From Candidatus Saccharimonadota bacterium (lineage in GTDB: Bacteria > Patescibacteriota > Saccharimonadia > Saccharimonadales > UBA4665): 32,000 nucleotides of DNA. The DNA is taken from contig CP065016.1 of assembly GCA_016700375.1 (NCBI GenBank), positions 780,001 to 812,000 on the forward strand, given 5' to 3'. Every line of letters begins with the position of its first letter. Positions within the stretch are counted from its first letter, which is position 1. Under the pieces are notes generated by a model. That model saw nothing but the letters and a program-made list of their open reading frames with translations, did not search any database and was not told where the DNA came from. Made by a program: the position numbers and the translations under genes. Of this stretch, positions 1-32,000 are shown in pieces.

Positions 1-695
1 TGCAAGACGGGGTCTACACCGCCAACTGGGCACTGGTGCGTGGCGACAAAGCCGTGCTATCTAGCCTACCACCATCACGCTGTGGCGAACAGCGCTACGC
101 CGAAGAAGCTCTGAAGAAGCTCGGGAAACGGGTTTATACCGTACCAAATGACCGAAAGTTTAGCGGCCAGGGTGATGCCCTTCCCTGTGGCAATTATCTC
201 TTTTGCGGCAGCGGCTACCGCACAGACCCCGAAGTTCATCCATACCTAGCAGAAACGCTCGGCTATGAAGTAATGACCCTTCGCACCATCCCCCAGATAG
301 ACAAAACCGGAAACCCAGTAACAAACCCTGTTTCTGGCTGGGCCGATAGCTATTTTTATGACCTTGACCTTGCGCTGTCCGTGCTTCGGTTCCCCGCCGC
401 AGAACAAAAAGGCCTTATTGCCTGGTGCCCAGAAGCTTTTATGCCTGAGTCTCGCGATACCCTTGCCAACTTTGGTGGTGTTGAAAAAATAGAGGTGAGC
501 TTTGCCGAGGCGAAAGAAGCCTTTGCCTGCAATCTCGTTAGCACTGGCAGTACTGTTGTTATGAGCGCAAACGCTCCTGAACTTCGGGCCGCCATAGAAG
601 CTCACGGTCTTCAGACTATCACACTCAGCATGCCCGAACTGGCCAAGGGTGGTGGTTTTATCCGCTGCACCACCCTCACCCTTGACAATGAATAG
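1..695 (+). CDS. Amidinotransferase/DDAH/arginine-deiminase-fold (guanidino-group-modifying) enzyme, 5' end cut by window edge
   Basis: Frame 3 is open from nt 3 (QDGVYTANWALVRGDK...), so the track ORF 36..695 continues off the left edge. The C-terminal ...LAKGGGFIRCTTLTL places a Cys after a Gly-rich turn, like the catalytic Cys of this fold. Motif recognition only. Confidence 0.6.
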   Translation, partial: QDGVYTANWALVRGDKAVLSSLPPSRCGEQRYAEEALKKLGKRVYTVPNDRKFSGQGDALPCGNYLFCGSGYRTDPEVHPYLAETLGYEVMTLRTIPQIDKTGNPVTNPVSGWADSYFYDLDLALSVLRFPAAEQKGLIAWCPEAFMPESRDTLANFGGVEKIEVSFAEAKEAFACNLVSTGSTVVMSANAPELRAAIEAHGLQTITLSMPELAKGGGFIRCTTLTLDNE

Positions 696-716
696 AACTT
701 GGTTTTTAGTATATTT

Positions 717-1943
717 ATGATATCTGCCCCGCATACTGAGGCGTTTCCATCCGCTCCGATTCTGCCATTTGAAGAGGCTTTTGTGCCATCGGTTGATTGT
801 GCTGAAAAGCTCGAAAAAATAGCAAGGCGAATTGCCGCCTGCATTGGGTTAGGAGCACTGGCAGTTGGGGGGCTGGCAAGGACCGATAGTGCAATTAACC
901 CTGTCTGGGAGGCGGGACTGGGCCGGCCAGATGTAAACATTGAGCATATCGTCAACGATACTGAACCAAGTGACACCCTAGTTACTATTGCCACCACTCC
1001 TGGTTTCAATGCCAACTACGATGACATGGCCCAGGCAAAAAAGGAGATAGCCAGAGAATATAACGCTAGGCTTGTTTTTGCCCGCAACGGAAACAAAAAT
1101 GTTGACGCAAAAACAATTGCATCACGCATATTTGAGGACATGCCCGCTCCGCGCGAAAATCGTTTTGGTGAAAGCACGCAAAAAAGACTACTCATTCTTG
1201 ATGGCCATAGCATGGGGGGTAAGACGGCACTCGTTGTCGCAGCCTGGTTCGTGGGGCACCATCCCGACATACAGGTAACCATGGTAATGGACTCTACTCC
1301 TTACAGCACTTCAGATGTGCAAGGTCTTGCGGCGCAAAGCGTTGTCCGCGGCTTAAGTGTAGGGGCCCCTCGCAAGAAACAATCGAATCCCACCTTTTCA
1401 ATTGGCCCTGGAGCTCGCTTTATAGCAGAGTCGATAAATAGACTGTCCGAGGAACCAGCACGAGTGGTCACCGATAGACTCTTTGTTGCTCAGACGCTCG
1501 CCGATAAGTTCCGAAATCTGAGCGCTCACAACCAACCGCTTGGAAACAGTGCCCTTTCGGCCGAAGCGGATATTATTGACGCCCCAATTCCTCAAGATAT
1601 AGTTGACCGACTTACAGCTGCTGGCGTCAATATCATCAGACTATCTCCCGACCAAGACACAACTGTATACAACGACTCTTCAGTAAAGGCATTTACGAGC
1701 GATTTTGGGGCTAATTTTTGCAATCTGCCTGTTTTGGGCGCCACGCATGGTAGCCCAAACGAAAGTGCTAGCCACGCTGCTTACATGGAACGTTGGCAAC
1801 AAATACTTGGCGGCATTATCGGCCTGCGTCCCCACAGCAACCTATCCGACAGATATATTGGCCATATCGTTATCCCCGCCGCTTCAAGCGCAGTCGATCA
1901 AGCTATCGCGCGTCAGCCGCTGCTTACAAAATGTGAAAGCTAA
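717..1943 (+). CDS. Alpha/beta-hydrolase-fold protein (esterase/lipase-like)
   Basis: Long ORF with nucleophile elbow GHSMGG (LILDGHSMGGKTAL). The first ATG is at 717 (track start 699 is TTG). A hydrophobic segment IAACIGLGALAVGGLA lies near the N-terminus. Confidence 0.6.
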   Translation: MISAPHTEAFPSAPILPFEEAFVPSVDCAEKLEKIARRIAACIGLGALAVGGLARTDSAINPVWEAGLGRPDVNIEHIVNDTEPSDTLVTIATTPGFNANYDDMAQAKKEIAREYNARLVFARNGNKNVDAKTIASRIFEDMPAPRENRFGESTQKRLLILDGHSMGGKTALVVAAWFVGHHPDIQVTMVMDSTPYSTSDVQGLAAQSVVRGLSVGAPRKKQSNPTFSIGPGARFIAESINRLSEEPARVVTDRLFVAQTLADKFRNLSAHNQPLGNSALSAEADIIDAPIPQDIVDRLTAAGVNIIRLSPDQDTTVYNDSSVKAFTSDFGANFCNLPVLGATHGSPNESASHAAYMERWQQILGGIIGLRPHSNLSDRYIGHIVIPAASSAVDQAIARQPLLTKCES

Positions 1944-1959
1944 GTTGACTGTACTTTGT

Positions 1960-3327
1960 TTACTGTTTGTCTAGTATAGGTGCAAGTGCTTCTTTCGCAG
2001 TAGCAATTTCATCCCACGGGTCCGTGCGAACGCGTTCGGGGTTGGTATCGTCCTGCTGCAAATGACGGAGTTCGGCGGCCCGTGGGCCGTTCCGCTCTAT
2101 GGTTTTTTCGTGTCCTTTACCCAGTAGCAGTACCGTGTCGTCGGGCGATGTCGCGCGAGAGAAAGCAAACGCAATCGCCTCGGTACGGTCGTGTACAAGA
2201 AATAGGTTTTTATTCTGCACCTTACCCGCCTCGGCCGCGCCAGCTGCAATCTGTTCCATAATCTGCTGGCCGTCCATATCACGGTCATCTTCTTCGGTAA
2301 CTACCACCTCATCGGCGTACTTCCCGGCCAGTCTTCCCTGCACTGCCCGCTTGGCTTCGTCGCGCCGCCCGGCCGAACCAAATAATACTATCAACTTCCC
2401 CTTCACTACTGGCCGTATATCTTTGAACAGCTTCTCAAAGCTATCTGGCGTATGCGCAAAATCTACGATGACAGAAAAATCTTGCCCTTCATCCACCGTT
2501 GCCATCCGCCCCTCCACACCCTGCAAGGTGGCAATTCCCTGCTCTACCTGCTCGCGTGTGAGCCCGACCGCCTGCCCCACGCACACAGCAGCCAAGGTGT
2601 TATACACATTAAAACTACCCGGTAAATGGCTGGAAATATGGTACGTGTCTGTACCGGCCGTAGCGGTATAGCGAATGCCGTCCGGCCGAAGCTGCACGCT
2701 GGTTGCCCGCACATCGCCCGCTTCAAGCCCGTACGACACCCTATTTTCGGTTTCCTGCCCAAACTCGACACTATGAGGGTCGTCGGCATTCACCACACCC
2801 AGGCGCCTTCCTCGTGCGTTTCGCTGTGCTAGTGTAAACAGCCGCCGTTTGGCCGCCCGATAGTTTTCAAACGTTTTATGATAATCCAGATGCTCGTGTG
2901 TAATGTTCGTCATGACGGCAATGCTGTACGGTACGCCCCACGTGCGGTACTGCGCCAGCGCGTGGCTCGTGGTTTCCAGCACCAGCCAGTCCATGCCCTG
3001 CGCTTTCATCTTCTTGAGCCGCTGCATGAGTTCGCGCGGGCCAACATTGGTCATATGGTGAATTTGCGGTCGAATGTCCCGCCCCACACCGTAACCAACT
3101 GTGGTCATAATCCCGGCCTTATACCCCGCCTCGACCAGCATGTGATGGATAAGGAACGTTGTAGTCGTCTTACCGTTCGTACCAGTTACCCCAATAACCT
3201 GTAGCCCGCGCCCCGGAAACCCATATACCACATTCCAAAAAACCGCTTCAACCAAATGCCCCACAGGCGCAACCCGGGCAAACAACCCGCTCGGCACCAC
3301 CCGCTTCACCATGCTTCGTATACTCAT
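1960..3327 (-). CDS. murE: Mur ligase family, MurE-like UDP-MurNAc-dipeptide amino-acid ligase
   Basis: The motifs GVTGTNGKTTT (P-loop), ETTSHAL, TNITHEHLDYH..YRAAK, DFAHTPDS and FGSAGRRD occur in MurE order. The position of the DAP-specifying DNPR motif reads EEDDRD. Confidence 0.75.
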   Translation of the reverse strand: MSIRSMVKRVVPSGLFARVAPVGHLVEAVFWNVVYGFPGRGLQVIGVTGTNGKTTTTFLIHHMLVEAGYKAGIMTTVGYGVGRDIRPQIHHMTNVGPRELMQRLKKMKAQGMDWLVLETTSHALAQYRTWGVPYSIAVMTNITHEHLDYHKTFENYRAAKRRLFTLAQRNARGRRLGVVNADDPHSVEFGQETENRVSYGLEAGDVRATSVQLRPDGIRYTATAGTDTYHISSHLPGSFNVYNTLAAVCVGQAVGLTREQVEQGIATLQGVEGRMATVDEGQDFSVIVDFAHTPDSFEKLFKDIRPVVKGKLIVLFGSAGRRDEAKRAVQGRLAGKYADEVVVTEEDDRDMDGQQIMEQIAAGAAEAGKVQNKNLFLVHDRTEAIAFAFSRATSPDDTVLLLGKGHEKTIERNGPRAAELRHLQQDDTNPERVRTDPWDEIATAKEALAPILDKQ

Positions 3328-3334
3328 ACCCTAC

Positions 3335-3340
3335 AGTATA
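3335..3340 (-). promoter_or_regulatory. -10 box TATACT, 7 nt upstream of the murE-like ATG (leaderless-type)
   Basis: The minus strand reads cgcTATACTgtagggtATG; there is no Shine-Dalgarno sequence. Confidence 0.4.
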
Positions 3341-3380
3341 GCGAACACGTGTAACTATCTAACATAATTCTGATAGTTGT

Positions 3381-6149
3381 TTATGGGCGTTTTTTGCGAT
3401 TATTGTTATTTGGGGTTGCACCAGGCAAGACTGAAGCATGGCGGCTACGTTTCGTGGCCTGCTTCCGAGCTGTACGCGCACGCTTATCTCTTAGCCAGTG
3501 CACTGCTTTGCCAAGCCCGCGAAGGGCAACGTCCTCGTCATCCTCAATATATGCACCGACTACTTCCTGTCCTGCTTCTAAGGACGCTTCTTGATCGGCT
3601 CTATGTGTTGGACGGAGCAAACCGGGTCCCCGTAGCGCTGGATTTGTGCTTCCCGGTCCTGCTGGTGTAAGTCGCTCGGCATTAGTAGCAAATGGATCGG
3701 GCTGACCTACCTGAATAACAACGGCTGCCTTTTCTCTAAAGTTTCGACCAGGCGCTCCAGTGTCAGGATTTCTACCTTCCTGACCATATTCTTCAATAAA
3801 TCGTTGAGCAGCTTCTCGAGGGTCACCTTCTGTCTCCAAGATATCTCGTATGCTTACATTGTTCTCGCTATACCGGCGCGTTGCTGCATCATCACGCGGT
3901 ACATCACCGTCGCCGAATATACCGGCAGAAGTTATGAGTATTTTATCGCCTCTTTCAAGTGCCCGAACAGCGATTTCATGGCCATTTCGAGTGACATGAG
4001 CGACAAGGTCATCGCCTTCAAAGGCATCAGCTAACGTGCCGTCGCGGTAGACTGCAGCCATGCCATGACCCGCACGAGCTGCAACTAAATGAGGTTTCCC
4101 ATTTACCTCTATGATACGGGTGAGTACTCCTTCAGCATCATTTCGCTCACCATGCAAGGCAGTCGCATTCGCGCTACGCTGCATGGCTTCATGCAGCTGT
4201 GTCATAGCGTCTTCTATAGTACGGGGTTGGGGTTGGTTTTCAAGGTATAGGCGCGCTCTTTGTTGAGCGGCTTCGGCGGGGCTACGACCGCTTCTCACAT
4301 CGGCGTTTTTAAGTAAATTGTAAGCACTGTATATGCCTCGCGCATCATCAGCTCCACTAAAAGCATGTGGACTGAAATCTGTACGACTGAATGATTCCCT
4401 TGTGCGACGAAATGTTCTGCCCTGACCGGAGCGAATATCGAGTGGACGAGGTTTCATTACCTCGCCATACTGCAAGAGAATTGCAGATTTATCTGCGCCT
4501 GTTCTCCCTAAGGTGCAACATAATTCCGCTGCACGCTCGGCGGACTTTGCATCTGAACCATTTCCAAGCGCCGCCACCGTAAACACATCTCCATATTCAC
4601 GGAGAAGCTGGCTAGGCAAGTTCATGCTACGAGCGTCCCTGTCTTTTTGCTTATCACTTAAGGTGCCACCCGAAGCAAGAAGGACCATGTCCCCAGGCTG
4701 AAGCTCAACACTAAAGAAGCCTCCTTCATTTCCATCAACATGGTGCGGATGTCCGAAGCCATCAGCCATATACGTTCCAGTTTCTTGGGTTTTTCCTATA
4801 GGGGTTAGCTGTCCATTTCGCCAAAGCATGATAGGCGAGTTTCCAATGCTTCCTGTTATGAGGTAATCCTTCCCTTCTATGTGCTCAACCTTTGCAACAG
4901 TGGCAGACGAAACTCCGCCACTACCGTCACGAGGTAATGTTTCTTGGGTATGCATAAATGCCGCCTTCATCCGTGCCGCGGCCTCAGCAGGGCTCTCGGG
5001 TTGACCTTCTTCTTGAGCATAGAAGTCCCTTATAGCTTTTTCGGCTTGTCTGGTAGCGTTTTGTGCATTGCTTGTTTCGCTCAGCCCACCAAAAACAGCA
5101 TACAATCCGCGTTCATCTATGTGCCTATCTTCACCGCGAGGCGTACGCTCTTTTGCAACCGAACGAAGTGGGTGATTTAGTTTTCTTACTTCTGGGGTTT
5201 TTTTACGCTCCGATGCTTTCGGACTGTCTTGCGCTGGTTCAGGTTTTGTAGGCTCCGTTTGTTCCCCACCTTTTTTAGCAGCGGCTTCCGCTGCCTTTTT
5301 TCCAGCTTCGTTGTGCCCATATAGCCGGGCCCCGACGTCTTTCGGCAATACCGTTTCTGTCACATTGCCTGAAGCGTCTGTTTCCACTAACGTGTACTCG
5401 GCGTAGGGAGCACCACTTGGCGCAGTTTTTTCAGTCCTAGTCACGCAACCCGCAAGCGCATCAAGCTCCCCTTCTTCCTCTCGAGTCAGCAAGGACGGCT
5501 TCCCTTTTCCGGGGTGCCTTCTTGTCAGTAAATCTCTCACCCCGTCATATCCATCACCTGAGGTCTTGGTCTCCGGCGCAGACGCACCAGAAGTGGACGG
5601 TTTAGGATTGCCCGACCCAGTTGGGGGAGCATGCTTTTTTGAGTTAGTTGGACGACCGCTCCCGGTTCTTGCGGTGCCCCGAGGAGGCTCTGTGCCAACA
5701 GGTTTTGGCGCGGTCCAGCCCGAAGGAGTTGAACTACCTGTCTCTGTATTATCCTGTGGGCTCCACTGGCGCCTATAGTCCAAAAGTGCCTGCCCAACGG
5801 TAGGATTGAGTTCCTCCTCACGGGGCTTCCCGTCTTGGCCGGTTGTCGTGCGGAAAAATAAAGTTTGTGGCCCCATGACAACTTCATCGCTATCACTGGC
5901 TGCAGAACCATCCTCAATATACACCGTCTCGGTCCTGACTCCGGCTGCAAGTTTGTCTAGGGCTGCAAGGTCATCTGGTGGCTGGGCGCCTGTGCGAGCC
6001 CCATCCGCAACCCGAAGCATTGTAGCTTGCAGATCATCAACCAATTCGGGAGTGAATGGTCCGGCAAACCTGTCTGCAGGGTCAACGATAGGTCCGGCCT
6101 GGTCGGTCGGGTCTATTGCGGGTGTGATTCCTTCGCCTGGTGCTGCCAT
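3381..6149 (-). CDS. 922-aa hypothetical protein: disordered P/G/S/T/K-rich N-terminal third, two degenerate PP2C/SpoIIE-like modules, strongly basic C-terminal tail
   Basis: Uninterrupted 2.77-kb ORF. A PP2C-like motif order occurs twice (GLYAVFGG.. / ITGSIGNSPIMLWRNGQL / GDMVLLASGG / ADKSAILLQY, and again AARAGHGMAAVYRDGTL / GDKILITSAG / KAAVVIQV), with the usual metal-binding Asp residues replaced. The tail is ..RDKRARTARKQATKRSRH...NRKKRP. No signal peptide is evident. Confidence 0.7.
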   Translation of the reverse strand: MAAPGEGITPAIDPTDQAGPIVDPADRFAGPFTPELVDDLQATMLRVADGARTGAQPPDDLAALDKLAAGVRTETVYIEDGSAASDSDEVVMGPQTLFFRTTTGQDGKPREEELNPTVGQALLDYRRQWSPQDNTETGSSTPSGWTAPKPVGTEPPRGTARTGSGRPTNSKKHAPPTGSGNPKPSTSGASAPETKTSGDGYDGVRDLLTRRHPGKGKPSLLTREEEGELDALAGCVTRTEKTAPSGAPYAEYTLVETDASGNVTETVLPKDVGARLYGHNEAGKKAAEAAAKKGGEQTEPTKPEPAQDSPKASERKKTPEVRKLNHPLRSVAKERTPRGEDRHIDERGLYAVFGGLSETSNAQNATRQAEKAIRDFYAQEEGQPESPAEAAARMKAAFMHTQETLPRDGSGGVSSATVAKVEHIEGKDYLITGSIGNSPIMLWRNGQLTPIGKTQETGTYMADGFGHPHHVDGNEGGFFSVELQPGDMVLLASGGTLSDKQKDRDARSMNLPSQLLREYGDVFTVAALGNGSDAKSAERAAELCCTLGRTGADKSAILLQYGEVMKPRPLDIRSGQGRTFRRTRESFSRTDFSPHAFSGADDARGIYSAYNLLKNADVRSGRSPAEAAQQRARLYLENQPQPRTIEDAMTQLHEAMQRSANATALHGERNDAEGVLTRIIEVNGKPHLVAARAGHGMAAVYRDGTLADAFEGDDLVAHVTRNGHEIAVRALERGDKILITSAGIFGDGDVPRDDAATRRYSENNVSIRDILETEGDPREAAQRFIEEYGQEGRNPDTGAPGRNFREKAAVVIQVGQPDPFATNAERLTPAGPGSTNPALRGPGLLRPTHRADQEASLEAGQEVVGAYIEDDEDVALRGLGKAVHWLRDKRARTARKQATKRSRHASVLPGATPNNNNRKKRP

Positions 6150-6288
6150 GATTGTTATCTATTCCTAAGAGGTTATGATATTTTTTTGTTTTGTGTTTTA
6201 ACATGTGTATATTAGCAAATCTTAAGCATTTTGTCAACTATATAGACCTGTGTTTGCGGGTATGTCAAATGTTTTACAACGATTAGTT

Positions 6289-6297
6289 TGGTATACT
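6289..6297 (+). promoter_or_regulatory. Extended -10 (TGgTATACT), 8 nt before the tsaD ATG
   Basis: ttTGgTATACTcgtaccagATG. Confidence 0.45.
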
Positions 6298-6305
6298 CGT
6301 ACCAG

Positions 6306-7373
6306 ATGAGAGTTCTAGGTATCGAGACAAGTTGTGATGAAACTGCAGCGAGCGTTGTCGAAGACGGGTATAGGCTGCTTTCGAATGTGGTTGCCAGCAG
6401 TGCCGACTTGCAGGCGCAGTACGGTGGTGTGGTGCCTGAAATAGCGGCGCGAAGCCATATAGAGGCCGTTAATTCCGTGGTGGATGCAGCTATAACAGAG
6501 AGCGGTTCCACCTGGGACGATATAGACGCTATAGCCGTAACGTACGGTCCGGGCTTGGGCGGTTCCCTGCTCATAGGTGTACTAACTGCTCGGACGCTTG
6601 CAATCACATATGATAAACCTTTGTATGCTATTAACCACGTCGAAGCACACGTATACGCTAACTTCCTAACAGAAGATAACAATCAACCAACTACCAACTA
6701 CCAACTACCAACTACGCAGCCCGTTTTCCCCATGCTCGCTATTATCGTCAGCGGGGGGCATTGTCAACTCGCGGTATTCAGAGACCATTTTGATTACACC
6801 CTGCTGGGAGAAACTGGCGACGATGCCGTAGGAGAAGCGTTTGATAAGGTAGCGAAAATGCTTGGGTTCCCCTACCCTGGCGGCCCAAAGATTAGTCAGA
6901 TCGCCAAAAAGGGCAACCCATATGCCTTCGATTTCCCAAAAGCTAAGATGAGTAAATACGACTTTAGTTACTCTGGGCTCAAAACAGCCGTACTACGGAC
7001 GGCTCAAGAGCTAATCGGCGAAGACCATACATTTCCGTCAAAAAACCTGCCAAAACGCCTCTCTGAGGCTCAGAAGGCCGATATTGCTGCGAGTTTCCAG
7101 CATGTGGCTATAGAAACAATTGTCGATAAGGCGCTTCAAGCATACGAAGAGTTTTCGCCTGCCAGTGTTGTCATAGCTGGCGGCGTGGCAGCCAGCCCAG
7201 AGCTGCGCCGCCAGCTCGCCGAAAGACTCCCTTGCCCCATTGCCTACACCGACCCACGCCTGTGTACCGACAACGGCGCCATGATAGCCACGCTGGGCTG
7301 TTTTCACATGAAACAGGCGCGCCCCACCGCCAACCCCTACAGCCTAGACATACAGCCAAACCTGAGCATGTAA
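6306..7373 (+). CDS. tsaD: tRNA N6-adenosine threonylcarbamoyltransferase TsaD (Kae1/Gcp family)
   Basis: MRVLGIETSCDETAASVV, GPGLGGSLLIGV, HVEAH and SGGH motifs. ATG at 6306 is preferred over the track TTG at 6288. Confidence 0.9.
   Translation: MRVLGIETSCDETAASVVEDGYRLLSNVVASSADLQAQYGGVVPEIAARSHIEAVNSVVDAAITESGSTWDDIDAIAVTYGPGLGGSLLIGVLTARTLAITYDKPLYAINHVEAHVYANFLTEDNNQPTTNYQLPTTQPVFPMLAIIVSGGHCQLAVFRDHFDYTLLGETGDDAVGEAFDKVAKMLGFPYPGGPKISQIAKKGNPYAFDFPKAKMSKYDFSYSGLKTAVLRTAQELIGEDHTFPSKNLPKRLSEAQKADIAASFQHVAIETIVDKALQAYEEFSPASVVIAGGVAASPELRRQLAERLPCPIAYTDPRLCTDNGAMIATLGCFHMKQARPTANPYSLDIQPNLSM
6687..6714 (+). repeat. 4 x CCAACTA heptamer tandem repeat inside tsaD
   Basis: ccaacta ccaacta ccaacta ccaacta, read directly. 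It encodes part of NNQPTTNYQLPTTQ between the HVEAH region and the SGGH motif. Confidence 0.9.
7301..7373 (+). repeat. Direct repeat copy 1 (in-use 3' end of tsaD)
   Basis: 67/73 identical to 8036..8108. Confidence 0.9.
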
Positions 7374-7631
7374 TTATCCGTACAGCTGACTGTGTGTGCC
7401 TACCTGGTCAAACACAGCTTCATCACCAGATTCAAAATATACAGCGCGGATATCACCACTAATATCTATGCTGCGGTATCCGCTCCATTTTCCCCTCAGA
7501 CGATGATTGCGTAATTGCGTATGTAATGGGTTTTGTGCAAATAGAGCCAACCTGGCTTCAAGTTTCTGTCGCTCAGCAGCACGAAGCAGTTTAGCCCGAT
7601 TAACAAAACCTTTTGTAAGGCGAATATTCAT
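7374..7631 (-). CDS. RelE/YafQ-family type II toxin (mRNA interferase)
   Basis: 85 aa. LRNHRLRGKWSGYRSIDISGDIRAVY....VGTHSQLYG matches the H-L-G...D-R..Y...G-H-Y pattern of RelE/YafQ toxins. It has a 4-bp ATGA overlap with the upstream antitoxin. Confidence 0.8.
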   Translation of the reverse strand: MNIRLTKGFVNRAKLLRAAERQKLEARLALFAQNPLHTQLRNHRLRGKWSGYRSIDISGDIRAVYFESGDEAVFDQVGTHSQLYG

Positions 7632-7909
7632 GAGAGCTGTTCGTGCAGGAAAGCTAACGCTTCATCATTGGAATCAAACTTGTAGTAATCCCCTGCCTCA
7701 ATCTCTTTACGAGACTTTTCCATCAGTTTGGCAGTTTTAGCATTGGGAATCTCTGGCAGCTCAAACGTCACACTTCGCTCACGCGCAAATCGATGCAGCT
7801 CGTTATTGAGCACAGCGCTTACACTCACACCCAGTTCATCTGCAATTTTCTGTACTGTTTTTTTCAAAACAGGATCTGTTTTAAGATTAATAACCGCATA
7901 ATTACTCAT
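7628..7909 (-). CDS. RelB/DinJ-family antitoxin
   Basis: MSNYAVINLKTDPVLKKTVQKIADELGVSVSAVLNNELHRFARERSVTFELPE resembles the DinJ N-terminal RHH domain. The start at 7909 sits 6 nt after a consensus -10 box (track start 7948 is less likely). Confidence 0.75.
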   Translation of the reverse strand: MSNYAVINLKTDPVLKKTVQKIADELGVSVSAVLNNELHRFARERSVTFELPEIPNAKTAKLMEKSRKEIEAGDYYKFDSNDEALAFLHEQLS

Positions 7910-7915
7910 ACCAAA

Positions 7916-7944
7916 AGTATACACCGAGTATATACTCATGTCAA
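7916..7944 (-). promoter_or_regulatory. TTGACA-17-TATACT promoter of the TA operon with internal 12-bp palindrome GAGTATATACTC (candidate operator)
   Basis: The minus strand reads gTTGACAtGAGTATATACTCggtgTATACTtttggtATG. Confidence 0.6.
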
Positions 7945-8035
7945 ACAAGCTTGAGCATCATGCCTTCTTTTCGTCATTTCCAGCCCAATCAGAAGTCTCG
8001 TAGCGTCATAATGCTAGATGCGCAATGAATTCCCA

Positions 8036-8108
8036 TTTTCACATGAAACTAGCCCGCCCCACCGCCGACCCTTACAGCCTAGACATACAGCCAAACCTGA
8101 GCATGTAG
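8036..8108 (+). repeat. Direct repeat copy 2 (orphan tsaD 3'-end fragment, reading frame preserved)
   Basis: It would encode FHMKLARPTADPYSLDIQPNLSM*, compared with FHMKQARPTANPYSLDIQPNLSM* in tsaD. Confidence 0.9.
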
Positions 8109-8125
8109 GCTTCATCTCCCAGGGG

Positions 8126-8134
8126 TGGTACAAT
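8126..8134 (+). promoter_or_regulatory. Extended -10 (TGgTACAAT), 7 nt before the valS ATG
   Basis: ggTGgTACAATagtaggtATG. Confidence 0.45.
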
Positions 8135-8141
8135 AGTAGGT

Positions 8142-10712
8142 ATGCAGCTACCAAAAGTCTATGAACCAGGCGAGTACGAAACAGATATCTACGATTTATG
8201 GGAGAAGAGTGGAGCATTTGTGCCAGAAAAGCGAGGCGGTAAAGACAACTTTGCCATGGTTTTTCCGTTACCAAACGCCAACGGTAACCTTCACCTAGGT
8301 CACGGACTCACCAACGCCATTTACGACGTTGTTATTCGATACCAGCGCATGAAGGGAAATGCCGCACTCTATTTGCCGGGGGCAGACCATGCCGGGTTTG
8401 AAACACAGGTCGTATATGAAAAGAAGCTTGCCGCAGAAGGGAAGAGCCGCTTTGACTTTACCCGCGAAGAACTCTACACGCAGGTGTATGACTTCGTGCA
8501 GCAGAACAAACACAACTTCGAAAACCAGTTCCGCCGCCTCGGCGCCAGCTGCGACTGGAGCCGGTACGTCTTTACCCTAGACGAGAAAATCATTACGCGC
8601 GCCTACGCAACATTCAAACAACTATGGGATGACGGCCTGGTGTATAGAGGCGAGCGTCTGGTGAATTTCTGTACCCACCACGGTACTGCATTTGCCGACA
8701 TAGAGGTCGAGCACAAGGAAGTTTCGAGCAAACTCTGGCACATCCGCTATCCGCTCGTAGACGGCAGCGGGGAAGTGGTGGTAGCAACGACACGGCCAGA
8801 AACCATGCTCGGCGACACCGGTGTTGCCGTGCACCCTGACGACGAGCGCTATAGTGTCTTCATTGGCAAAACTGTCCGCTTGCCACTGGTAGGTAGGGAA
8901 GTACCCATTATAGCCGACGAGTTTGTCGAGCTTACATTTGGTACCGGCGCTGTAAAACTCACGCCAGCTCACGACCAAAACGACTACGATGCCGCCGAAA
9001 GACATGCGCTTCCAAAAATAACCATCATTAGCCACGAAGGAAAAATAACCGACGAAGCGCCCGAAAAGTACCGCGGTCTGAATGTCCTCGAGGGCAGGGA
9101 AGCGGTCGTACGTGACCTTGAAAACGAAGGATTTCTCGTGAAAACCGAAGATTTCACGCACAATGTCGGCCACTGTTACAAGTGCGGTACCGTCATAGAA
9201 CCAATCCTAAGGGAACAGTGGTTTATAGATATGCAACCGCTCGCGAAAGAAGCCATCAAAGCCCTCAAGGCCGACAAAATTCGTTTTTACCCGAGCGGCA
9301 AGCGCGACCAGCTTATTACCTACCTAGAAGGGCTTCGTGACTGGAACATAAGCCGGCAGATTGCCTGGGGTATACCTATACCCGCCTTCCAGAACGTCAA
9401 CGACCGCGACGATTGGATTTTTGATGACCGTGTCGACCAAGAAATACTAGAGCTGGACGGCAAAACGTATCACCGCGACCCAGATGTTTTCGACACCTGG
9501 TTTAGTAGCTCCAGCTGGCCATATGCAACACTCGACTTTCCAGACGGCGACGACTTCCACCAGTTCTACCCAACTGGTTTGCTCGACACCGGCGGCGAGA
9601 TTTTGTACCCGTGGGTCAGCCGCATGGTCATGCTTGGTCTATACGTGACTGGCGACGTACCGTTCCGAGAAGTATACATCCACGGCTACGTCATGGCGGA
9701 AGACGGTTCCAAAATGAGCAAAAGCCTTGGCAACGTTATTGACCCGCTACCCGTTATGGACAAATACGGGTCAGACGCTCTGCGCATGGGTTTGCTTGCC
9801 GGACGAAGTCCAGGGGTAAACCGAGGCTACGATAGCCGCAAGGTAGAAGAGGCGCGCAATTTCTGTAATAAGCTGTGGAATATATCTCGCTACACCCTCG
9901 AGCGGCTCGGCGAACTCACCGAAGAGCCTAACCACGAGCCGAAGACCGATGCTGAACACTGGGTGTTGAGCAAGTTACAACATACAACAGAAGTAGTGAG
10001 TGAACATTTGGAAGCATACCGCTTCAGTGAAGCCTACGATACGCTGTACCACTTTGTGTGGGACGATGTAGCCGACTGGTATATCGAAGCCAGCAAAACT
10101 ACGGAGGGCGGGGGAGTGCTCGCCTACGTTCTCGAGAACGTTCTAAAGCTTGCCCACCCGTTTGCGCCGTTCGTAACAGAGACTATTTGGCAGGTCGTAC
10201 CCTGGACGGGCACGAGCATTCTGGCCATTCAAGATTGGCCAAAAACATTTAAAACAGACAAAAAAGCCGCAGCTGACTTCGAAGAAATACAAACCATTGT
10301 CACTGAAGTACGCGCCCTTATTCGCAGCCTGGGGCTCAGGAAACCACACCTGTACTACACCGACGTACCATTCCTCTCAACTAACGCCGAGCTCATTTGT
10401 CGCTTGACCGGGCTCGACGGCGTGCGCGAGGTTACACACGGCAACGGGCTGCATTTGACTTCTACCGCCCATTCCTGCTGGCTCGACGTCGACAGCGAGA
10501 TTGCGGCCGCTCACCTTGAACAGCTTGGTGCCCAAATAAGCGCCGCGTCGGCACGAATTGCCCATCTGCACAGCCGTCTGAACAACGAAAATTACACAAA
10601 ACACGCTCCGAAAGAAGTTGTGCGTGAAACTGAAGCCCAGTTATCTGAGGCCGAAACCACCCTTGCGCGCCTGAAAACCGAGCAACTCCGTTTTGCCGAC
10701 CTGCGTGAATAG
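8142..10712 (+). CDS. valS: Valine--tRNA ligase
   Basis: 856 aa with the HIGH-type motif PNANGNLHLGHG, KMSKS, an editing-domain-sized insertion and a C-terminal coiled-coil-like region. Confidence 0.92.
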   Translation: MQLPKVYEPGEYETDIYDLWEKSGAFVPEKRGGKDNFAMVFPLPNANGNLHLGHGLTNAIYDVVIRYQRMKGNAALYLPGADHAGFETQVVYEKKLAAEGKSRFDFTREELYTQVYDFVQQNKHNFENQFRRLGASCDWSRYVFTLDEKIITRAYATFKQLWDDGLVYRGERLVNFCTHHGTAFADIEVEHKEVSSKLWHIRYPLVDGSGEVVVATTRPETMLGDTGVAVHPDDERYSVFIGKTVRLPLVGREVPIIADEFVELTFGTGAVKLTPAHDQNDYDAAERHALPKITIISHEGKITDEAPEKYRGLNVLEGREAVVRDLENEGFLVKTEDFTHNVGHCYKCGTVIEPILREQWFIDMQPLAKEAIKALKADKIRFYPSGKRDQLITYLEGLRDWNISRQIAWGIPIPAFQNVNDRDDWIFDDRVDQEILELDGKTYHRDPDVFDTWFSSSSWPYATLDFPDGDDFHQFYPTGLLDTGGEILYPWVSRMVMLGLYVTGDVPFREVYIHGYVMAEDGSKMSKSLGNVIDPLPVMDKYGSDALRMGLLAGRSPGVNRGYDSRKVEEARNFCNKLWNISRYTLERLGELTEEPNHEPKTDAEHWVLSKLQHTTEVVSEHLEAYRFSEAYDTLYHFVWDDVADWYIEASKTTEGGGVLAYVLENVLKLAHPFAPFVTETIWQVVPWTGTSILAIQDWPKTFKTDKKAAADFEEIQTIVTEVRALIRSLGLRKPHLYYTDVPFLSTNAELICRLTGLDGVREVTHGNGLHLTSTAHSCWLDVDSEIAAAHLEQLGAQISAASARIAHLHSRLNNENYTKHAPKEVVRETEAQLSEAETTLARLKTEQLRFADLRE

Positions 10713-10795
10713 CCCGCTCGGGCAGTCGTTTTTTCGTAACACCAGCGCCGTATCTGGCTAGCAAATTACAAGCCATGCTAGTACAATAGAGCTAT

Positions 10796-11641
10796 ATGGA
10801 TGAGAAGCGGTTGGGGGCCGTCGTGCAACAAGCGCGGCGAGCCGCAGGGTTCACACAGCAAACACTCTGCCAAAAATCTGGCCTGAGCTATTCGACGCTA
10901 GCCAAAATAGAGCGAGGCGCCATAAAAGCACCGTCTGTTTTTACAATTCAGCAAGTAGCAACAACGCTCGGCATTACGCTCGATCAGCTGCTTGCAAATG
11001 TTAGTACAAGGCAAAGTGCGCCTGCCGAAAAGCGCGTGTCGCAAAATGGCATTCGTTTTGTGTATTTCGACATGAATGGCTGTTTGGTGCGTGCCGCCAG
11101 CAGCGCCTTTACGCGCCTTGCAGAAGAGAGCGGGGCAGCTCCCGACACCGTAGAAACAGTGTATTGGCAGTACAACGATGCCGTTTGCCGCGGCGACAAA
11201 ACTATTGACGAACTGAACACCGCCCTCGCCGAGCGGCTCGGAATTATGGTAGATTGGTACCAATACTACCTAGATGCCCAAGAAGCCATGCCCGGTATGA
11301 GCGAGCTTGTTTCGTGGGTGGCAGAGAATTACCGAGTGGGGCTGCTAACAAACACCATGCCTGGACTGGTTCAAACCATGCAGGCAAGGGGGCTGCTGCC
11401 AGCAGTAAACTTCGAAATTATTATCGATTCTTCAGAGGTGAGAGCCATAAAACCCGAGGAGAAAATATATCAAATTGCAGCGGAGCGAACCGAGCTGTCA
11501 CCCCAAGAGATACTACTGATTGACGACGACCGGCCTAACCTAGTTGCCGCCGGTCGCCTTGGCTGGCACACCATGAAGTTTCAGTCACACCAACCGGGTG
11601 AGGCTATTGCGGCTATATACACCGCATTGCAAACCACTTAA
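10796..11641 (+). CDS. XRE-family helix-turn-helix domain fused to a HAD-like hydrolase domain
   Basis: The N-terminus QQARRAAGFTQQTLCQKSGLSYSTLAKIERG is Cro/C1-type HTH. It is followed by the HAD motifs FVYFDMNGCL (DxN instead of DxD), LLTNT, KPEEKIY and LLIDDD. Confidence 0.75.
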   Translation: MDEKRLGAVVQQARRAAGFTQQTLCQKSGLSYSTLAKIERGAIKAPSVFTIQQVATTLGITLDQLLANVSTRQSAPAEKRVSQNGIRFVYFDMNGCLVRAASSAFTRLAEESGAAPDTVETVYWQYNDAVCRGDKTIDELNTALAERLGIMVDWYQYYLDAQEAMPGMSELVSWVAENYRVGLLTNTMPGLVQTMQARGLLPAVNFEIIIDSSEVRAIKPEEKIYQIAAERTELSPQEILLIDDDRPNLVAAGRLGWHTMKFQSHQPGEAIAAIYTALQTT

Positions 11642-11658
11642 GTCTTTTCGGTTTCCCC

Positions 11659-11702
11659 CTAGGTATCAATTCTGTCCCAGCTGGGACAGAATTGATACCT
11701 AG
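11659..11702. terminator. 44-bp perfect palindrome between convergent genes (candidate bidirectional terminator or protein-binding site)
   Basis: CTAGGTATCAATTCTGTCCCAG|CTGGGACAGAATTGATACCTAG. There is no flanking U-tract on either strand. Confidence 0.5.
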
Positions 11703-11778
11703 ATGTATTAAGATCTGTTGTGCCTCTTGAGGGTTTAGCTACACCTGTCGTGCTAAAGTTAAGACGAACATAGACCCT

Positions 11779-11952
11779 CTAGAGCAGGGTAAGGCCAAGC
11801 GTCAGCAAAACCACGAAGGCAATTCCTCCGGCTATGGCAGCGCCTTTGAAAGCATCTTTACTATTACCATAGCCAGTGCGCTGTTGAAGTTTTGTGTACA
11901 CCCACGTAGCAACCCCAACGGCAAACAATAAGGCAACAAATACTGGGCTCAT
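11779..11952 (-). CDS. Small (57 aa) predicted two-helix membrane protein, not in the ORF track
   Basis: My hand translation gives MSPVFVALLFAVGVATWVYTKLQQRTGYGNSKDAFKGAAIAGGIAFVVLLTLGLTLL*. Its ATG overlaps the HIT gene stop codon (ATGA). Confidence 0.5.
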   Translation of the reverse strand: MSPVFVALLFAVGVATWVYTKLQQRTGYGNSKDAFKGAAIAGGIAFVVLLTLGLTLL

Positions 11953-12356
11953 GGAACATCCTCCATTCGTAATTTTTCGGCAGTAGCGGCAAGCGCCGGG
12001 TGGTCTGGCTCGCCGGAATCTTTATGAAATGCTTTGTCGAGTTCGTCTGGGGTATTGAAGGGCACCAAGTGAATGTGTGCATGCGGCACGTCAACACCAA
12101 CAATAAGCTCGCCCACATACGTCTTGCCAGATTTTTCGCGGAGATTGCGGGCAACTTTTTGAACTGTATCTCTTAGAGCCTGATAGTCCGAGGCAGCCAA
12201 ATCCCACACAAACTCAACCTGCTTTTTTGGCACCACAAGCGTATGACCGGGCTGTGCCGGGAAAATATCAAGGAAAGCGAATGTGTGTTCGTCTTCGTAC
12301 ACCTTGTGACAGGGGATTTCACCCTTGATAATCTTCGTAAAAATTGAGTCTTCCAT
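11949..12356 (-). CDS. HIT (histidine triad) family protein
   Basis: MEDSIFTKIIKGEIPCHKVYEDEHTFAFLDIFP...HAHIHLVP (HxHxHxx motif). The start at 12356 lies 8 nt after TATACT, so the track's N-terminal extension to 12488 is unlikely. Confidence 0.85.
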   Translation of the reverse strand: MEDSIFTKIIKGEIPCHKVYEDEHTFAFLDIFPAQPGHTLVVPKKQVEFVWDLAASDYQALRDTVQKVARNLREKSGKTYVGELIVGVDVPHAHIHLVPFNTPDELDKAFHKDSGEPDHPALAATAEKLRMEDVP

Positions 12357-12637
12357 ACCCTTAGAGTATACGGCAGCTGCTACAATAGTGCCATGACACG
12401 CATTTCGCACCAGCCAGCCTGCCAACCAGCAAAGCTGCTTGCACCGCTGGCTTCTTTGACTCATGCACATTTTTCCTTTCCAGTACATCGGCTTCGCCTC
12501 TTTTCTCGCTGCTCGGAAAGAAAAAGTAAACTTCTTTCTTTCCTGCGCGGCTGCGACACCACTCGCTGTACCTCAGTACGGCTCCTTCCGTGCTTCAAGG
12601 AGAAAATGCGCATGAGCTCAAAGTGCGAGATGCGTGC

Positions 12638-13246
12638 ATGACAGAGGTCGAGAAACTCTTACACCAAATTGACGCCCGCGGCTACACGCACGTTATTTTT
12701 GACCTCGATGCTACCTTGACGCTCCTGAACCTGCCGTGGGACGAATGGGTGGAGATGATAGCTAGGCGTCTGCCCGCCGAGCAAGCGGCTTCTTTCCGCA
12801 AAGTATCATCGCAGCCGGGTATGGCGTGGGGGCGTTACACAAATGAGCACGTCGAAAAGTACGAAACTTTTTTGCCCGCGCTGCTAGAGGCCAGCGAAGA
12901 GTTTGAACGCACCTACTTTGCACATACGCCGTATGATGAGCTGGCGGGGGCCGTTCATATGCTGGCGGGGCAGGGGAAGACGCTATACGCGTGGTCGGCA
13001 AACATGCGCACAACGGTAGAGCGCGCGCTACTAGAGCTAGGAATTCACCAGCATTTCACAAAGATTGTAACGCGCAACGATGTCCGGCTGGCCAAGCCGC
13101 ACCCCGAAGGCTGGAGCCTGTTAGACGACGGCACACCGAAAGACCGCTACCTGTTTGTGGGCGATAGTAGCAACGACGAGGGCGCAGCACGAGCGCTCGG
13201 TATCGACTACTTCGAGATTACTTTCTTCCGCCAAAACCGCCATTGA
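12638..13246 (+). CDS. HAD-IA superfamily phosphatase
   Basis: VIFDLDATLT (DxDxT), SANMRTT, LAKPHPEG and FVGDSSNDEGAARALG. Confidence 0.8.
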   Translation: MTEVEKLLHQIDARGYTHVIFDLDATLTLLNLPWDEWVEMIARRLPAEQAASFRKVSSQPGMAWGRYTNEHVEKYETFLPALLEASEEFERTYFAHTPYDELAGAVHMLAGQGKTLYAWSANMRTTVERALLELGIHQHFTKIVTRNDVRLAKPHPEGWSLLDDGTPKDRYLFVGDSSNDEGAARALGIDYFEITFFRQNRH

Positions 13247-13663
13247 ATACTTCCGACCCCGGCATCTTGCTCGGATCAATCGTGCCGTGGCAAACATAAT
13301 TACCTTTCTCGTCAAACGTAGGGGGACTAAAACATAAAGCAAGCTTTTCTCCGAGATCCCCGTTATCGTTGGTGTAATATCGTGCGCGCTGCATTGTTTC
13401 TTCTAGTGACCGCAGAGCGTGAGGTCCGTAAGCCTTGATGAAACCCCTTACCATTTGCATGCGTTCACCGATTCCCCCAGTTCGCCCGTATCCTCAAAGT
13501 ATGCGCTGACTATATGGCGTGGTGTGACTAGGTCGCCCGAACGCTCAACAGCCATAGCGAGCGTCTGGCGGTATGCTCCATATACGAAACTACGGTCTTT
13601 TCGATGCGTGGGGTCAATAGTAAGAAAATCCCCATCCTGTATACCACACCACGAGTTTCGCAC
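13218..13663 (-). pseudogene. Possible frameshifted gene remnant (two overlapping ORFs, no recognisable family)
   Basis: ORFs 13448..13663 and 13218..13460 overlap in adjacent frames, and both frames stay open across the junction. The 3' end overlaps the HAD gene on the opposite strand. Confidence 0.3.
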
Positions 13664-13731
13664 TCCCCAATTCTTTGCTAGCCTAGAAGCATGACGTCAG
13701 TCATGCTTTTTCGTAAACAAGGAAAATAAAC

Positions 13732-14574
13732 ATGTCTCGTTCAAAATGTTCTCGTGAGCTGTACTGCTCATTCCTGGAGGTCACCTCCTCACGGTATTCT
13801 GCGCTCAGCTTGAGCGAAGTAGCCCCAGACAATGCCATGCTCTCTCACGACAGCGTCTCCCGTTGGCTAGCATCTGAAAAGATACAGCCCAAAGACCTGT
13901 GGCAAGCTGCCGCTTAAGGAAGTTCGCGCCACTCCTGGCATTTTGGTCTTCGATGATGTCGTCATCGACAAAAGCCGAAGCGGCAAGATGGAGCTTGTGA
14001 ACTGGCAGCATGCGGGAAGTAAGCATGACATCACCAGAGGGATTGGCGTTGTAAATGCGTTGTGGCAAGTAGATACAGAACACTACATTCCTATGGACTA
14101 CCGCATCTGGAACCCGCCAGAAGACGGCAAGACTAAGAATGATCACTTCCAGGATATGCTGAGTAGCACAAGACAGAGAGGGCTACGCCCGGAGATGGTT
14201 GTTGCGGATAGCTGGTACGGCTCTCTAAAAAACCTTAAGGCAGTTCGCTCTCATGGCTGGGACTGGGTCATGGGGCTGAGGAGCAACCGGTTAGTCGGTA
14301 AGCCACATATCCAGCTCAGAGAGTTAGATATACCAGATACAGGCTTGGTGACATATCTGAAAGGCTATGGGTGGATCAGAGTCTTCCGGTTTGAGGCCAG
14401 TAACGGCCGCACGGATTATGTTGGTACAAGTCGTACTGACCTCACCCGCGAACAAGTCAAGAAATACTTCGAGCGCCGTTGGAGTGTCGAGGTACTGCAT
14501 CGAGAGCTCAAACAAACCTGTGGCTTATCCCGCTGTCAGGCCAATCTTAGCCGAGCCCAAAGAAACCACATTGG
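13732..14574 (+). pseudogene. IS701/IS4-superfamily DDE transposase, frameshifted and 3'-truncated
   Basis: VFDDVVIDKS, VVADSWYGS and YFERRWSVEVLHRELK (a Y-2-R-3-E-6-K-like signature). The frame changes near 13900 (stop at 13915-13917). The ORF is cut after ..QRNHIG by the IS starting at 14575. Confidence 0.75.
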
Positions 14575-15650
14575 GAGTTATAGGCAAAAACGTGTTGGTT
14601 TTCTCCCCTCGCTTCGTGTATAAAGGTACCAATTAACAAGCACTCGTTGGTGCTCACGAGACATGCCTCTATGGTACTTTAGTTTGGTTCGGATTTGGCT
14701 GTTCATGCCACCCTCAACATGGTTTGTGGTGCTTGGCAGTTCTGCGTGTGGTCGGTAGCTTGAACGAAGCGCATCATCTGTGACTTTATCGAGCTGACGG
14801 TAGGCACTACGGAGTCGTTCGTGGGTGTACCGCCAGCTCCTTTCTCTTGGTTTTGGGTAAGGTTTTACGGTTCGTTCGTTGACATAGTTTTGGTGCCGCT
14901 TGTACCAACGTCTTAGTCTTTGTTTCCAGTGCCTGGCATGTTTTCGTGTCCTAACATGGAGCAAATCTTTGGTGAGTACGAGCAGCTCTTTTCCTGCAAT
15001 TGACTCAGGATGCAGTGTCAGTTTTGTTTTTACATTAAGCCAGATATGGAATCGACAGCGCTGGACGATCGTACCAGGCCAACAGAGGGGAAGAGCCTTC
15101 AGGAGGCCTTTCTGGCCGTCACAAACAACGTAGGTAGGTGCAGGCAGTGAGGCGAGGAACGTGGCCCAGTATGTACTACTTTCGTATGGTACCCACATCC
15201 AGGCAATAACAAACATAGTCGTTCGGGCAATGAGGCAGACGTGGCCGCTAACACGGATGCCATCAACGATGACACAGTGATGACATTCACCCCTCAGCAC
15301 ACTCGGCACGGGCACGCCCCAGCACCAGGCAGTCTGGTCACGAAACGTTCGGCTAGCCGCAGCTAAGTCGTCCTGAGAATCCTTGCCGAGCAACCAAGAC
15401 ATGAATCCCTCAAACACAAACACTCGCCGTAAGTCTGGTCGTGGCTTTGTGGCTGTGAGGCTACACACAGGACACCTCCATCGCTGCTTCCCAGCACCTG
15501 TCTTGCCCCATTTCTGGAGCTTAGTTTTACACACACGACAATAGCGAAAACCTCTCTGTTTCATAGGTAAGTAATGTCTACCGACATTACTTATGAGTCA
15601 ATAACAGAGGTAAAAGTGGTGAAACACCAACACGAGGGTGCCTATAACTC
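14575..15650 (-). mobile_element. IS element copy 1 (1076 bp), no target-site duplication
   Basis: Co-linear with 22534..23609 (offset 7959) and, as far as I can read, identical to it. The terminal IRs are GAGTTATAGGCA(N4)CGTGTTGGT. The flanks cacattgg and cgtgtttg do not match. Confidence 0.9.
14578..15564 (-). CDS. DDE transposase with N-terminal CxxC..CxxC zinc ribbon and MULE/IS256-like core
   Basis: 328 aa with YCRVCKTKLQKWGKTGAGKQRWRCPVC, VIVDG, VVCDGQKGL...QRCRFH and TNHVEGGMNSQIR. The family assignment (IS256-like versus IS1-like) is uncertain. Confidence 0.88.
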   Translation of the reverse strand: MKQRGFRYCRVCKTKLQKWGKTGAGKQRWRCPVCSLTATKPRPDLRRVFVFEGFMSWLLGKDSQDDLAAASRTFRDQTAWCWGVPVPSVLRGECHHCVIVDGIRVSGHVCLIARTTMFVIAWMWVPYESSTYWATFLASLPAPTYVVCDGQKGLLKALPLCWPGTIVQRCRFHIWLNVKTKLTLHPESIAGKELLVLTKDLLHVRTRKHARHWKQRLRRWYKRHQNYVNERTVKPYPKPRERSWRYTHERLRSAYRQLDKVTDDALRSSYRPHAELPSTTNHVEGGMNSQIRTKLKYHRGMSREHQRVLVNWYLYTRSEGRKPTRFCL

Positions 15651-15880
15651 CGTGTTTGGTATATACTCCTCATCTGGAGTACTAAAGGGCGGCGATATAT
15701 GTGCTTGCCATACGTCCCTATCTAGTAATGAAGGGCTAGGAACGCTCTTTTGTGCTGCGTGTGTTGGGTTCATTTTTGTTTCATTAAATCCGATGTACAA
15801 TATAGCACAATATTTGCTAAAATGCAATTTTACACTATAAATTTTGTCTTTGGGGCAGGGTGGGGTGAAACGCGCCTCTG

Positions 15881-18800
15881 TTATTTTGACTTCCCGGGTG
15901 AAACCGGGACGTATTCGCGCCAGTGTTTGGGCTGAAGGTCGGCGAGGTTTGGGTCGGACAGGCAGCGAAGCAGCAAGCGGCCCGTTTCGGCATTGGTGAA
16001 AAGGGGAATATGGTTGTCTATGGCGAGGCGGCGCATGAGGTAGGCTTCGTCGCTTTTTTCTTCGCGTGAGGGAATGCTCACCATAAGGTCGAGTTTGTGG
16101 CTGCGAATGAGGTCGGCGAGGTTTGGTGTTTGTTTGCCCTGAACTTTATAGACTCGTTTGGTTTTTATGCCGTGTTCCTTCAGAAAGTCGTGCGTGCCGG
16201 GGGTAGTGTAGACGGTCCAGCCGCTTTCCGCCAGGCTACGAGCTTCCTCTATGAACTTGTACTTTTGCTCGTCGGCCAGGCTTATGAGCACACGCTTGCC
16301 CTCAATCTTCTGCTCGGTTGCGAGCCACGAGCGGTAAAAGGCAGTTTCTATCTCAGACCCAAAGCAGGCAACTTCTCCGGTAGAAGCCATTTCAACCCCT
16401 GCTACCGGGTCGGCGCCTTTCATACGGTTGTAAGAAAACTGCGGCGTTTTGACGCCCACGTGATCGAGGCTGAGCGTGAGGAATATTTCCGGGTGCGGCT
16501 GCCCAAGCATGGCTTCGGTCGCAATCTGAATAAAATTGTAGCCCGATACTTTCGACACAAACGGGAAAGAACGCGAGGCGCGCACGTTACACTCGATAAC
16601 CTTGAGTTCGTTGTCTTTGGCAATAAACTGAATGTTGAACGGCCCAGTTATGTCGAGGTTTTTTGCTACCTGCTTGGCGATGAGTTTGGCGCGTCGCACA
16701 GTTTCGAGGTACAGACGCTGGGCAGGGTAGACCACCGTGGCATCGCCCGAATGCACACCAGCATTCTCAACGTGTTCAGATATGGCATATATGACAAGAT
16801 GGCCGTTGAGGGCAACGCCGTCTATTTCGAGTTCTTTGGCGTTTTGGACAAACTGGGAAATCACCGTGGGGTGGTCGGGCGATAATTTCGTAGCCGCGGT
16901 AAGGTAGCGCTCCATTTCTGTTTCTGTGCGCACCACGCTCATTGCCCCGCCAGACAGCACATACGACGGCCGAATAAGCACCGGGTAGCCCACACGCACC
17001 GCAAATTTCTTTGCAGCCGACAGGGAAGTCACCTCTGTCCAATCTGGTTGGTCTATACCAAGTTGGTTCAGCATGGCGGAAAACTTCTGACGGTCTTCGG
17101 CCATATCAATCTTGAGCGGGGAAGTGCCAAGAATGGGGTAGCCGGCTTTGTGCAGGGGCAGGGCAAGGTTATTCGCAATCTGACCGCCCACCGACACAAC
17201 AATGCCACTTGGGTTTTCAAAGTCAGCAATGTCCTGGATGCGCTCAAACGTAAGGGCATCGAAGTACAGCCGGTCGGAGCGGTCGAAATCGGTCGAGACC
17301 GTTTCTGGGTTAGAGTTAACGATGATGGTTTTGTACCCGTTTTGGCGCAGTGTTTTGGCCGTATTTACCGCCGACCAGTCAAACTCAACTGATGAGCCAA
17401 TGGCATACGGACCCGAGCCGAGCACAATCGCCGTTTTGGCACCAAGCGGTTCAACATCGTGCACGGTACCATGATAAGTAAGGTACAAGTAGTTAGTTTC
17501 GGCGTCGAATTCCCCCGCAAGGGTGTCTATTTGCTTGATAACTGGCGTAATGCCGTGCTTGAGCCGAGTGCCGCGGACGGCCCGTTCTGTCTGGCCTGTC
17601 AGTGTGCCGATGACGCCGTCGCTAAAGCCCATTTTTTTGGCCTGACGCAAGCGTTCGGCAGTAAGTGAGGCACCAGCTAGCTGCCGCTCGGTGCCATAAA
17701 TGGCGGCAATGTGGTCAAGAAACCAACGGTCTATATGTGATGCTTCGTGGATTTGTTCGGTTGACACACCTTGCTTTAGAGCTTCGTAGATAGCAAACAG
17801 CCGACGGTCGGTCGGGTGCGTGACTTCATCCATGGGGTCAGAAATGTCGTACGGGTGCACACTCAGTCCGTGCGCGCCGATGTTCAGCATACGGGTTGCC
17901 TTCTGCAGCGCCTCTGGGAATGACCGGCCGAGCGCCATGACCTCGCCAACGCTTTTCATTTCGCTGCCTATGTGGTGGTCGCTGCTTTTGAGCTTTTGTA
18001 AATCCCAGCGCGGCATCTTTACGGCTAGATAATCGAGTGCCGGTTCGTAGAATGCCGACGTTTTGCCGGTGACGCTGTTTTTGATTTCGTACAGGCGCTT
18101 GCCAAGCATGAGTTTTGAGGCGACAAAGGCAAGCGGGTAGCCGGTAGCCTTGGAGGCAAGGGCGCTACTGCGACTTAGTCGGGCGTTGACCTCTATTACC
18201 CGGTATTCGCCATTCGAGGGGTGCAGGGCATACTGAATGTTACACTCACCGATGATGCCCAGGTGATTTATGGTGCGTATAGCCACCTCGCGCAGCATGT
18301 GGTATTCGTAATTCGTAAGGGTCTGCGACGGTGCCACCACAATGCTTTCGCCGGTGTGTACCCCCATGGGGTCAAAGTTTTCCATGTTGCACACGGTAAT
18401 GGTGTTGCCGTCGCAGTCGCGCACTACTTCGTACTCCACTTCTTTCCAGCCCACCAGATACTCCTCTATGAGCACTTGCGGTACGGCCGCCAATACTTCT
18501 TTGGCACGCGCTTTCAGCTGCGCCGGGGTATCTATGCGACCCGAGCCAAGCCCGCCAAGGCTAAAACCCGAACGCATCATGACTGGGTAGCCAAGCGTTT
18601 TCGCGGCAGTCAAGGCCGCTTCTACCGTTTCTGCCGTGAAACTGCGTGCAGTCTTGGTACCGATTTCGGCCAGAGCTTGCTTAAACAGTTCGCGGTCTTC
18701 GGTTGTTTCAATCACTTTTACCGGAGTACCCAGCACCCGAATGCCCAGTTTGTTCAAAATACCGCTTTTTTCAAGAGAAAGGCCAAGGTTGAGGGCGGTT

Positions 18801-19066
18801 TGGCCGCCAAAGCTAAGTGCAATGGCATCGGGTTTTTCGCGTTCCAGTATTTTGCTGACCGTTTCAACATTGAGCGGCTGGAAATAGACACGGTCGGCCA
18901 TATCGTCATCTGTTTGTACGGTGGCAATGTTTGGGTTTATGAGCACCGTCTCGATGCCCTCTTCCTTGAACGACTTTATGGCCTGTGAACCCGAATAATC
19001 AAATTCGCCAGCCTGACCAATACGCAGGCCTCCCGACCCAAGGACGACTACTTTTTGTATGCTCAT
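15881..19066 (-). CDS. carB: Carbamoyl-phosphate synthase large subunit
   Basis: 1061 aa with duplicated ATP-grasp halves and the N-terminus KVVVLGSGGLRIGQAGEFDYSGSQA. AGGAG lies 9 nt upstream of the ATG. Confidence 0.95.
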   Translation of the reverse strand: MSIQKVVVLGSGGLRIGQAGEFDYSGSQAIKSFKEEGIETVLINPNIATVQTDDDMADRVYFQPLNVETVSKILEREKPDAIALSFGGQTALNLGLSLEKSGILNKLGIRVLGTPVKVIETTEDRELFKQALAEIGTKTARSFTAETVEAALTAAKTLGYPVMMRSGFSLGGLGSGRIDTPAQLKARAKEVLAAVPQVLIEEYLVGWKEVEYEVVRDCDGNTITVCNMENFDPMGVHTGESIVVAPSQTLTNYEYHMLREVAIRTINHLGIIGECNIQYALHPSNGEYRVIEVNARLSRSSALASKATGYPLAFVASKLMLGKRLYEIKNSVTGKTSAFYEPALDYLAVKMPRWDLQKLKSSDHHIGSEMKSVGEVMALGRSFPEALQKATRMLNIGAHGLSVHPYDISDPMDEVTHPTDRRLFAIYEALKQGVSTEQIHEASHIDRWFLDHIAAIYGTERQLAGASLTAERLRQAKKMGFSDGVIGTLTGQTERAVRGTRLKHGITPVIKQIDTLAGEFDAETNYLYLTYHGTVHDVEPLGAKTAIVLGSGPYAIGSSVEFDWSAVNTAKTLRQNGYKTIIVNSNPETVSTDFDRSDRLYFDALTFERIQDIADFENPSGIVVSVGGQIANNLALPLHKAGYPILGTSPLKIDMAEDRQKFSAMLNQLGIDQPDWTEVTSLSAAKKFAVRVGYPVLIRPSYVLSGGAMSVVRTETEMERYLTAATKLSPDHPTVISQFVQNAKELEIDGVALNGHLVIYAISEHVENAGVHSGDATVVYPAQRLYLETVRRAKLIAKQVAKNLDITGPFNIQFIAKDNELKVIECNVRASRSFPFVSKVSGYNFIQIATEAMLGQPHPEIFLTLSLDHVGVKTPQFSYNRMKGADPVAGVEMASTGEVACFGSEIETAFYRSWLATEQKIEGKRVLISLADEQKYKFIEEARSLAESGWTVYTTPGTHDFLKEHGIKTKRVYKVQGKQTPNLADLIRSHKLDLMVSIPSREEKSDEAYLMRRLAIDNHIPLFTNAETGRLLLRCLSDPNLADLQPKHWREYVPVSPGKSK

Positions 19067-19094
19067 GTGCTCTGCTCCTGTAGACTGCCTGGCT

Positions 19095-19180
19095 TGTCAT
19101 GCTGAACTTGTTTCAGCATCCATGCCATGTCACGGACGCCACTCCTGCCGTATGGATCCTGAAACAAGTTCAGGATGACA
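19095..19180. repeat. Long inverted repeat (29-nt arms, 2 mismatches, 28-nt loop) in the carA-carB spacer
   Basis: TGTCATGCTGAACTTGTTTCAGCATCCAT ... ATGGATCCTGAAACAAGTTCAGGATGACA. Confidence 0.8.
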
Positions 19181-19196
19181 GGAGAGGGTACATTTT

Positions 19197-20300
19197 TCAT
19201 AGCATAGCTCCAAAGTCTTTGAACAAATTGCCGGAGTCGGTCGGGCCAGGACAGGCCTCTGGATGGAACTGTACCGAAAAATACGGCTTGGTTTTGTGGG
19301 CAATACCTTCGACCGAGTTGTCGTTGAGGTTGCGGTAGCTGACACGCCAATCTTTGGGCAGTGTTTTTTCGTCTATGGCATAGCCATGGTTTTGGCTGGT
19401 GATAACACAGCGCTTGGTAGCGTCCTCCTGACACGGTTGGTTGTGGCCGCGGTGGCCAAACTTGAGCTTGTAGGTTGTACCGCCGGCCGCCAGTGCCATA
19501 ATTTGGTTGCCCAAACATATGCCGAAGAGCGGCTTGCCCTGCGCAAGTATTTTTTTGGTTATTGCGATGGTTTCGGTGTAGTCCGCAGGGTCGCCTGGGC
19601 CGCTCGAAAGTACCACGCCGTCGTATATTTCACCTGAGTAGTCATAATTATATGGGACGCGTTTCACTTCACAGTCAAGCGCAAGCAGGGAACGCAAAAT
19701 GTTTTCCTTAAGGCCGCAGTCAACCAAAATGACCTTTTTCTTGCCCGCGCCAGCGTTGTACGCCACTGGTTCTGATATGGATATGGTGGGAATGGCAACC
19801 GCTTTTGGCAGCGCGGTGGCCGTCGCACTAATAGAGCCCGCCATAACACCTCTTGTGCGCAGATACTTCGTGAGCGCCCGGGTGTCTACGCCGGTGAGCA
19901 GGGGAATATTCTGACTCTGAAGCCACTCTGGCAGTGACTGTTGCCCGCCCGCGTGACTCCAGTGAGGTGCTAGGTCACTCATGATAACGCCGCGCACCTG
20001 TATGCGGTCAGATTCTGCCGCCGTGAGGTCAACACCGTAATTACCAATGAGCGGATAAGTAAATACCAAAATTTGTCCCGCAAACGACGGGTCAGTCAGC
20101 GCCTCAACGTAGCCAGTCATACCGGTACTAAACACAACCTCGCCGTCATAGGTGCCGGTCTGCCAGTCTGGCATGCTGCCTGCAAACACGGTTCCGTCGC
20201 TCAGTGTCAGCCGCCCTGGTTTTTGGCTAAAAAAAACGTTCCTTTCGGAACGGCGAACGTGCATGTTTTGACTATGTGTTTTGAGTAGGTTTTTCTCCAT
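19197..20300 (-). CDS. carA: Carbamoyl-phosphate synthase small (glutaminase) subunit
   Basis: LTLSDGTVFAGS..GEVVFSTGMTGYVEALTDPSFAGQILVFTYPLIGNYGV, plus the GATase region GICLGNQ and HGYAI. The start is ATG 20300 or 20264. The track's extension to 20540 overlaps the divergent promoter region. Confidence 0.85.
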   Translation of the reverse strand: MEKNLLKTHSQNMHVRRSERNVFFSQKPGRLTLSDGTVFAGSMPDWQTGTYDGEVVFSTGMTGYVEALTDPSFAGQILVFTYPLIGNYGVDLTAAESDRIQVRGVIMSDLAPHWSHAGGQQSLPEWLQSQNIPLLTGVDTRALTKYLRTRGVMAGSISATATALPKAVAIPTISISEPVAYNAGAGKKKVILVDCGLKENILRSLLALDCEVKRVPYNYDYSGEIYDGVVLSSGPGDPADYTETIAITKKILAQGKPLFGICLGNQIMALAAGGTTYKLKFGHRGHNQPCQEDATKRCVITSQNHGYAIDEKTLPKDWRVSYRNLNDNSVEGIAHKTKPYFSVQFHPEACPGPTDSGNLFKDFGAML

Positions 20301-20472
20301 GCTTGCTAGTAAATCTACCAGATAGTTACCATGCTTGCAACCCTCGACATCAGAGCGAACAGGGGGTACGCAAGTTAAATTTACGACAATGGCTTGCGCC
20401 TCTCGCCCCCAGCTTTCGATGTTACGTAAGCAAGACAAAACACCTCTCTTAGGTTTAGGGTATGATGTCTTC

Positions 20473-21795
20473 ATGAATAAACAGCATCTGTTCGCAATTA
20501 TAGTTATCATTGCGGCAACTTTAGGAGGAATATATTTCATGAACTATCAGTTTAAGCCAAGCAAACAGCGCGTTATTGTTGTTGGGGCCGGTATATCTGG
20601 GCTGACTGCCGCGCATGAGCTACACAAAGACGGTCATGAGGTGATTGTACTGGAGGCAAAAGATGCCATAGGCGGGCGGATTCAGTCAACAAATGTTGCC
20701 GGGCAAACCTACCAGCTGGGTGCGTCGTTTATACACGGTAACCAGAAAAATCCTGTCGCTGCGCTGCTTGAAAGTGAAGGTGCCAATATGGAGAAGGTAA
20801 ATTTTGATAGCATAGTTGTTTACAAAAATGGTGTAAAGACAGAGGTTGATGATGACCTAGAGCCATTCTTCAGCTTTGTTGATTCGAAAAAATATTCACT
20901 CAAAAAAGACCAGTCACTGCTCGACACATGGAATTCATTTGGGAAAACTCACAGCGGCAACAACGATGAGCTCCTGTACCGCCTCAAAATAGATACGCAA
21001 ACTGAAGTTGGCGCTGATATTGCTGATATCTCGACGACTCAGTACGATGAGGAAGATGAGTTTAGGGGCGGGGATTATTTAGTGACTGGCGACTACACAA
21101 CAGCTATAAAGAAGCTGGCAGAAGGTATAGATATTCGCCTTAACCATATTGTTACCAAAGTGAAAGATACCGGCTCGGAGGTAGTAGTTACCGCAAAAGA
21201 TGATAAAACGTTCGCCGCTGATGCTGTGGTAGTGACGTTGCCACTTGGGGTGCTACAAAAAGGGAGCGTTACGTTTGAGCCGCAACTACCCAAAGATAAA
21301 CGTACAGCAATTCAAAGCCTAAAAATGGGCAACTTGCATAAAACCTTCCTTACGTTTGACCAAATATTTTGGGATGGTGCAACCACCATAGGAATTATGC
21401 GCGGCGATGGAACAAAATGGGGCGAGTTCATAAACCTCGCGCCAGCTACAGGTAAGCCCACACTGCTTGCCCTCCATGGGGGGAACGATGCAACGTCCCT
21501 TGAAGGCTTGAGCGACGAAGCAATTGGCAGTCAAGCCTACGAGGCGCTCGCGAGCGCCTATACTCGCGCCACCCGTCCAAATGTAGTCGTGACAAGCAAA
21601 TGGTATGCCGACCCTTTTACTCTCGGCAGCTACTCATATGTGCCACCTGGGGCGTCACTTAAGATGTATGATACGATTGCGGAGCCCTACGGTCGAATAC
21701 ACTTTGCGGGGGAACACACTAGTAGCCTATACCCGTCAACAACGCACGGTGCATATCTTTCTGGCAAGCGTGCAGCTCGAGAGATTGCGCGGTAA
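20473..21795 (+). CDS. Flavin-containing amine oxidase family protein with N-terminal membrane anchor
   Basis: The TM helix LFAIIVIIAATLGGIYFM is followed by the dinucleotide-binding motif VIVVGAGISGLTAAHEL..VIVLEAKDAIGGRI and the C-terminal motif FAGEHTS. The ATG at 20473 lies 6 nt after TATGAT. Confidence 0.8.
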   Translation: MNKQHLFAIIVIIAATLGGIYFMNYQFKPSKQRVIVVGAGISGLTAAHELHKDGHEVIVLEAKDAIGGRIQSTNVAGQTYQLGASFIHGNQKNPVAALLESEGANMEKVNFDSIVVYKNGVKTEVDDDLEPFFSFVDSKKYSLKKDQSLLDTWNSFGKTHSGNNDELLYRLKIDTQTEVGADIADISTTQYDEEDEFRGGDYLVTGDYTTAIKKLAEGIDIRLNHIVTKVKDTGSEVVVTAKDDKTFAADAVVVTLPLGVLQKGSVTFEPQLPKDKRTAIQSLKMGNLHKTFLTFDQIFWDGATTIGIMRGDGTKWGEFINLAPATGKPTLLALHGGNDATSLEGLSDEAIGSQAYEALASAYTRATRPNVVVTSKWYADPFTLGSYSYVPPGASLKMYDTIAEPYGRIHFAGEHTSSLYPSTTHGAYLSGKRAAREIAR

Positions 21796-21806
21796 GCGCA
21801 TTTTCT

Positions 21807-21931
21807 TGGCGGAGGGGGAGGGATTCGCCTCGGGCCTTCTGCCTGACCACTCAGATTGCCACCGGCAATCTTCGGGCTTCGGGGCGGGGAGTGCCACAGG
21901 CACTCCCGTTCTCATCCCGTCCCAGGTCAAA
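21807..21931 (-). other. tRNA-Ser(CGA) 3'-end copy (T-arm and acceptor, 3-nt T-loop deletion) preceded by two perfect hairpins
   Basis: 21807-21827 matches 21966-21986 at 20/21, then continues with CCTCG after a missing AAC. Hairpins lie at 21854-21870 (7 bp) and 21887-21907 (9 bp). No 5' acceptor strand is present, so it is not a tRNA. Confidence 0.55.
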
Positions 21932-21932
21932 T

Positions 21933-21962
21933 AAAAAAGCCCGCCTTTTGGCGGGCTTTTTT
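21933..21962. terminator. Bidirectional rho-independent terminator
   Basis: aaaaaAGCCCGCCttttGGCGGGCTttttt. Confidence 0.8.
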
Positions 21963-21965
21963 ATT

Positions 21966-22057
21966 TGGCGGAGAGGGAGGGATTCGAACCCTCGATAGAG
22001 TTGCCCCTATACTACATTTCGAGTGTAGCGCACTAGACCGGACTATGCGACCTCTCC
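21966..22057 (-). tRNA. tRNA-Ser (anticodon CGA), CCA encoded
   Basis: The 92-nt cloverleaf was read by hand: acceptor GGAGAGG/CCTCTCC, anticodon loop CTCGAAA, long variable arm, T-loop GGTTCGAATCC. Confidence 0.9.
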
Positions 22058-22083
22058 ACGATTAAAGAAGGGCTCACCCCTCT

Positions 22084-22114
22084 GAAGTAATTTAGAATAA
22101 ATCTAAATTACTTC
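22084..22114. repeat. AT-rich perfect hairpin (13-bp stem, 5-nt loop), function unknown
   Basis: GAAGTAATTTAGA-ataaa-TCTAAATTACTTC. Confidence 0.6.
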
Positions 22115-22237
22115 ACTCCCCCTAAAGCTCACCTCACGGCTCGTTCGCTTCGCTCAAACAACAAAGACTTCAGGTTGGCCATACATAGTGTAACAGATTG
22201 AAGATGATATTTCAGGCTAGCCACTGAACAAAAAATG

Positions 22238-22246
22238 TGCTACAAT
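22238..22246 (+). promoter_or_regulatory. Extended -10 (TGcTACAAT) about 165 nt upstream of tRNA-Arg
   Basis: aaaaaTGTGCTACAATcacc. Confidence 0.4.
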
Positions 22247-22252
22247 CACCCC

Positions 22253-22412
22253 TGTTCTCGCCGAGTTTTATTTGGCGTTTCCGAAATTTCAAACCAGGGA
22301 GCGAAGTCGACCGTTTGAAATTTCGAGAGGAGCAACCGGCCGAGACTGAAGCTCGACGAAAGAAGATTTATCTTGTTTCGTCGCAGCGGAAGTCGTTGCC
22401 GAGTTGCGACGA
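22253..22412 (+). ncRNA. Structured, non-coding ~160-nt leader or small RNA immediately 5' of tRNA-Arg
   Basis: A 13-bp perfect stem (22282-22294 with 22313-22325) and a second stem CGACGAAA/TTTCGTCG (22354-22383). The overlapping track ORFs on both strands run into the tRNA. Confidence 0.3.
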
Positions 22413-22489
22413 GCACCCGTAGCTCAGCTGGATAGAGCGTTGGCTTGCGGAGCCAAAGGTCGTAGGTTCGAATCCTGTCGGGTGTACCA
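22413..22489 (+). tRNA. tRNA-Arg (anticodon GCG), CCA encoded
   Basis: 77-nt cloverleaf with anticodon stem TTGGC/GCCAA and loop TTGCGGA. Confidence 0.9.
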
Positions 22490-22496
22490 AGAAAAG

Positions 22497-22521
22497 AGTC
22501 CATCGTAAGATGGGCTTTTTT
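22497..22521 (+). terminator. Rho-independent terminator after tRNA-Arg
   Basis: AGTCCATCgtaaGATGGGCTttttt. Confidence 0.75.
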
Positions 22522-22533
22522 CTTGATTATTCC

Positions 22534-23609
22534 GAGTTATAGGCAAAAACGTGTTGGTTTTCTCCCCTCGCTTCGTGTATAAAGGTACCAATTAACAAGC
22601 ACTCGTTGGTGCTCACGAGACATGCCTCTATGGTACTTTAGTTTGGTTCGGATTTGGCTGTTCATGCCACCCTCAACATGGTTTGTGGTGCTTGGCAGTT
22701 CTGCGTGTGGTCGGTAGCTTGAACGAAGCGCATCATCTGTGACTTTATCGAGCTGACGGTAGGCACTACGGAGTCGTTCGTGGGTGTACCGCCAGCTCCT
22801 TTCTCTTGGTTTTGGGTAAGGTTTTACGGTTCGTTCGTTGACATAGTTTTGGTGCCGCTTGTACCAACGTCTTAGTCTTTGTTTCCAGTGCCTGGCATGT
22901 TTTCGTGTCCTAACATGGAGCAAATCTTTGGTGAGTACGAGCAGCTCTTTTCCTGCAATTGACTCAGGATGCAGTGTCAGTTTTGTTTTTACATTAAGCC
23001 AGATATGGAATCGACAGCGCTGGACGATCGTACCAGGCCAACAGAGGGGAAGAGCCTTCAGGAGGCCTTTCTGGCCGTCACAAACAACGTAGGTAGGTGC
23101 AGGCAGTGAGGCGAGGAACGTGGCCCAGTATGTACTACTTTCGTATGGTACCCACATCCAGGCAATAACAAACATAGTCGTTCGGGCAATGAGGCAGACG
23201 TGGCCGCTAACACGGATGCCATCAACGATGACACAGTGATGACATTCACCCCTCAGCACACTCGGCACGGGCACGCCCCAGCACCAGGCAGTCTGGTCAC
23301 GAAACGTTCGGCTAGCCGCAGCTAAGTCGTCCTGAGAATCCTTGCCGAGCAACCAAGACATGAATCCCTCAAACACAAACACTCGCCGTAAGTCTGGTCG
23401 TGGCTTTGTGGCTGTGAGGCTACACACAGGACACCTCCATCGCTGCTTCCCAGCACCTGTCTTGCCCCATTTCTGGAGCTTAGTTTTACACACACGACAA
23501 TAGCGAAAACCTCTCTGTTTCATAGGTAAGTAATGTCTACCGACATTACTTATGAGTCAATAACAGAGGTAAAAGTGGTGAAACACCAACACGAGGGTGC
23601 CTATAACTC
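22534..23609 (-). mobile_element. IS element copy 2 (1076 bp) with 8-bp target-site duplication ATTATTCC
   Basis: Same sequence as 14575..15650. ATTATTCC is found at 22526-22533 and at 23610-23617. Confidence 0.92.
22537..23523 (-). CDS. DDE transposase (identical to the 14578..15564 product)
   Basis: The 328-aa translations in the track are identical. Confidence 0.88.
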   Translation of the reverse strand: MKQRGFRYCRVCKTKLQKWGKTGAGKQRWRCPVCSLTATKPRPDLRRVFVFEGFMSWLLGKDSQDDLAAASRTFRDQTAWCWGVPVPSVLRGECHHCVIVDGIRVSGHVCLIARTTMFVIAWMWVPYESSTYWATFLASLPAPTYVVCDGQKGLLKALPLCWPGTIVQRCRFHIWLNVKTKLTLHPESIAGKELLVLTKDLLHVRTRKHARHWKQRLRRWYKRHQNYVNERTVKPYPKPRERSWRYTHERLRSAYRQLDKVTDDALRSSYRPHAELPSTTNHVEGGMNSQIRTKLKYHRGMSREHQRVLVNWYLYTRSEGRKPTRFCL

Positions 23610-23655
23610 ATTATTCCGGAGGTTTGGGGCTACGACCAACGAACGAAGTGAGTGT

Positions 23656-23746
23656 AGGTCGTAGGTTCGTACAGGAATGAGCGTACAGGTGCTTGCACCG
23701 AAAAGCGAGTTCCGTGCAAGCGTAGCACATCCTGGCGGGTGTAGCA
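23656..23746 (+). other. tRNA-Arg 3'-half copy split in the T-loop by a 59-nt insert
   Basis: AGGTCGTAGGTTCG (14/14 against 22457-22470), then 59 nt, then ATCCTGGCGGGTGTAGCA (16/18 against 22472-22489). The insert contains the stem GCTTGCAC/GTGCAAGC. Confidence 0.6.
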
Positions 23747-23800
23747 GATAAACCTCAATACCCATAAACAAAGCTGGGACGGACACGGCCCTCAGCCGTT

Positions 23801-24319
23801 TTACAACGTAACTTTGCGGCGGAGGCGGACATGGTAGTAGGCCGAGGCGCCAAGTATTGCTGCTGCAACAGGGAGAAGCACCTCGCCCGCTCCCGTATTT
23901 GCAAGCTCCGTAGTTGTACTTGGAGTTTGTGTTGCAGTTGAGCTCGTCTGACCTGTTGTTGTCTTTGAAGTAGCTGAGGTCGATGTTGCTGCCGATTCTG
24001 TGGCGCTAGTACTGCTCGTCGGCGTCTGTGTCTGCGTGGAAGTTTGCGTTGTGCCAGTACCAGAAGTGGCGGCAGAGGAGGAAGTTGTATCGGTAGACTG
24101 TTTATTCGTTGGAGTATCGATAGCTTTTTCTATGGCGCTAGAGCCAGATTTAACCGCAGTCTGGGTCGTGTTAGCTGCCGTATCAACGGCTTTGTCGACT
24201 TTTGGGCTACGCCAAAAGAGCAGCCATAGCACAAACCAAACAAGCGCCGCCAAGATGAGGAGTGATACAAGAAACCACAACACTCTTCCTACGACCGACA
24301 CTCTGTTTTGTTCGTACAT
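23801..24319 (-). CDS. Ser/Thr-rich surface protein with LPXTG-like (LANTG) sorting signal
   Basis: An N-terminal TM segment and a ~100-aa S/T/A/Q low-complexity tract. The C-terminus ELANTGAGEVLLPVAAAILGASAYYHVRLRRK has the motif, hydrophobic stretch and basic tail. Confidence 0.75.
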   Translation of the reverse strand: MYEQNRVSVVGRVLWFLVSLLILAALVWFVLWLLFWRSPKVDKAVDTAANTTQTAVKSGSSAIEKAIDTPTNKQSTDTTSSSAATSGTGTTQTSTQTQTPTSSTSATESAATSTSATSKTTTGQTSSTATQTPSTTTELANTGAGEVLLPVAAAILGASAYYHVRLRRKVTL

Positions 24320-24411
24320 ATACCTTACCTCAATACGTTATAGGTGTACGATAGCAGAATAGTTGCAAAAAAGCAATATACTTTGGATTACTAGTTTTAG
24401 TTATGGTTATT

Positions 24412-25122
24412 TCAAAAGTGCAAGCGACGCAGAAGACTGTCCATCGCATCCACTTTGTGCGGTTCTATGGGGAGGAAATTTGCTATGTAATCAACAACTG
24501 CTTCTTCGTTGGCTTCATCAACGTACAGCACAACAGGAGGCATGAAGCGCTTGAGTGGCAAAAGGGTTATCCCTAGTACCGGTGACTCTTCGTCAACCGA
24601 AAAAGCCTTAAAATCATGCAAACCATATGGCTTATTGCCGACCTGAACAAAATCTTCCCGCAAGGTGTATGTTTGCTGTTTTGGCTCCCTGGACGAAATG
24701 AACAGTAATCCAGCTACGGCACCGATGACTACCACTGTCGAAATAATGTCTTTCGTAATAAAGAAGAGTACAGCGGCGAGTAGAATAGCTCCCAATGAGT
24801 AAGCCCCGTACCACTTAGAAGTTTTTTGATGATTTAGATTTTCTGCTGTCGTCCATGTGATAGTGTCAACCATATCTGTGGGGTATTCTTCAGGGGCTTG
24901 ATTTTCGTACTTAGCATATTCGTTTGATTCCGCTACTTCTGGCATAGCCGGCTGTTCAACTACAGTGCTCTGCGGCTCAAGCGCCACAGATGCCGCGGAT
25001 TGTGATACCGGCGCTGGTTGTTGTTGGGCTACGGCTGATACTTCAGGAGTTACAGGCGGCATCACTTGTCGCGGGGCACTGGCGCCTGGTGCGATGACCT
25101 GTCCTGGTTGCTGCTCTTGCAT
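24412..25122 (-). CDS. Membrane protein: P/Q-rich N-terminus, two TM helices, C-terminal small globular (possibly PH-like) domain
   Basis: 236-aa ORF with WYGAYSLGAILLAAVLFFITKDIISTVVVIGAVAGLLFI. The function is unknown. Confidence 0.65.
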   Translation of the reverse strand: MQEQQPGQVIAPGASAPRQVMPPVTPEVSAVAQQQPAPVSQSAASVALEPQSTVVEQPAMPEVAESNEYAKYENQAPEEYPTDMVDTITWTTAENLNHQKTSKWYGAYSLGAILLAAVLFFITKDIISTVVVIGAVAGLLFISSREPKQQTYTLREDFVQVGNKPYGLHDFKAFSVDEESPVLGITLLPLKRFMPPVVLYVDEANEEAVVDYIANFLPIEPHKVDAMDSLLRRLHF

Positions 25123-25127
25123 AAGCG

Positions 25128-25487
25128 CTATTGTACTACATTTTGCAGAAGTTGGGATGTATTAGGCCGAACCGAACGACGATTATCAAGACACTGTTTA
25201 ATAAGATATTCATCGGAGTTACTTTTTAGTACGTAGAGCCAATCATATGCCTTCTCTTTCGTTTTTCGCACAACATAGCCCTTTGAATTTGAGTGAATTC
25301 TACGCAAATCAACTTCAAGACCACTGGTAAAGCGCACCTGAACTCGATGCAGTCCGCTGTTATCGTCAACTACTAAATCGTAAGCTGCCGATTCGGTAAT
25401 CGGTAGTGATATATCATAGCCAAGCTTAGTGAAGCTCGCTATAGCAACAGCGACCGCGATATCACCTTTGCGTTGTGTATCTCTCAT
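25128..25487 (-). CDS. Small PD-(D/E)XK-type endonuclease (group-I-intron-associated / resolvase-like family)
   Basis: RKGDIAVAVAIASFTKLGYDISLPITESAAYDLVVDDNSGLHRVQVR fits the kG..e..v...l...G..v..P......yDlivd....l.rvQvK pattern. Recalled from memory, not searched. Confidence 0.6.
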   Translation of the reverse strand: MRDTQRKGDIAVAVAIASFTKLGYDISLPITESAAYDLVVDDNSGLHRVQVRFTSGLEVDLRRIHSNSKGYVVRKTKEKAYDWLYVLKSNSDEYLIKQCLDNRRSVRPNTSQLLQNVVQ

Positions 25488-25533
25488 ATTTCTACACTAT
25501 ACCATAAAACGGTATAGTGTACCGTCATCTTTG

Positions 25534-25542
25534 TGTTATACT
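25534..25542 (+). promoter_or_regulatory. Extended -10 (TGtTATACT), 9 nt before the tRNA-Ser(UGA) 5' end
   Basis: ttTGTGTTATACTcgtaaaagaGGAGAG. It is preceded by a 10-bp perfect hairpin at 25494-25520. Confidence 0.5.
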
Positions 25543-25551
25543 CGTAAAAGA

Positions 25552-25641
25552 GGAGAGATGTCCGAGCGGTTGAAGGAGCTTGTCTTGAAAACAAGTGTGC
25601 CGGCAACGGTACCGTGGGTTCGAATCCCACTCTCTCCGCCA
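25552..25641 (+). tRNA. tRNA-Ser (anticodon UGA), CCA encoded
   Basis: 90-nt cloverleaf with anticodon stem CTTGT/ACAAG, loop CTTGAAA and a long variable arm. Confidence 0.92.
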
Positions 25642-25712
25642 TACAAACTGTGTATGCCCCGAAGGGGTATATGGAATTTGTATGCTGAGTGAGCGGGTGC
25701 ACGAGCCTTCCT

Positions 25713-25822
25713 AGGTTCGGCGGACGAGGAACGCAGCTACAAACGTGCTTGCATGTTTATAGCGAGTACCACAGGGAGGAGGGCGAGCTGGAAGCTCGCC
25801 CGATATCCCTCGCTCTCCGCCA
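25713..25822 (+). repeat. tRNA-Ser-3'-end-like structured module, copy A
   Basis: It begins AGGTTCG and ends ATCCCTCGCTCTCCGCCAA. It is 105/109 identical to copy B. Confidence 0.8.
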
Positions 25823-25953
25823 AGTTAACAAATGCCACGCCGTCTGATAAAATAACGGCAAGCATTCCCGCAGAAAGGGAAAAGAGCAGCCCGACAAAAT
25901 GGTTCACATTTTGTCGGCGCGATGAGAAAAACCGCAGGTTTGTCTCATGCCCC

Positions 25954-26046
25954 GGAGAGGTACCCAAGTGGCTGAAGGGGACGGTTTGCTAAATCGTTAG
26001 AGGGGCGAGAGTCCCTGCGAGGGTTCGAATCCCTCTCTCTCCGCCA
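25954..26046 (+). tRNA. tRNA-Ser (anticodon GCU), CCA encoded
   Basis: 93-nt cloverleaf with anticodon loop TTGCTAA and a long variable arm. Confidence 0.92.
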
Positions 26047-26053
26047 AGTAAAT

Positions 26054-26084
26054 AGAGTCTGCTCGAAAGGGTAGGCTCTTTTTA
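26054..26084 (+). terminator. Terminator hairpin after tRNA-Ser(GCU)
   Basis: AGAGTCTGC..GTAGGCTCT followed by ttttt. Confidence 0.7.
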
Positions 26085-26116
26085 CTTGGCCTGAGATGGG
26101 GTGAGAACACTCGCCC

Positions 26117-26228
26117 GAGGGTTCGGCGGACGAGGAACGCAGCTATAAACGTGCTTGCATGTTTATAGCGAGTACCGCAGAGAGGAGGGCGAGCTGGAAG
26201 CTCGCCCGATATCCCTCTCTCTCCGCCA
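26117..26228 (+). repeat. tRNA-Ser-3'-end-like structured module, copy B
   Basis: It begins GAGGGTTCG and ends ATCCCTCTCTCTCCGCCA, which is identical over 18 nt to the 3' end of tRNA-Ser(GCU). Confidence 0.8.
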
Positions 26229-26235
26229 AAGAAAT

Positions 26236-26270
26236 AGAGTCTGGCTGAAAAAGCTAGGCTCTCTTTCTTT
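26236..26270 (+). terminator. Diverged second copy of the tRNA-Ser(GCU) terminator hairpin
   Basis: AGAGTCTGGC-tgaaaaa-GCTAGGCTCT followed by ctttcttt. Compare 26054-26084. Confidence 0.5.
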
Positions 26271-26322
26271 GATATAGGGATTGATTCGAACGCGAGCGCC
26301 AGTGGCGCTCAGCCGCACAGGG

Positions 26323-27000
26323 TCACTGACCGGCTTGGCAAAATACCATTGCATCTACTCTTCGGGCGCCGGCTTTTTTCAGTATACGGGCAGCTGTTTC
26401 AAGAGTAGCGCCAGTGGTCAAAACATCGTCAACGAGAATAATGTGCTTGCCGGCTACCTCTTTTGGCAGCCTAACACGAAACGCACCTCGCAAATGCTCT
26501 AGTCGCTCTTTTCTGCCGGCACCAACCTGATGTGCTTGGCCTAGGCGGGCAAGGGAATGACTGCATGACGTGCCAGCTAATGCGCTTAATGCTTCCGCTA
26601 GCCCTACCGCCTGGTCATAACCCCGCTGCCGAACCCGGCCGGTCGCCGTTGGGACGGGCACAAACAGGGCCCCTGACGGAACAAACTGCAGGAGTGGTAC
26701 CATAAGCTCCGCCATTTCAGCTACGCCGCTATGGGCACGCTCGTATTTTGCGTGATGCAAGAGCTCTTTGGGAAGATCATCATAGTGCGTCAGCACCAAA
26801 ACACGTCGCAGGGGAGTATGGCGCCGACATGACACGCAGACGTCGGAGTCTCTCGTCACGGCGTGGCAACGGTAACATCGAGACGGTACGTAGGCCAGCG
26901 CTGCCCGGCAAGAAAGGCAGAGTAGCCGATTTTCTTCAACCGCGCAACCTAGGCATACGTGAGGGGCATAGACCCCAATTAATTTTTCTAACAGTAGCAT
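26323..27000 (-). CDS. comF: ComF-family protein (zinc-finger plus phosphoribosyltransferase domain)
   Basis: CLGC..CLSC..CYRC..CVSC cysteine pairs and the PRTase motif HIILVDDVLTTGATL. ATG 27000 is preferred over the track start at 27114. Confidence 0.8.
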   Translation of the reverse strand: MLLLEKLIGVYAPHVCLGCAVEENRLLCLSCRAALAYVPSRCYRCHAVTRDSDVCVSCRRHTPLRRVLVLTHYDDLPKELLHHAKYERAHSGVAEMAELMVPLLQFVPSGALFVPVPTATGRVRQRGYDQAVGLAEALSALAGTSCSHSLARLGQAHQVGAGRKERLEHLRGAFRVRLPKEVAGKHIILVDDVLTTGATLETAARILKKAGARRVDAMVFCQAGQ

Positions 27001-27141
27001 GTTGTCATTATTCCGTTGTAAATAAGTGCGCCCGTCTTGCACGCTGTTAATCGCCTCAGTTATACTGTTTTTAACACAAACACGCAAGACGCTATCTATT
27101 TTGTAATCCGGCAAGCACGCCGGTGGAGGGTAATAACTACT

Positions 27142-27630
27142 ATGGCACGACGCAATCGTGATGACGATTTGTTACTGGAAGAAGATGAATTGACTGCAGC
27201 CTTTTTGGGCGATGAGGCCATGCCCCAGGCAGCCGTGCAGTCTGACGATGATGTTCCCATGGACGATGGCGGCGCCGATGAGTGGAACGACGAAGAAGCC
27301 GTTCTGCCTGGCCAGCTTGCTGTAGACGTGTACGAAACCAAGGAGAAGCTTGTTGTTAAGGCGCGCACCGCTGGGGTAAATAAGGGCGACCTGGACGTCA
27401 GCATTGCAGACAACACACTAAGCATTCGCGGTACACTTAGCGCCGGCAACGAAGACCAGGTGGAAAACTACTTCGTACAGGAATGCTACTGGGGTGAATT
27501 CAGCCGCAGCATCGCTCTGCCAGTACCCGTAAAAGAAGAAGACATTGAGGCCGCTCTAAAAGACGGCGTACTCACCGTGAGCTTCACCAAGGTAAAACAG
27601 GACACCGTAAAGAAAATTCAGGTCGTTTAA
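27142..27630 (+). CDS. Hsp20/alpha-crystallin family small heat-shock protein
   Basis: The alpha-crystallin domain spans LAVDVYETKEKLVVKARTAGVNKGDLDVSIADNTLSIRG...GEFSRSIALP...DGVLTVSF. GGAGGG lies upstream of ATG 27142. Confidence 0.88.
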   Translation: MARRNRDDDLLLEEDELTAAFLGDEAMPQAAVQSDDDVPMDDGGADEWNDEEAVLPGQLAVDVYETKEKLVVKARTAGVNKGDLDVSIADNTLSIRGTLSAGNEDQVENYFVQECYWGEFSRSIALPVPVKEEDIEAALKDGVLTVSFTKVKQDTVKKIQVV

Positions 27631-27664
27631 CTCGACCATACTTTGAATTGGTTTTTGGTCAAAA

Positions 27665-27699
27665 CATAAAAAATGCTCGGGAAGCCCGAGCATTTTTTA
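27665..27699. terminator. Bidirectional rho-independent terminator
   Basis: aaaaaATGCTCGGGaagCCCGAGCATttttt. Confidence 0.85.
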
Positions 27700-27718
27700 T
27701 TACTTAATAAATCTAACC

Positions 27719-28679
27719 TGTTAGAAAACCTCGCGTTGTTTAACTTTTCCAGCTTCCTTCATAGGCCGCTCGTACTGGTAAAAGTACTCACATAGTCGCT
27801 CGAGCGGCGTCGCCTTGTCAATGCCTTTGTGTGGGCGTACACAGTTGTAGTAATTCACAAACCTGGTAAGGGCTTTGGCTCGCTCCTCACGACTGTTAAA
27901 TACCTCGGCGTTATGCCAGCTCTCCATTAGTGTTCGGATGGCTCGTTCGGCTTTGCCATTCGTCTGCGGACACTTCACTTTGGTGAACTTCTGGGTGATG
28001 CCAGCCTCGCCACAGGCTTTCATGAAAGCATGTTCACCGTAACGGCCTTTGTACTCGGTGCCATTGTCGGTTAAGATTCGTTCAATACCATAGGGGCATT
28101 GAGCCAGTACAGTACTGAGGAAATCCGCGCTACTGAACATGCTCTTGTCGGGGTAGATACCAACGTACAGCTCTCTTGAGTAGTCATCAATAGCCACAAA
28201 CAGATATTCATGGCCGTCCAGCTTCGTTTCGCCCGTAAGTAGTGGTAGACGTTTAGTATCCATATGCAACATCTCGCCTGGATAGTCTTTCTCGTAACGT
28301 TTGGCAGTCCGGGCTAGTTTATCTTGGATTGATCGCTCAATTTTGCCCAGCCGCTTTAAGCCGTACTCCAGGCATTGGTAGCGTTTGTTAGTACTGACGT
28401 GCAGGCTGTAGTCATCCCGCCGAGCCCGAGTGAGGATCTTTTGTATAGTGGGGTAGGACACCCCATATTTGGCAATGAGATCTTTCTTACGTAAGTTGAG
28501 GACAAAATAATCCTCTGCCAATGCTTTACGTTGAAACGGCATGAGCCGTGTTCGTTTATGTACTACCATAGTGGTAGCCTCCTCTCGTTGGGTTAGTTAG
28601 TTGGTTGTACTCTAACTTTTACCATGGAGGAGGCTACTTTGGTTGTCTAGAAAGTTAAATAACGCTCGGGGATTTTACA
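27719..28679 (-). mobile_element. IS481-family insertion sequence (961 bp) with 7-bp TSD TCTAACC
   Basis: The ends are TGT...ACA. The imperfect ~29-bp IRs share GCGTT(G/A)TTTAACTTT. TCTAACC is found at 27712-27718 and 28680-28686. Confidence 0.85.
27721..28569 (-). CDS. IS481-family DDE (rve-type integrase core) transposase
   Basis: 282 aa with an N-terminal HTH, then HMDTK, AIDDYSR, LTDNGTEY and PQTNGKAER. Confidence 0.9.
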   Translation of the reverse strand: MVVHKRTRLMPFQRKALAEDYFVLNLRKKDLIAKYGVSYPTIQKILTRARRDDYSLHVSTNKRYQCLEYGLKRLGKIERSIQDKLARTAKRYEKDYPGEMLHMDTKRLPLLTGETKLDGHEYLFVAIDDYSRELYVGIYPDKSMFSSADFLSTVLAQCPYGIERILTDNGTEYKGRYGEHAFMKACGEAGITQKFTKVKCPQTNGKAERAIRTLMESWHNAEVFNSREERAKALTRFVNYYNCVRPHKGIDKATPLERLCEYFYQYERPMKEAGKVKQREVF

Positions 28680-28680
28680 T

Positions 28681-29130
28681 CTAACCTGATGTTCCTAGGT
28701 TACTTGCCTTTGAAAGCACAAATCGGACAATGAATTGCGCCAGAGCAACTATAACAAGACCAATAAGTGCGTAGATGATGGTATTTTTTGCGGTGGTAAT
28801 CTTGCCGCTATCGCCGCCAGAGGTAATGTAGCGGAGACCACCCCAAATAATCATAATGACCGCGAGGAAGCCCACGACTATTGAAAATATATTTACAATG
28901 AGCTTGATGACGTTTGTAATATCAGTATTTCCTGTGCCGGCATCATTTGACGTTGAGAGACAGTCTTCGCCTATTGCTCCGTTGATGTCTACACCTTGAC
29001 CAACACACTCACCTATATCCACTGCGTATACAGCGACCGGCGCTACCAACGGTGCTGCGACAAGTAAGGCACCCGCAAGAAAGCTGGCGATTTTAATGCG
29101 TATTTTACTAATCATCTTGAAGCCTTTCAT
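28681..29130 (-). CDS. TrbC/VirB2-like (T4SS-type) pilin paralog 1
   Basis: A signal-like N-terminus (..APVAVYA/VD), a variable region with a Cys pair, then two TM helices flanking LRYITSGGDSGKITTAKN. Confidence 0.75.
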   Translation of the reverse strand: MKGFKMISKIRIKIASFLAGALLVAAPLVAPVAVYAVDIGECVGQGVDINGAIGEDCLSTSNDAGTGNTDITNVIKLIVNIFSIVVGFLAVIMIIWGGLRYITSGGDSGKITTAKNTIIYALIGLVIVALAQFIVRFVLSKASNLGTSG

Positions 29131-29178
29131 TTATTGCTTTACTTATGTTTATACCACTTGTGGTAGATACTTTCAATC

Positions 29179-29646
29179 TTAATTTTTATTGACACACGTG
29201 CCTTCTGCACTAACTACCTGGCCAGTTGGACATTTCATAGTAGATTTGGTTGTTTGTCCGAGTACAAACCTGACAATAACTTGTGACAGCGCGACAATTA
29301 TAATGCCTACTATTGCATAGATGAGCGCGTTTTTGGCGCTAGCAATTTTGCTACTGTCACCGCCAGAAGAAATATATTTTATGCCAGATATAATTATCAT
29401 TATTACAGCTACTATACCTGCCACTATACCAAGTAAACGAACAACTGACTTTATAACAGAGTCGACCTTCGTGCCCCCTTGGTCATCTGTTTCGGCACAG
29501 GCATTGCCGCTCCCAATCGAATCACAAACAGCCTGCTGATTCGGAGTAAGTGCCTGCGCATTGACAAGATGCCCAAATAGCATAAAGCTCATGACCCCTA
29601 GCGCCATCAAAACCCCTAAGCCCCTTCGTAAAATATTCTTTTTCAT
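29179..29646 (-). CDS. TrbC/VirB2-like pilin paralog 2 (with Cys-containing C-terminal extension)
   Basis: Signal-like N-terminus (..VNAQA/LT), core IKYISSGGDSSKIASAKN and tail KCPTGQVVSAEGTCVNKN. Confidence 0.75.
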   Translation of the reverse strand: MKKNILRRGLGVLMALGVMSFMLFGHLVNAQALTPNQQAVCDSIGSGNACAETDDQGGTKVDSVIKSVVRLLGIVAGIVAVIMIIISGIKYISSGGDSSKIASAKNALIYAIVGIIIVALSQVIVRFVLGQTTKSTMKCPTGQVVSAEGTCVNKN

Positions 29647-29650
29647 ACTT

Positions 29651-30058
29651 TTATAACCTCTTTACTACAAATGTGATTATGGTTTGTGCTAAAACAATAA
29701 TAACTAGGCCCGCGATAGCCCCAACCATGGTATTCTTAGCCGAACTAACCTTTTGACTGTCTCCGCCAGATGTCATGTAGCGTATGCCACTCGCAATCAT
29801 GACTATGACAGCCGCTACGCCCGCAATAACAGCAACGATTAAAGACACCTTATATAAGGTACCTGAGGTGCCCGTGAGCGGATTTTGCGCAGCGTCTGCG
29901 TTATCACTCTTACATGTTTCTGATTCGGGCGCAAATGTGCAAGCATCGCTAATTATGCTTTTCGCACCTACAGTATGAGGGATGGCAACAACCATCCCTA
30001 CGCATCCCGCTACAAGCGCGCCAAACATCGCAAATCGAAGAAACCGTTGCTTTATCAC
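29651..30058 (-). CDS. TrbC/VirB2-like pilin paralog 3
   Basis: Signal-like N-terminus and core IRYMTSGGDSQKVSSAKN. It lies 4 nt from paralog 2. Confidence 0.75.
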   Translation of the reverse strand: MIKQRFLRFAMFGALVAGCVGMVVAIPHTVGAKSIISDACTFAPESETCKSDNADAAQNPLTGTSGTLYKVSLIVAVIAGVAAVIVMIASGIRYMTSGGDSQKVSSAKNTMVGAIAGLVIIVLAQTIITFVVKRL

Positions 30059-30354
30059 CCCAGCCCCCTTACCACGAGGGTAACTATAGAATAACCGGAG
30101 AGCGCAATCGCAAGACCGATAACTGCATAAAGTATGCCTTTTTTTGCTTGTGCCATCTTTGCGGGATCACCAGAGGCCAATATATAGCGAAGTCCGCTAA
30201 TAACGATGATGAGTAGCGCGACCGATCCAGATATGCCAAATACGATACGGAGTATTTCGGGAATAGATTCTTTCGCAATATCTCCTGTAGCACCACTGTT
30301 TGGAAGGGGCGAATAATTTATATCTGCAGCAAGATGATAAAACAATTTCATCAT
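30055..30354 (-). CDS. TrbC/VirB2-like pilin paralog 4 (core only, no obvious signal peptide)
   Basis: 99 aa with core LRYILASGDPAKMAQAKK. It has 4-bp overlaps with both neighbours. Confidence 0.7.
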   Translation of the reverse strand: MMKLFYHLAADINYSPLPNSGATGDIAKESIPEILRIVFGISGSVALLIIVISGLRYILASGDPAKMAQAKKGILYAVIGLAIALSGYSIVTLVVRGLG

Positions 30355-31178
30355 TTCGAAAGCCTCCCCCCTACATAGGACACGACCGCTGCTGCCACTA
30401 TAGCTATTACGAGCCCGACGAGCGCATTAATAATACTCTCACGACCTCTTTTTGTTTTCTCTGGCTCCCCCTGGCTCGTTGTAAGCAATATACCTCCAGC
30501 TATAACAAACCCTACCGCAACGAGCCCGGCGATCCGTACTAGTGTGTCTGCAAGCGCTAACACTACGGGGAGCAAGTGACTTTTCGTTCCTGCATCATCA
30601 CCCAACAGCTTAAAGTTTGTGACATCACACGTTTTTCCACCTCCGGGACCATCTGCAAACGCTTCAGCCGGGAGATAGGCGAACCAGGGCTTAAGCCCAA
30701 GGAACGGTTTTGAACAACGAGAAGCAAGCGACCCCGTGCCGGCTGCAGGAGTAGATGTCTTATTAAGCGCACCCGGTGACATAAACTGTATGCCCGCAAA
30801 CAGGAACATGAATACCACGAGGCTTAATAATGCTTTAGATATCTTAGATTTTGCGGCTGCGGCTTTTTGAGGGTCTCCTGCAGATGCCGAATACTGTATC
30901 CCCCCCATAATAACCCCAGCAATAATAGCCACCCCAGCAACCATGCTGAACATTTTTATGGTTGGATTAACATACTTAGCAACAAAACAATCCTGCGTGT
31001 CTGAACTATGCCCGATTGGACAACACGTTCTCTGATGTCCCGCAAGGTTTGTTTGACCGGTTGGACATATTGCCGCGTCTCCTTCTGAGGCATATACCTT
31101 CCCTGATAGCGGCATAAGTGCAGCAATCCCGAATGCCAGACCAGCTGCTAGGATAATTAATTTTGTACGGATATTCAT
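30351..31178 (-). CDS. Tandem double pilin-like protein (two pilin modules in one ORF)
   Basis: Signal-like N-terminus, a Cys-rich region (ICPTG..TCCPIG..DCF), module 1 GGIQYSASAGDPQKAAAAKS and module 2 GGILLTTSQGEPEKTKRGRE, each flanked by hydrophobic helices. Confidence 0.75.
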   Translation of the reverse strand: MNIRTKLIILAAGLAFGIAALMPLSGKVYASEGDAAICPTGQTNLAGHQRTCCPIGHSSDTQDCFVAKYVNPTIKMFSMVAGVAIIAGVIMGGIQYSASAGDPQKAAAAKSKISKALLSLVVFMFLFAGIQFMSPGALNKTSTPAAGTGSLASRCSKPFLGLKPWFAYLPAEAFADGPGGGKTCDVTNFKLLGDDAGTKSHLLPVVLALADTLVRIAGLVAVGFVIAGGILLTTSQGEPEKTKRGRESIINALVGLVIAIVAAAVVSYVGGRLSK

Positions 31179-31522
31179 GCTTATGCACCACTATATAATG
31201 CGCGACAATATCCATCAAGACGTAACGCTATATGTGGCCAGCCAAAACATGCGGTTAGCCACCGACAATTTACAACGAACATACCCGATTAATCTAGAGG
31301 CGCCTTTCGCAAATCTGGTTTTTTCTGTGGTAGGTTTAATCTGTGGTGAACTATGCCCGCCAAACGCTAGTATGATGTATAACTTATCCCGAGACGCCGC
31401 TGGAAGAAATTTTTATATATTTTTTCAATAAATCTATTCTCTGAAGCGTTCGTGTAATTGTTTTGTACTCTTACTATGACGCTCTCGGTAAGTACCAACA
31501 ATCGCGGGGGGTAAGCGCAGTC

Positions 31523-31551
31523 TTGTGAATACCTCCGAGCTAACGTATTAT
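31523..31551 (+). promoter_or_regulatory. TTGTGA-17-TATTAT promoter, 7 nt before the ATG at 31559
   Basis: tcTTGTGAatacctccgagctaacgTATTATttatagcATG. Confidence 0.5.
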
Positions 31552-31558
31552 TTATAGC

Positions 31559-32000
31559 ATGAGCAAAAAGAAGCGCACAGCGTCGCTTTTGGGGTTACTA
31601 CTGGTAGTATGTGCTTTTGTGCTATTGCCTACCGTACGGACTTACGCAGCTGTAAGCCCATCTTCTTACCCCGAGGATAAGGCCAAGGCGTTTTATTATG
31701 GATCCTGGTTAATTAACTGTTTTAGCAACGGCAAATACAGTATTGATATGAGTGGCGATGCCAGCGTTAATGCAATGAATGTCGGGCCAGGTGACAGCTT
31801 TGTGACGGGCCTAACGGGAGCCGATCCCAGAAAGTGTAATGATAAATCATTTGCTCTTGATGCTATCCGCCACCTAAATATACCCTGGGCTACGCCACAA
31901 GATACTTTAAACTTCTTGTGTGATATCGGAGCCAAACGGGTGAACGACGGCGAATGTAAATCACTAAGAAACGACTCACAGCTTGGACTCGACGCAAATG
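31559..32000 (+). CDS. Secreted protein of unknown function, 3' end beyond window (not in ORF track)
   Basis: My hand translation gives MSKKKRTASLLGLLLVVCAFVLLPTVRTYA/AVSPSSYPEDKAKAFYYGSWLINCFSNGKYS..., open to the window edge. It has a signal-peptide-like N-terminus and several Cys residues. Confidence 0.6.
   Translation, partial: MSKKKRTASLLGLLLVVCAFVLLPTVRTYAAVSPSSYPEDKAKAFYYGSWLINCFSNGKYSIDMSGDASVNAMNVGPGDSFVTGLTGADPRKCNDKSFALDAIRHLNIPWATPQDTLNFLCDIGAKRVNDGECKSLRNDSQLGLDAN

What the first reader, a model, noticed from the sequence alone, without database searches (positions are those of the whole stretch)
7301..8108. Toxin-antitoxin cassette inserted at the 3' end of tsaD and bracketed by a 73-bp duplication of that gene end
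7301-7373 (the in-use tsaD 3' end including its stop) and 8036-8108 are 67/73 identical direct repeats. The second copy keeps the reading frame and a stop codon (FHMKLARPTADPYSLDIQPNLSM*). Its changes are mostly conservative or synonymous. The 662 bp between the repeats hold only the RelE/YafQ-DinJ pair with its own consensus promoter. The valS promoter begins right after copy 2. This looks like a site-specific insertion that carried a replacement gene end, as integrative elements do at tRNA genes, yet no integrase is present. It echoes the 3'-end duplications seen at the tRNAs.
Basis: partly seen in the sequence, partly recalled or inferred. Interest (0 to 1): 0.6.

Follow-up and report, generated by a model that had tools for sequence, protein, structure and literature searches.

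The report
Toxin-antitoxin islet bracketed by tsaD ends
A small toxin-antitoxin gene pair sits behind the essential gene tsaD in a Saccharibacterium, flanked by two versions of that gene's last 73 bases. This is a clear footprint of how such selfish gene pairs get into a chromosome without breaking the gene, but it resembles known cases and no dedicated insertion enzyme is visible.

Summary
Positions 7301-7373 and 8036-8108 are 67/73 identical direct repeats, and they occur nowhere else in the window. The 662 bp between them hold only a YafQ/RelE-type toxin, a RelB/DinJ antitoxin, their near-consensus promoter and a 90-bp orphan spacer.

Related Saccharibacteria show an empty site (tsaD-67 bp-valS), sites with other cargo and no repeat, and nine independent assemblies with the same repeat at the same 735-bp spacing. 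Among 172 tsaD loci, the second copy occurs only with this TA pair.

The two copies are different alleles found in the population. Copy 2 matches the native ends of TA-free relatives and keeps their TAG stop. Copy 1 belongs to the more divergent 3' half of tsaD and ends in a new TAA that abuts the toxin stop. This is recombination between genomes, not a duplication in place.

No integrase or integrase remnant was found anywhere. A more distant lineage carries the homologous TA in the same gap with no repeat. Sister lineages carry a Fic cassette at the other end of tsaD with a duplicated 5' end.

I favour one-sided homologous plus illegitimate recombination (about 0.5) over a decayed integrase element (about 0.25). 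It is a new variant of a known kind and of moderate interest.

The parts
6306..7373 (+). tsaD, the gene in use (355 aa from the ATG at 6306). Its 3' half is more divergent from TA-free relatives than its 5' half.
   Evidence: Pfam TsaD, 3.7e-87. Identity to the TA-free relative L169 is 93-98% over 5278-6627 and 87-94% over 6928-7373.
7301..7373 (+). Repeat copy 1: the tsaD 3' end in use. It ends in a new TAA stop directly abutting the toxin stop (TAATTA).
   Evidence: It has 6 mismatches to the native end of L169, against 2 for copy 2. The same allele type (CTGGCGCGC...CCCGTAC) is a native end in TA-free L177.
7374..7631 (-). Toxin, 85 aa, YafQ/RelE-family mRNA interferase.
   Evidence: PF15738, 43.7 bits (cut-off 30); TIGR02385, 32.9 (cut-off 27.9). 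PDB relatives are HP0894 (4ls4, 1z8m) and YafQ (4ml2, 4q2u), with the C-terminal GTHSQLY aligned to GSHSELF.
7628..7909 (-). Antitoxin, 93 aa, RelB/DinJ family. Its stop overlaps the toxin start (ATGA).
   Evidence: PF04221, 30 bits (cut-off 22.4). There are 235 homologues, mostly labelled RelB/DinJ, and many are from Saccharimonadales.
7916..7944 (-). TA promoter TTGACA-17-TATACT, with a perfect 12-bp palindrome GAGTATATACTC (7927-7938) between the hexamers. The palindrome is a probable antitoxin operator.
   Evidence: Promoter scan, 11 of 12. The palindrome was read. The stretch is 100% conserved in L081 and L171.
7946..8035 (.). 90-bp spacer of unknown origin between the TA promoter and copy 2. 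Its right end is the novel junction with the stranded tsaD end.
   Evidence: It has no homologue outside the window-type loci among 187 loci, by blastn or tblastx.
8036..8108 (+). Repeat copy 2: the stranded native end of the resident tsaD (TAG stop). It is a decaying relic.
   Evidence: It is 97.3% identical to the real tsaD end of TA-free L169, which equals the genomic background identity. Its last codon is M in the window, R in L081-85 and I in L171, whereas Met is the last residue in 118 of 120 real TsaDs. It has no secondary structure (z = 0.17).
8126..8134 (+). valS extended -10 element TGGTACAAT, 7 nt before the valS ATG at 8142. This is the native valS promoter, unaffected by the insertion.
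   Evidence: It was read. GGTGGTACAAT is conserved upstream of valS in L169, L171, L174 and L181.
8142..10712 (+). valS, the downstream core gene that bounds the variable spot.
   Evidence: Pfam tRNA-synt_1, Anticodon_1 and Val_tRNA-synt_C. tsaD-valS synteny is conserved in Saccharibacteria with a gap of 67 bp to 3.3 kb.

Best explanation
What it is. This is a 662-bp type II toxin-antitoxin islet lodged in the variable spot between the core genes tsaD and valS of a Saccharibacterium. It holds a YafQ/RelE-type ribosome-dependent mRNA nuclease and a RelB/DinJ antitoxin, transcribed from their own promoter, which probably regulates itself.

How it arose. The two 73-bp repeats are two different population alleles of the tsaD 3' end. 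The most likely event was as follows. DNA from a related strain, in which the TA pair already abutted tsaD, recombined into a genome that lacked it. The left crossover was homologous, inside tsaD. The right end of the incoming DNA (the 90-bp spacer) was joined illegitimately 73 bp before the stop of the resident tsaD. This is homology-facilitated illegitimate recombination (HFIR), which is plausible after DNA uptake in naturally competent Saccharibacteria.

The result is a complete hybrid tsaD whose last part came with the cassette, followed by the TA pair, followed by the stranded original gene end in front of the untouched valS promoter.

Why it persists. In most bacteria where it has been tested tsaD is essential, so only products that keep one complete copy are likely to survive. 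Deletion by recombination between the repeats would remove an addiction module and is therefore counter-selected. The relic is decaying, and it has since served as a homology patch for further exchanges, as in L171.

Shown here: the anatomy, the empty and alternative sites, the allele origin of the two copies, and the mosaic divergence.

Inferred: the HFIR mechanism, DNA uptake as the route, and addiction as the cause of retention.
For: 1. Empty site. L174-176 have tsaD-TAG-67 bp-valS. L169/170/177/178/179/180 and L001 carry other minus-strand cargo and no repeat.

2. Among 172 tsaD loci, a second copy of the C-terminal coding segment occurs only in TA-bearing window-type loci.

3. The same architecture, with identical 735-bp spacing, is present in L081-085 and L171-173, which come from different samples and assemblers. 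It is therefore real and has a single origin.

4. The copies are two alleles. Copy 2 has 2 mismatches to the native end of TA-free L169 (97.3%, the background identity measured over 2.5 kb), while copy 1 has 6. The copy-1 allele type occurs as the native end of TA-free L177. TA-free relatives and copy 2 end in TAG, whereas copy 1 ends in TAA or TGA.

5. Identity between the window and L169 falls from 93-98% (upstream region and tsaD 5' half) to 87-94% (3' half). This fits a crossover inside tsaD, with the 3' half imported together with the TA pair.

6. The inner repeat boundary is mid-codon and has no motif or secondary structure.

7. Mirror case. In L171-173 a Fic cassette upstream of tsaD is bracketed by a duplicated tsaD 5' end (89 nt, 90% identical). 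The relic keeps the native promoter, and the copy in use is contiguous with the cassette.

8. Homologous exchange at this locus is rampant. Block-wise mosaics appear in L171, and there are two xenologous valS types among close relatives.

9. No recombinase is present, and the cassette has no hit in IMG/VR, phage or plasmid collections.

10. Literature. Saccharibacteria are naturally competent (PMC10633639). HFIR is defined in PMC3240628. Transformation aimed at an essential gene yields survivors that keep an intact copy through duplication (PMC3784515). TA islets that sit alone between core genes have an unclear route of entry (PMC13617665).
Against: - The predicted donor arrangement (tsaD abutting the toxin, followed by the 90-bp spacer, with no relic) was not found.
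- Microhomology at the illegitimate junction cannot be checked without the donor.
- The allele argument rests on only 3-4 informative sites within 73 nt.
- Foreign DNA flanked by direct repeats of a gene's 3' end is the classical signature of integrase-mediated integration, and decayed elements without an integrase are common.
- The exact stop-to-stop abutment (0 nt) at the left junction needs a prior deletion or streamlining step in the donor.
- I did not find a documented natural case of HFIR producing a duplication rather than a deletion.
- Recombination at this locus is so frequent that the divergence step inside tsaD could stem from an unrelated event.
Confidence: 0.5

Rival explanations
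1. This is the remnant of a site-specific integrative element, equivalent to a CIME. A phage, ICE or IME carrying an attP with a copy of the tsaD 3' end was integrated by its tyrosine integrase, as e14 is at icd. Everything except the addictive TA pair and 90 bp was later deleted, leaving attL (copy 1) and attR (copy 2).
For: The architecture matches exactly. There are direct repeats of the target gene's 3' end, the ORF is restored with a new stop, and the native end is displaced distally. Empty sites exist in relatives. The insert has lower GC (0.43 against 0.52). e14/icd-icdC and CIMEs are documented precedents (PMC13626634, PMC5704250). The stepwise streamlining model for TA islets is in PMC13617665. 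The window also has short inserts bracketed by tRNA-Ser 3'-end copies, which could be similar remnants.
Against: - No integrase gene or fragment was found in the window or in the called genes of the nine TA-bearing assemblies reported here.
- No longer element was seen at tsaD within the flanks fetched (4-6 kb) for 172 loci.
- The cassette and the tsaD-end pattern are absent from IMG/VR, phages and plasmids.
- The divergent block extends upstream of the repeat into the tsaD body.
- The homologous TA in L181-186 sits in the same gap with no repeat and is as diverged as its flanks, which suggests long residence rather than arrival on an element.
- The Fic and tsaD 5'-end duplication would require a second, independent site specificity.
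- A simple independent-integration model fails for L171.
Confidence: 0.25
2. This is a recombinase-free mini-circle cassette. Once the structure exists, RecA recombination between the 73-bp repeats releases a 735-bp circle (TA, spacer and one repeat). That circle can re-enter any tsaD end by a single Campbell-type crossover, so the TA pair spreads as a self-contained cassette that uses the gene end as its landing pad.
For: The spacing is identical at 735 bp in three diverged haplotype groups. In L171 a crossover point lies inside copy 2: the left 39 nt are cassette-like, while the right 33 nt differ from the window's copy 2 mainly by synonymous codon changes. The Fic cassette has its own 53-58-nt direct repeats, which are more conserved (94-96%) than the gene itself (80%).
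Against: This does not explain how the first copy arose. A 73-bp homology is short for RecA. The L171 mosaic also includes the toxin 3' end and the tsaD body, so ordinary homologous exchange explains it. No circle junction can be looked for with these tools.
Confidence: 0.1
3. This is an in-place duplication of the tsaD end (replication slippage or template switching) in a genome that already had the TA pair, followed by divergence of the two copies.
For: The TA pair appears to be an old resident of this gap, because the L181 lineage is equally diverged in the TA pair and its flanks.
Against: Both copy types exist as native ends in different TA-free genomes (L169/L178 against L177). Copy 2 is closer to other genomes' ends than to its own partner. 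This points to two genomic sources.
Confidence: 0.05
4. Assembly artefact or chimeric contig.
For: None. It is considered only because the source is probably a metagenome-derived genome.
Against: The same junctions are present in at least nine independent assemblies from different studies and assemblers.
Confidence: 0.01

Closest known systems
e14 prophage / phage 21 at icd of E. coli (icd plus the icdC pseudogene)
   Same: The insertion lies inside the 3' end of a housekeeping protein gene. The incoming DNA supplies the gene end in use, and the native end is stranded as a short pseudogene at the far side. The two ends differ by a few mostly conservative changes and can recombine (PMC13626634, citing Hill et al. 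1989).
   Different: e14 is 15 kb and encodes its integrase and excisionase. Here the insert is 662 bp with only a TA pair and no recombinase, and the divergent tract reaches into the gene body.
CIMEs (cis-mobilizable elements), the decayed ICE/IME remnants that keep attL and attR
   Same: [quoted passage not shown]
   Different: CIMEs are defined relative to a known ICE/IME family whose integrase can act in trans. No such family or integrase is known or was found for tsaD in Saccharibacteria.
Chromosomal TA 'islets' between two core genes (Photorhabdus study; Hayes & Van Melderen concept)
   Same: It is a solitary type II TA pair between core genes in a high-turnover spot, with no MGE signature genes. 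One relative (L182) appears to show toxin erosion (PMC13617665).
   Different: The Photorhabdus examples show short duplicated palindromes like res sites. Here the footprint is a 73-bp duplicated end of an essential gene, and the organism is a reduced-genome epibiont.
Homology-facilitated illegitimate recombination, and transformation-induced duplications at essential genes
   Same: There is one homologous anchor and one illegitimate junction. Survival of an insertion at an essential gene depends on keeping an intact copy (PMC3240628, PMC3784515).
   Different: These are laboratory events. They are usually reported with deletions, or with very large tandem duplications between IS repeats, not as a 73-bp relic fixed in a natural lineage.
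YafQ-DinJ and HP0894-HP0895 type II TA systems
   Same: The toxin matches the family HMMs and the solved structures, the operon has the antitoxin first, and a palindrome lies in the promoter.
   Different: Only about 30% of the sequence is shared. The antitoxin has no solved relative detectable by sequence. Activity is untested.

Membership tests
Type II TA, RelE/YafQ toxin with RelB/DinJ antitoxin | The toxin matches the family profile above the curated threshold. | tested here: met
   PF15738, 43.7 bits (cut-off 30). TIGR02385, 32.9 (cut-off 27.9). TIGR00053 (the YafQ subfamily) scores only 37.1 against 87.25, so this is RelE/YafQ-like and not a strict YafQ equivalog.
Type II TA, RelE/YafQ toxin with RelB/DinJ antitoxin | The antitoxin matches the RelB/DinJ profile. 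| tested here: met
   PF04221, 30 bits (cut-off 22.4). It falls below the NCBIfam TIGR02384 cut-off (35.4 against 45.65).
Type II TA, RelE/YafQ toxin with RelB/DinJ antitoxin | Bicistronic operon with the antitoxin first, coupled genes and its own promoter with an operator-like palindrome. | tested here: met
   ATGA overlap at 7628-7631. Promoter at 7944-7916(-), 11 of 12 matches. Palindrome GAGTATATACTC at 7927-7938.
Type II TA, RelE/YafQ toxin with RelB/DinJ antitoxin | Toxicity, and its neutralisation by the antitoxin. | not testable with these tools
   The only support is that the C-terminal GTHSQLY aligns to the conserved GSHSELF of HP0894 and YafQ.
Integrase-mediated integrative element or CIME | Direct repeats (attL and attR) that include the target gene end and restore the ORF. 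| tested here: met
Integrase-mediated integrative element or CIME | A tyrosine or serine recombinase (or its remnant) in the element, or a related intact element at the same site. | tested here: not met
   None was found in the window, which has only DDE transposases 6 kb or more away. None appears in the nine TA-bearing assemblies or within the flanks fetched (4-6 kb) for 172 tsaD loci. IMG/VR, phages and plasmids gave no hit.
Integrase-mediated integrative element or CIME | Excision to a circle, and a precise empty site within the same population. | not testable with these tools
   This needs raw reads or long reads.
HFIR product (one homologous and one illegitimate junction) | A donor-derived tract continuous from within the anchor gene through the heterologous DNA. 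| tested here: inconclusive
   There is an identity step inside tsaD against L169 (93-98% falling to 87-94%). Copy 1 is of a different allele type from copy 2. The locus is highly mosaic, so other events could have produced this.
HFIR product (one homologous and one illegitimate junction) | An illegitimate junction at an arbitrary site with microhomology to the donor. | tested here: inconclusive
   The junction at 8035/8036 is mid-codon with no motif or structure. The donor sequence is unknown, so microhomology cannot be assessed.
Integron gene cassette | An attC site that folds as a single strand, and an IntI integrase. | tested here: not met
   The repeat folds no better than shuffles (z = 0.17). 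No integrase is present.
DDE transposon insertion | A short target-site duplication (about 2-15 bp, from established knowledge) and terminal inverted repeats. | tested here: not met
   The duplication is 73 bp and imperfect, and the repeat finder reports no inverted repeats at the insert ends.

The most novel reading that the evidence does not exclude
In Saccharibacteria, small addiction modules (this YafQ-RelB pair, and the Fic cassette in sister lineages) may spread without any dedicated recombinase. They would recombine into the terminal 70-100 bp of an essential gene, bringing a replacement gene end with them. The stranded relics would then act as portable homology arms for further cassette exchange. 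If this is general, it would be a concrete mechanism for how solitary TA islets form between core genes. It would also mean that essential-gene termini are preferred landing pads, because selection filters out every other outcome.
Probability: 0.2. Interest if true: 0.7.

Novelty: new variant of a known kind. Interest (0 to 1): 0.42.

Why it matters
How solitary toxin-antitoxin pairs enter chromosomes with no visible mobile-element machinery is still an open question (PMC13617665). This locus keeps an unusually legible footprint. It shows a replacement end for an essential gene, the stranded native end, an empty site, alternative cargo, and a relative with the same TA pair but no footprint. 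It does so in a naturally competent, genome-reduced epibiont lineage. Together with the mirror-image Fic case, it offers a testable model: one-sided homologous recombination filtered by essentiality and locked in by addiction. It also shows that the tsaD-valS junction is a recombination hotspot, where even valS is swapped for a distant allele. If the simpler integrase-remnant reading is correct, the locus is an ordinary decayed island.

Tried and rejected
- Exact-sequence look-ups of the window's own TsaD and toxin found nothing on record.
- The GTDB species representatives and the JGI metagenomes gave no relative closer than 75% and 69% TsaD identity, and none had the duplication. The informative relatives came only through protein-cluster look-ups.
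- The TA cassette has no DNA match in plasmids or phages and no protein match in IMG/VR.
- A degenerate pattern for the tsaD C-terminal coding segment, and the Fic-flanking repeat, are both absent from IMG/VR.
- The 90-bp spacer has no homologue outside the window-type loci by blastn or tblastx.
- More distant homologous TA loci (L088, L187) show no flanking gene-end repeats.
- The repeat has no secondary structure, and no Rfam family apart from tRNAs is present in the window.
- Copy 2 being more conserved between strains than copy 1 (1 difference against 5) is not significant (expected about 4.4 differences, Poisson P about 0.07), so I dropped the idea of a selected function for it.
- A simple model of independent site-specific integration in L171 was rejected. 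The supposedly element-derived right half of its copy 1 is only about 64% identical to the window's, and that divergence continues 30 nt into the toxin.
- Other direct repeats from the self-BLAST screen (for example in L130) were inspected and looked unrelated.
Full report
**1. The observation**

Reading 6000-8600 and the repeat search confirm a direct repeat at 7301-7372/3 and 8036-8107/8. A script counts 67/73 identities, with mismatches at repeat positions 15, 16, 19, 32, 37 and 73. A 37-nt core of the repeat occurs only at these two places in the window, and none of 100 shuffles gave two matches.

- Copy 1 is the real 3' end of tsaD (6306-7373; Pfam TsaD 3.7e-87).
- Copy 2 reads FHMKLARPTADPYSLDIQPNLSM* in frame. 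Against copy 1 the codon changes are Q->L, N->D, two synonymous changes and TAA->TAG.
- The 662 bp in between contain a YafQ/RelE-family toxin (7374-7631, minus strand), a RelB/DinJ antitoxin (7628-7909, minus strand), and a TTGACA-17-TATACT promoter at 7944-7916 with the palindrome GAGTATATACTC between the hexamers.
- The toxin aligns to HP0894 and YafQ structures, including the C-terminal GxHSxL(F/Y) motif.
- The tsaD stop (TAA, 7371-7373) and the toxin stop (TTA on the plus strand, 7374-7376) are back to back.
- The insert has 43% GC against 52-53% in tsaD and valS.
- valS starts at 8142, behind a conserved TGGTACAAT element at 8126-8134.

**2. Organism and context**

The closest tsaD loci in GTDB representatives are all Candidatus Saccharibacteria/Saccharimonadales, with at most 75% amino-acid identity. 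tsaD-valS synteny is conserved there, but the gap ranges from 175 bp to 3.3 kb and carries unrelated genes: FemAB-like, Sua5-like and unknown ORFs. None of these loci has a duplicated tsaD end.

The window has no tyrosine or serine recombinase. Its transposases are of the DDE type and lie 6 kb or more away. They are two 99%-identical IS256-like copies, one IS4-like and one IS3-like.

**3. Closer relatives, found through protein-cluster look-ups**

(a) Same architecture. L081-L085, from several sequencing runs and two NCBI assemblies, are 93-98% identical to the window all along tsaD-TA-relic-valS. Both repeats sit at the same 735-bp spacing.

(b) L171-173 also have the two repeats 735 bp apart, but the copies are only 53/73 identical. 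Copy 2 is followed by an extra 159-aa ORF before valS. These loci are mosaics relative to the window:
- the tsaD 3' region plus the last 30 nt of the toxin are strongly diverged, and in the toxin part all those changes are synonymous;
- the rest of the TA pair, the spacer and the first ~39 nt of copy 2 are 94-96% identical;
- the right part of copy 2 is again strongly diverged.

(c) Empty site. L174-176 have tsaD-TAG-67 bp-valS.

(d) Other cargo with no repeat. A 413-431-aa minus-strand ORF occupies the gap in L169/170/177/178/179/180, and a 205-aa ORF does so in L001.

(e) L181-186 form a lineage about 70% identical to the window in tsaD, the TA pair and valS alike. They carry the homologous TA pair in the same gap with no duplication: tsaD-TAG, 116 bp, toxin, antitoxin, promoter, about 50 bp, valS.

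(f) A tblastn of the TsaD C-terminus against 172 tsaD loci finds a second copy only in the window-type TA loci.

No relative has the duplication without the TA pair, and the repeat is not a dispersed family.

**4. Which copy is which**

TA-free relatives end tsaD with TAG, as copy 2 does. Copy 1 ends in TAA (window and L081 type) or TGA (L171).

- Copy 2 has 2 mismatches to the native end of TA-free L169. That is 97.3% identity, the same as the background identity between the two genomes over 2.5 kb upstream.
- Copy 1 has 6 mismatches to the same L169 end.
- The copy-1 allele type (CTGGCGCGC...CCCGTAC, seen in L081) is itself the native end of another TA-free genome, L177.

The two copies are therefore two alleles circulating in the population, brought together by recombination between genomes. 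They are not a duplication in place.

The last codon of copy 2 is Met in the window, Arg in L081-85 and Ile in L171. Met is the C-terminal residue in 118 of 120 real TsaDs. Copy 2 is therefore a decaying relic.

Window-to-L169 identity is 93-98% upstream and in the 5' half of tsaD, but 87-94% in the 3' half. This suggests that the imported tract starts inside tsaD and runs through the TA pair to 8035.

**5. A mirror-image case**

A self-BLAST of all fetched loci showed the following.

- In L171-173 a Fic-family gene lies just upstream of tsaD. It is flanked by 58-nt direct repeats and, outside them, by a duplicated tsaD 5' end (3411-3499 against 5001-5089, 90% identical).
- The upstream relic keeps the native tsaD promoter (91.5% identical to window 6176-6305). 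The 5' end in use is contiguous with the cassette.
- In L181-183 Fic is flanked by perfect 53-nt repeats, and there is no tsaD relic.
- These repeats are 94-96% conserved between lineages in which Fic itself is only 80% identical.

Two different addiction-type genes, at the two ends of the same essential gene, thus show the pattern of a cassette plus a replacement gene end plus a stranded native end. In both cases the L181 lineage shows the plain intergenic version.

**6. Mechanism**

The classical explanation is an integrase-borne attP that carries the gene end, as with e14 at icd (PMC13626634), followed by decay to an integrase-less CIME-like remnant (PMC5704250). The addictive TA pair would be the last survivor (the model of PMC13617665). 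The architecture fits this explanation, but several results count against it:
- no recombinase or fragment of one is seen anywhere;
- no fuller element exists at this site in any collection searched;
- the divergent tract extends into the gene body;
- the TA pair looks like an old resident of the gap;
- the Fic case would need a second site specificity.

I therefore favour one-sided homologous recombination with an illegitimate far junction (HFIR, PMC3240628). A donor fragment of tsaD 3' half, TA pair and spacer pairs within tsaD, and its heterologous end is joined 73 bp before the resident stop. tsaD is needed for the t6A tRNA modification and is essential in most bacteria where it has been tested; this comes from established knowledge and was not tested here. 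Products likely survive only if one complete copy remains, which is the selective logic shown experimentally for essential genes in PMC3784515. Saccharibacteria are naturally competent (PMC10633639). Loss by recombination between the repeats would trigger post-segregational killing, if the module is active.

Two weaknesses remain. The predicted donor allele was not observed, and the allele evidence rests on few sites.

My estimates are:
- HFIR-type origin, 0.5
- integrase remnant, 0.25
- RecA-driven mini-circle cassette, 0.1
- in-place duplication, 0.05
- artefact, 0.01

**7. Function**

The module is most likely a ribosome-dependent mRNA endonuclease neutralised by a labile antitoxin that also represses the promoter through the palindrome. 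This follows from family membership and was not tested.

It is convergent with tsaD, and no terminator is predicted, so the transcripts may overlap. valS keeps its own promoter, with TGGTACAAT 7 nt before the ATG, which implies a leaderless or nearly leaderless mRNA. This explains why an insertion between tsaD and valS is tolerated.

**8. Novelty and verdict**

The finding is real and well delimited. It is a new variant of known kinds: TA islets, and gene-end-restoring insertions. What is new is the minimal size, the absence of any recombinase, the population-allele evidence, the companion Fic case, and the setting in a CPR bacterium. It is not a new principle. Interest is 0.42. The more novel reading is recombinase-free spread of addiction modules through the termini of essential genes. 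It has a probability of about 0.2 and would merit about 0.7.

Noticed in passing
L171:3411-5089 (also L172, L173); L181:7182-8613 (also L182, L183); L085:2037-2083: A Fic/DOC-family gene just upstream of tsaD is flanked by 53-58-nt direct repeats (ACGTTTACAATTTTGTAAACGATTGTAAGTGAATTGTAAACGTCGTA). The repeats contain a palindrome and are 94-96% conserved between lineages in which Fic is only 80% identical. In L171-173 there is also an outer duplication of the tsaD 5' end (89 nt, 90% identical), with the native promoter left on the relic. The window lacks all of this.
   Followed up: partly
window 8142-10712, compared with L169:7429-10137 and L174:6232-8877: valS exists as two deeply different alleles (49% amino-acid identity) among genomes that are otherwise 84-99% identical in the neighbouring HTH-HAD gene and 97% identical upstream of tsaD. 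valS itself has therefore been swapped for a distant allele at this hotspot.
   Followed up: partly
window 25552-26250 and 21801-22057: Each of the two tRNA-Ser genes (tga and gct) is followed about 75 nt downstream by a 110-nt repeat unit (25714-25823 and 26120-26229, 96% identical). The unit ends in a copy of the tRNA-Ser 3' end (...ATCCCTCTCTCTCCGCCA) plus the downstream hairpin. tRNA-Ser(cga) has a partial 3'-end copy 159 bp downstream. No Rfam family matches. These could be att-type remnants or a small tRNA-like element.
   Followed up: partly
window 14578-15564(-) and 22537-23523(-); 13943-14623(+); 27721-28569(-): There are two 99%-identical IS256/Mutator-type transposase genes (one next to tRNA-Arg), plus an IS4-like DDE transposase and an IS3-like (rve) transposase. 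Insertion sequences therefore look recently active in this small genome.
   Followed up: partly
window 6679-6720 (inside tsaD): A low-complexity tandem repeat (ACCAACTACCAACTAC, encoding NQPTTNYQLPTT) sits in a TsaD surface insert. This insert varies greatly in length and sequence among relatives (TsaD of 353-450 aa), and it is the most divergent part of the gene (70-75% identity even to close relatives).
   Followed up: no
L182:5312-5488: In one assembly of the L181-type lineage the toxin gene is called as only 58 aa instead of 85, while the antitoxin is intact. This may be toxin erosion.
   Followed up: no
window 8025-8108 (and the equivalent positions in L081 and L171): An ATG created at the spacer/relic junction opens a 27-codon mini-ORF (MNSH-FHMKLARPTADPYSLDIQPNLSM*). 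It is intact in all three diverged haplotype groups. No ribosome-binding site is obvious, so this is probably chance.
   Followed up: no
window 28681-31178(-): An array of four paralogous type IV secretion pilin (VirB2/TrbC-like) genes.
   Followed up: no
L086 (GCA_029574135.1, JAKQAU010000415.1), last 10 nt: A contig with the window-type tsaD|toxin junction carries a distinct antitoxin allele (about 90% identical). It departs from the window sequence immediately after the TA -35 hexamer, and the contig ends there. It may represent a TA allele without the spacer and relic.
   Followed up: partly

Follow-up and report, generated by a model that had tools for sequence, protein, structure and literature searches.

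A tRNA-Arg-derived segment in a Candidatus Saccharimonadota genome, best explained as a decaying copy of a family of small RNA modules downstream of tRNA genes

RtT RNA and the tRNA-Arg locus of the window

RtT is an orphan RNA known since 1991 from enterobacterial tRNA operons. The tyrT-tyrV region of E. coli K-12 contained one RtT unit in the spacer and three after tyrV, and annotation places the 3' end of the rttR RNA at the CCA that closes the first repeat. Between 1 and 14 places per E. coli genome carried the unit. The RtT consensus is GgGa-aGGAUGAGAAc-CUUCGacc-aAGGUuCG-[insert]-...GCGaAGC...-AAUCCuuCcCccaCCACCA, and its closing stem is formed by the 5' arm and the tRNA-Tyr-derived tail. 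RtT RNA has been described as arising by processing of the tyrT operon and as possibly linked to the stringent response (PMC4986893; 10.1101/2024.07.17.603846), and members of the Rfam family beside tRNA-Asn and tRNA-Lys are expressed in Pasteurellaceae (PMC4986893).

Here we describe a segment with a similar plan in a Candidatus Saccharimonadota bacterium (GCA_016700375.1, CP065016.1:780001-812000). The whole stretch of DNA that was analysed, 32,000 nt in length, is called the window. It contained four tRNA genes, Ser(CGA) on the minus strand and Arg(GCG), Ser(TGA) and Ser(GCT) on the plus strand (ARAGORN; Rfam tRNA). Cloverleaf calls by ARAGORN and the Rfam tRNA model fell only on these four true tRNAs, and the segment itself was not called. 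The following features were identified at the tRNA-Arg locus:

22413-22489, plus strand: tRNA-Arg(GCG), source gene of the 3' copy (ARAGORN; Rfam tRNA 67.1 bits)
22490-22525, plus strand: terminator hairpin and T-tract right after tRNA-Arg, AGAAAAGAGTCCATCGTAAGATGGGCTTTTTTCTTG (sequence; same hairpin in the related contig L003)
22526-23617, no strand assigned: IS256/Mutator-type insertion sequence (IS) with its target duplications, between tRNA and module (sequence, ORF match)
23616-23629, plus strand: 5' arm, CCGGAGG (T-stem-5'-like) and then T-loop-like TTTGG (5' arms of 20+ homologues, fold of L003)
23630-23664, plus strand: helix P2, CTACGACC at 23630-23637 paired with GGTCGTAG at 23657-23664 across a 19-nt loop (folds)
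23656-23669, plus strand: AGGTCGTAGGTTCG, exact repeat of tRNA-Arg positions 44-57 (exact-match count)
23669-23717, plus strand: conserved core hairpin (alignment A1, pair counts, model R1 100.8 bits)
23718-23728, plus strand: near-invariant linker AAGCGTAGCAC with the mini-hairpin GCGTAGC at 23720-23726, consensus GCGNAGC (alignment columns)
23729-23746, plus strand: tail, copy of tRNA-Arg positions 59-76, 16/18 identical, CCA changed to GCA (mismatch search)

The likeness to RtT RNA (RF00391; rttR), which the preliminary description had not noticed, concerns the arrangement of the unit. Both are located downstream of a tRNA and co-oriented with it, and both occur in tandem arrays. The unit ends with a copy of the 3'-terminal ~18-19 nt of the tRNA including CCA (16/18 in the window Arg copy, 18/18 in L003), and in the folds of some copies the 5' arm pairs with this tail, as in the closing stem of the Rfam consensus. 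Short motifs are shared as well, though not by every module in exact form: GGATGAGAAC followed by ..AAGGTTCG, and GCGAAGC/GCGCAGC mini-hairpins ahead of the tail, which in E. coli is AATCC plus the tRNA-Tyr 3' end. Every module class, and E. coli RtT too, showed enrichment of GCGNAGC ahead of the tails. The window Arg module has GGAGGTTTGGGGC...GGTTCG where RtT has GGATGAGAAC...GGTTCG, and exact GGATGAGAAC was found in the sister modules at 21918-21909 (minus strand) and 26099-26108 and in the loci L027, L060 and L067. RtT differs in that it has no counterpart of the 59-nt Arg core and resides in enterobacterial hosts, whereas several interchangeable cores and many tRNA identities were found here, in Saccharimonadales of the candidate phyla radiation (CPR).

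The Rfam search of the window revealed nothing at threshold besides the tRNAs. RF00391 (threshold 45 bits) gave no match at E<=10 over 23618-23746 and none at 13 other module-bearing loci, and with permissive settings it reached 19.2 bits on the sister Ser module at 26079-26228. Smith-Waterman comparison with E. coli RtT gave z <1 for the Arg copies and up to 4.4 for the GGATGAGAAC-bearing modules. Our model R1 scored 100.8 bits on the window copy, but the E. coli locus reached only 12.6 bits (E 0.8). Sequence homology between the Arg module and E. coli RtT was rejected, with Smith-Waterman, Rfam model and R1 all negative and only architecture and short motifs in common. By these comparisons the element is RtT-like in architecture and is not a member of RF00391, because homology at the sequence level is not demonstrable for the Arg module. 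The analogy with RtT yields an architecture and not a mechanism.

The copied tRNA-Arg pieces and the state of the window copy

AGGTCGTAGGTTCG occurred exactly twice in the window, at 22457-22470 within tRNA-Arg and at 23656-23669, with a shuffle expectation of 0.00; the 14/14 repeat given in the preliminary description was thus found again. The same holds for the 16/18 copy of the last 18 nt of tRNA-Arg: ATCCTGTCGGGTGTACCA differed from 23729-23746 by two mismatches (T->G at 23735 and C->G at 23744), only 0.02 matches with <=3 mismatches were expected, and two matches appeared in 0/100 shuffles. Between the two tRNA-derived pieces lie 59 nt (23670-23728), and the break falls between TTCG and ATCC as had been described. 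Since T-arm sequences are alike among tRNAs, one might think of a coincidental match, or of one local duplication into which random sequence was inserted. However, the similarity lies outside chance expectation (0.02 for the tail and 0.00 for the 14-mer), the orthologous tail matches 18/18, and 23 independent loci have the same core, so that this explanation is already refuted and its probability is practically nil.

The preliminary description had placed an IS and its target duplication between the tRNA and the copy, and inverted repeats, duplication and a transposase ORF all confirmed this. The IS proper covers 22534-23609 and has 11-bp inverted repeats GAGTTATAGGC/GCCTATAACTC; the 8-bp target duplication ATTATTCC is located at 22526-22533 and 23610-23617. 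In a Pfam-type scan of the window ORFs, the ORF at 22537-23523 (minus strand) matched Transposase_mut, of Mutator/IS256 type. The terminator scan placed the terminator hairpin of tRNA-Arg at 22500-22513. With the IS and one duplication removed, the 14-mer stands 82 nt after the tRNA, in agreement with the ~82 nt estimated before. L003, without IS, contained tRNA-Arg, the terminator and the same module with an 18/18 tail including CCA; the module starts 36+ nt past the terminator, downstream of the tRNA and in the same orientation, and it is followed by its own terminator and then by a second module. As L003 shows the IS-free order directly, both the original observation and the IS reconstruction are correct.

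The 14-mer had been regarded as the 5' half of a T-arm split by the insert. It is an exact tRNA copy, but it really forms one strand of P2 and is paired with an antisense strand: the 5' strand CTACGACC is antisense to the variable loop and T-stem 5' strand of the tRNA. In many homologues only GGTTCG was found at the position of the 14-mer, and the sole universal tRNA-derived piece is positions 59-76. The GGTTCG ahead of the core is one P2 strand and its partner is an upstream GAACC. Upstream of P2 we found a T-stem-5'-like strand and a pentamer T-N-N-G-A (TTCGA, TTTGA, TGAGA). CCGGAGG of the 5' arm can pair with CCT..CGG of the tail, a pairing that is weak in the window copy. The module may be read as part of the neighbouring tRNA, namely its T-arm and acceptor 3' strand, into which ~100 nt have been inserted between positions 58 and 59. 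With the 5' arm paired to the tRNA-derived tail, the RNA would resemble a truncated acceptor/T-stem minihelix of that tRNA with a large insertion at T-loop 58/59.

Two described systems share parts of this arrangement. The tRNA-like domains of tmRNA and plant viruses also place an acceptor/T-stem mimic ending in CCA inside a larger RNA; their acceptor stem and T-loop are complete and they become aminoacylated, whereas the modules pair part of the acceptor strand and have most of the T-loop replaced. Archaeal T-loop introns and split tRNA genes likewise interrupt a tRNA-like sequence at T-loop positions 58/59, but here the host is bacterial, the 5' two-thirds of the tRNA are absent and a complete tRNA is present just upstream. 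An archaeal-type bulge-helix-bulge intron, looked for by eye only, was rejected, and ribozymes (hammerhead and others) gave no Rfam match at E<=10.

The window copy most likely represents a decaying form, its intact form being seen in L003. The base of its P2 is weakened (GGGGC vs GAACC in relatives), and its own terminator and the downstream array units were deleted. It is probably inactive, because the IS cuts it off from the tRNA promoter, the tail carries two mutations including one in CCA, terminator and array are lost, and P2 is weak.

One core at many tRNAs, other module classes and their turnover

Compensatory changes were already visible in an early comparison of the window with L003 and L025. 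Metagenomes were scanned with the pattern GGTTCGNNCAGG-N(20-50)-GCAAGCGNAGCNNATC, which returned 24 loci, 23 of them real and one a chance match in coding DNA. Sixteen non-redundant sequences composed the gap-free alignment A1. The core fold has the stem GTAC/GTGC at its base, followed by a bulged A and the stem GGAAT/GTTCC; above these come a GA-rich internal loop, in which two Watson-Crick pairs form, and the apical GGTG-CTTG-CACC. In A1, 98.4% of the cells were paired and 8/16 pairs changed on both sides; none of 500 column shuffles was as good, and slid controls were 27-55% paired. A U-G pair is conserved and tetraloops are swapped (CTTG/CTCG/TTTA, and AAAG to TTCG in L034), which fits selection on the tRNA-bearing strand. 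The linker AAGCGNAGCGC ahead of the tail is almost invariant among the 16 sequences. This 59-nt core motif is well supported and is absent from Rfam.

The stem GCTTGCAC/GTGCAAGC (23691-23698/23714-23721) that had been described within the insert is present in the window copy, but it showed no compensatory change and stayed at shuffle level in the 16 homologues. Its complementarity is kept in most homologues and is mutually exclusive with the helices supported by covariation. The equivalent loop-tail pseudoknot was rejected on the same grounds, complementarity being kept and covariation absent. The 9-mer GTGCTTGCA, which had been tentatively linked to the Ser modules, is the top of the apical CTTG hairpin, whose stem differs in homologues (GGAGCTTGCTCC, GAAGCTTGCTTC and others). 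As the apical stem varies in this way, the identity with the Ser modules is incidental; with <=1 mismatch there were 18 matches vs 11.8 expected.

The A1 core was found in metagenome loci after tRNA-Arg (GCG, TCG, CCT, CCG), Asp, Asn, Tyr and Ser(TGA). The tail was an exact 18/18 copy of positions 59-76 of the visible tRNA in 8/13 cases, and the remaining cases with a visible tRNA had degenerate tails or the tail of another tRNA (L066, L073). The Arg(GCG), Asn and Asp examples have an extended P2, in which the variable loop and T-stem 5' strand of the tRNA are present both as a copy and as its antisense. P2-equivalent helices in L020, L057, L061, L076 and L059 have different sequences, each matched to its tRNA, and among the metagenome homologues P2 extensions and 5' arms vary to suit each tRNA. 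L056 and L058, from the same sample and at different tRNAs, have scaffolds ~96% identical (counted by eye) with different arms and tails. The arm-tail closing stem appears in the folds of L003, L060, E. coli RtT and the window Ser modules. A permutation test with RNAduplex (own vs others) showed no specificity in how 5' arms pair with their own tails in the A1 family as a whole.

The earlier argument against a one-off duplication is borne out, since tRNAs of at least five identities are followed by the same core, and the three tRNA-Ser genes of the window by other classes. Generality over all tRNAs, in contrast, failed. None of 15 bystander tRNAs listed from the same contigs was followed by a copy (Thr, Gly, Val, Lys, Trp, Met, Pro and one of three distinct tRNA-Asp), and by a strict criterion a copy was present at 6/17 syntenic tRNA-Arg(GCG) loci and 9/53 tRNA-Ser loci. 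Most bystander tRNAs have a T-loop that differs from TTCGAAT. A tie between module presence and this T-loop is only suggestive, given the small sample and the requirement for ATC after the core that was built into the metagenome pattern.

The sister modules of the window are the following:

21807-21927, minus strand: module after tRNA-Ser(CGA), class S4, with GGGATGAGAAC, two hairpins and a CGAATCCC tail, 17/18 (sequence, fold)
25684-25822, plus strand: module after tRNA-Ser(TGA), S-long class (sequence comparison, fold)
26090-26228, plus strand: module after tRNA-Ser(GCT), tail 18/18, the best (sub-threshold) Rfam RtT match (RtT 19.2 bits)
26274-26316, plus strand: truncated further module, 5' part with GGGATTGATTCGAAC and a GCC-AGT-GGC hairpin, complete in L001 (sequence comparison)

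Syntenic loci were retrieved through a ComF-like protein, and all of them belonged to Candidatus Saccharimonadales/Saccharibacteria MAGs. After tRNA-Ser and tRNA-Arg these genomes contained at least three further classes (S-long, S4 and B), which have the 5' motif and the tail in common and differ in their cores. S4 homologues with compensatory stems were found in L002, L029 and L030, and a compensatory hairpin change between genomes is GGGAGTGCC-TGT-GGCACTCCC vs GCCAGTGCC-GGT-GGCACTGGC. A class is not bound to a tRNA identity: L027 has an S-long-like core at Arg and L067 an A1 core at Ser. Each module has its own terminator, and the terminator sequences differ.

Arrays contained one to three units and were patchily distributed among genomes. 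The L003 array consists of A1', A2 and a partial third unit; L030 and L020 have two to three units, and the Arg locus of the window has one. After tRNA-Ser(GCT) the order of units, each composed of terminator, module and tail, is permuted between the window and L001, and units were thus reshuffled between strains. In L034 a pair of modules flanks a 2.1-kb three-gene cassette, and L016 combines a Ser-type 5' part with an Arg tail. The permuted order, the L034 pair and the L016 chimera fit recombination between identical tails.

Such turnover is what would be expected if the units were selfish or neutral DNA cassettes, spread through recombination, homologous or site-specific, at the 3' ends of tRNAs and with a functionless RNA. 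The helices would then sequester the duplicated tRNA pieces from tRNA folding or serve a single-stranded DNA intermediate, and the conserved hairpins could act in that step and not as RNA. Patchiness in the syntenic genomes, arrays and decay are equally expected under this explanation. Decayed copies are the window copy, L003 A2 (14-nt deletion vs L072) and L071; chimeras are L016 and the two loci with the tail of another tRNA, L066 and L073. The variable number of RtT places in E. coli points in the same direction, and so does the enrichment of the tyrT-rttR region in a mobilome DNA preparation (10.1101/2024.07.17.603846). However, the unpaired core and linker nucleotides are near-invariant across tRNA contexts and environments, which mere sequestration leaves unexplained. 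Every unit also retains a terminator that has a sequence of its own and looks functional, no recombinase was associated with the units among the ORFs near 13 metagenome loci, and phage, plasmid and viral collections yielded no copy. We consider the selfish or neutral cassette a minority possibility of appreciable weight, and the other explanations still to be weighed are weaker than it.

A phage or plasmid origin was rejected, as the A1 pattern had 0 matches in viral contigs and no blastn match was found in phage or plasmid collections. A looser second pattern gave 15 matches, all of them by chance in coding DNA.

A second tRNA 3' end downstream of a tRNA, with copies used in rearrangements, is also the mark of att repeats of phages and islands and of cis-mobilisable remnants. 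The segment could accordingly be the attL/attR repeat of a tRNA-integrating element, or a cis-mobilisable leftover of a deleted island. Besides the direct repeat of the tRNA 3' end, several loci are consistent with this: mobile DNA uses tRNA-Arg in relatives, as in L021, where a large serine-recombinase-like ORF, judged by its N-terminal sequence, abuts tRNA-Arg; in L003 the 4.2-kb rsr-rtcB block that is missing from the window starts right after the module array; and in L019 the tRNA-proximal 3' end is aberrant while the canonical one lies 140 nt downstream. But the repeat is not contiguous as in att sites, since 59 conserved nt interrupt it, and the interrupting hairpin covaries strongly, G-U pairs included. 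No integrase was found between or beside the repeats in the window, in L003 or, judged by N-terminal sequences, at the 13 metagenome loci. The inter-repeat content of the window is only the terminator and the IS256-type transposase, the "element" would have just ~150-190 bp, and one core occurs at at least five unrelated tRNA identities and is absent from viral, phage and plasmid collections. Because an integrase is absent and the covariation would stay unexplained, we regard an integrating-element remnant as improbable.

The layout of scaffold, 18-nt variable tail and terminator would also fit a guide or targeting RNA similar to TnpB omega-RNA or Cas12 guides, with the protein encoded elsewhere and a role in homing or regulation at tRNA genes. 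The tails are reprogrammed for each tRNA on a nearly constant scaffold, and the modules are located 70-80 nt downstream of the matching site. On the other hand, no TnpB, IscB, Cas or transposase gene adjoins the modules (window ORFs scanned; 13 metagenome loci by N-terminal inspection), and in well-formed copies the 5' arm of the module itself pairs with the initial 5-10 nt of the "guide". The sole IS at the locus is an unrelated IS256-type insertion. The ORFs around the 13 loci look like ordinary genes, so the related idea of a transposon end was rejected too. Given the lack of an associated protein, a guide RNA is highly improbable.

The gene neighbourhood raised one more candidate. L003, L001 and L014 share the order tRNA-Arg, modules, a conserved non-coding block, rsr (Ro60/TROVE), a 77-aa gene and rtcB, and the window lacks the 4.2-kb rsr-rtcB block with a break exactly at the end of the module tail. 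An Rsr-RtcB RNA-repair cassette abutting the Arg array was observed in some relatives. More distant rsr loci have a Pnkp-like ligase instead, with no tRNA-Arg or module nearby.

As the Arg modules lie ~590 nt upstream of rsr-rtcB in these relatives, the module could serve the Ro60 orthologue Rsr as its Y RNA; tRNA mimicry is known from the bacterial YrlA Y RNAs (PMC4201824), which are non-coding RNAs as well. But in YrlA-type Y RNAs (RF02553) the T-arm is intact, a D-arm and a closed acceptor-like stem are present, and the ends lie in the Ro-binding helix, whereas the modules have an insertion in the T-loop region and the CCA end of the tRNA. YrlA did not match the module, its only matches (18.8 bits) overlapping the true tRNA-Arg. 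The rsr loci L009 and L012 have neither tRNA-Arg nor module, and modules occur at many tRNAs without a nearby rsr. The conserved ~300-nt non-coding block directly upstream of rsr at all loci is a better candidate. Since both the model test and the context test failed, we give the Y RNA explanation scarcely any weight.

A proposed tRNA-minihelix mimic

The best explanation of the segment is one decaying copy of a family of small structured RNA modules located directly downstream of Saccharimonadales tRNA genes. The complete unit is composed, in this order, of a terminator, the 5' arm, P2 (GAACC../..GGTTC), a class-specific core, an exact copy of tRNA positions 59-76 with CCA and a terminator of its own. 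The class-specific core here is the 49-nt hairpin together with the 11-nt linker containing the GCGNAGC mini-hairpin.

Our best guess for the product is a co-transcribed tRNA-minihelix mimic that would be matured like a tRNA. Promoter prediction revealed none for the modules of the window, and the unit would be transcribed through read-through from the tRNA promoter. The tRNA-identical tail and the terminator would let the tRNA 3'-maturation machinery set the ...NCCA end, as for RtT. The mature RNA might then be a tRNA-specific mimic of the top half, binding a putative protein through the invariant core and linker. As DNA, the units of terminator, body and tail may be amplified and relocated when identical tails and tRNA 3' ends recombine. 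Such recombination would put units immediately behind the tRNA and maintain the match of the tails; it accounts for the tails, not for the arms. The whole combination, a CCA-matured read-through transcript that mimics a minihelix, has a probably protein-binding core and spreads by tail recombination, is favoured here with moderate confidence from sequence comparison.

A wider interpretation would be that the modules belong to a superfamily of programmable tRNA-specific RNAs, with RtT as one branch. Here one conserved protein-binding scaffold would be re-fitted to each tRNA by way of arms and tail, the RNA would act as a decoy or sensor of the top half, and the cassettes would move by recombination. 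We think this rather unlikely. If true, the decoy or sensor might be directed, for example, against enzymes or toxins that have certain tRNAs as substrate. The tRNAs concerned here (all four Arg isoacceptors; Tyr, Asn, Asp; Ser) overlap with the targets of colicin D-type and colicin E5-type tRNases.

The modules are a source of tRNA-like fragments that are able to confuse the annotation of tRNAs, att sites and islands in candidate phyla radiation genomes. In Saccharibacteria the same plan as that of RtT occurs with interchangeable cores, at many tRNAs and with strong covariation, and this makes the family open to comparative study.

Insertion elements in the window and in L002

Three mobile or mobile-like insertions were found in the window and in the related locus L002, both of which carry modules, the structured RNA-like units that lie behind tRNA genes and end in a copy of tRNA positions 59–76:

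22526–23617, duplications included: IS256/Mutator-type IS of 1076 bp, inverted repeats GAGTTATAGGC/GCCTATAACTC, 8-bp duplication ATTATTCC
27721–28569, minus strand: IS3/IS481-type transposase ORF that carries an rve integrase core domain
L002, 5590–5778: MITE-like insertion of ~190 bp, terminal inverted repeats CCCCTTGCATAAATAACC, duplication CTAAGG

In the window the first separates the module from the terminator of tRNA-Arg; the relative L003 lacks it. The rve-domain ORF belongs to a second IS of the window. The MITE-like insertion lies inside the module behind tRNA-Ser(TGA).

RNA-repair cassette and the block upstream of rsr

Relatives (L003, L001, L014, L009 and L012) contained an RNA-repair cassette in which rsr (Ro60/TROVE) is accompanied by a conserved gene of 77 aa and by either a Pnkp-like kinase-phosphatase-ligase gene or rtcB; in L003 and L014 it begins directly behind the array of tRNA-Arg modules. 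No such cassette is present in the window strain between 23746 and 23811, and the break coincides exactly with the end of the module tail. Immediately upstream of rsr, a non-coding block of ~300 nt, preceded by an AT-rich promoter-like stretch, was conserved across all rsr loci:

L003, 1863–6102: RNA-repair cassette
L003, 5525–5820; L009, 9700–9990; L012, 9700–9990; L014, 440–740: conserved non-coding block

The L012 copy includes an intact T-arm-like CTGGTTCGAATCCAG. These blocks are probably Y RNAs; they gave no match to the Rfam family YrlA.

Unusual module and tRNA-Arg arrangements

Four related loci showed other arrangements:

L034, 7795–9940: two diverged Arg-tailed module copies around a 2.1-kb block
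L019 (complete genome CP064992.1), 13230–13442: tRNA-Arg(GCG) with aberrant 3′ part and downstream module of class B
L016, 60–205: chimeric module
L021, 14824–16445, opposite strand to tRNA-Arg: 540-aa ORF adjoining the tRNA-Arg 3′ end

In L034 a terminator precedes each copy, the block between them comprises three small ORFs, and the apical loops differ (AAAG versus TTCG). The aberrant 3′ part in L019 (GGTTCGAAGCTGTTGGTGTACC) pairs poorly with the 5′ strand of the gene, and a canonical tail ATCCTGCCTGGGTGTACCA is located ~140 nt further downstream, where it ends the class B module. The chimera consists of a tRNA-Ser-type 5′ part (ATGAGAACCCT...AGGGTTC) fused to a tRNA-Arg-type tail (AATCCTGCCGGGTGTACCA); a true tRNA-Arg occupies the corresponding place in L014. 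By its sequence, the N-terminus of the L021 ORF resembles those of large serine recombinases, so tRNA-Arg may be used by mobile DNA in some relatives.

tRNA identities and terminators

The A1 core, the conserved hairpin class of the window's tRNA-Arg module, was found in metagenome loci (L055–L078) at tRNA-Arg (four anticodons), Asp, Asn, Tyr and Ser. Colicin D targets tRNA-Arg isoacceptors, and colicin E5 targets Tyr, His, Asn and Asp tRNAs. This overlap may be coincidence, or it may come from biased sampling: only loci with ATC following the core could match the search pattern.

Terminator stems after tRNAs and modules were lengthened by A-tract/T-tract pairing, in the window and at many other loci:

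22487–22525, 26044–26089 and 26226–26270: terminators with extended stems

The extended pairing takes in CCA, paired with TGG downstream (CCAAATAAAA...TTTTATTTGG), which suggests a 3′-end processing signal common to tRNAs and modules.

Follow-up and report, generated by a model that had tools for sequence, protein, structure and literature searches.

The window analysed here, a 32,000-nt stretch of DNA from a Candidatus Saccharimonadales (TM7/CPR) genome, raises the question of what the two nearly identical structured sequences are that lie behind two different tRNA-Ser genes. An initial annotation made from the letters alone had described them as 96% identical modules, and had proposed a tRNA-derived small-RNA family, a miniature mobile element or nested att-site scars, without finding a described class that fits. 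The modules themselves are real. A repeat search returned 25714-25823 and 26120-26229 as a gapless pair of 110 nt, with mismatches at 25740, 25771, 25775 and 25812, and as the only two copies of this core in the 32-kb window. Both carry the two hairpins drawn on paper (25736-25763 and 25781-25801 in copy A, 26142-26169 and 26187-26207 in copy B). The difference said to perfect the first stem of copy B is the C>T change at 25740, which turns a C.A mismatch into a U-A pair, and folding also predicts the proposed GGCGGA/UCCGCC pairing. The tRNA-Ser 3' end was rightly recognized in both modules: B ends in 18 nt that match 26029-26046 of tRNA-Ser(GCU) exactly, and the end of A differs, as had been noticed, from that of tRNA-Ser(UGA), at 2 of 18 positions. 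The sequence after B (26236-26262) is indeed a diverged copy of the tRNA terminator (26054-26079). Two points had to be corrected. The units do not start at GGTTCG; they begin about 30 nt further upstream, at 25684 and 26088. The supposed copy of the variable arm before B is the conserved 5' strand of a family of elements, followed by the motif GAGAAC, and this motif is also found behind tRNA-Lys, tRNA-Gln and tRNA-Pro, all of them tRNAs without a long variable arm.

The A/B region reads as follows, all on the forward strand. The gene for tRNA-Ser(UGA), with its genome-encoded CCA (25552-25641; ARAGORN, and 59.5 bits with the Rfam tRNA model), is the cognate of unit A (25684-25822). In the gap between them a hairpin with a weak T tract (25651-25673; terminator-like scan) is a candidate leaky terminator. 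Unit A consists of a 5' strand GAGCGGGU (25692-25699), a hairpin CGAGCC(U)/(A)GGUUCG (25702-25719), an inner closing strand GGCGGA-C-GAGG (25719-25729), hairpins 1 and 2 as given above, and the tRNA-like 3' end (25805-25822). It is bounded on its 3' side by a sigma-70-like promoter candidate (25825-25853; 10/12 matches and a TG extension, a consensus match only) placed before tRNA-Ser(GCU) (25954-26046; ARAGORN and Rfam), the cognate of unit B. After the intrinsic terminator T1 (26054-26084; terminator-like scan) comes unit B (26088-26228), with its 5' strand GAGAUGGGGU (26093-26102), GAGAAC (26103-26108), GGUUCG (26120-26125), inner closing strand GGCGGA-C-GAGG (26125-26135), a conserved purine-rich segment (26170-26187) between hairpins 1 and 2, and the 3' end shared with tRNA-Ser(GCU) (26211-26228). 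Then follow T2 (26236-26262), the diverged T1 copy seen by both the repeat search and the terminator-like scan, and a truncated 5' piece of another unit, "E" (26266-26316; blastn of the window against relative L003, and reading of the sequence). Unit E is complete in L003, between tRNA-Ser(GCU) and unit B. A small open reading frame starting at ATG 25753 in A and 26159 in B was discarded, its frame not being kept in the homologous loci L016, L021 and L028.

Two further units were identified in the window. Unit C (21807-21927, reverse strand) lies behind tRNA-Ser(CGA) (21966-22057, reverse strand) and its terminator. Its 5' strand GGGA-C-GGGAU (21923-21914) and GAGAAC (21913-21908) precede two hairpins, the first of which has compensatory changes relative to locus L001, and its minimum free energy (MFE) structure contains the closing helix with one bulged C. 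Unit D (23617-23746, forward strand), composed of GUAGGUUCG, an insert and AUCCUGGCGGGUGUAGCA, is of tRNA-Arg type, and an IS has inserted between it and tRNA-Arg (22413-22489). Relative L002 has unit D next to the tRNA-Arg terminator, with a second copy after it. A 328-aa open reading frame beside tRNA-Arg was considered as an integrase and rejected; it is a Mutator-family transposase fragment inside the IS. All four tRNA genes of the window are therefore trailed by a unit whose 3' end is copied from that very tRNA. In a scan of the window for promoter- and terminator-like sites, each tRNA-Ser gene was preceded by a promoter-like site and none of the units was.

Such an arrangement corresponds to a known kind of element. 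tRNA-linked repeats (TLRs) have been recorded in E. coli since 1978 (Egan & Landy 1978, Rudd 1999, Bosl & Kersten 1991, cited in PMC8144298). By definition they belong to a tRNA or rRNA operon and lie directly 3' of the gene on the same strand (PMC8144298, after Egan & Landy 1978 and Rudd 1999); their final 18-19 bp repeat the upstream gene's 3' end exactly, they occur as 1-5 units per locus, often in tandem, and they are part of the operon transcript and are processed into a discrete RNA (PMC8144298). We consider it very likely that units A and B are two paralogous members of this family, which has RtT/RttR from tyrT of E. coli as its archetype, so that a described class does fit (PMC8144298; RF00391). 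The assignment of A, B and C is to the wider TLR/RtT superfamily, not to Rfam RF00391 as curated. The copies behind tRNA-Ser in this Saccharimonadales genome are divergent members.

The evidence for this assignment comes from position, 3' end, copy number and motifs. Unit A begins 43 nt past tRNA-Ser(UGA), B 42 nt past tRNA-Ser(GCU) and C 39 nt past tRNA-Ser(CGA); D comes immediately after tRNA-Arg in L002, and in the window the IS has moved it away. Identity to the end of the own tRNA is 18/18 for B, 17/18 for C and 16/18 for both A and D, and reaches 18/18 in unit D1 of L002; among metagenome units, 42 of 80 are 100% identical to the upstream tRNA end. The window holds one unit per tRNA plus one fragment, and tandem units occur in relatives: two behind tRNA-Ser(GCU) in L003, two behind each of two tRNA-Ser in L039, and two behind tRNA-Arg in L002. 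Superfamily members share a 5' strand complementary to their own 3' strand, then (A/G)UGAGAAC and a GAACC/GGUUC hairpin. This order is found as GAGAUGGGGU-GAGAAC in B, as GGGA-C-GGGAU-GAGAAC in C, and in degenerate form, GAGCGGGU..CGAGCC/GGUUCG, in A, where GAGCG pairs with a CGCUC private to this unit. The A/B core has homologues in metagenome-assembled genomes of other Saccharimonadales and of Opitutus (Verrucomicrobiota), placed 40-85 nt after tRNA-Ser genes that represent four anticodons. Altogether the class spans Proteobacteria, Verrucomicrobiota and Saccharibacteria and trails at least nine tRNA identities. On viral contigs units were confined to contig ends or to a tRNA array, and phage carriage is not indicated.

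A covariance model (R1) was trained exclusively on 27 metagenome units, with no E. coli, Opitutus or Saccharimonadales sequences; its E-values are rough, the calibration having been shortened. The metagenome set was gathered with a pattern fixing GGAUGAGAAY..GGUUCG..AUCC, which makes those columns uninformative. A pattern used for a genome scan gave 37 matches, of which about 30 were due to chance, in coding DNA. R1 recovers the four RtT units of E. coli tyrT (80-83 bits, E 1e-19) and, in the lysT operon, five TLRs that follow tRNA-Lys genes (24-35 bits), as well as the Opitutus units (53-56 bits) and the Saccharimonadales homologues of the A/B core (50.4 bits for L028, 35.8 for L016 and 27.6 for L021). 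Within the window it aligns unit B over its full length (24.7 bits, E 1.4e-4 over 103 kb) and detects unit C (19.4 bits, E 0.003). Unit A also aligns at full length, at 13.1 bits, which is inside the 13-18-bit range of bare tRNA 3' ends, so that its membership rests on its 96% core identity to B and on the bridge formed by L028, L016 and L021. R1 does not recognize units D and E, which are classed as TLRs solely by position and 3'-end identity. The Rfam models at their gathering thresholds return the four tRNAs of the window and nothing else. Below the RtT (RF00391) gathering score of 45 bits, the Rfam model aligns unit B (19.2 bits), unit C (14.4 bits) and the Opitutus unit (20.6 bits) over their full length with the same ends; unit A is unlisted, and the L039 units have no RtT match. 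Motif-sharing metagenome units score 44.6-99.4 bits, those behind tRNA-Pro or tRNA-Lys 77-99; Ser-type units score 24-29. Part of this likeness to RtT is derived from the tRNA and is common to any tRNA 3' fragment.

Each unit is a structured, non-coding RNA module some 140 nt long, directly 3' of a tRNA gene and on the same strand. The first of the three explanations initially offered, a non-coding, structured, tRNA-linked small-RNA family ending in a tRNA 3' end, is thus the one supported. The final 18 nt or so copy the 3' half of the T-loop, the 3' strands of the T-stem and of the acceptor, the discriminator and CCA. In our structural model, a dedicated 5' strand pairs with this copied end, reaching a few bp into the acceptor strand, and the closing helix so formed would enclose a multi-helix junction with (A/G)UGAGAAC, the GAACC/GGUUC hairpin and variable hairpins. 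Motif GAUGAGAAC follows the 5' strand in the plan shared by the E. coli TLRs and the Saccharimonadales units. The earlier description of a T-arm split in the T-loop is fair for the sequence and does not hold for the predicted fold, in which GGUUCG pairs with the upstream GAACC-type strand and the AUCC...3' strand with the dedicated 5' strand. The centre of A/B-type units is lineage-specific, with two covarying hairpins, a conserved GAGYACCGCAGGAAGGAG and the extra strand GGCGGA-C-GAGG, and has no sequence counterpart among canonical units. According to the model the extra strand can pair with ..CUC-UCCGCC, which would sequester the CCA-proximal end. MFE z-scores range from -2.4 to -5.5. Unit A (z = -3.4) is predicted with the 5'/3' closing helix, and the predicted MFE structure of unit B (z = -5.5) has the inner GGCGGA/UCCGCC helix instead of the outer one; the outer and inner closing helices may be alternatives or form a pseudoknot. 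A hammerhead or kink-turn reading of GAUGAGAAC, made on sequence only, was also considered: the ribozyme was dropped, there being no stem II or cleavage-site context, and tandem G.A pairs at the junction are a possibility.

Covariation agrees with this fold and is strong in the hairpins and in the closing helix. Across 8 Saccharimonadales sequences, 96.7% of the cells are paired and 12 of 34 pairs have double changes, compared to 35-62% and 0-2 pairs in slid controls. For 27 canonical units the corresponding value is 92.6%, with 68 double-change cells against a shuffled mean of 21. Set A5 had additionally been filtered for three closing-helix pairs, and a set of 30 units was analysed without that filter. 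In these unbiased units the 5' strand pairs in 0.90, 0.87 and 0.87 of the sequences at three T-stem positions, and at the next three positions, into the acceptor strand, in 0.57-0.77 against 0.375 expected by chance. The acceptor-pairing segment of this strand does not duplicate tRNA sequence in sense orientation.

The strong likeness of A and B had been read as a module that moved between loci. Paralogues within one genome are closer to each other (96% for A and B of the window, 93% for those of L003) than orthologues across genomes (88-91%), and within-genome paralogues have derived hairpin-2 sequences in common. Both observations point to concerted evolution by gene conversion, and it is from gene conversion, not transposition, that the A-B likeness comes. 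At the DNA level, it is the repeats of 3' ends and terminators that cause homologous recombination. Recombination between repeats accounts for the 96% identity, for the tandem arrays and for variants without an intervening tRNA gene; recombinant haplotypes and variants of copy number or order were found among close relatives (L003, L007/L008, L001), and the A/B recombinants of the L007/L008 type are without tRNA-Ser(GCU). Unit A of L001 is interrupted by a true MITE, with 18-nt terminal inverted repeats and a CTAAGG duplication.

The same recombination could be all there is to the units, as selfish or neutral repeats, harmless by-products of unequal crossing-over and gene conversion at tRNA 3' ends whose RNA has no function. 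Tandem arrays in L039, L096, L066, L079 and E. coli tyrT and lysT would suit this explanation, as would the copy-number and order variants of close relatives and the more than 40 years that have passed without a function being found for the E. coli TLRs (PMC8144298). We nevertheless hold it to be unlikely, since neutral repeats would not keep motifs and fold across three phyla and at least nine tRNA identities, nor show compensatory changes in the hairpins and a closing helix re-matched to each tRNA and reaching past the T-stem copy. A miniature mobile element that targets the T-loop, an insert of about 86 nt splitting the T-arm and present in near-identical copies at two loci, is very unlikely. 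Its attraction lies in the GGTTCG ... ATCC flanks, which resemble a split T-loop, in the 96% identical A and B cores with differing flanks, and in the many tRNA identities that units follow. However, that identity is the pattern of gene conversion, the conserved unit includes a 5' strand outside the "insert", and neither terminal inverted repeats nor target-site duplications nor dispersed copies were found: there are two core copies in 32 kb, every genuine unit with a callable tRNA sits behind one, and the genuine MITE in L001 looks quite different.

Slightly less credible still, in our view, is a history in which integrases targeting tRNA-Ser 3' ends left behind nested att-site scars or tandem tRNA duplicates that decayed. 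No integrase or island lies between the repeats, which are spaced by about 40-180 nt, and random decay would not yield interior motifs and covarying helices common to several phyla, even if integration at tRNA 3' ends is classic, the units are flanked by direct repeats that comprise the tRNA 3' end and terminator, and TLR arrays occur at the ends of some "viral" contigs. The least probable explanation, to be regarded as extremely unlikely, is that of a bacterial Y RNA, a YrlA-like tRNA mimic belonging to a Ro60 (Rsr)/RtcB RNA-repair locus. YrlA RNAs do mimic tRNA T arms (PMC4201824). In close relatives, TROVE/Ro60, a 77-aa protein and RtcB are encoded about 3.5 kb from A/B, and the tRNA-Arg-type units D1 and D2 precede rsr in the same orientation. 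A tblastn search of the window itself found neither TROVE nor RtcB, TROVE is also absent from the 8-kb loci examined around the A/B-type units in L016, L021, L028 and L039, and no unit has a YrlA match. For the Ro-binding motif GNCGAAN0-1G the units offer near-matches only, which carry no weight either way. The Ro60 loci of the related genomes L180, L182 and L184 lack tRNA-Arg and D units and have another conserved long-stem RNA right upstream of rsr, which is present in L002 too. E. coli has TLRs and is not known to have Ro60.

For the TLR assignment, a mode of production can be proposed. The copied tRNA 3' end would let the tRNA 3'-maturation machinery set the 3' end of the RNA, and maturation would release a stable RNA showing the 3' strand of its cognate tRNA. 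In E. coli, rttR is annotated as an RNA ending exactly at the CCA of the repeat. In Saccharimonadales co-transcription is not assured, because a good intrinsic terminator separates the tRNA from unit B. As to the role, our preferred guess is a mimic or decoy of the T-arm and 3' end of the cognate tRNA, aimed at factors that read tRNA 3' ends. A bolder proposal, which we regard as rather doubtful, is that TLR/RtT is an ancient pan-bacterial RNA class whose closing helix is re-tailored to each tRNA, the A/B type switching between CCA exposed and CCA sequestered. If this were true, the re-tailored helix would imply a function in reading or showing the 3' strand of a single tRNA, for instance as a cis-acting processing chaperone, or as a decoy or sensor of toxins or enzymes directed at tRNA 3' ends, and the switch would oppose the outer helix to the inner GGCGGA/UCCGCC helix. 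With the TLR assignment, a tRNA-derived module that seemed unclassifiable receives a class name, and its 96% identity an explanation in gene conversion between paralogues. The class becomes a better-defined experimental target, with the same fold behind tRNAs in a reduced CPR genome and in Verrucomicrobiota, and the covariation of the closing helix with the cognate tRNA adds to that definition. Divergent members are missed at current Rfam thresholds, and partial "tRNA pseudogenes" annotated behind tRNA genes may be TLR units.

Comparison with known systems places the units closest to the E. coli TLRs (RtT/RttR, RF00391). Both lie 3' of a tRNA on the same strand, as one to several units per locus, and end in about 18 nt of the tRNA including CCA; both have the T-stem/acceptor-complementary 5' strand followed by GAUGAGAAC, the GAACC/GGUUC hairpin and internal hairpins, and an independent covariance model detects the two groups. 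They differ in the cognates, here Ser and Arg instead of Tyr and Lys, in the CPR host, in the A/B centre, unrelated in sequence and with an extra inner strand predicted to pair with the CCA-proximal end, in the terminator that splits tRNA from unit, and in scores below the Rfam RtT threshold. RrA, RrB and RrF are TLRs behind the 5S rRNA of E. coli rrnA/B/D, located between T1 and T2, with read-through of T1 and trimming near the repeat of the upstream gene's 3' end (PMC8144298). Unit B likewise has the order T1-unit-T2, T2 being copied from T1, and A/B units also have a conserved GGA-rich single-stranded sequence; however, the upstream gene of RrA/RrB/RrF is 5S rRNA, not tRNA, and binding of Hfq and CsrA has been shown for those three only. 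YrlA and other Y RNAs (RF02553; PMC4201824) are also non-coding, with a T-arm-like element, sometimes ending in CCA after processing, and lie near RNA-repair genes, as TLR units do in close relatives. In YrlA both the T arm and the D arm are intact, a Ro60-binding stem is present and rsr is the neighbouring gene; the units lack a D arm, their T-loop is disrupted, they give no YrlA match and they are not consistently linked to rsr. Spacer sRNAs of tRNA operons such as 3'ETS-leuZ (PMC8144298) are similarly freed from tRNA primary transcripts by the tRNA-processing machinery, but are short unstructured trailers that base-pair with sRNAs, with neither a copy of the tRNA 3' end nor a conserved multi-helix fold. 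Finally, attL/attR duplications also place a direct repeat of a tRNA 3' segment 3' of an intact gene; such repeats bracket kilobases with an integrase and an interior without conserved structure, whereas the interior of the units is a conserved fold of about 100 nt.

The two modules that trail tRNA-Ser genes, unit A (25684-25822, behind tRNA-Ser(UGA)) and unit B (26088-26228, behind tRNA-Ser(GCU)), were compared by a repeat search of the window. As the initial annotation had claimed, they are nearly identical: 25714-25823 and 26120-26229 form a 110-nt pair without gaps and with 96% identity, and alignment shows four differences, at 25740, 25771, 25775 and 25812. The two hairpins, the complementarity of GGCGGA and UCCGCC and the tRNA-Ser-like 3' end are also present as described, and so is the second copy of the terminator behind B. 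Over its final 18 nt, B matches the 3' end of tRNA-Ser(GCU) exactly. The module is non-coding, a search for conserved ORFs in the units having found none. At curated thresholds, the sole Rfam matches in the window are the four tRNA genes. In a consensus scan, promoter-like sites are found only ahead of tRNA genes (25491-25518 and 25825-25853) and none ahead of the units, which would be consistent with read-through into the units. Unit B lies between two terminators, T1 and T2, the latter being a copy of the former. A perfect hairpin of 11 bp (CCGACAAAATG..CATTTTGTCGG, 25891-25917), situated between unit A and tRNA-Ser(GCU) and kept in the relatives L001 and L003, scores as a minus-strand terminator, though no minus-strand gene ends there.

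Each tRNA gene in the window has a comparable unit behind it. Downstream of tRNA-Ser(CGA) and the terminator of that gene comes unit C (21807-21927, minus strand), unit D (23617-23746) carries a tRNA-Arg-type 3' end, and a truncated fifth piece occupies 26266-26316. D sits directly behind tRNA-Arg in L002, a contig from a relative, whereas in the window an IS separates the two. This 1.09-kb IS (22530-23615, between the tRNA-Arg terminator and D) is absent from the same site in L002. Its terminal inverted repeats are imperfect and 28 nt long (22534-22561 / 23582-23609), and a 328-aa ORF within it (22537-23523, minus strand) partially matches Mutator-family transposase.

Relatives were located through the neighbouring 119-aa PD-(D/E)XK protein, present on 23 contigs of which ten were fetched. 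In L003 (the same contig as L019 of the genome scan, from a Candidatus Saccharimonadales MAG), tRNA-Ser(GCU) is followed by two units. In L001, a C-type unit stands where B would be, and A contains a MITE. This MITE-like insertion of ~190 nt (9772-9591, minus strand), just ahead of TTCG, shows terminal inverted repeats of 18 nt (CCCCTTGCATAAATAACC) together with a target duplication, CTAAGG. L007 and L008 contain a single A/B hybrid unit, with an A-type 5' flank and a B-type 3' flank and terminator, and lack the tRNA-Ser(GCU) gene; this haplotype implies either that recombination between A and B deleted the tRNA gene or that the reverse event, a duplication, took place. These variants show that the region is recombinogenic. 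Paralogues within one genome are closer (96% for A and B in the window, 93% in L003) than orthologues across genomes (88-91%), and have derived hairpin-2 sequences in common. The near-identity of A and B therefore reflects concerted evolution, not recent transposition, and the earlier view that the module moved between loci is not supported. Short palindromes of the GTCATTC..GAATGAC type recur in intergenic DNA of Saccharimonadales (L007 ~245-210; L039 5845-5925 and 6415-6510), one of them inside the L039 unit linked to tRNA-Ser(UGA).

GTDB species genomes were scanned with the pattern GGTTCGGCGGA-N55-85-CTCTCCGCCA. True homologues of the A/B core were found in four further Saccharimonadales/Saccharimonadia MAGs and two Opitutus (Verrucomicrobiota) MAGs; the remaining ~30 matches are due to chance. 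Five of the six homologues lie 40-85 nt behind a tRNA-Ser gene (anticodon UGA, CGA, GGA or GCU), and ARAGORN gave no tRNA for the sixth, L016. Hairpins 1 and 2 are wholly different in sequence among homologues with their pairing preserved, and the conserved segments are GGUUCGGCGGACGAGGARCGSAG, GAGYACCGCAGGAAGGAG and CGAUAUCC. The fold predicted by RNAalifold for eight Saccharimonadales A/B-type sequences is a closed three-way junction: P1 (GGCGGA-C-GAGG with (U)CUC-UCCGCC), which does not vary in the set; a stem of two pairs with A-U to G-C covariation; hairpin 1, with double changes in 7 of 12 pairs; a GGA/UCC stem; and hairpin 2, with double changes in 4 of 7 pairs. Overall, pairing holds in 96.7% of the cells and double changes occur in 12 pairs, values reached by none of 500 shuffles; slid controls gave 35-62% pairing and 0-2 double-change pairs.

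RtT (RF00391), the archetype of tRNA-linked repeats (TLR) from the E. coli tyrT operon, was the one recurrent Rfam match in E-value scans. The matches are full-length and boundary-exact, with weak scores (19.2 bits for B, 14.4 for C and 20.6 for Opitutus). Outside tRNA features, the RtT consensus and the units have in common a 5' strand with complementarity to the T-stem/acceptor 3' strand, the motif GGAUGAGAAC and ..AGGUUCGA. They also share CCCGAAG, GCGAAGCGACGAG, which the L001 C-type unit contains unchanged, and AAUCC followed by the tRNA 3' end. The K-12 tyrT locus has four such units, and in one of them the CCA is the exact end of the annotated sRNA RttR. Scanning metagenomes with GGATGAGAAY C-N1-14-GGTTCG-N50-80-ATCC gave at least 138 matches. 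Among the 138 matches listed, 80 follow a same-strand tRNA at a distance of at most 400 nt (Ser 30, Lys 14, Gln 9, Tyr 7, Glu 6, Pro 6, Arg 4, Leu 2, Met 1, Val 1), the unit mostly lying 30-70 nt downstream; the 14-nt tail equals the 3' end of the upstream tRNA in 42 of these 80, and several tandem arrays occur. Rfam RtT scores 44.6-99.4 bits on canonical metagenome units (Pro, Lys, Gln) and 24-29 bits on the Ser type, forming a continuum down to Opitutus and Saccharimonadales.

We built a covariance model, R1, from 27 non-redundant metagenome units, all E. coli, Opitutus and Saccharimonadales sequences being excluded. It scores the four tyrT units at 80-83 bits (E 1e-19), Opitutus at 53-56 bits, the loci L028, L016 and L021 at 50.4, 35.8 and 27.6 bits, and five TLRs behind tRNA-Lys genes of the E. 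coli lysT operon at 24-35 bits. In the window, B reaches 24.7 bits (E 1.4e-4 over 103 kb), C 19.4 and A 13.1, against a background of 13-18 bits for bare tRNA 3' ends. B and the A/B-type homologues clearly fall inside the RtT/TLR family; A is placed there through its identity to B, because its own R1 score is inseparable from the background. With these Rfam and R1 matches, the statement that no described class fits was not borne out. The five K-12 units (780.5-781.8 kb) lie one behind each tRNA-Lys gene of the lysT-valT-lysW-valZ-lysYZQ operon, and annotation for them is absent from the RefSeq record. Matches to sX4, an Rfam family for a Xanthomonas sRNA, span tRNA-Ser and its trailer with sub-threshold scores of 22-45 bits (L024 1171-1349; L039 6218-6376; L074 568-702; window 25541-25701); the sX4 model seems to cover a tRNA-Ser gene and the start of a linked unit. 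TLR units also occur on IMG/VR 'viral' contigs, arranged in tandem at the end of one contig (L178 5194-5742), at another contig end (L169 5833-5946) and behind tRNA-Glu within a 12-tRNA array (L177 9872-9976). They are probably host flank or tRNA-array DNA, not phage-specific elements.

In the canonical 27-sequence set, which was pre-filtered for three closing-helix pairs, a 10-bp closing helix (5' strand with the AUCC...3' strand) and a GAACC/GGUUC hairpin are supported, with 92.6% paired cells and double changes in 68 cells versus a shuffled mean of 21. The helix was recounted in 30 units picked solely by pattern and tail identity to the upstream tRNA. Its three T-stem positions pair at 0.90, 0.87 and 0.87, and the next four, opposite the acceptor 3' strand, at 0.57, 0.77, 0.67 and 0.53 (chance 0.375). 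At the outer positions the 5' strand is no sense copy of the tRNA (identity only 0.07-0.17). The closing helix is therefore selected, not merely inherited with a tRNA copy. In MFE folds A and C form the outer closing helix and B the inner P1 (z-scores: A -3.4, B -5.5, C -2.9, D -2.4); the predicted outer and inner helices may either alternate or coexist as a pseudoknot.

Other identities were weighed. A Y RNA was considered because close relatives carry Ro60 (TROVE), a 77-aa protein and RtcB between unit D and a 172-aa gene. The window lacks TROVE and RtcB genes, no TROVE turned up in the 8-kb loci retrieved around A/B-type units elsewhere, and YrlA has no match among the units. In three related genomes the Ro60 locus contains neither tRNA-Arg nor D; immediately ahead of rsr it has another type of RNA, conserved and with a long stem, that occurs in L002 too. 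The mobile element and att-site scar put forward in the initial annotation are also rejected: terminal inverted repeats, target-site duplications, an integrase and dispersed copies are all missing, and the fold is conserved.

The Ro60 region of L002 (1922-6099, also in L003) is a cassette missing between 23746 and 23801 of the window, and from L009 and L010. It comprises a second tRNA-Arg-type unit, a candidate Y RNA, TROVE/Ro60 (474 aa), the 77-aa protein, RtcB (391 aa) and a 200-aa zinc-ribbon membrane protein, and is a presence/absence polymorphism of an RNA-repair locus. More distant relatives (L180, L182, L184) have a kinase-phosphatase-T4 RNA ligase 1-type (Pnkp-like) protein in place of RtcB. 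Directly upstream of the Saccharimonadales Ro60 gene lies a conserved non-coding region of ~230 nt (L002 ~5750-5530, minus strand; L180 and L182 ~3745-3975; L184 ~3755-3985), probably this lineage's Y RNA. It combines a long terminal stem (ACAAUG..AGGACA / UGUCCU..CAUUGU) with a GUCAACGAAG segment, and the L180 copy also carries an intact T-arm (GCUGGUUCGAAUCCAGU). In L002, Rfam YrlA gave no match.

TLRs were first noticed at tyrT (Egan & Landy 1978; PMC8144298), and E. coli K-12 has 22 of them at ten loci, one to five each (Rudd 1999; PMC8144298). [quoted passage not shown] For the units studied here, the analysis shows position, 3'-end identity, conserved motifs, a covarying fold and recombination or gene conversion between units. 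By analogy with E. coli, a unit would be co-transcribed with its tRNA, its 3' end would be formed at the copied tRNA terminus by the tRNA-maturation machinery, and the product would be a stable RNA displaying the T-stem/acceptor 3' strand of the cognate tRNA in a helix. One may speculate that this RNA is a mimic or decoy for factors recognising tRNA 3' ends. The initial observation is correct and concerns divergent members of a known, poorly understood class; the phylum is new for the class, the centre is remodelled, and scores are below current Rfam thresholds. The presence of TLRs in a reduced CPR genome and a closing helix covarying with tRNA identity are useful, not revolutionary, additions. 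Three E. coli TLRs that follow 5S rRNA are flanked by terminators T1 and T2 and are transcribed by T1 read-through, their transcripts ending a few nucleotides past the repeat and being bound by Hfq and CsrA in vitro (PMC8144298). Unit B resembles them in its T1-unit-T2 layout, with T2 copied from T1.

Follow-up and report, generated by a model that had tools for sequence, protein, structure and literature searches.

Near the end of a 32,000-nt stretch of the Candidatus Saccharimonadota bacterium contig CP065016.1 (hereafter the window), five small genes lie in tandem on the minus strand. They raise the question of what such a set of paralogs builds, and whether its members are parts of one structure or alternative versions of one surface protein. 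An earlier note, made from the letters alone, had read them as pilins of a type IV secretion system (T4SS). The open reading frame calls agree with that note on five co-oriented genes with gaps of -4, -4, 4 and 48 nt, and hydropathy together with matches to the Pfam family PF18895 recovers the six helix-loop-helix modules that it had counted in these minus-strand genes (31178-28681). The start of P2 overlaps the stop of P1 by 4 nt (ATGA), and the only real intergenic spacer in the array precedes P5. For this last gene, ATG 29115 is a more likely start than 29130, since P0082, which is 100% identical, is called from that codon and an AAAGG lies about 8 nt upstream; the P4/P5 gap would then be 63 nt. 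The features are listed in the table.

Table. Coordinates of the pilin array and its neighbours in the window
Feature	Position	Strand	Description
P1	31178-30351	-	275 aa; fused double pilin; pilin modules 1 and 2 of the Saccharibacteria array
P2	30354-30055	-	99 aa; "bare-core" pilin, module 3; no signal peptide, no Cys
P3	30058-29651	-	135 aa, GTG start; module 4
P4	29646-29179	-	155 aa; module 5
P5	29130-28681	-	149 aa, more likely 144 aa from ATG 29115; module 6
P1/VirB6-like divergent intergenic region	31179-31558	.	380 nt; presumed control region of both operons
VirB6-like ORF start	31559-32000	+	first 147 codons; gene cut by the window end
ComF	26323-27114	-	beyond Hsp20 in the window layout
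Hsp20	ends at 27630	+	between ComF and P5; convergent with the array

The earlier note had proposed a comparison with profiles of TrbC/VirB2 and T4SS pilins. All five proteins pass the gathering threshold of PF18895 (T4SS_pilin; 26.6 bits), with 58.4 bits for P1 (over two stretches), 48.1 for P2, 40.4 for P3, 49.0 for P4 and 56.6 for P5. A match of all five at 40-58 versus 26.6 bits is far beyond chance, and PF18895 is the Pfam family of T4SS pilins that the note had in mind, with five of five genes as members. In the TrbC/VirB2 family PF04956 (threshold 27.9 bits), P4 passes at 29.8 bits, P5 (27.7), P3 (24.6) and P2 (21.2) stay below, and P1 has no match; most of the 3836 homologs of P5 carry precomputed PF04956 matches. 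Against NCBIfam NF045849, an equivalog model of the Mbov_0395 pilin-like conjugal transfer protein with a cutoff of 40 bits, only P1 passes, marginally, at 40.5 bits, whereas P2 (30.8), P3 (35.0), P4 (29.5) and P5 (32.1) fall below; by these scores the array proteins appear to be relatives rather than equivalogs. P1 has 72 near-full-length homologs of 243-349 aa in Saccharibacteria, and the residues invariant in an alignment of 44 sequences include C52, C64, C155, C184, P164, W165 and Y168.

Hydropathy analysis supports the signal-peptide-like N-termini claimed for four of the genes. In P3, P4 and P5 such an N-terminus is followed by two hydrophobic segments, in P1 by four, and P2 has two hydrophobic segments and no signal. 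The predicted signal peptide of P1 (cleavage at ..VYA↓SEGD) is followed by a four-Cys ectodomain, hairpin 1 (loop QYSASAGDPQK), a conserved two-Cys linker (CSKPFLGLKPWFAYLP...C.V.NF) and hairpin 2 (loop TSQGEPEKTKRGR). In P3, the signal peptide (..VGA↓KS) precedes a C-x8-C ectodomain, after which comes a hairpin whose loop reads RYMTSGGDSQK. P4 has the same plan (..VNA↓QA, C-x8-C, KYISSGGDSSK) and ends in a tail that bears another pair of Cys, and P5 combines ..VYA↓VD with a C-x14-C ectodomain and the loop RYITSGGDSGK. The loop motif [RQK]Y..[SA][GA]GD[SP].K is found in P1 module 1, P3, P4 and P5; the P2 loop is RYILASGDPAK, and that of P1 module 2 departs from the motif (TTSQGEPEKTKRGR). Past the signal, P1 thus carries four Cys in its first ectodomain and two in the inter-module linker, P3, P4 and P5 two each in the ectodomain, and P2 none. 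The sequence agrees with the earlier description of paired cysteines between signal and core, one Cys-pair tail (P4) and one bare core (P2).

AlphaFold2 models reproduce this topology, with helices 61-98/103-133 and 202-234/239-274 in P1 (pLDDT 79.5) and a hairpin of 62-98/106-142 in P5. The helical hairpin of about 70 aa that characterizes PF18895, in which a short polar loop connects two hydrophobic helices, is therefore seen both by hydropathy and in the AlphaFold2 models of P1 and P5. Searches of the PDB, as the note had proposed, gave no match that would speak for or against a likeness to solved conjugative pilins (F TraA, T-pilus VirB2): Foldseek searches with the P1 model returned generic helical proteins alone (E>0.5), those with the P5 model returned zero matches, and neither model had a significant one. 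A profile of P5 orthologs searched against PDB sequences gave chance matches only (Tse5, a cytochrome bd subunit).

A reading of the proteins as type IV pilus pilins or pseudopilins was also considered and ruled out, since the class III leader is absent. The G↓FTLxE leader, the substrate of the prepilin peptidase PilD, occurs in none of the five N-termini, which instead show h-regions of the Sec type and AXA-like cleavage sites (VYA↓S, VGA↓K, VNA↓Q, VYA↓V), and a Pfam scan of the five proteins gave no match to type IV pilus families.

Which machine the array belongs to is indicated by its divergent neighbour. The earlier note found no VirB4, VirD4 or VirB6 gene in the window, and suspected that the remainder of the locus might start with the divergent ORF at 31559. 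The suspicion was sound and the first statement was not, for a VirB6-like gene begins inside the window. A metagenome contig of 99.7% nucleotide identity to the window (L085) extends past the window end, and the 147-aa fragment encoded in the window is identical (147/147 aa) to the N-terminus of its 1093-aa VirB6-like ORF. These 147 codons encode a segment that serves as signal or anchor and, after it, an extracellular domain rich in Cys. The ORF in L085 has a precomputed match to PF19590 (TrbL_3); our hmmscan of the VirB6-like proteins of L085, L004 and L002 and of the isolated transmembrane region gave no TrbL_3/VirB6 match, contradicting that annotation. The VirB6-like identity thus relies on the precomputed matches, the operon position and the published Foldseek annotation of SEML1_0013. 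Furthermore, the window fragment is 63% identical to a fragment of L001 that lies just upstream of a TrbL_3-bearing one. By BLASTP it matches only L001 and L085; its comparison with the VirB6-like proteins from L002 and L004 gave nothing significant, the extracellular N-terminal domain being too divergent.

T4SS genes, whose absence nearby the note would have held against its own reading, do lie close to the array, as the VirB6-like gene in L085 and as an operon in relatives. VirB6-like, PrgI, TraC-like and VirB4 genes stand opposite the array in all 43 of the 43 Saccharibacteria loci whose upstream flank reaches 9 kb or more; directly behind the VirB6-like gene, relatives have PrgI, TraC-like, VirB4 ATPase and M23 peptidase genes. 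For the window strain, the predicted series behind the VirB6-like gene is PrgI (about 375 aa), TraC-like/TrsD (about 285 aa), VirB4 (about 640 aa) and an M23 peptidase or lysozyme. In L004, VirB4 matches P-loop_TraG at 97 bits and its neighbour matches PrgI at 39.8 bits. The evidence for clustering with VirB4, VirB3 and VirB6 combines the VirB6-like gene of the window strain with VirB4 and PrgI from relatives, as L085 ends inside the operon. On the other side, a convergent Hsp20 gene is present in 57 and ComF in 48 of the 60 Saccharibacteria loci with sufficient downstream flank. The spacing of 380 nt between the oppositely oriented P1 and VirB6-like genes is identical in L085. Promoter-like hexamers face both ways within it (31218-31190 on the minus strand, 31523-31551 on the plus). 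Taken as a whole, the scan for promoters and terminators gave no more than shuffled controls did, so these hexamers are candidates only. Rfam had no match in 26000-32000. In sum, PF18895 membership, the adjacent VirB6-like gene and the 43 of 43 related loci all support the T4SS pilin reading of the array.

Comparison across species revealed how stable the array is. Six modules are present in 71 of the 81 Saccharibacteria arrays examined, and their order is fixed across 71 species. The best cross-species match occupies the position of its query within the array in 98%, 99.7%, 87.5%, 56%, 49% and 92% of comparisons for modules 1-6, respectively; modules 4-6 appear position-specific only weakly. 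In the window and in 21 species a single gene encodes modules 1 and 2; another 47 species have one gene for each, and a fusion of modules 2 and 3 occurs in three (L035, L053, L075). Such pairwise fusions imply 1:1 co-function. Mean pairwise identity is 23-35% for the ectodomains versus 43-65% for the cores, with the P5 (module 6) core the most conserved of the six at 64.5%. Within these otherwise variable ectodomains, even-numbered Cys frameworks are conserved: among the 71 orthologs, 63 of P2 (module 3) lack Cys, 66 of P3 (module 4) have exactly two ectodomain Cys, and 13 of P4 (module 5) have the C-terminal Cys-pair tail. The term "hypervariable" in the earlier note is apt insofar as the sequences vary between paralogs and species, but it overstates the case given the conserved Cys frameworks. 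Recent duplication of the paralogs was ruled out by their identity of about 30-54% to one another and by orthologs that hold their positions. The P5 gene is 100% identical in contigs with diverged flanks; relative to L086, protein identity drops from 100% in P5 to 72% in P4, 60% in P3, 60% in P2 and 49% in P1, with an abrupt nucleotide breakpoint. True recombination or a chimeric assembly could underlie this identical P5 segment in diverged backgrounds. The main text of Wang 2023 and the portions of Quinonero-Coronel 2025 consulted do not mention the fixed module order in 71 species, the 1+2 and 2+3 fusions, the even-numbered Cys frameworks or the 100%-identical last pilin between diverged flanks.

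The array itself is not new, since SEML1_0014-0019 in Southlakia epibionticum are its orthologs by position. Nor is the multiplicity of its pilins unusual, as the earlier note had held; six modules are the norm, and such arrays have been published (PMC10633639, PMC12102498, review PMC12857230). S. epibionticum ML1 shares a tandem of six PF18895 modules that diverges from the VirB6-like SEML1_0013, the convergent Hsp20 (0020) and then ComFC (0021) after the pilins, a 4-nt overlap of the second and third modules (as between P1 and P2), the short spacer before the last pilin and a third module that is a bare core of about 100 aa. In ML1, modules 1 and 2 are two genes (132 and 185 aa) in place of one 275-aa polypeptide. 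The window also lacks a gene that in some close relatives intervenes between P1 and the VirB6-like gene, and has an IS at the P5 stop codon. All six pilin genes of S. epibionticum are essential, scored GD/ES/ES by Tn-seq (Wang 2023, Cell, PMC10633639), although for short, tightly packed genes this could partly reflect polar effects; a requirement of each pilin gene for epibiotic growth is known only for ML1. More broadly, arrays of 2-11 genes with about 25% mean within-array identity have been catalogued in Patescibacteria, including the "Sec secreted array" of N. lyticus TM7x (Quinonero-Coronel 2025, Microb Genom, PMC12102498). They share with the window a divergent VirB2-like tandem near virB4 in a cluster that has no relaxase or coupling protein; the text searched counts arrays and does not describe positional orthogroups, pilin-pilin fusions or Cys frameworks.

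The TrbC/VirB2/TraA pilins of Gram-negative T4SSs (PF04956) resemble the array proteins in their cleaved leader, two-helix hairpin and short polar basic loop, in being encoded with VirB4, VirB3 and VirB6, and in a similarity at or near the Pfam threshold. They differ in having one major pilin plus VirB5, whereas the window encodes six distinct subunits, with Cys in N-terminal ectodomains and one tandem double pilin, in a monoderm without an outer-membrane core complex. The Mycoplasma ICE proteins Mbov_0395/MMCAP2_0565 (NF045849) are likewise small, two-helix and pilin-like, from a wall-less or monoderm MPF-FATA-type transfer system; they are single conjugation genes on mobile elements, whereas in the window six modules form an array on the chromosome, and no relaxase lies nearby.

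Three other readings of the array were weighed. Small two-helix membrane proteins of unrelated kinds (holin-like, ATP-synthase-c-like or transporter fragments) might lie beside a T4SS by chance. Helical hairpins are low in information, there are sub-threshold Pfam matches to DUF898, a cytochrome bd subunit, holins and others, and some JGI homologs are named "hydrogenase Eha subunit B" or "cytochrome bd subunit 2". Yet five independent PF18895 matches exceed the threshold by 14-32 bits, the synteny with VirB4, VirB6 and PrgI is unbroken in 43 of 43 loci, and the pilin genes are co-essential with T4SS genes in S. epibionticum; synteny and HMM scores effectively refute this idea, whose probability we regard as negligible. 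Alternatively, the paralogs could be versions of one surface pilin that are swapped or mixed for host-range adaptation or evasion, as proposed for Bartonella and Anaplasma. Bartonella and Anaplasma phagocytophilum also have several tandem, sequence-divergent VirB2 genes in one T4SS locus, read as antigenic or host-cell variants (as cited in PMC12102498), whereas the Saccharibacteria copies are ancient, position-specific and, in S. epibionticum, individually essential. [quoted passage not shown] Nevertheless, the order and identity of the modules are kept in 71 species, modules 1, 2, 3 and 6 being position-specific in 87.5-99.7%, and neighbouring modules are fused in 25 lineages, which alternatives should not tolerate. 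The six genes are each separately essential in S. epibionticum, which argues that modules do not replace one another, and no silent cassettes, invertible promoters or repeats were found beside the pilin genes. We therefore judge surface variation improbable; of the earlier phrase "heteromeric or exchangeable", order, fusions and essentiality favour a heteromeric, non-redundant set, and the exchangeable half is disfavoured.

It is also rather unlikely that the proteins form no filament and stay in the envelope as T4SS translocon components, either integral to the membrane or crossing the wall (for example a collar embedded in lipid, or a short stalk that surrounds VirB6), with "pilin" denoting ancestry only. 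Their sequence kinship is with genuine pilus-forming TrbC/VirB2 proteins, and the signal peptides and disulfide-type ectodomains suggest surface exposure. On the other hand, Gram-positive T4SSs are generally without pili, and the fixed stoichiometry deduced from the fusions and six distinct conserved subunits fit a defined complex better than an open-ended polymer. A tube or "lance" seen in the Saccharibacterium M. amalyticus is similar in width to conjugative pili. CryoET shows it to be 8.6-9.0 nm wide and 61-70 nm long, with a barbed tip, and to run from the inner membrane toward the host (PMC11880426); a tube of about 60-70 nm and of such pilus-like calibre in a Saccharibacterium speaks against parts confined to the envelope. 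A pilus in Patescibacteria is still an "intriguing possibility" according to a review, as none has yet been demonstrated for any Patescibacterial T4SS and no filament of such proteins has been seen there (PMC12857230). If the "pilus" is short, the envelope reading and the T4SS pilin reading overlap.

The evidence enables us to propose a putative model. Most probably, the five genes encode six VirB2-like modules of a chromosomal monoderm-type (MPF-FATA-like) T4SS, working as follows. P1, P3, P4 and P5 would reach the cytoplasmic membrane via Sec and lose an AXA-type signal peptide, and P2 would insert without one. Each module would form an N-out/C-out helical hairpin, with its basic Ser/Gly-rich loop facing the cytoplasm and the N-terminal extension outside, probably braced by disulfides. 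Afterwards, a divergent VirB4/PrgI(VirB3)/VirB6 machine would pull the modules out of the membrane, and the extracted modules would be assembled into an envelope-crossing tube or pilus touching the actinobacterial host. The six modules would not be interchangeable. Modules 1-3, which have strict orthology, pairwise fusions in several lineages and the richest Cys frameworks, may make up a minor, tip or base complex of fixed stoichiometry (P1, P2), and module 6 (P5) is proposed as the major, probably shaft, subunit. The most likely function of the array proteins would thus be that of non-redundant building blocks of a tube or pilus which the T4SS assembles and which touches the host. As a more tentative extension, which we consider possible rather than probable, the six modules could build the lance of about 9 nm by 60-70 nm with a barbed tip that cryoET shows between a Saccharibacterium and its host, in which modules 1-3 form the tip or initiation complex (a VirB5-like role), P5 forms the shaft, and the P5 allele is spread by recombination.

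In summary, the window reveals no new kind of system; it is the comparison across species that narrows what this T4SS may build. To our knowledge, the T4SS of Patescibacteria is unique both in being essential to the organism that carries it and, among monoderm T4SSs, in having VirB2-like pilins. The fixed six-module order, the tolerated fusions and the even-numbered Cys frameworks argue for a heteromeric structure of defined composition and against interchangeable surface variants. The shaft pilin, modules 1-3 as the tip and the need for ectodomain disulfides are testable in S. epibionticum and N. lyticus. If the lance reading is true, the structure would be a T4SS pilus that is heteromeric and of defined length, the first such in a monoderm, and the physical feeding or injection conduit of CPR epibionts.

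Pfam searches revealed that all five proteins exceed the gathering score of the T4SS_pilin family PF18895 (26.6 bits) with 40–58 bits, P1 matching it in two stretches. P4 also passes the cutoff of TrbC/VirB2 PF04956 (29.8 against 27.9 bits), and P5 (27.7 bits), P3 (24.6 bits) and P2 (21.2 bits) fall just under it. The sole related NCBIfam model, NF045849, describes a pilin-like protein for conjugal transfer in Mycoplasma ICEs; P1 scores 40.5 bits against its cutoff of 40, with P2–P5 under the cutoff. The 72 near-full-length homologs of P1 belong to Saccharibacteria/Saccharimonadales wherever the source is named.

The ORF calls place the five genes at intergenic gaps of –4, –4, 4 and 48 nt from P1 to P5. 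For P5, ATG 29115 (144 aa) is a more probable start than 29130, being the one called for P0082, a database protein of identical sequence. Hydropathy and motif scans revealed Sec-type leaders with AXA-like cleavage sites in P1, P3, P4 and P5, and no leader in P2. In every module, two hydrophobic helices flank a short RY(I/M)(T/S)SGGDSxKxxxAK-type loop, and the two modules of P1 are joined by a linker of ~60 aa. Post-leader cysteines are even in number (4+2 in P1, 2 in P3, 2+2 in P4, 2 in P5, none in P2). AF2 models from ortholog alignments display the expected helical hairpins in P1 (pLDDT 79.5) and P5 (pLDDT 69.8). In the P1 model, both ectodomains, the outward-facing regions preceding the cores, also contain small beta elements. 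The hairpins adopt an N-out/C-out topology, with leaders present. The ORF calls and scans bear out the gene array as the earlier note described it, including a bare core (P2) and a Cys-pair tail (P4).

Coordinates of the pilin genes and associated features
Feature	Sequence	Position	Strand	Description
P1	window	31178-30351	-	ORF, 275 aa
P2	window	30354-30055	-	ORF, 99 aa
P3	window	30058-29651	-	ORF, 135 aa, GTG start
P4	window	29646-29179	-	ORF, 155 aa
P5	window	29130-28681	-	ORF, 149 aa
VirB6-like N-terminal domain	window	31559-32000		start of ORF, cut by the window end; counterpart at L085 216-3497
IS, 955 bp	window	27721-28675	- (transposase)	single rve-type transposase, 282 aa, 27721-28569
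Hsp20	window	end at 27630	+
ComF-like protein	window	26323-27114	-
tRNA-Ser (gct)	window	25954-26046
tRNA-Ser (tga)	window	25552-25641
1076-bp element, copy	window	22534-23609
1076-bp element, copy	window	14575-15650
DDE_Tnp_1 transposase	window	13943-14623
Modules 2+3 fusion ORF	L035	10352-11008
Modules 2+3 fusion ORF	L053	10170-10976
Modules 2+3 fusion ORF	L075	10308-10988
Extra gene	L001	8842-9819
Extra gene	L002	8645-9787
Extra gene	L004	8787-9812
Fragmented T4SS genes	L001/L005 (CP064992.1)	430855-451679

The rest of the window holds housekeeping genes (Mur ligase, TsaD, ValRS, CarAB) and insertion sequences. The Logan metagenome contig L085 is 99.7% identical to positions 28676-32000 and extends further. 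The divergent ORF at 31559 agrees at 147 of 147 aa with the N-terminal end of an L085 protein of 1093 aa annotated as TrbL_3/VirB6-like, a precomputed Pfam annotation that hmmscan did not reproduce for TrbL_3. In the closely related loci L004 and L002 (P1 identity of 79% and 62%, respectively), the operon comprises VirB6-like, PrgI, TraC-like, VirB4 and M23 peptidase genes, and the L004 VirB4 matches P-loop_TraG at 97 bits. Family membership, hairpin topology with leaders and T4SS adjacency support the T4SS pilin interpretation proposed from the sequence alone.

In the VirB6-like protein, the extracellular domain at the N-terminus spans several hundred Cys-rich residues. It gave no BLAST match in relatives whose P1 is 62–79% identical, owing to strong divergence of that domain; the TM core aligns in the single pairing compared, that of L002 with a fragment from L001. 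The related loci L001, L002 and L004 carry an extra gene of 325–380 aa that separates P1 from the VirB6-like gene; its product has an N-terminus rich in Pro/Ala/Ser, then a TM segment, and zero Pfam matches. tblastn found no remnant of it in the 380-nt spacer (31179-31558) of the window and L085. SEML1_0012 of Ca. Southlakia epibionticum ML1, located beyond the VirB6-like gene, is non-essential (PMC10633639). In the "complete" MAG chromosome of L001/L005, the VirB4, PrgI and VirB6-like genes are split into several fragments; L002, L004 and L006 have them intact, and the fragmentation likely represents assembly frameshift errors rather than pseudogenes.

Scanning the P1 alignment against GTDB species representatives yielded 80 Saccharibacteria loci. 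The ORFs called in them were searched using an HMM of the pilin core together with marker proteins taken from the window and L004. Where at least 9 kb of upstream sequence is available (43 loci), VirB6-like, PrgI, TraC-like and VirB4 genes are present without exception, and the VirB6-like gene is present in all 60 loci with at least 3.5 kb. This invariant synteny effectively excludes a non-T4SS origin of the pilins. Among 60 loci with enough downstream flank, a convergent Hsp20 occurs in 57 and ComF in 48.

Exactly six pilin modules are found in 71 arrays, the window's included. Six unfused genes make up 47 arrays; modules 1 and 2 are fused in 21 species and the window, and modules 2 and 3 in three species, as continuous ORFs of 218–268 aa. 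The latter is a second, independent type of pilin–pilin fusion. Fusions keep the membrane topology, because both hairpin ends face outward. Across species, the best match of a module keeps its array position in 98%, 99.7%, 87.5%, 56%, 49% and 92% of comparisons for modules 1–6, respectively. Thus, the array is ancient and ordered. Modules 4–6 constitute a closer subfamily. Mean pairwise identity is 23–35% in the pre-core regions versus 43–65% in the cores. Despite this divergence, Cys counts are conserved: modules 2, 4, 5 and 6 have exactly two in 57–70 of 71 species, module 1 mostly four to six, and module 3 none. The best-conserved stretch of the P1 alignment is the inter-module ectodomain, C-S-K-x-F-L-G-L-K-P-W-F-A-Y-L-P...C-x-I-x-N-F, which corresponds to the N-terminus of the stand-alone module-2 gene in split-gene species.

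A ~600-nt segment (about 28560-29160), which takes in the P4–P5 spacer, P5 and ~120 nt of sequence downstream, shows 100% identity to contigs of other samples (L086, L087 and L089); in its flanks, nucleotide identity falls abruptly to 78–95%. The other pilins of L086 share only 72%, 60%, 60% and 49% protein identity with those of the window, and its VirB6-like N-terminus is unrelated. The segment could reflect recombination of the P5 allele across diverged strains, or chimeric metagenome contigs at shared k-mers. Directly after the P5 stop codon lies the 955-bp IS, with imperfect terminal inverted repeats and a flanking ~10-bp direct duplication, ATCTAACCTG, that includes this stop codon. L085 has an empty insertion site, and the element is absent from L086, L087, L089 and L090 and present in L088, indicating strain-level polymorphism. 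It leaves P5 intact, but parts it from the convergent Hsp20. The two 1076-bp direct copies, 100% identical and 7.96 kb apart, each encode a 328-aa Mutator/IS256-like transposase and enclose carB, carA, two tRNA genes and a gene for an amine oxidase. Together with the DDE_Tnp_1 transposase and the rve element, they bring the IS count of the 32 kb to four, which is high for a Saccharibacteria genome, reduced as it is. Between a PDDEXK gene and ComF (25552-26316), the two tRNA-Ser genes lie inside a diverged repeat of ~400-nt period with copies 80–96% identical; its copy structure seemingly differs in L087.

Ectodomain divergence and the strain mosaicism of the array would suit pilin paralogs serving as antigenic or host-range variants. 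This reading is contradicted by the positional orthology of the modules, by their fusions, and by the literature on the relative S. epibionticum, in which every pilin gene is essential (PMC10633639). Less probably, the pilins have a purely membrane-embedded role. We instead propose a putative model in which the VirB4/PrgI/VirB6 machine would pull mature pilins out of the membrane and build them into an envelope-crossing tube. That the modules keep their order, are individually essential and tolerate fusion argues for a heteromeric structure whose composition is defined. In it, modules 1–3 may form a minor, tip or base unit, and P5 (module 6) is the putative major subunit, given its most conserved core and its being the only gene with a real spacer upstream; the last pilin gene is alone in this respect in the window, L001, L002, L004 and ML1. 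CryoET of the Saccharibacterium M. amalyticus revealed a tube or "lance", 8.6–9.0 nm wide and 61–70 nm long, with a barbed tip, that spans from the inner membrane to the host and was assigned to no gene set by its authors (PMC11880426). This lance is a possible physical counterpart of the pilin array. Conjugative pili are of nearly the same width.

The T4SS cluster SEML1_0006-0019 of S. epibionticum was described by Wang et al. 2023 (PMC10633639), whose tables list SEML1_0014-0019 as six PF18895 genes, each scored GD/ES/ES. These are divergent from the VirB6-like gene 0013 and followed by Hsp20 (0020) and ComFC (0021), the same layout as in the window. The 441 VirB2 arrays, of 2–11 genes each, that Quinonero-Coronel et al. 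2025 (PMC12102498) recorded in 383 CPR assemblies have a mean within-array identity of ~25%; Saccharibacteria are rich in them, and a TM7x "Sec secreted array" is included. These authors suggested that the arrays might help adaptation to different host strains; a text search of their paper found no mention of pilin fusions, cysteine/disulfide features or pilin signal peptides. The array in the window is a new member of an already described system. To this system the comparative details add modestly, and they favour a heteromeric, non-redundant pilin set.
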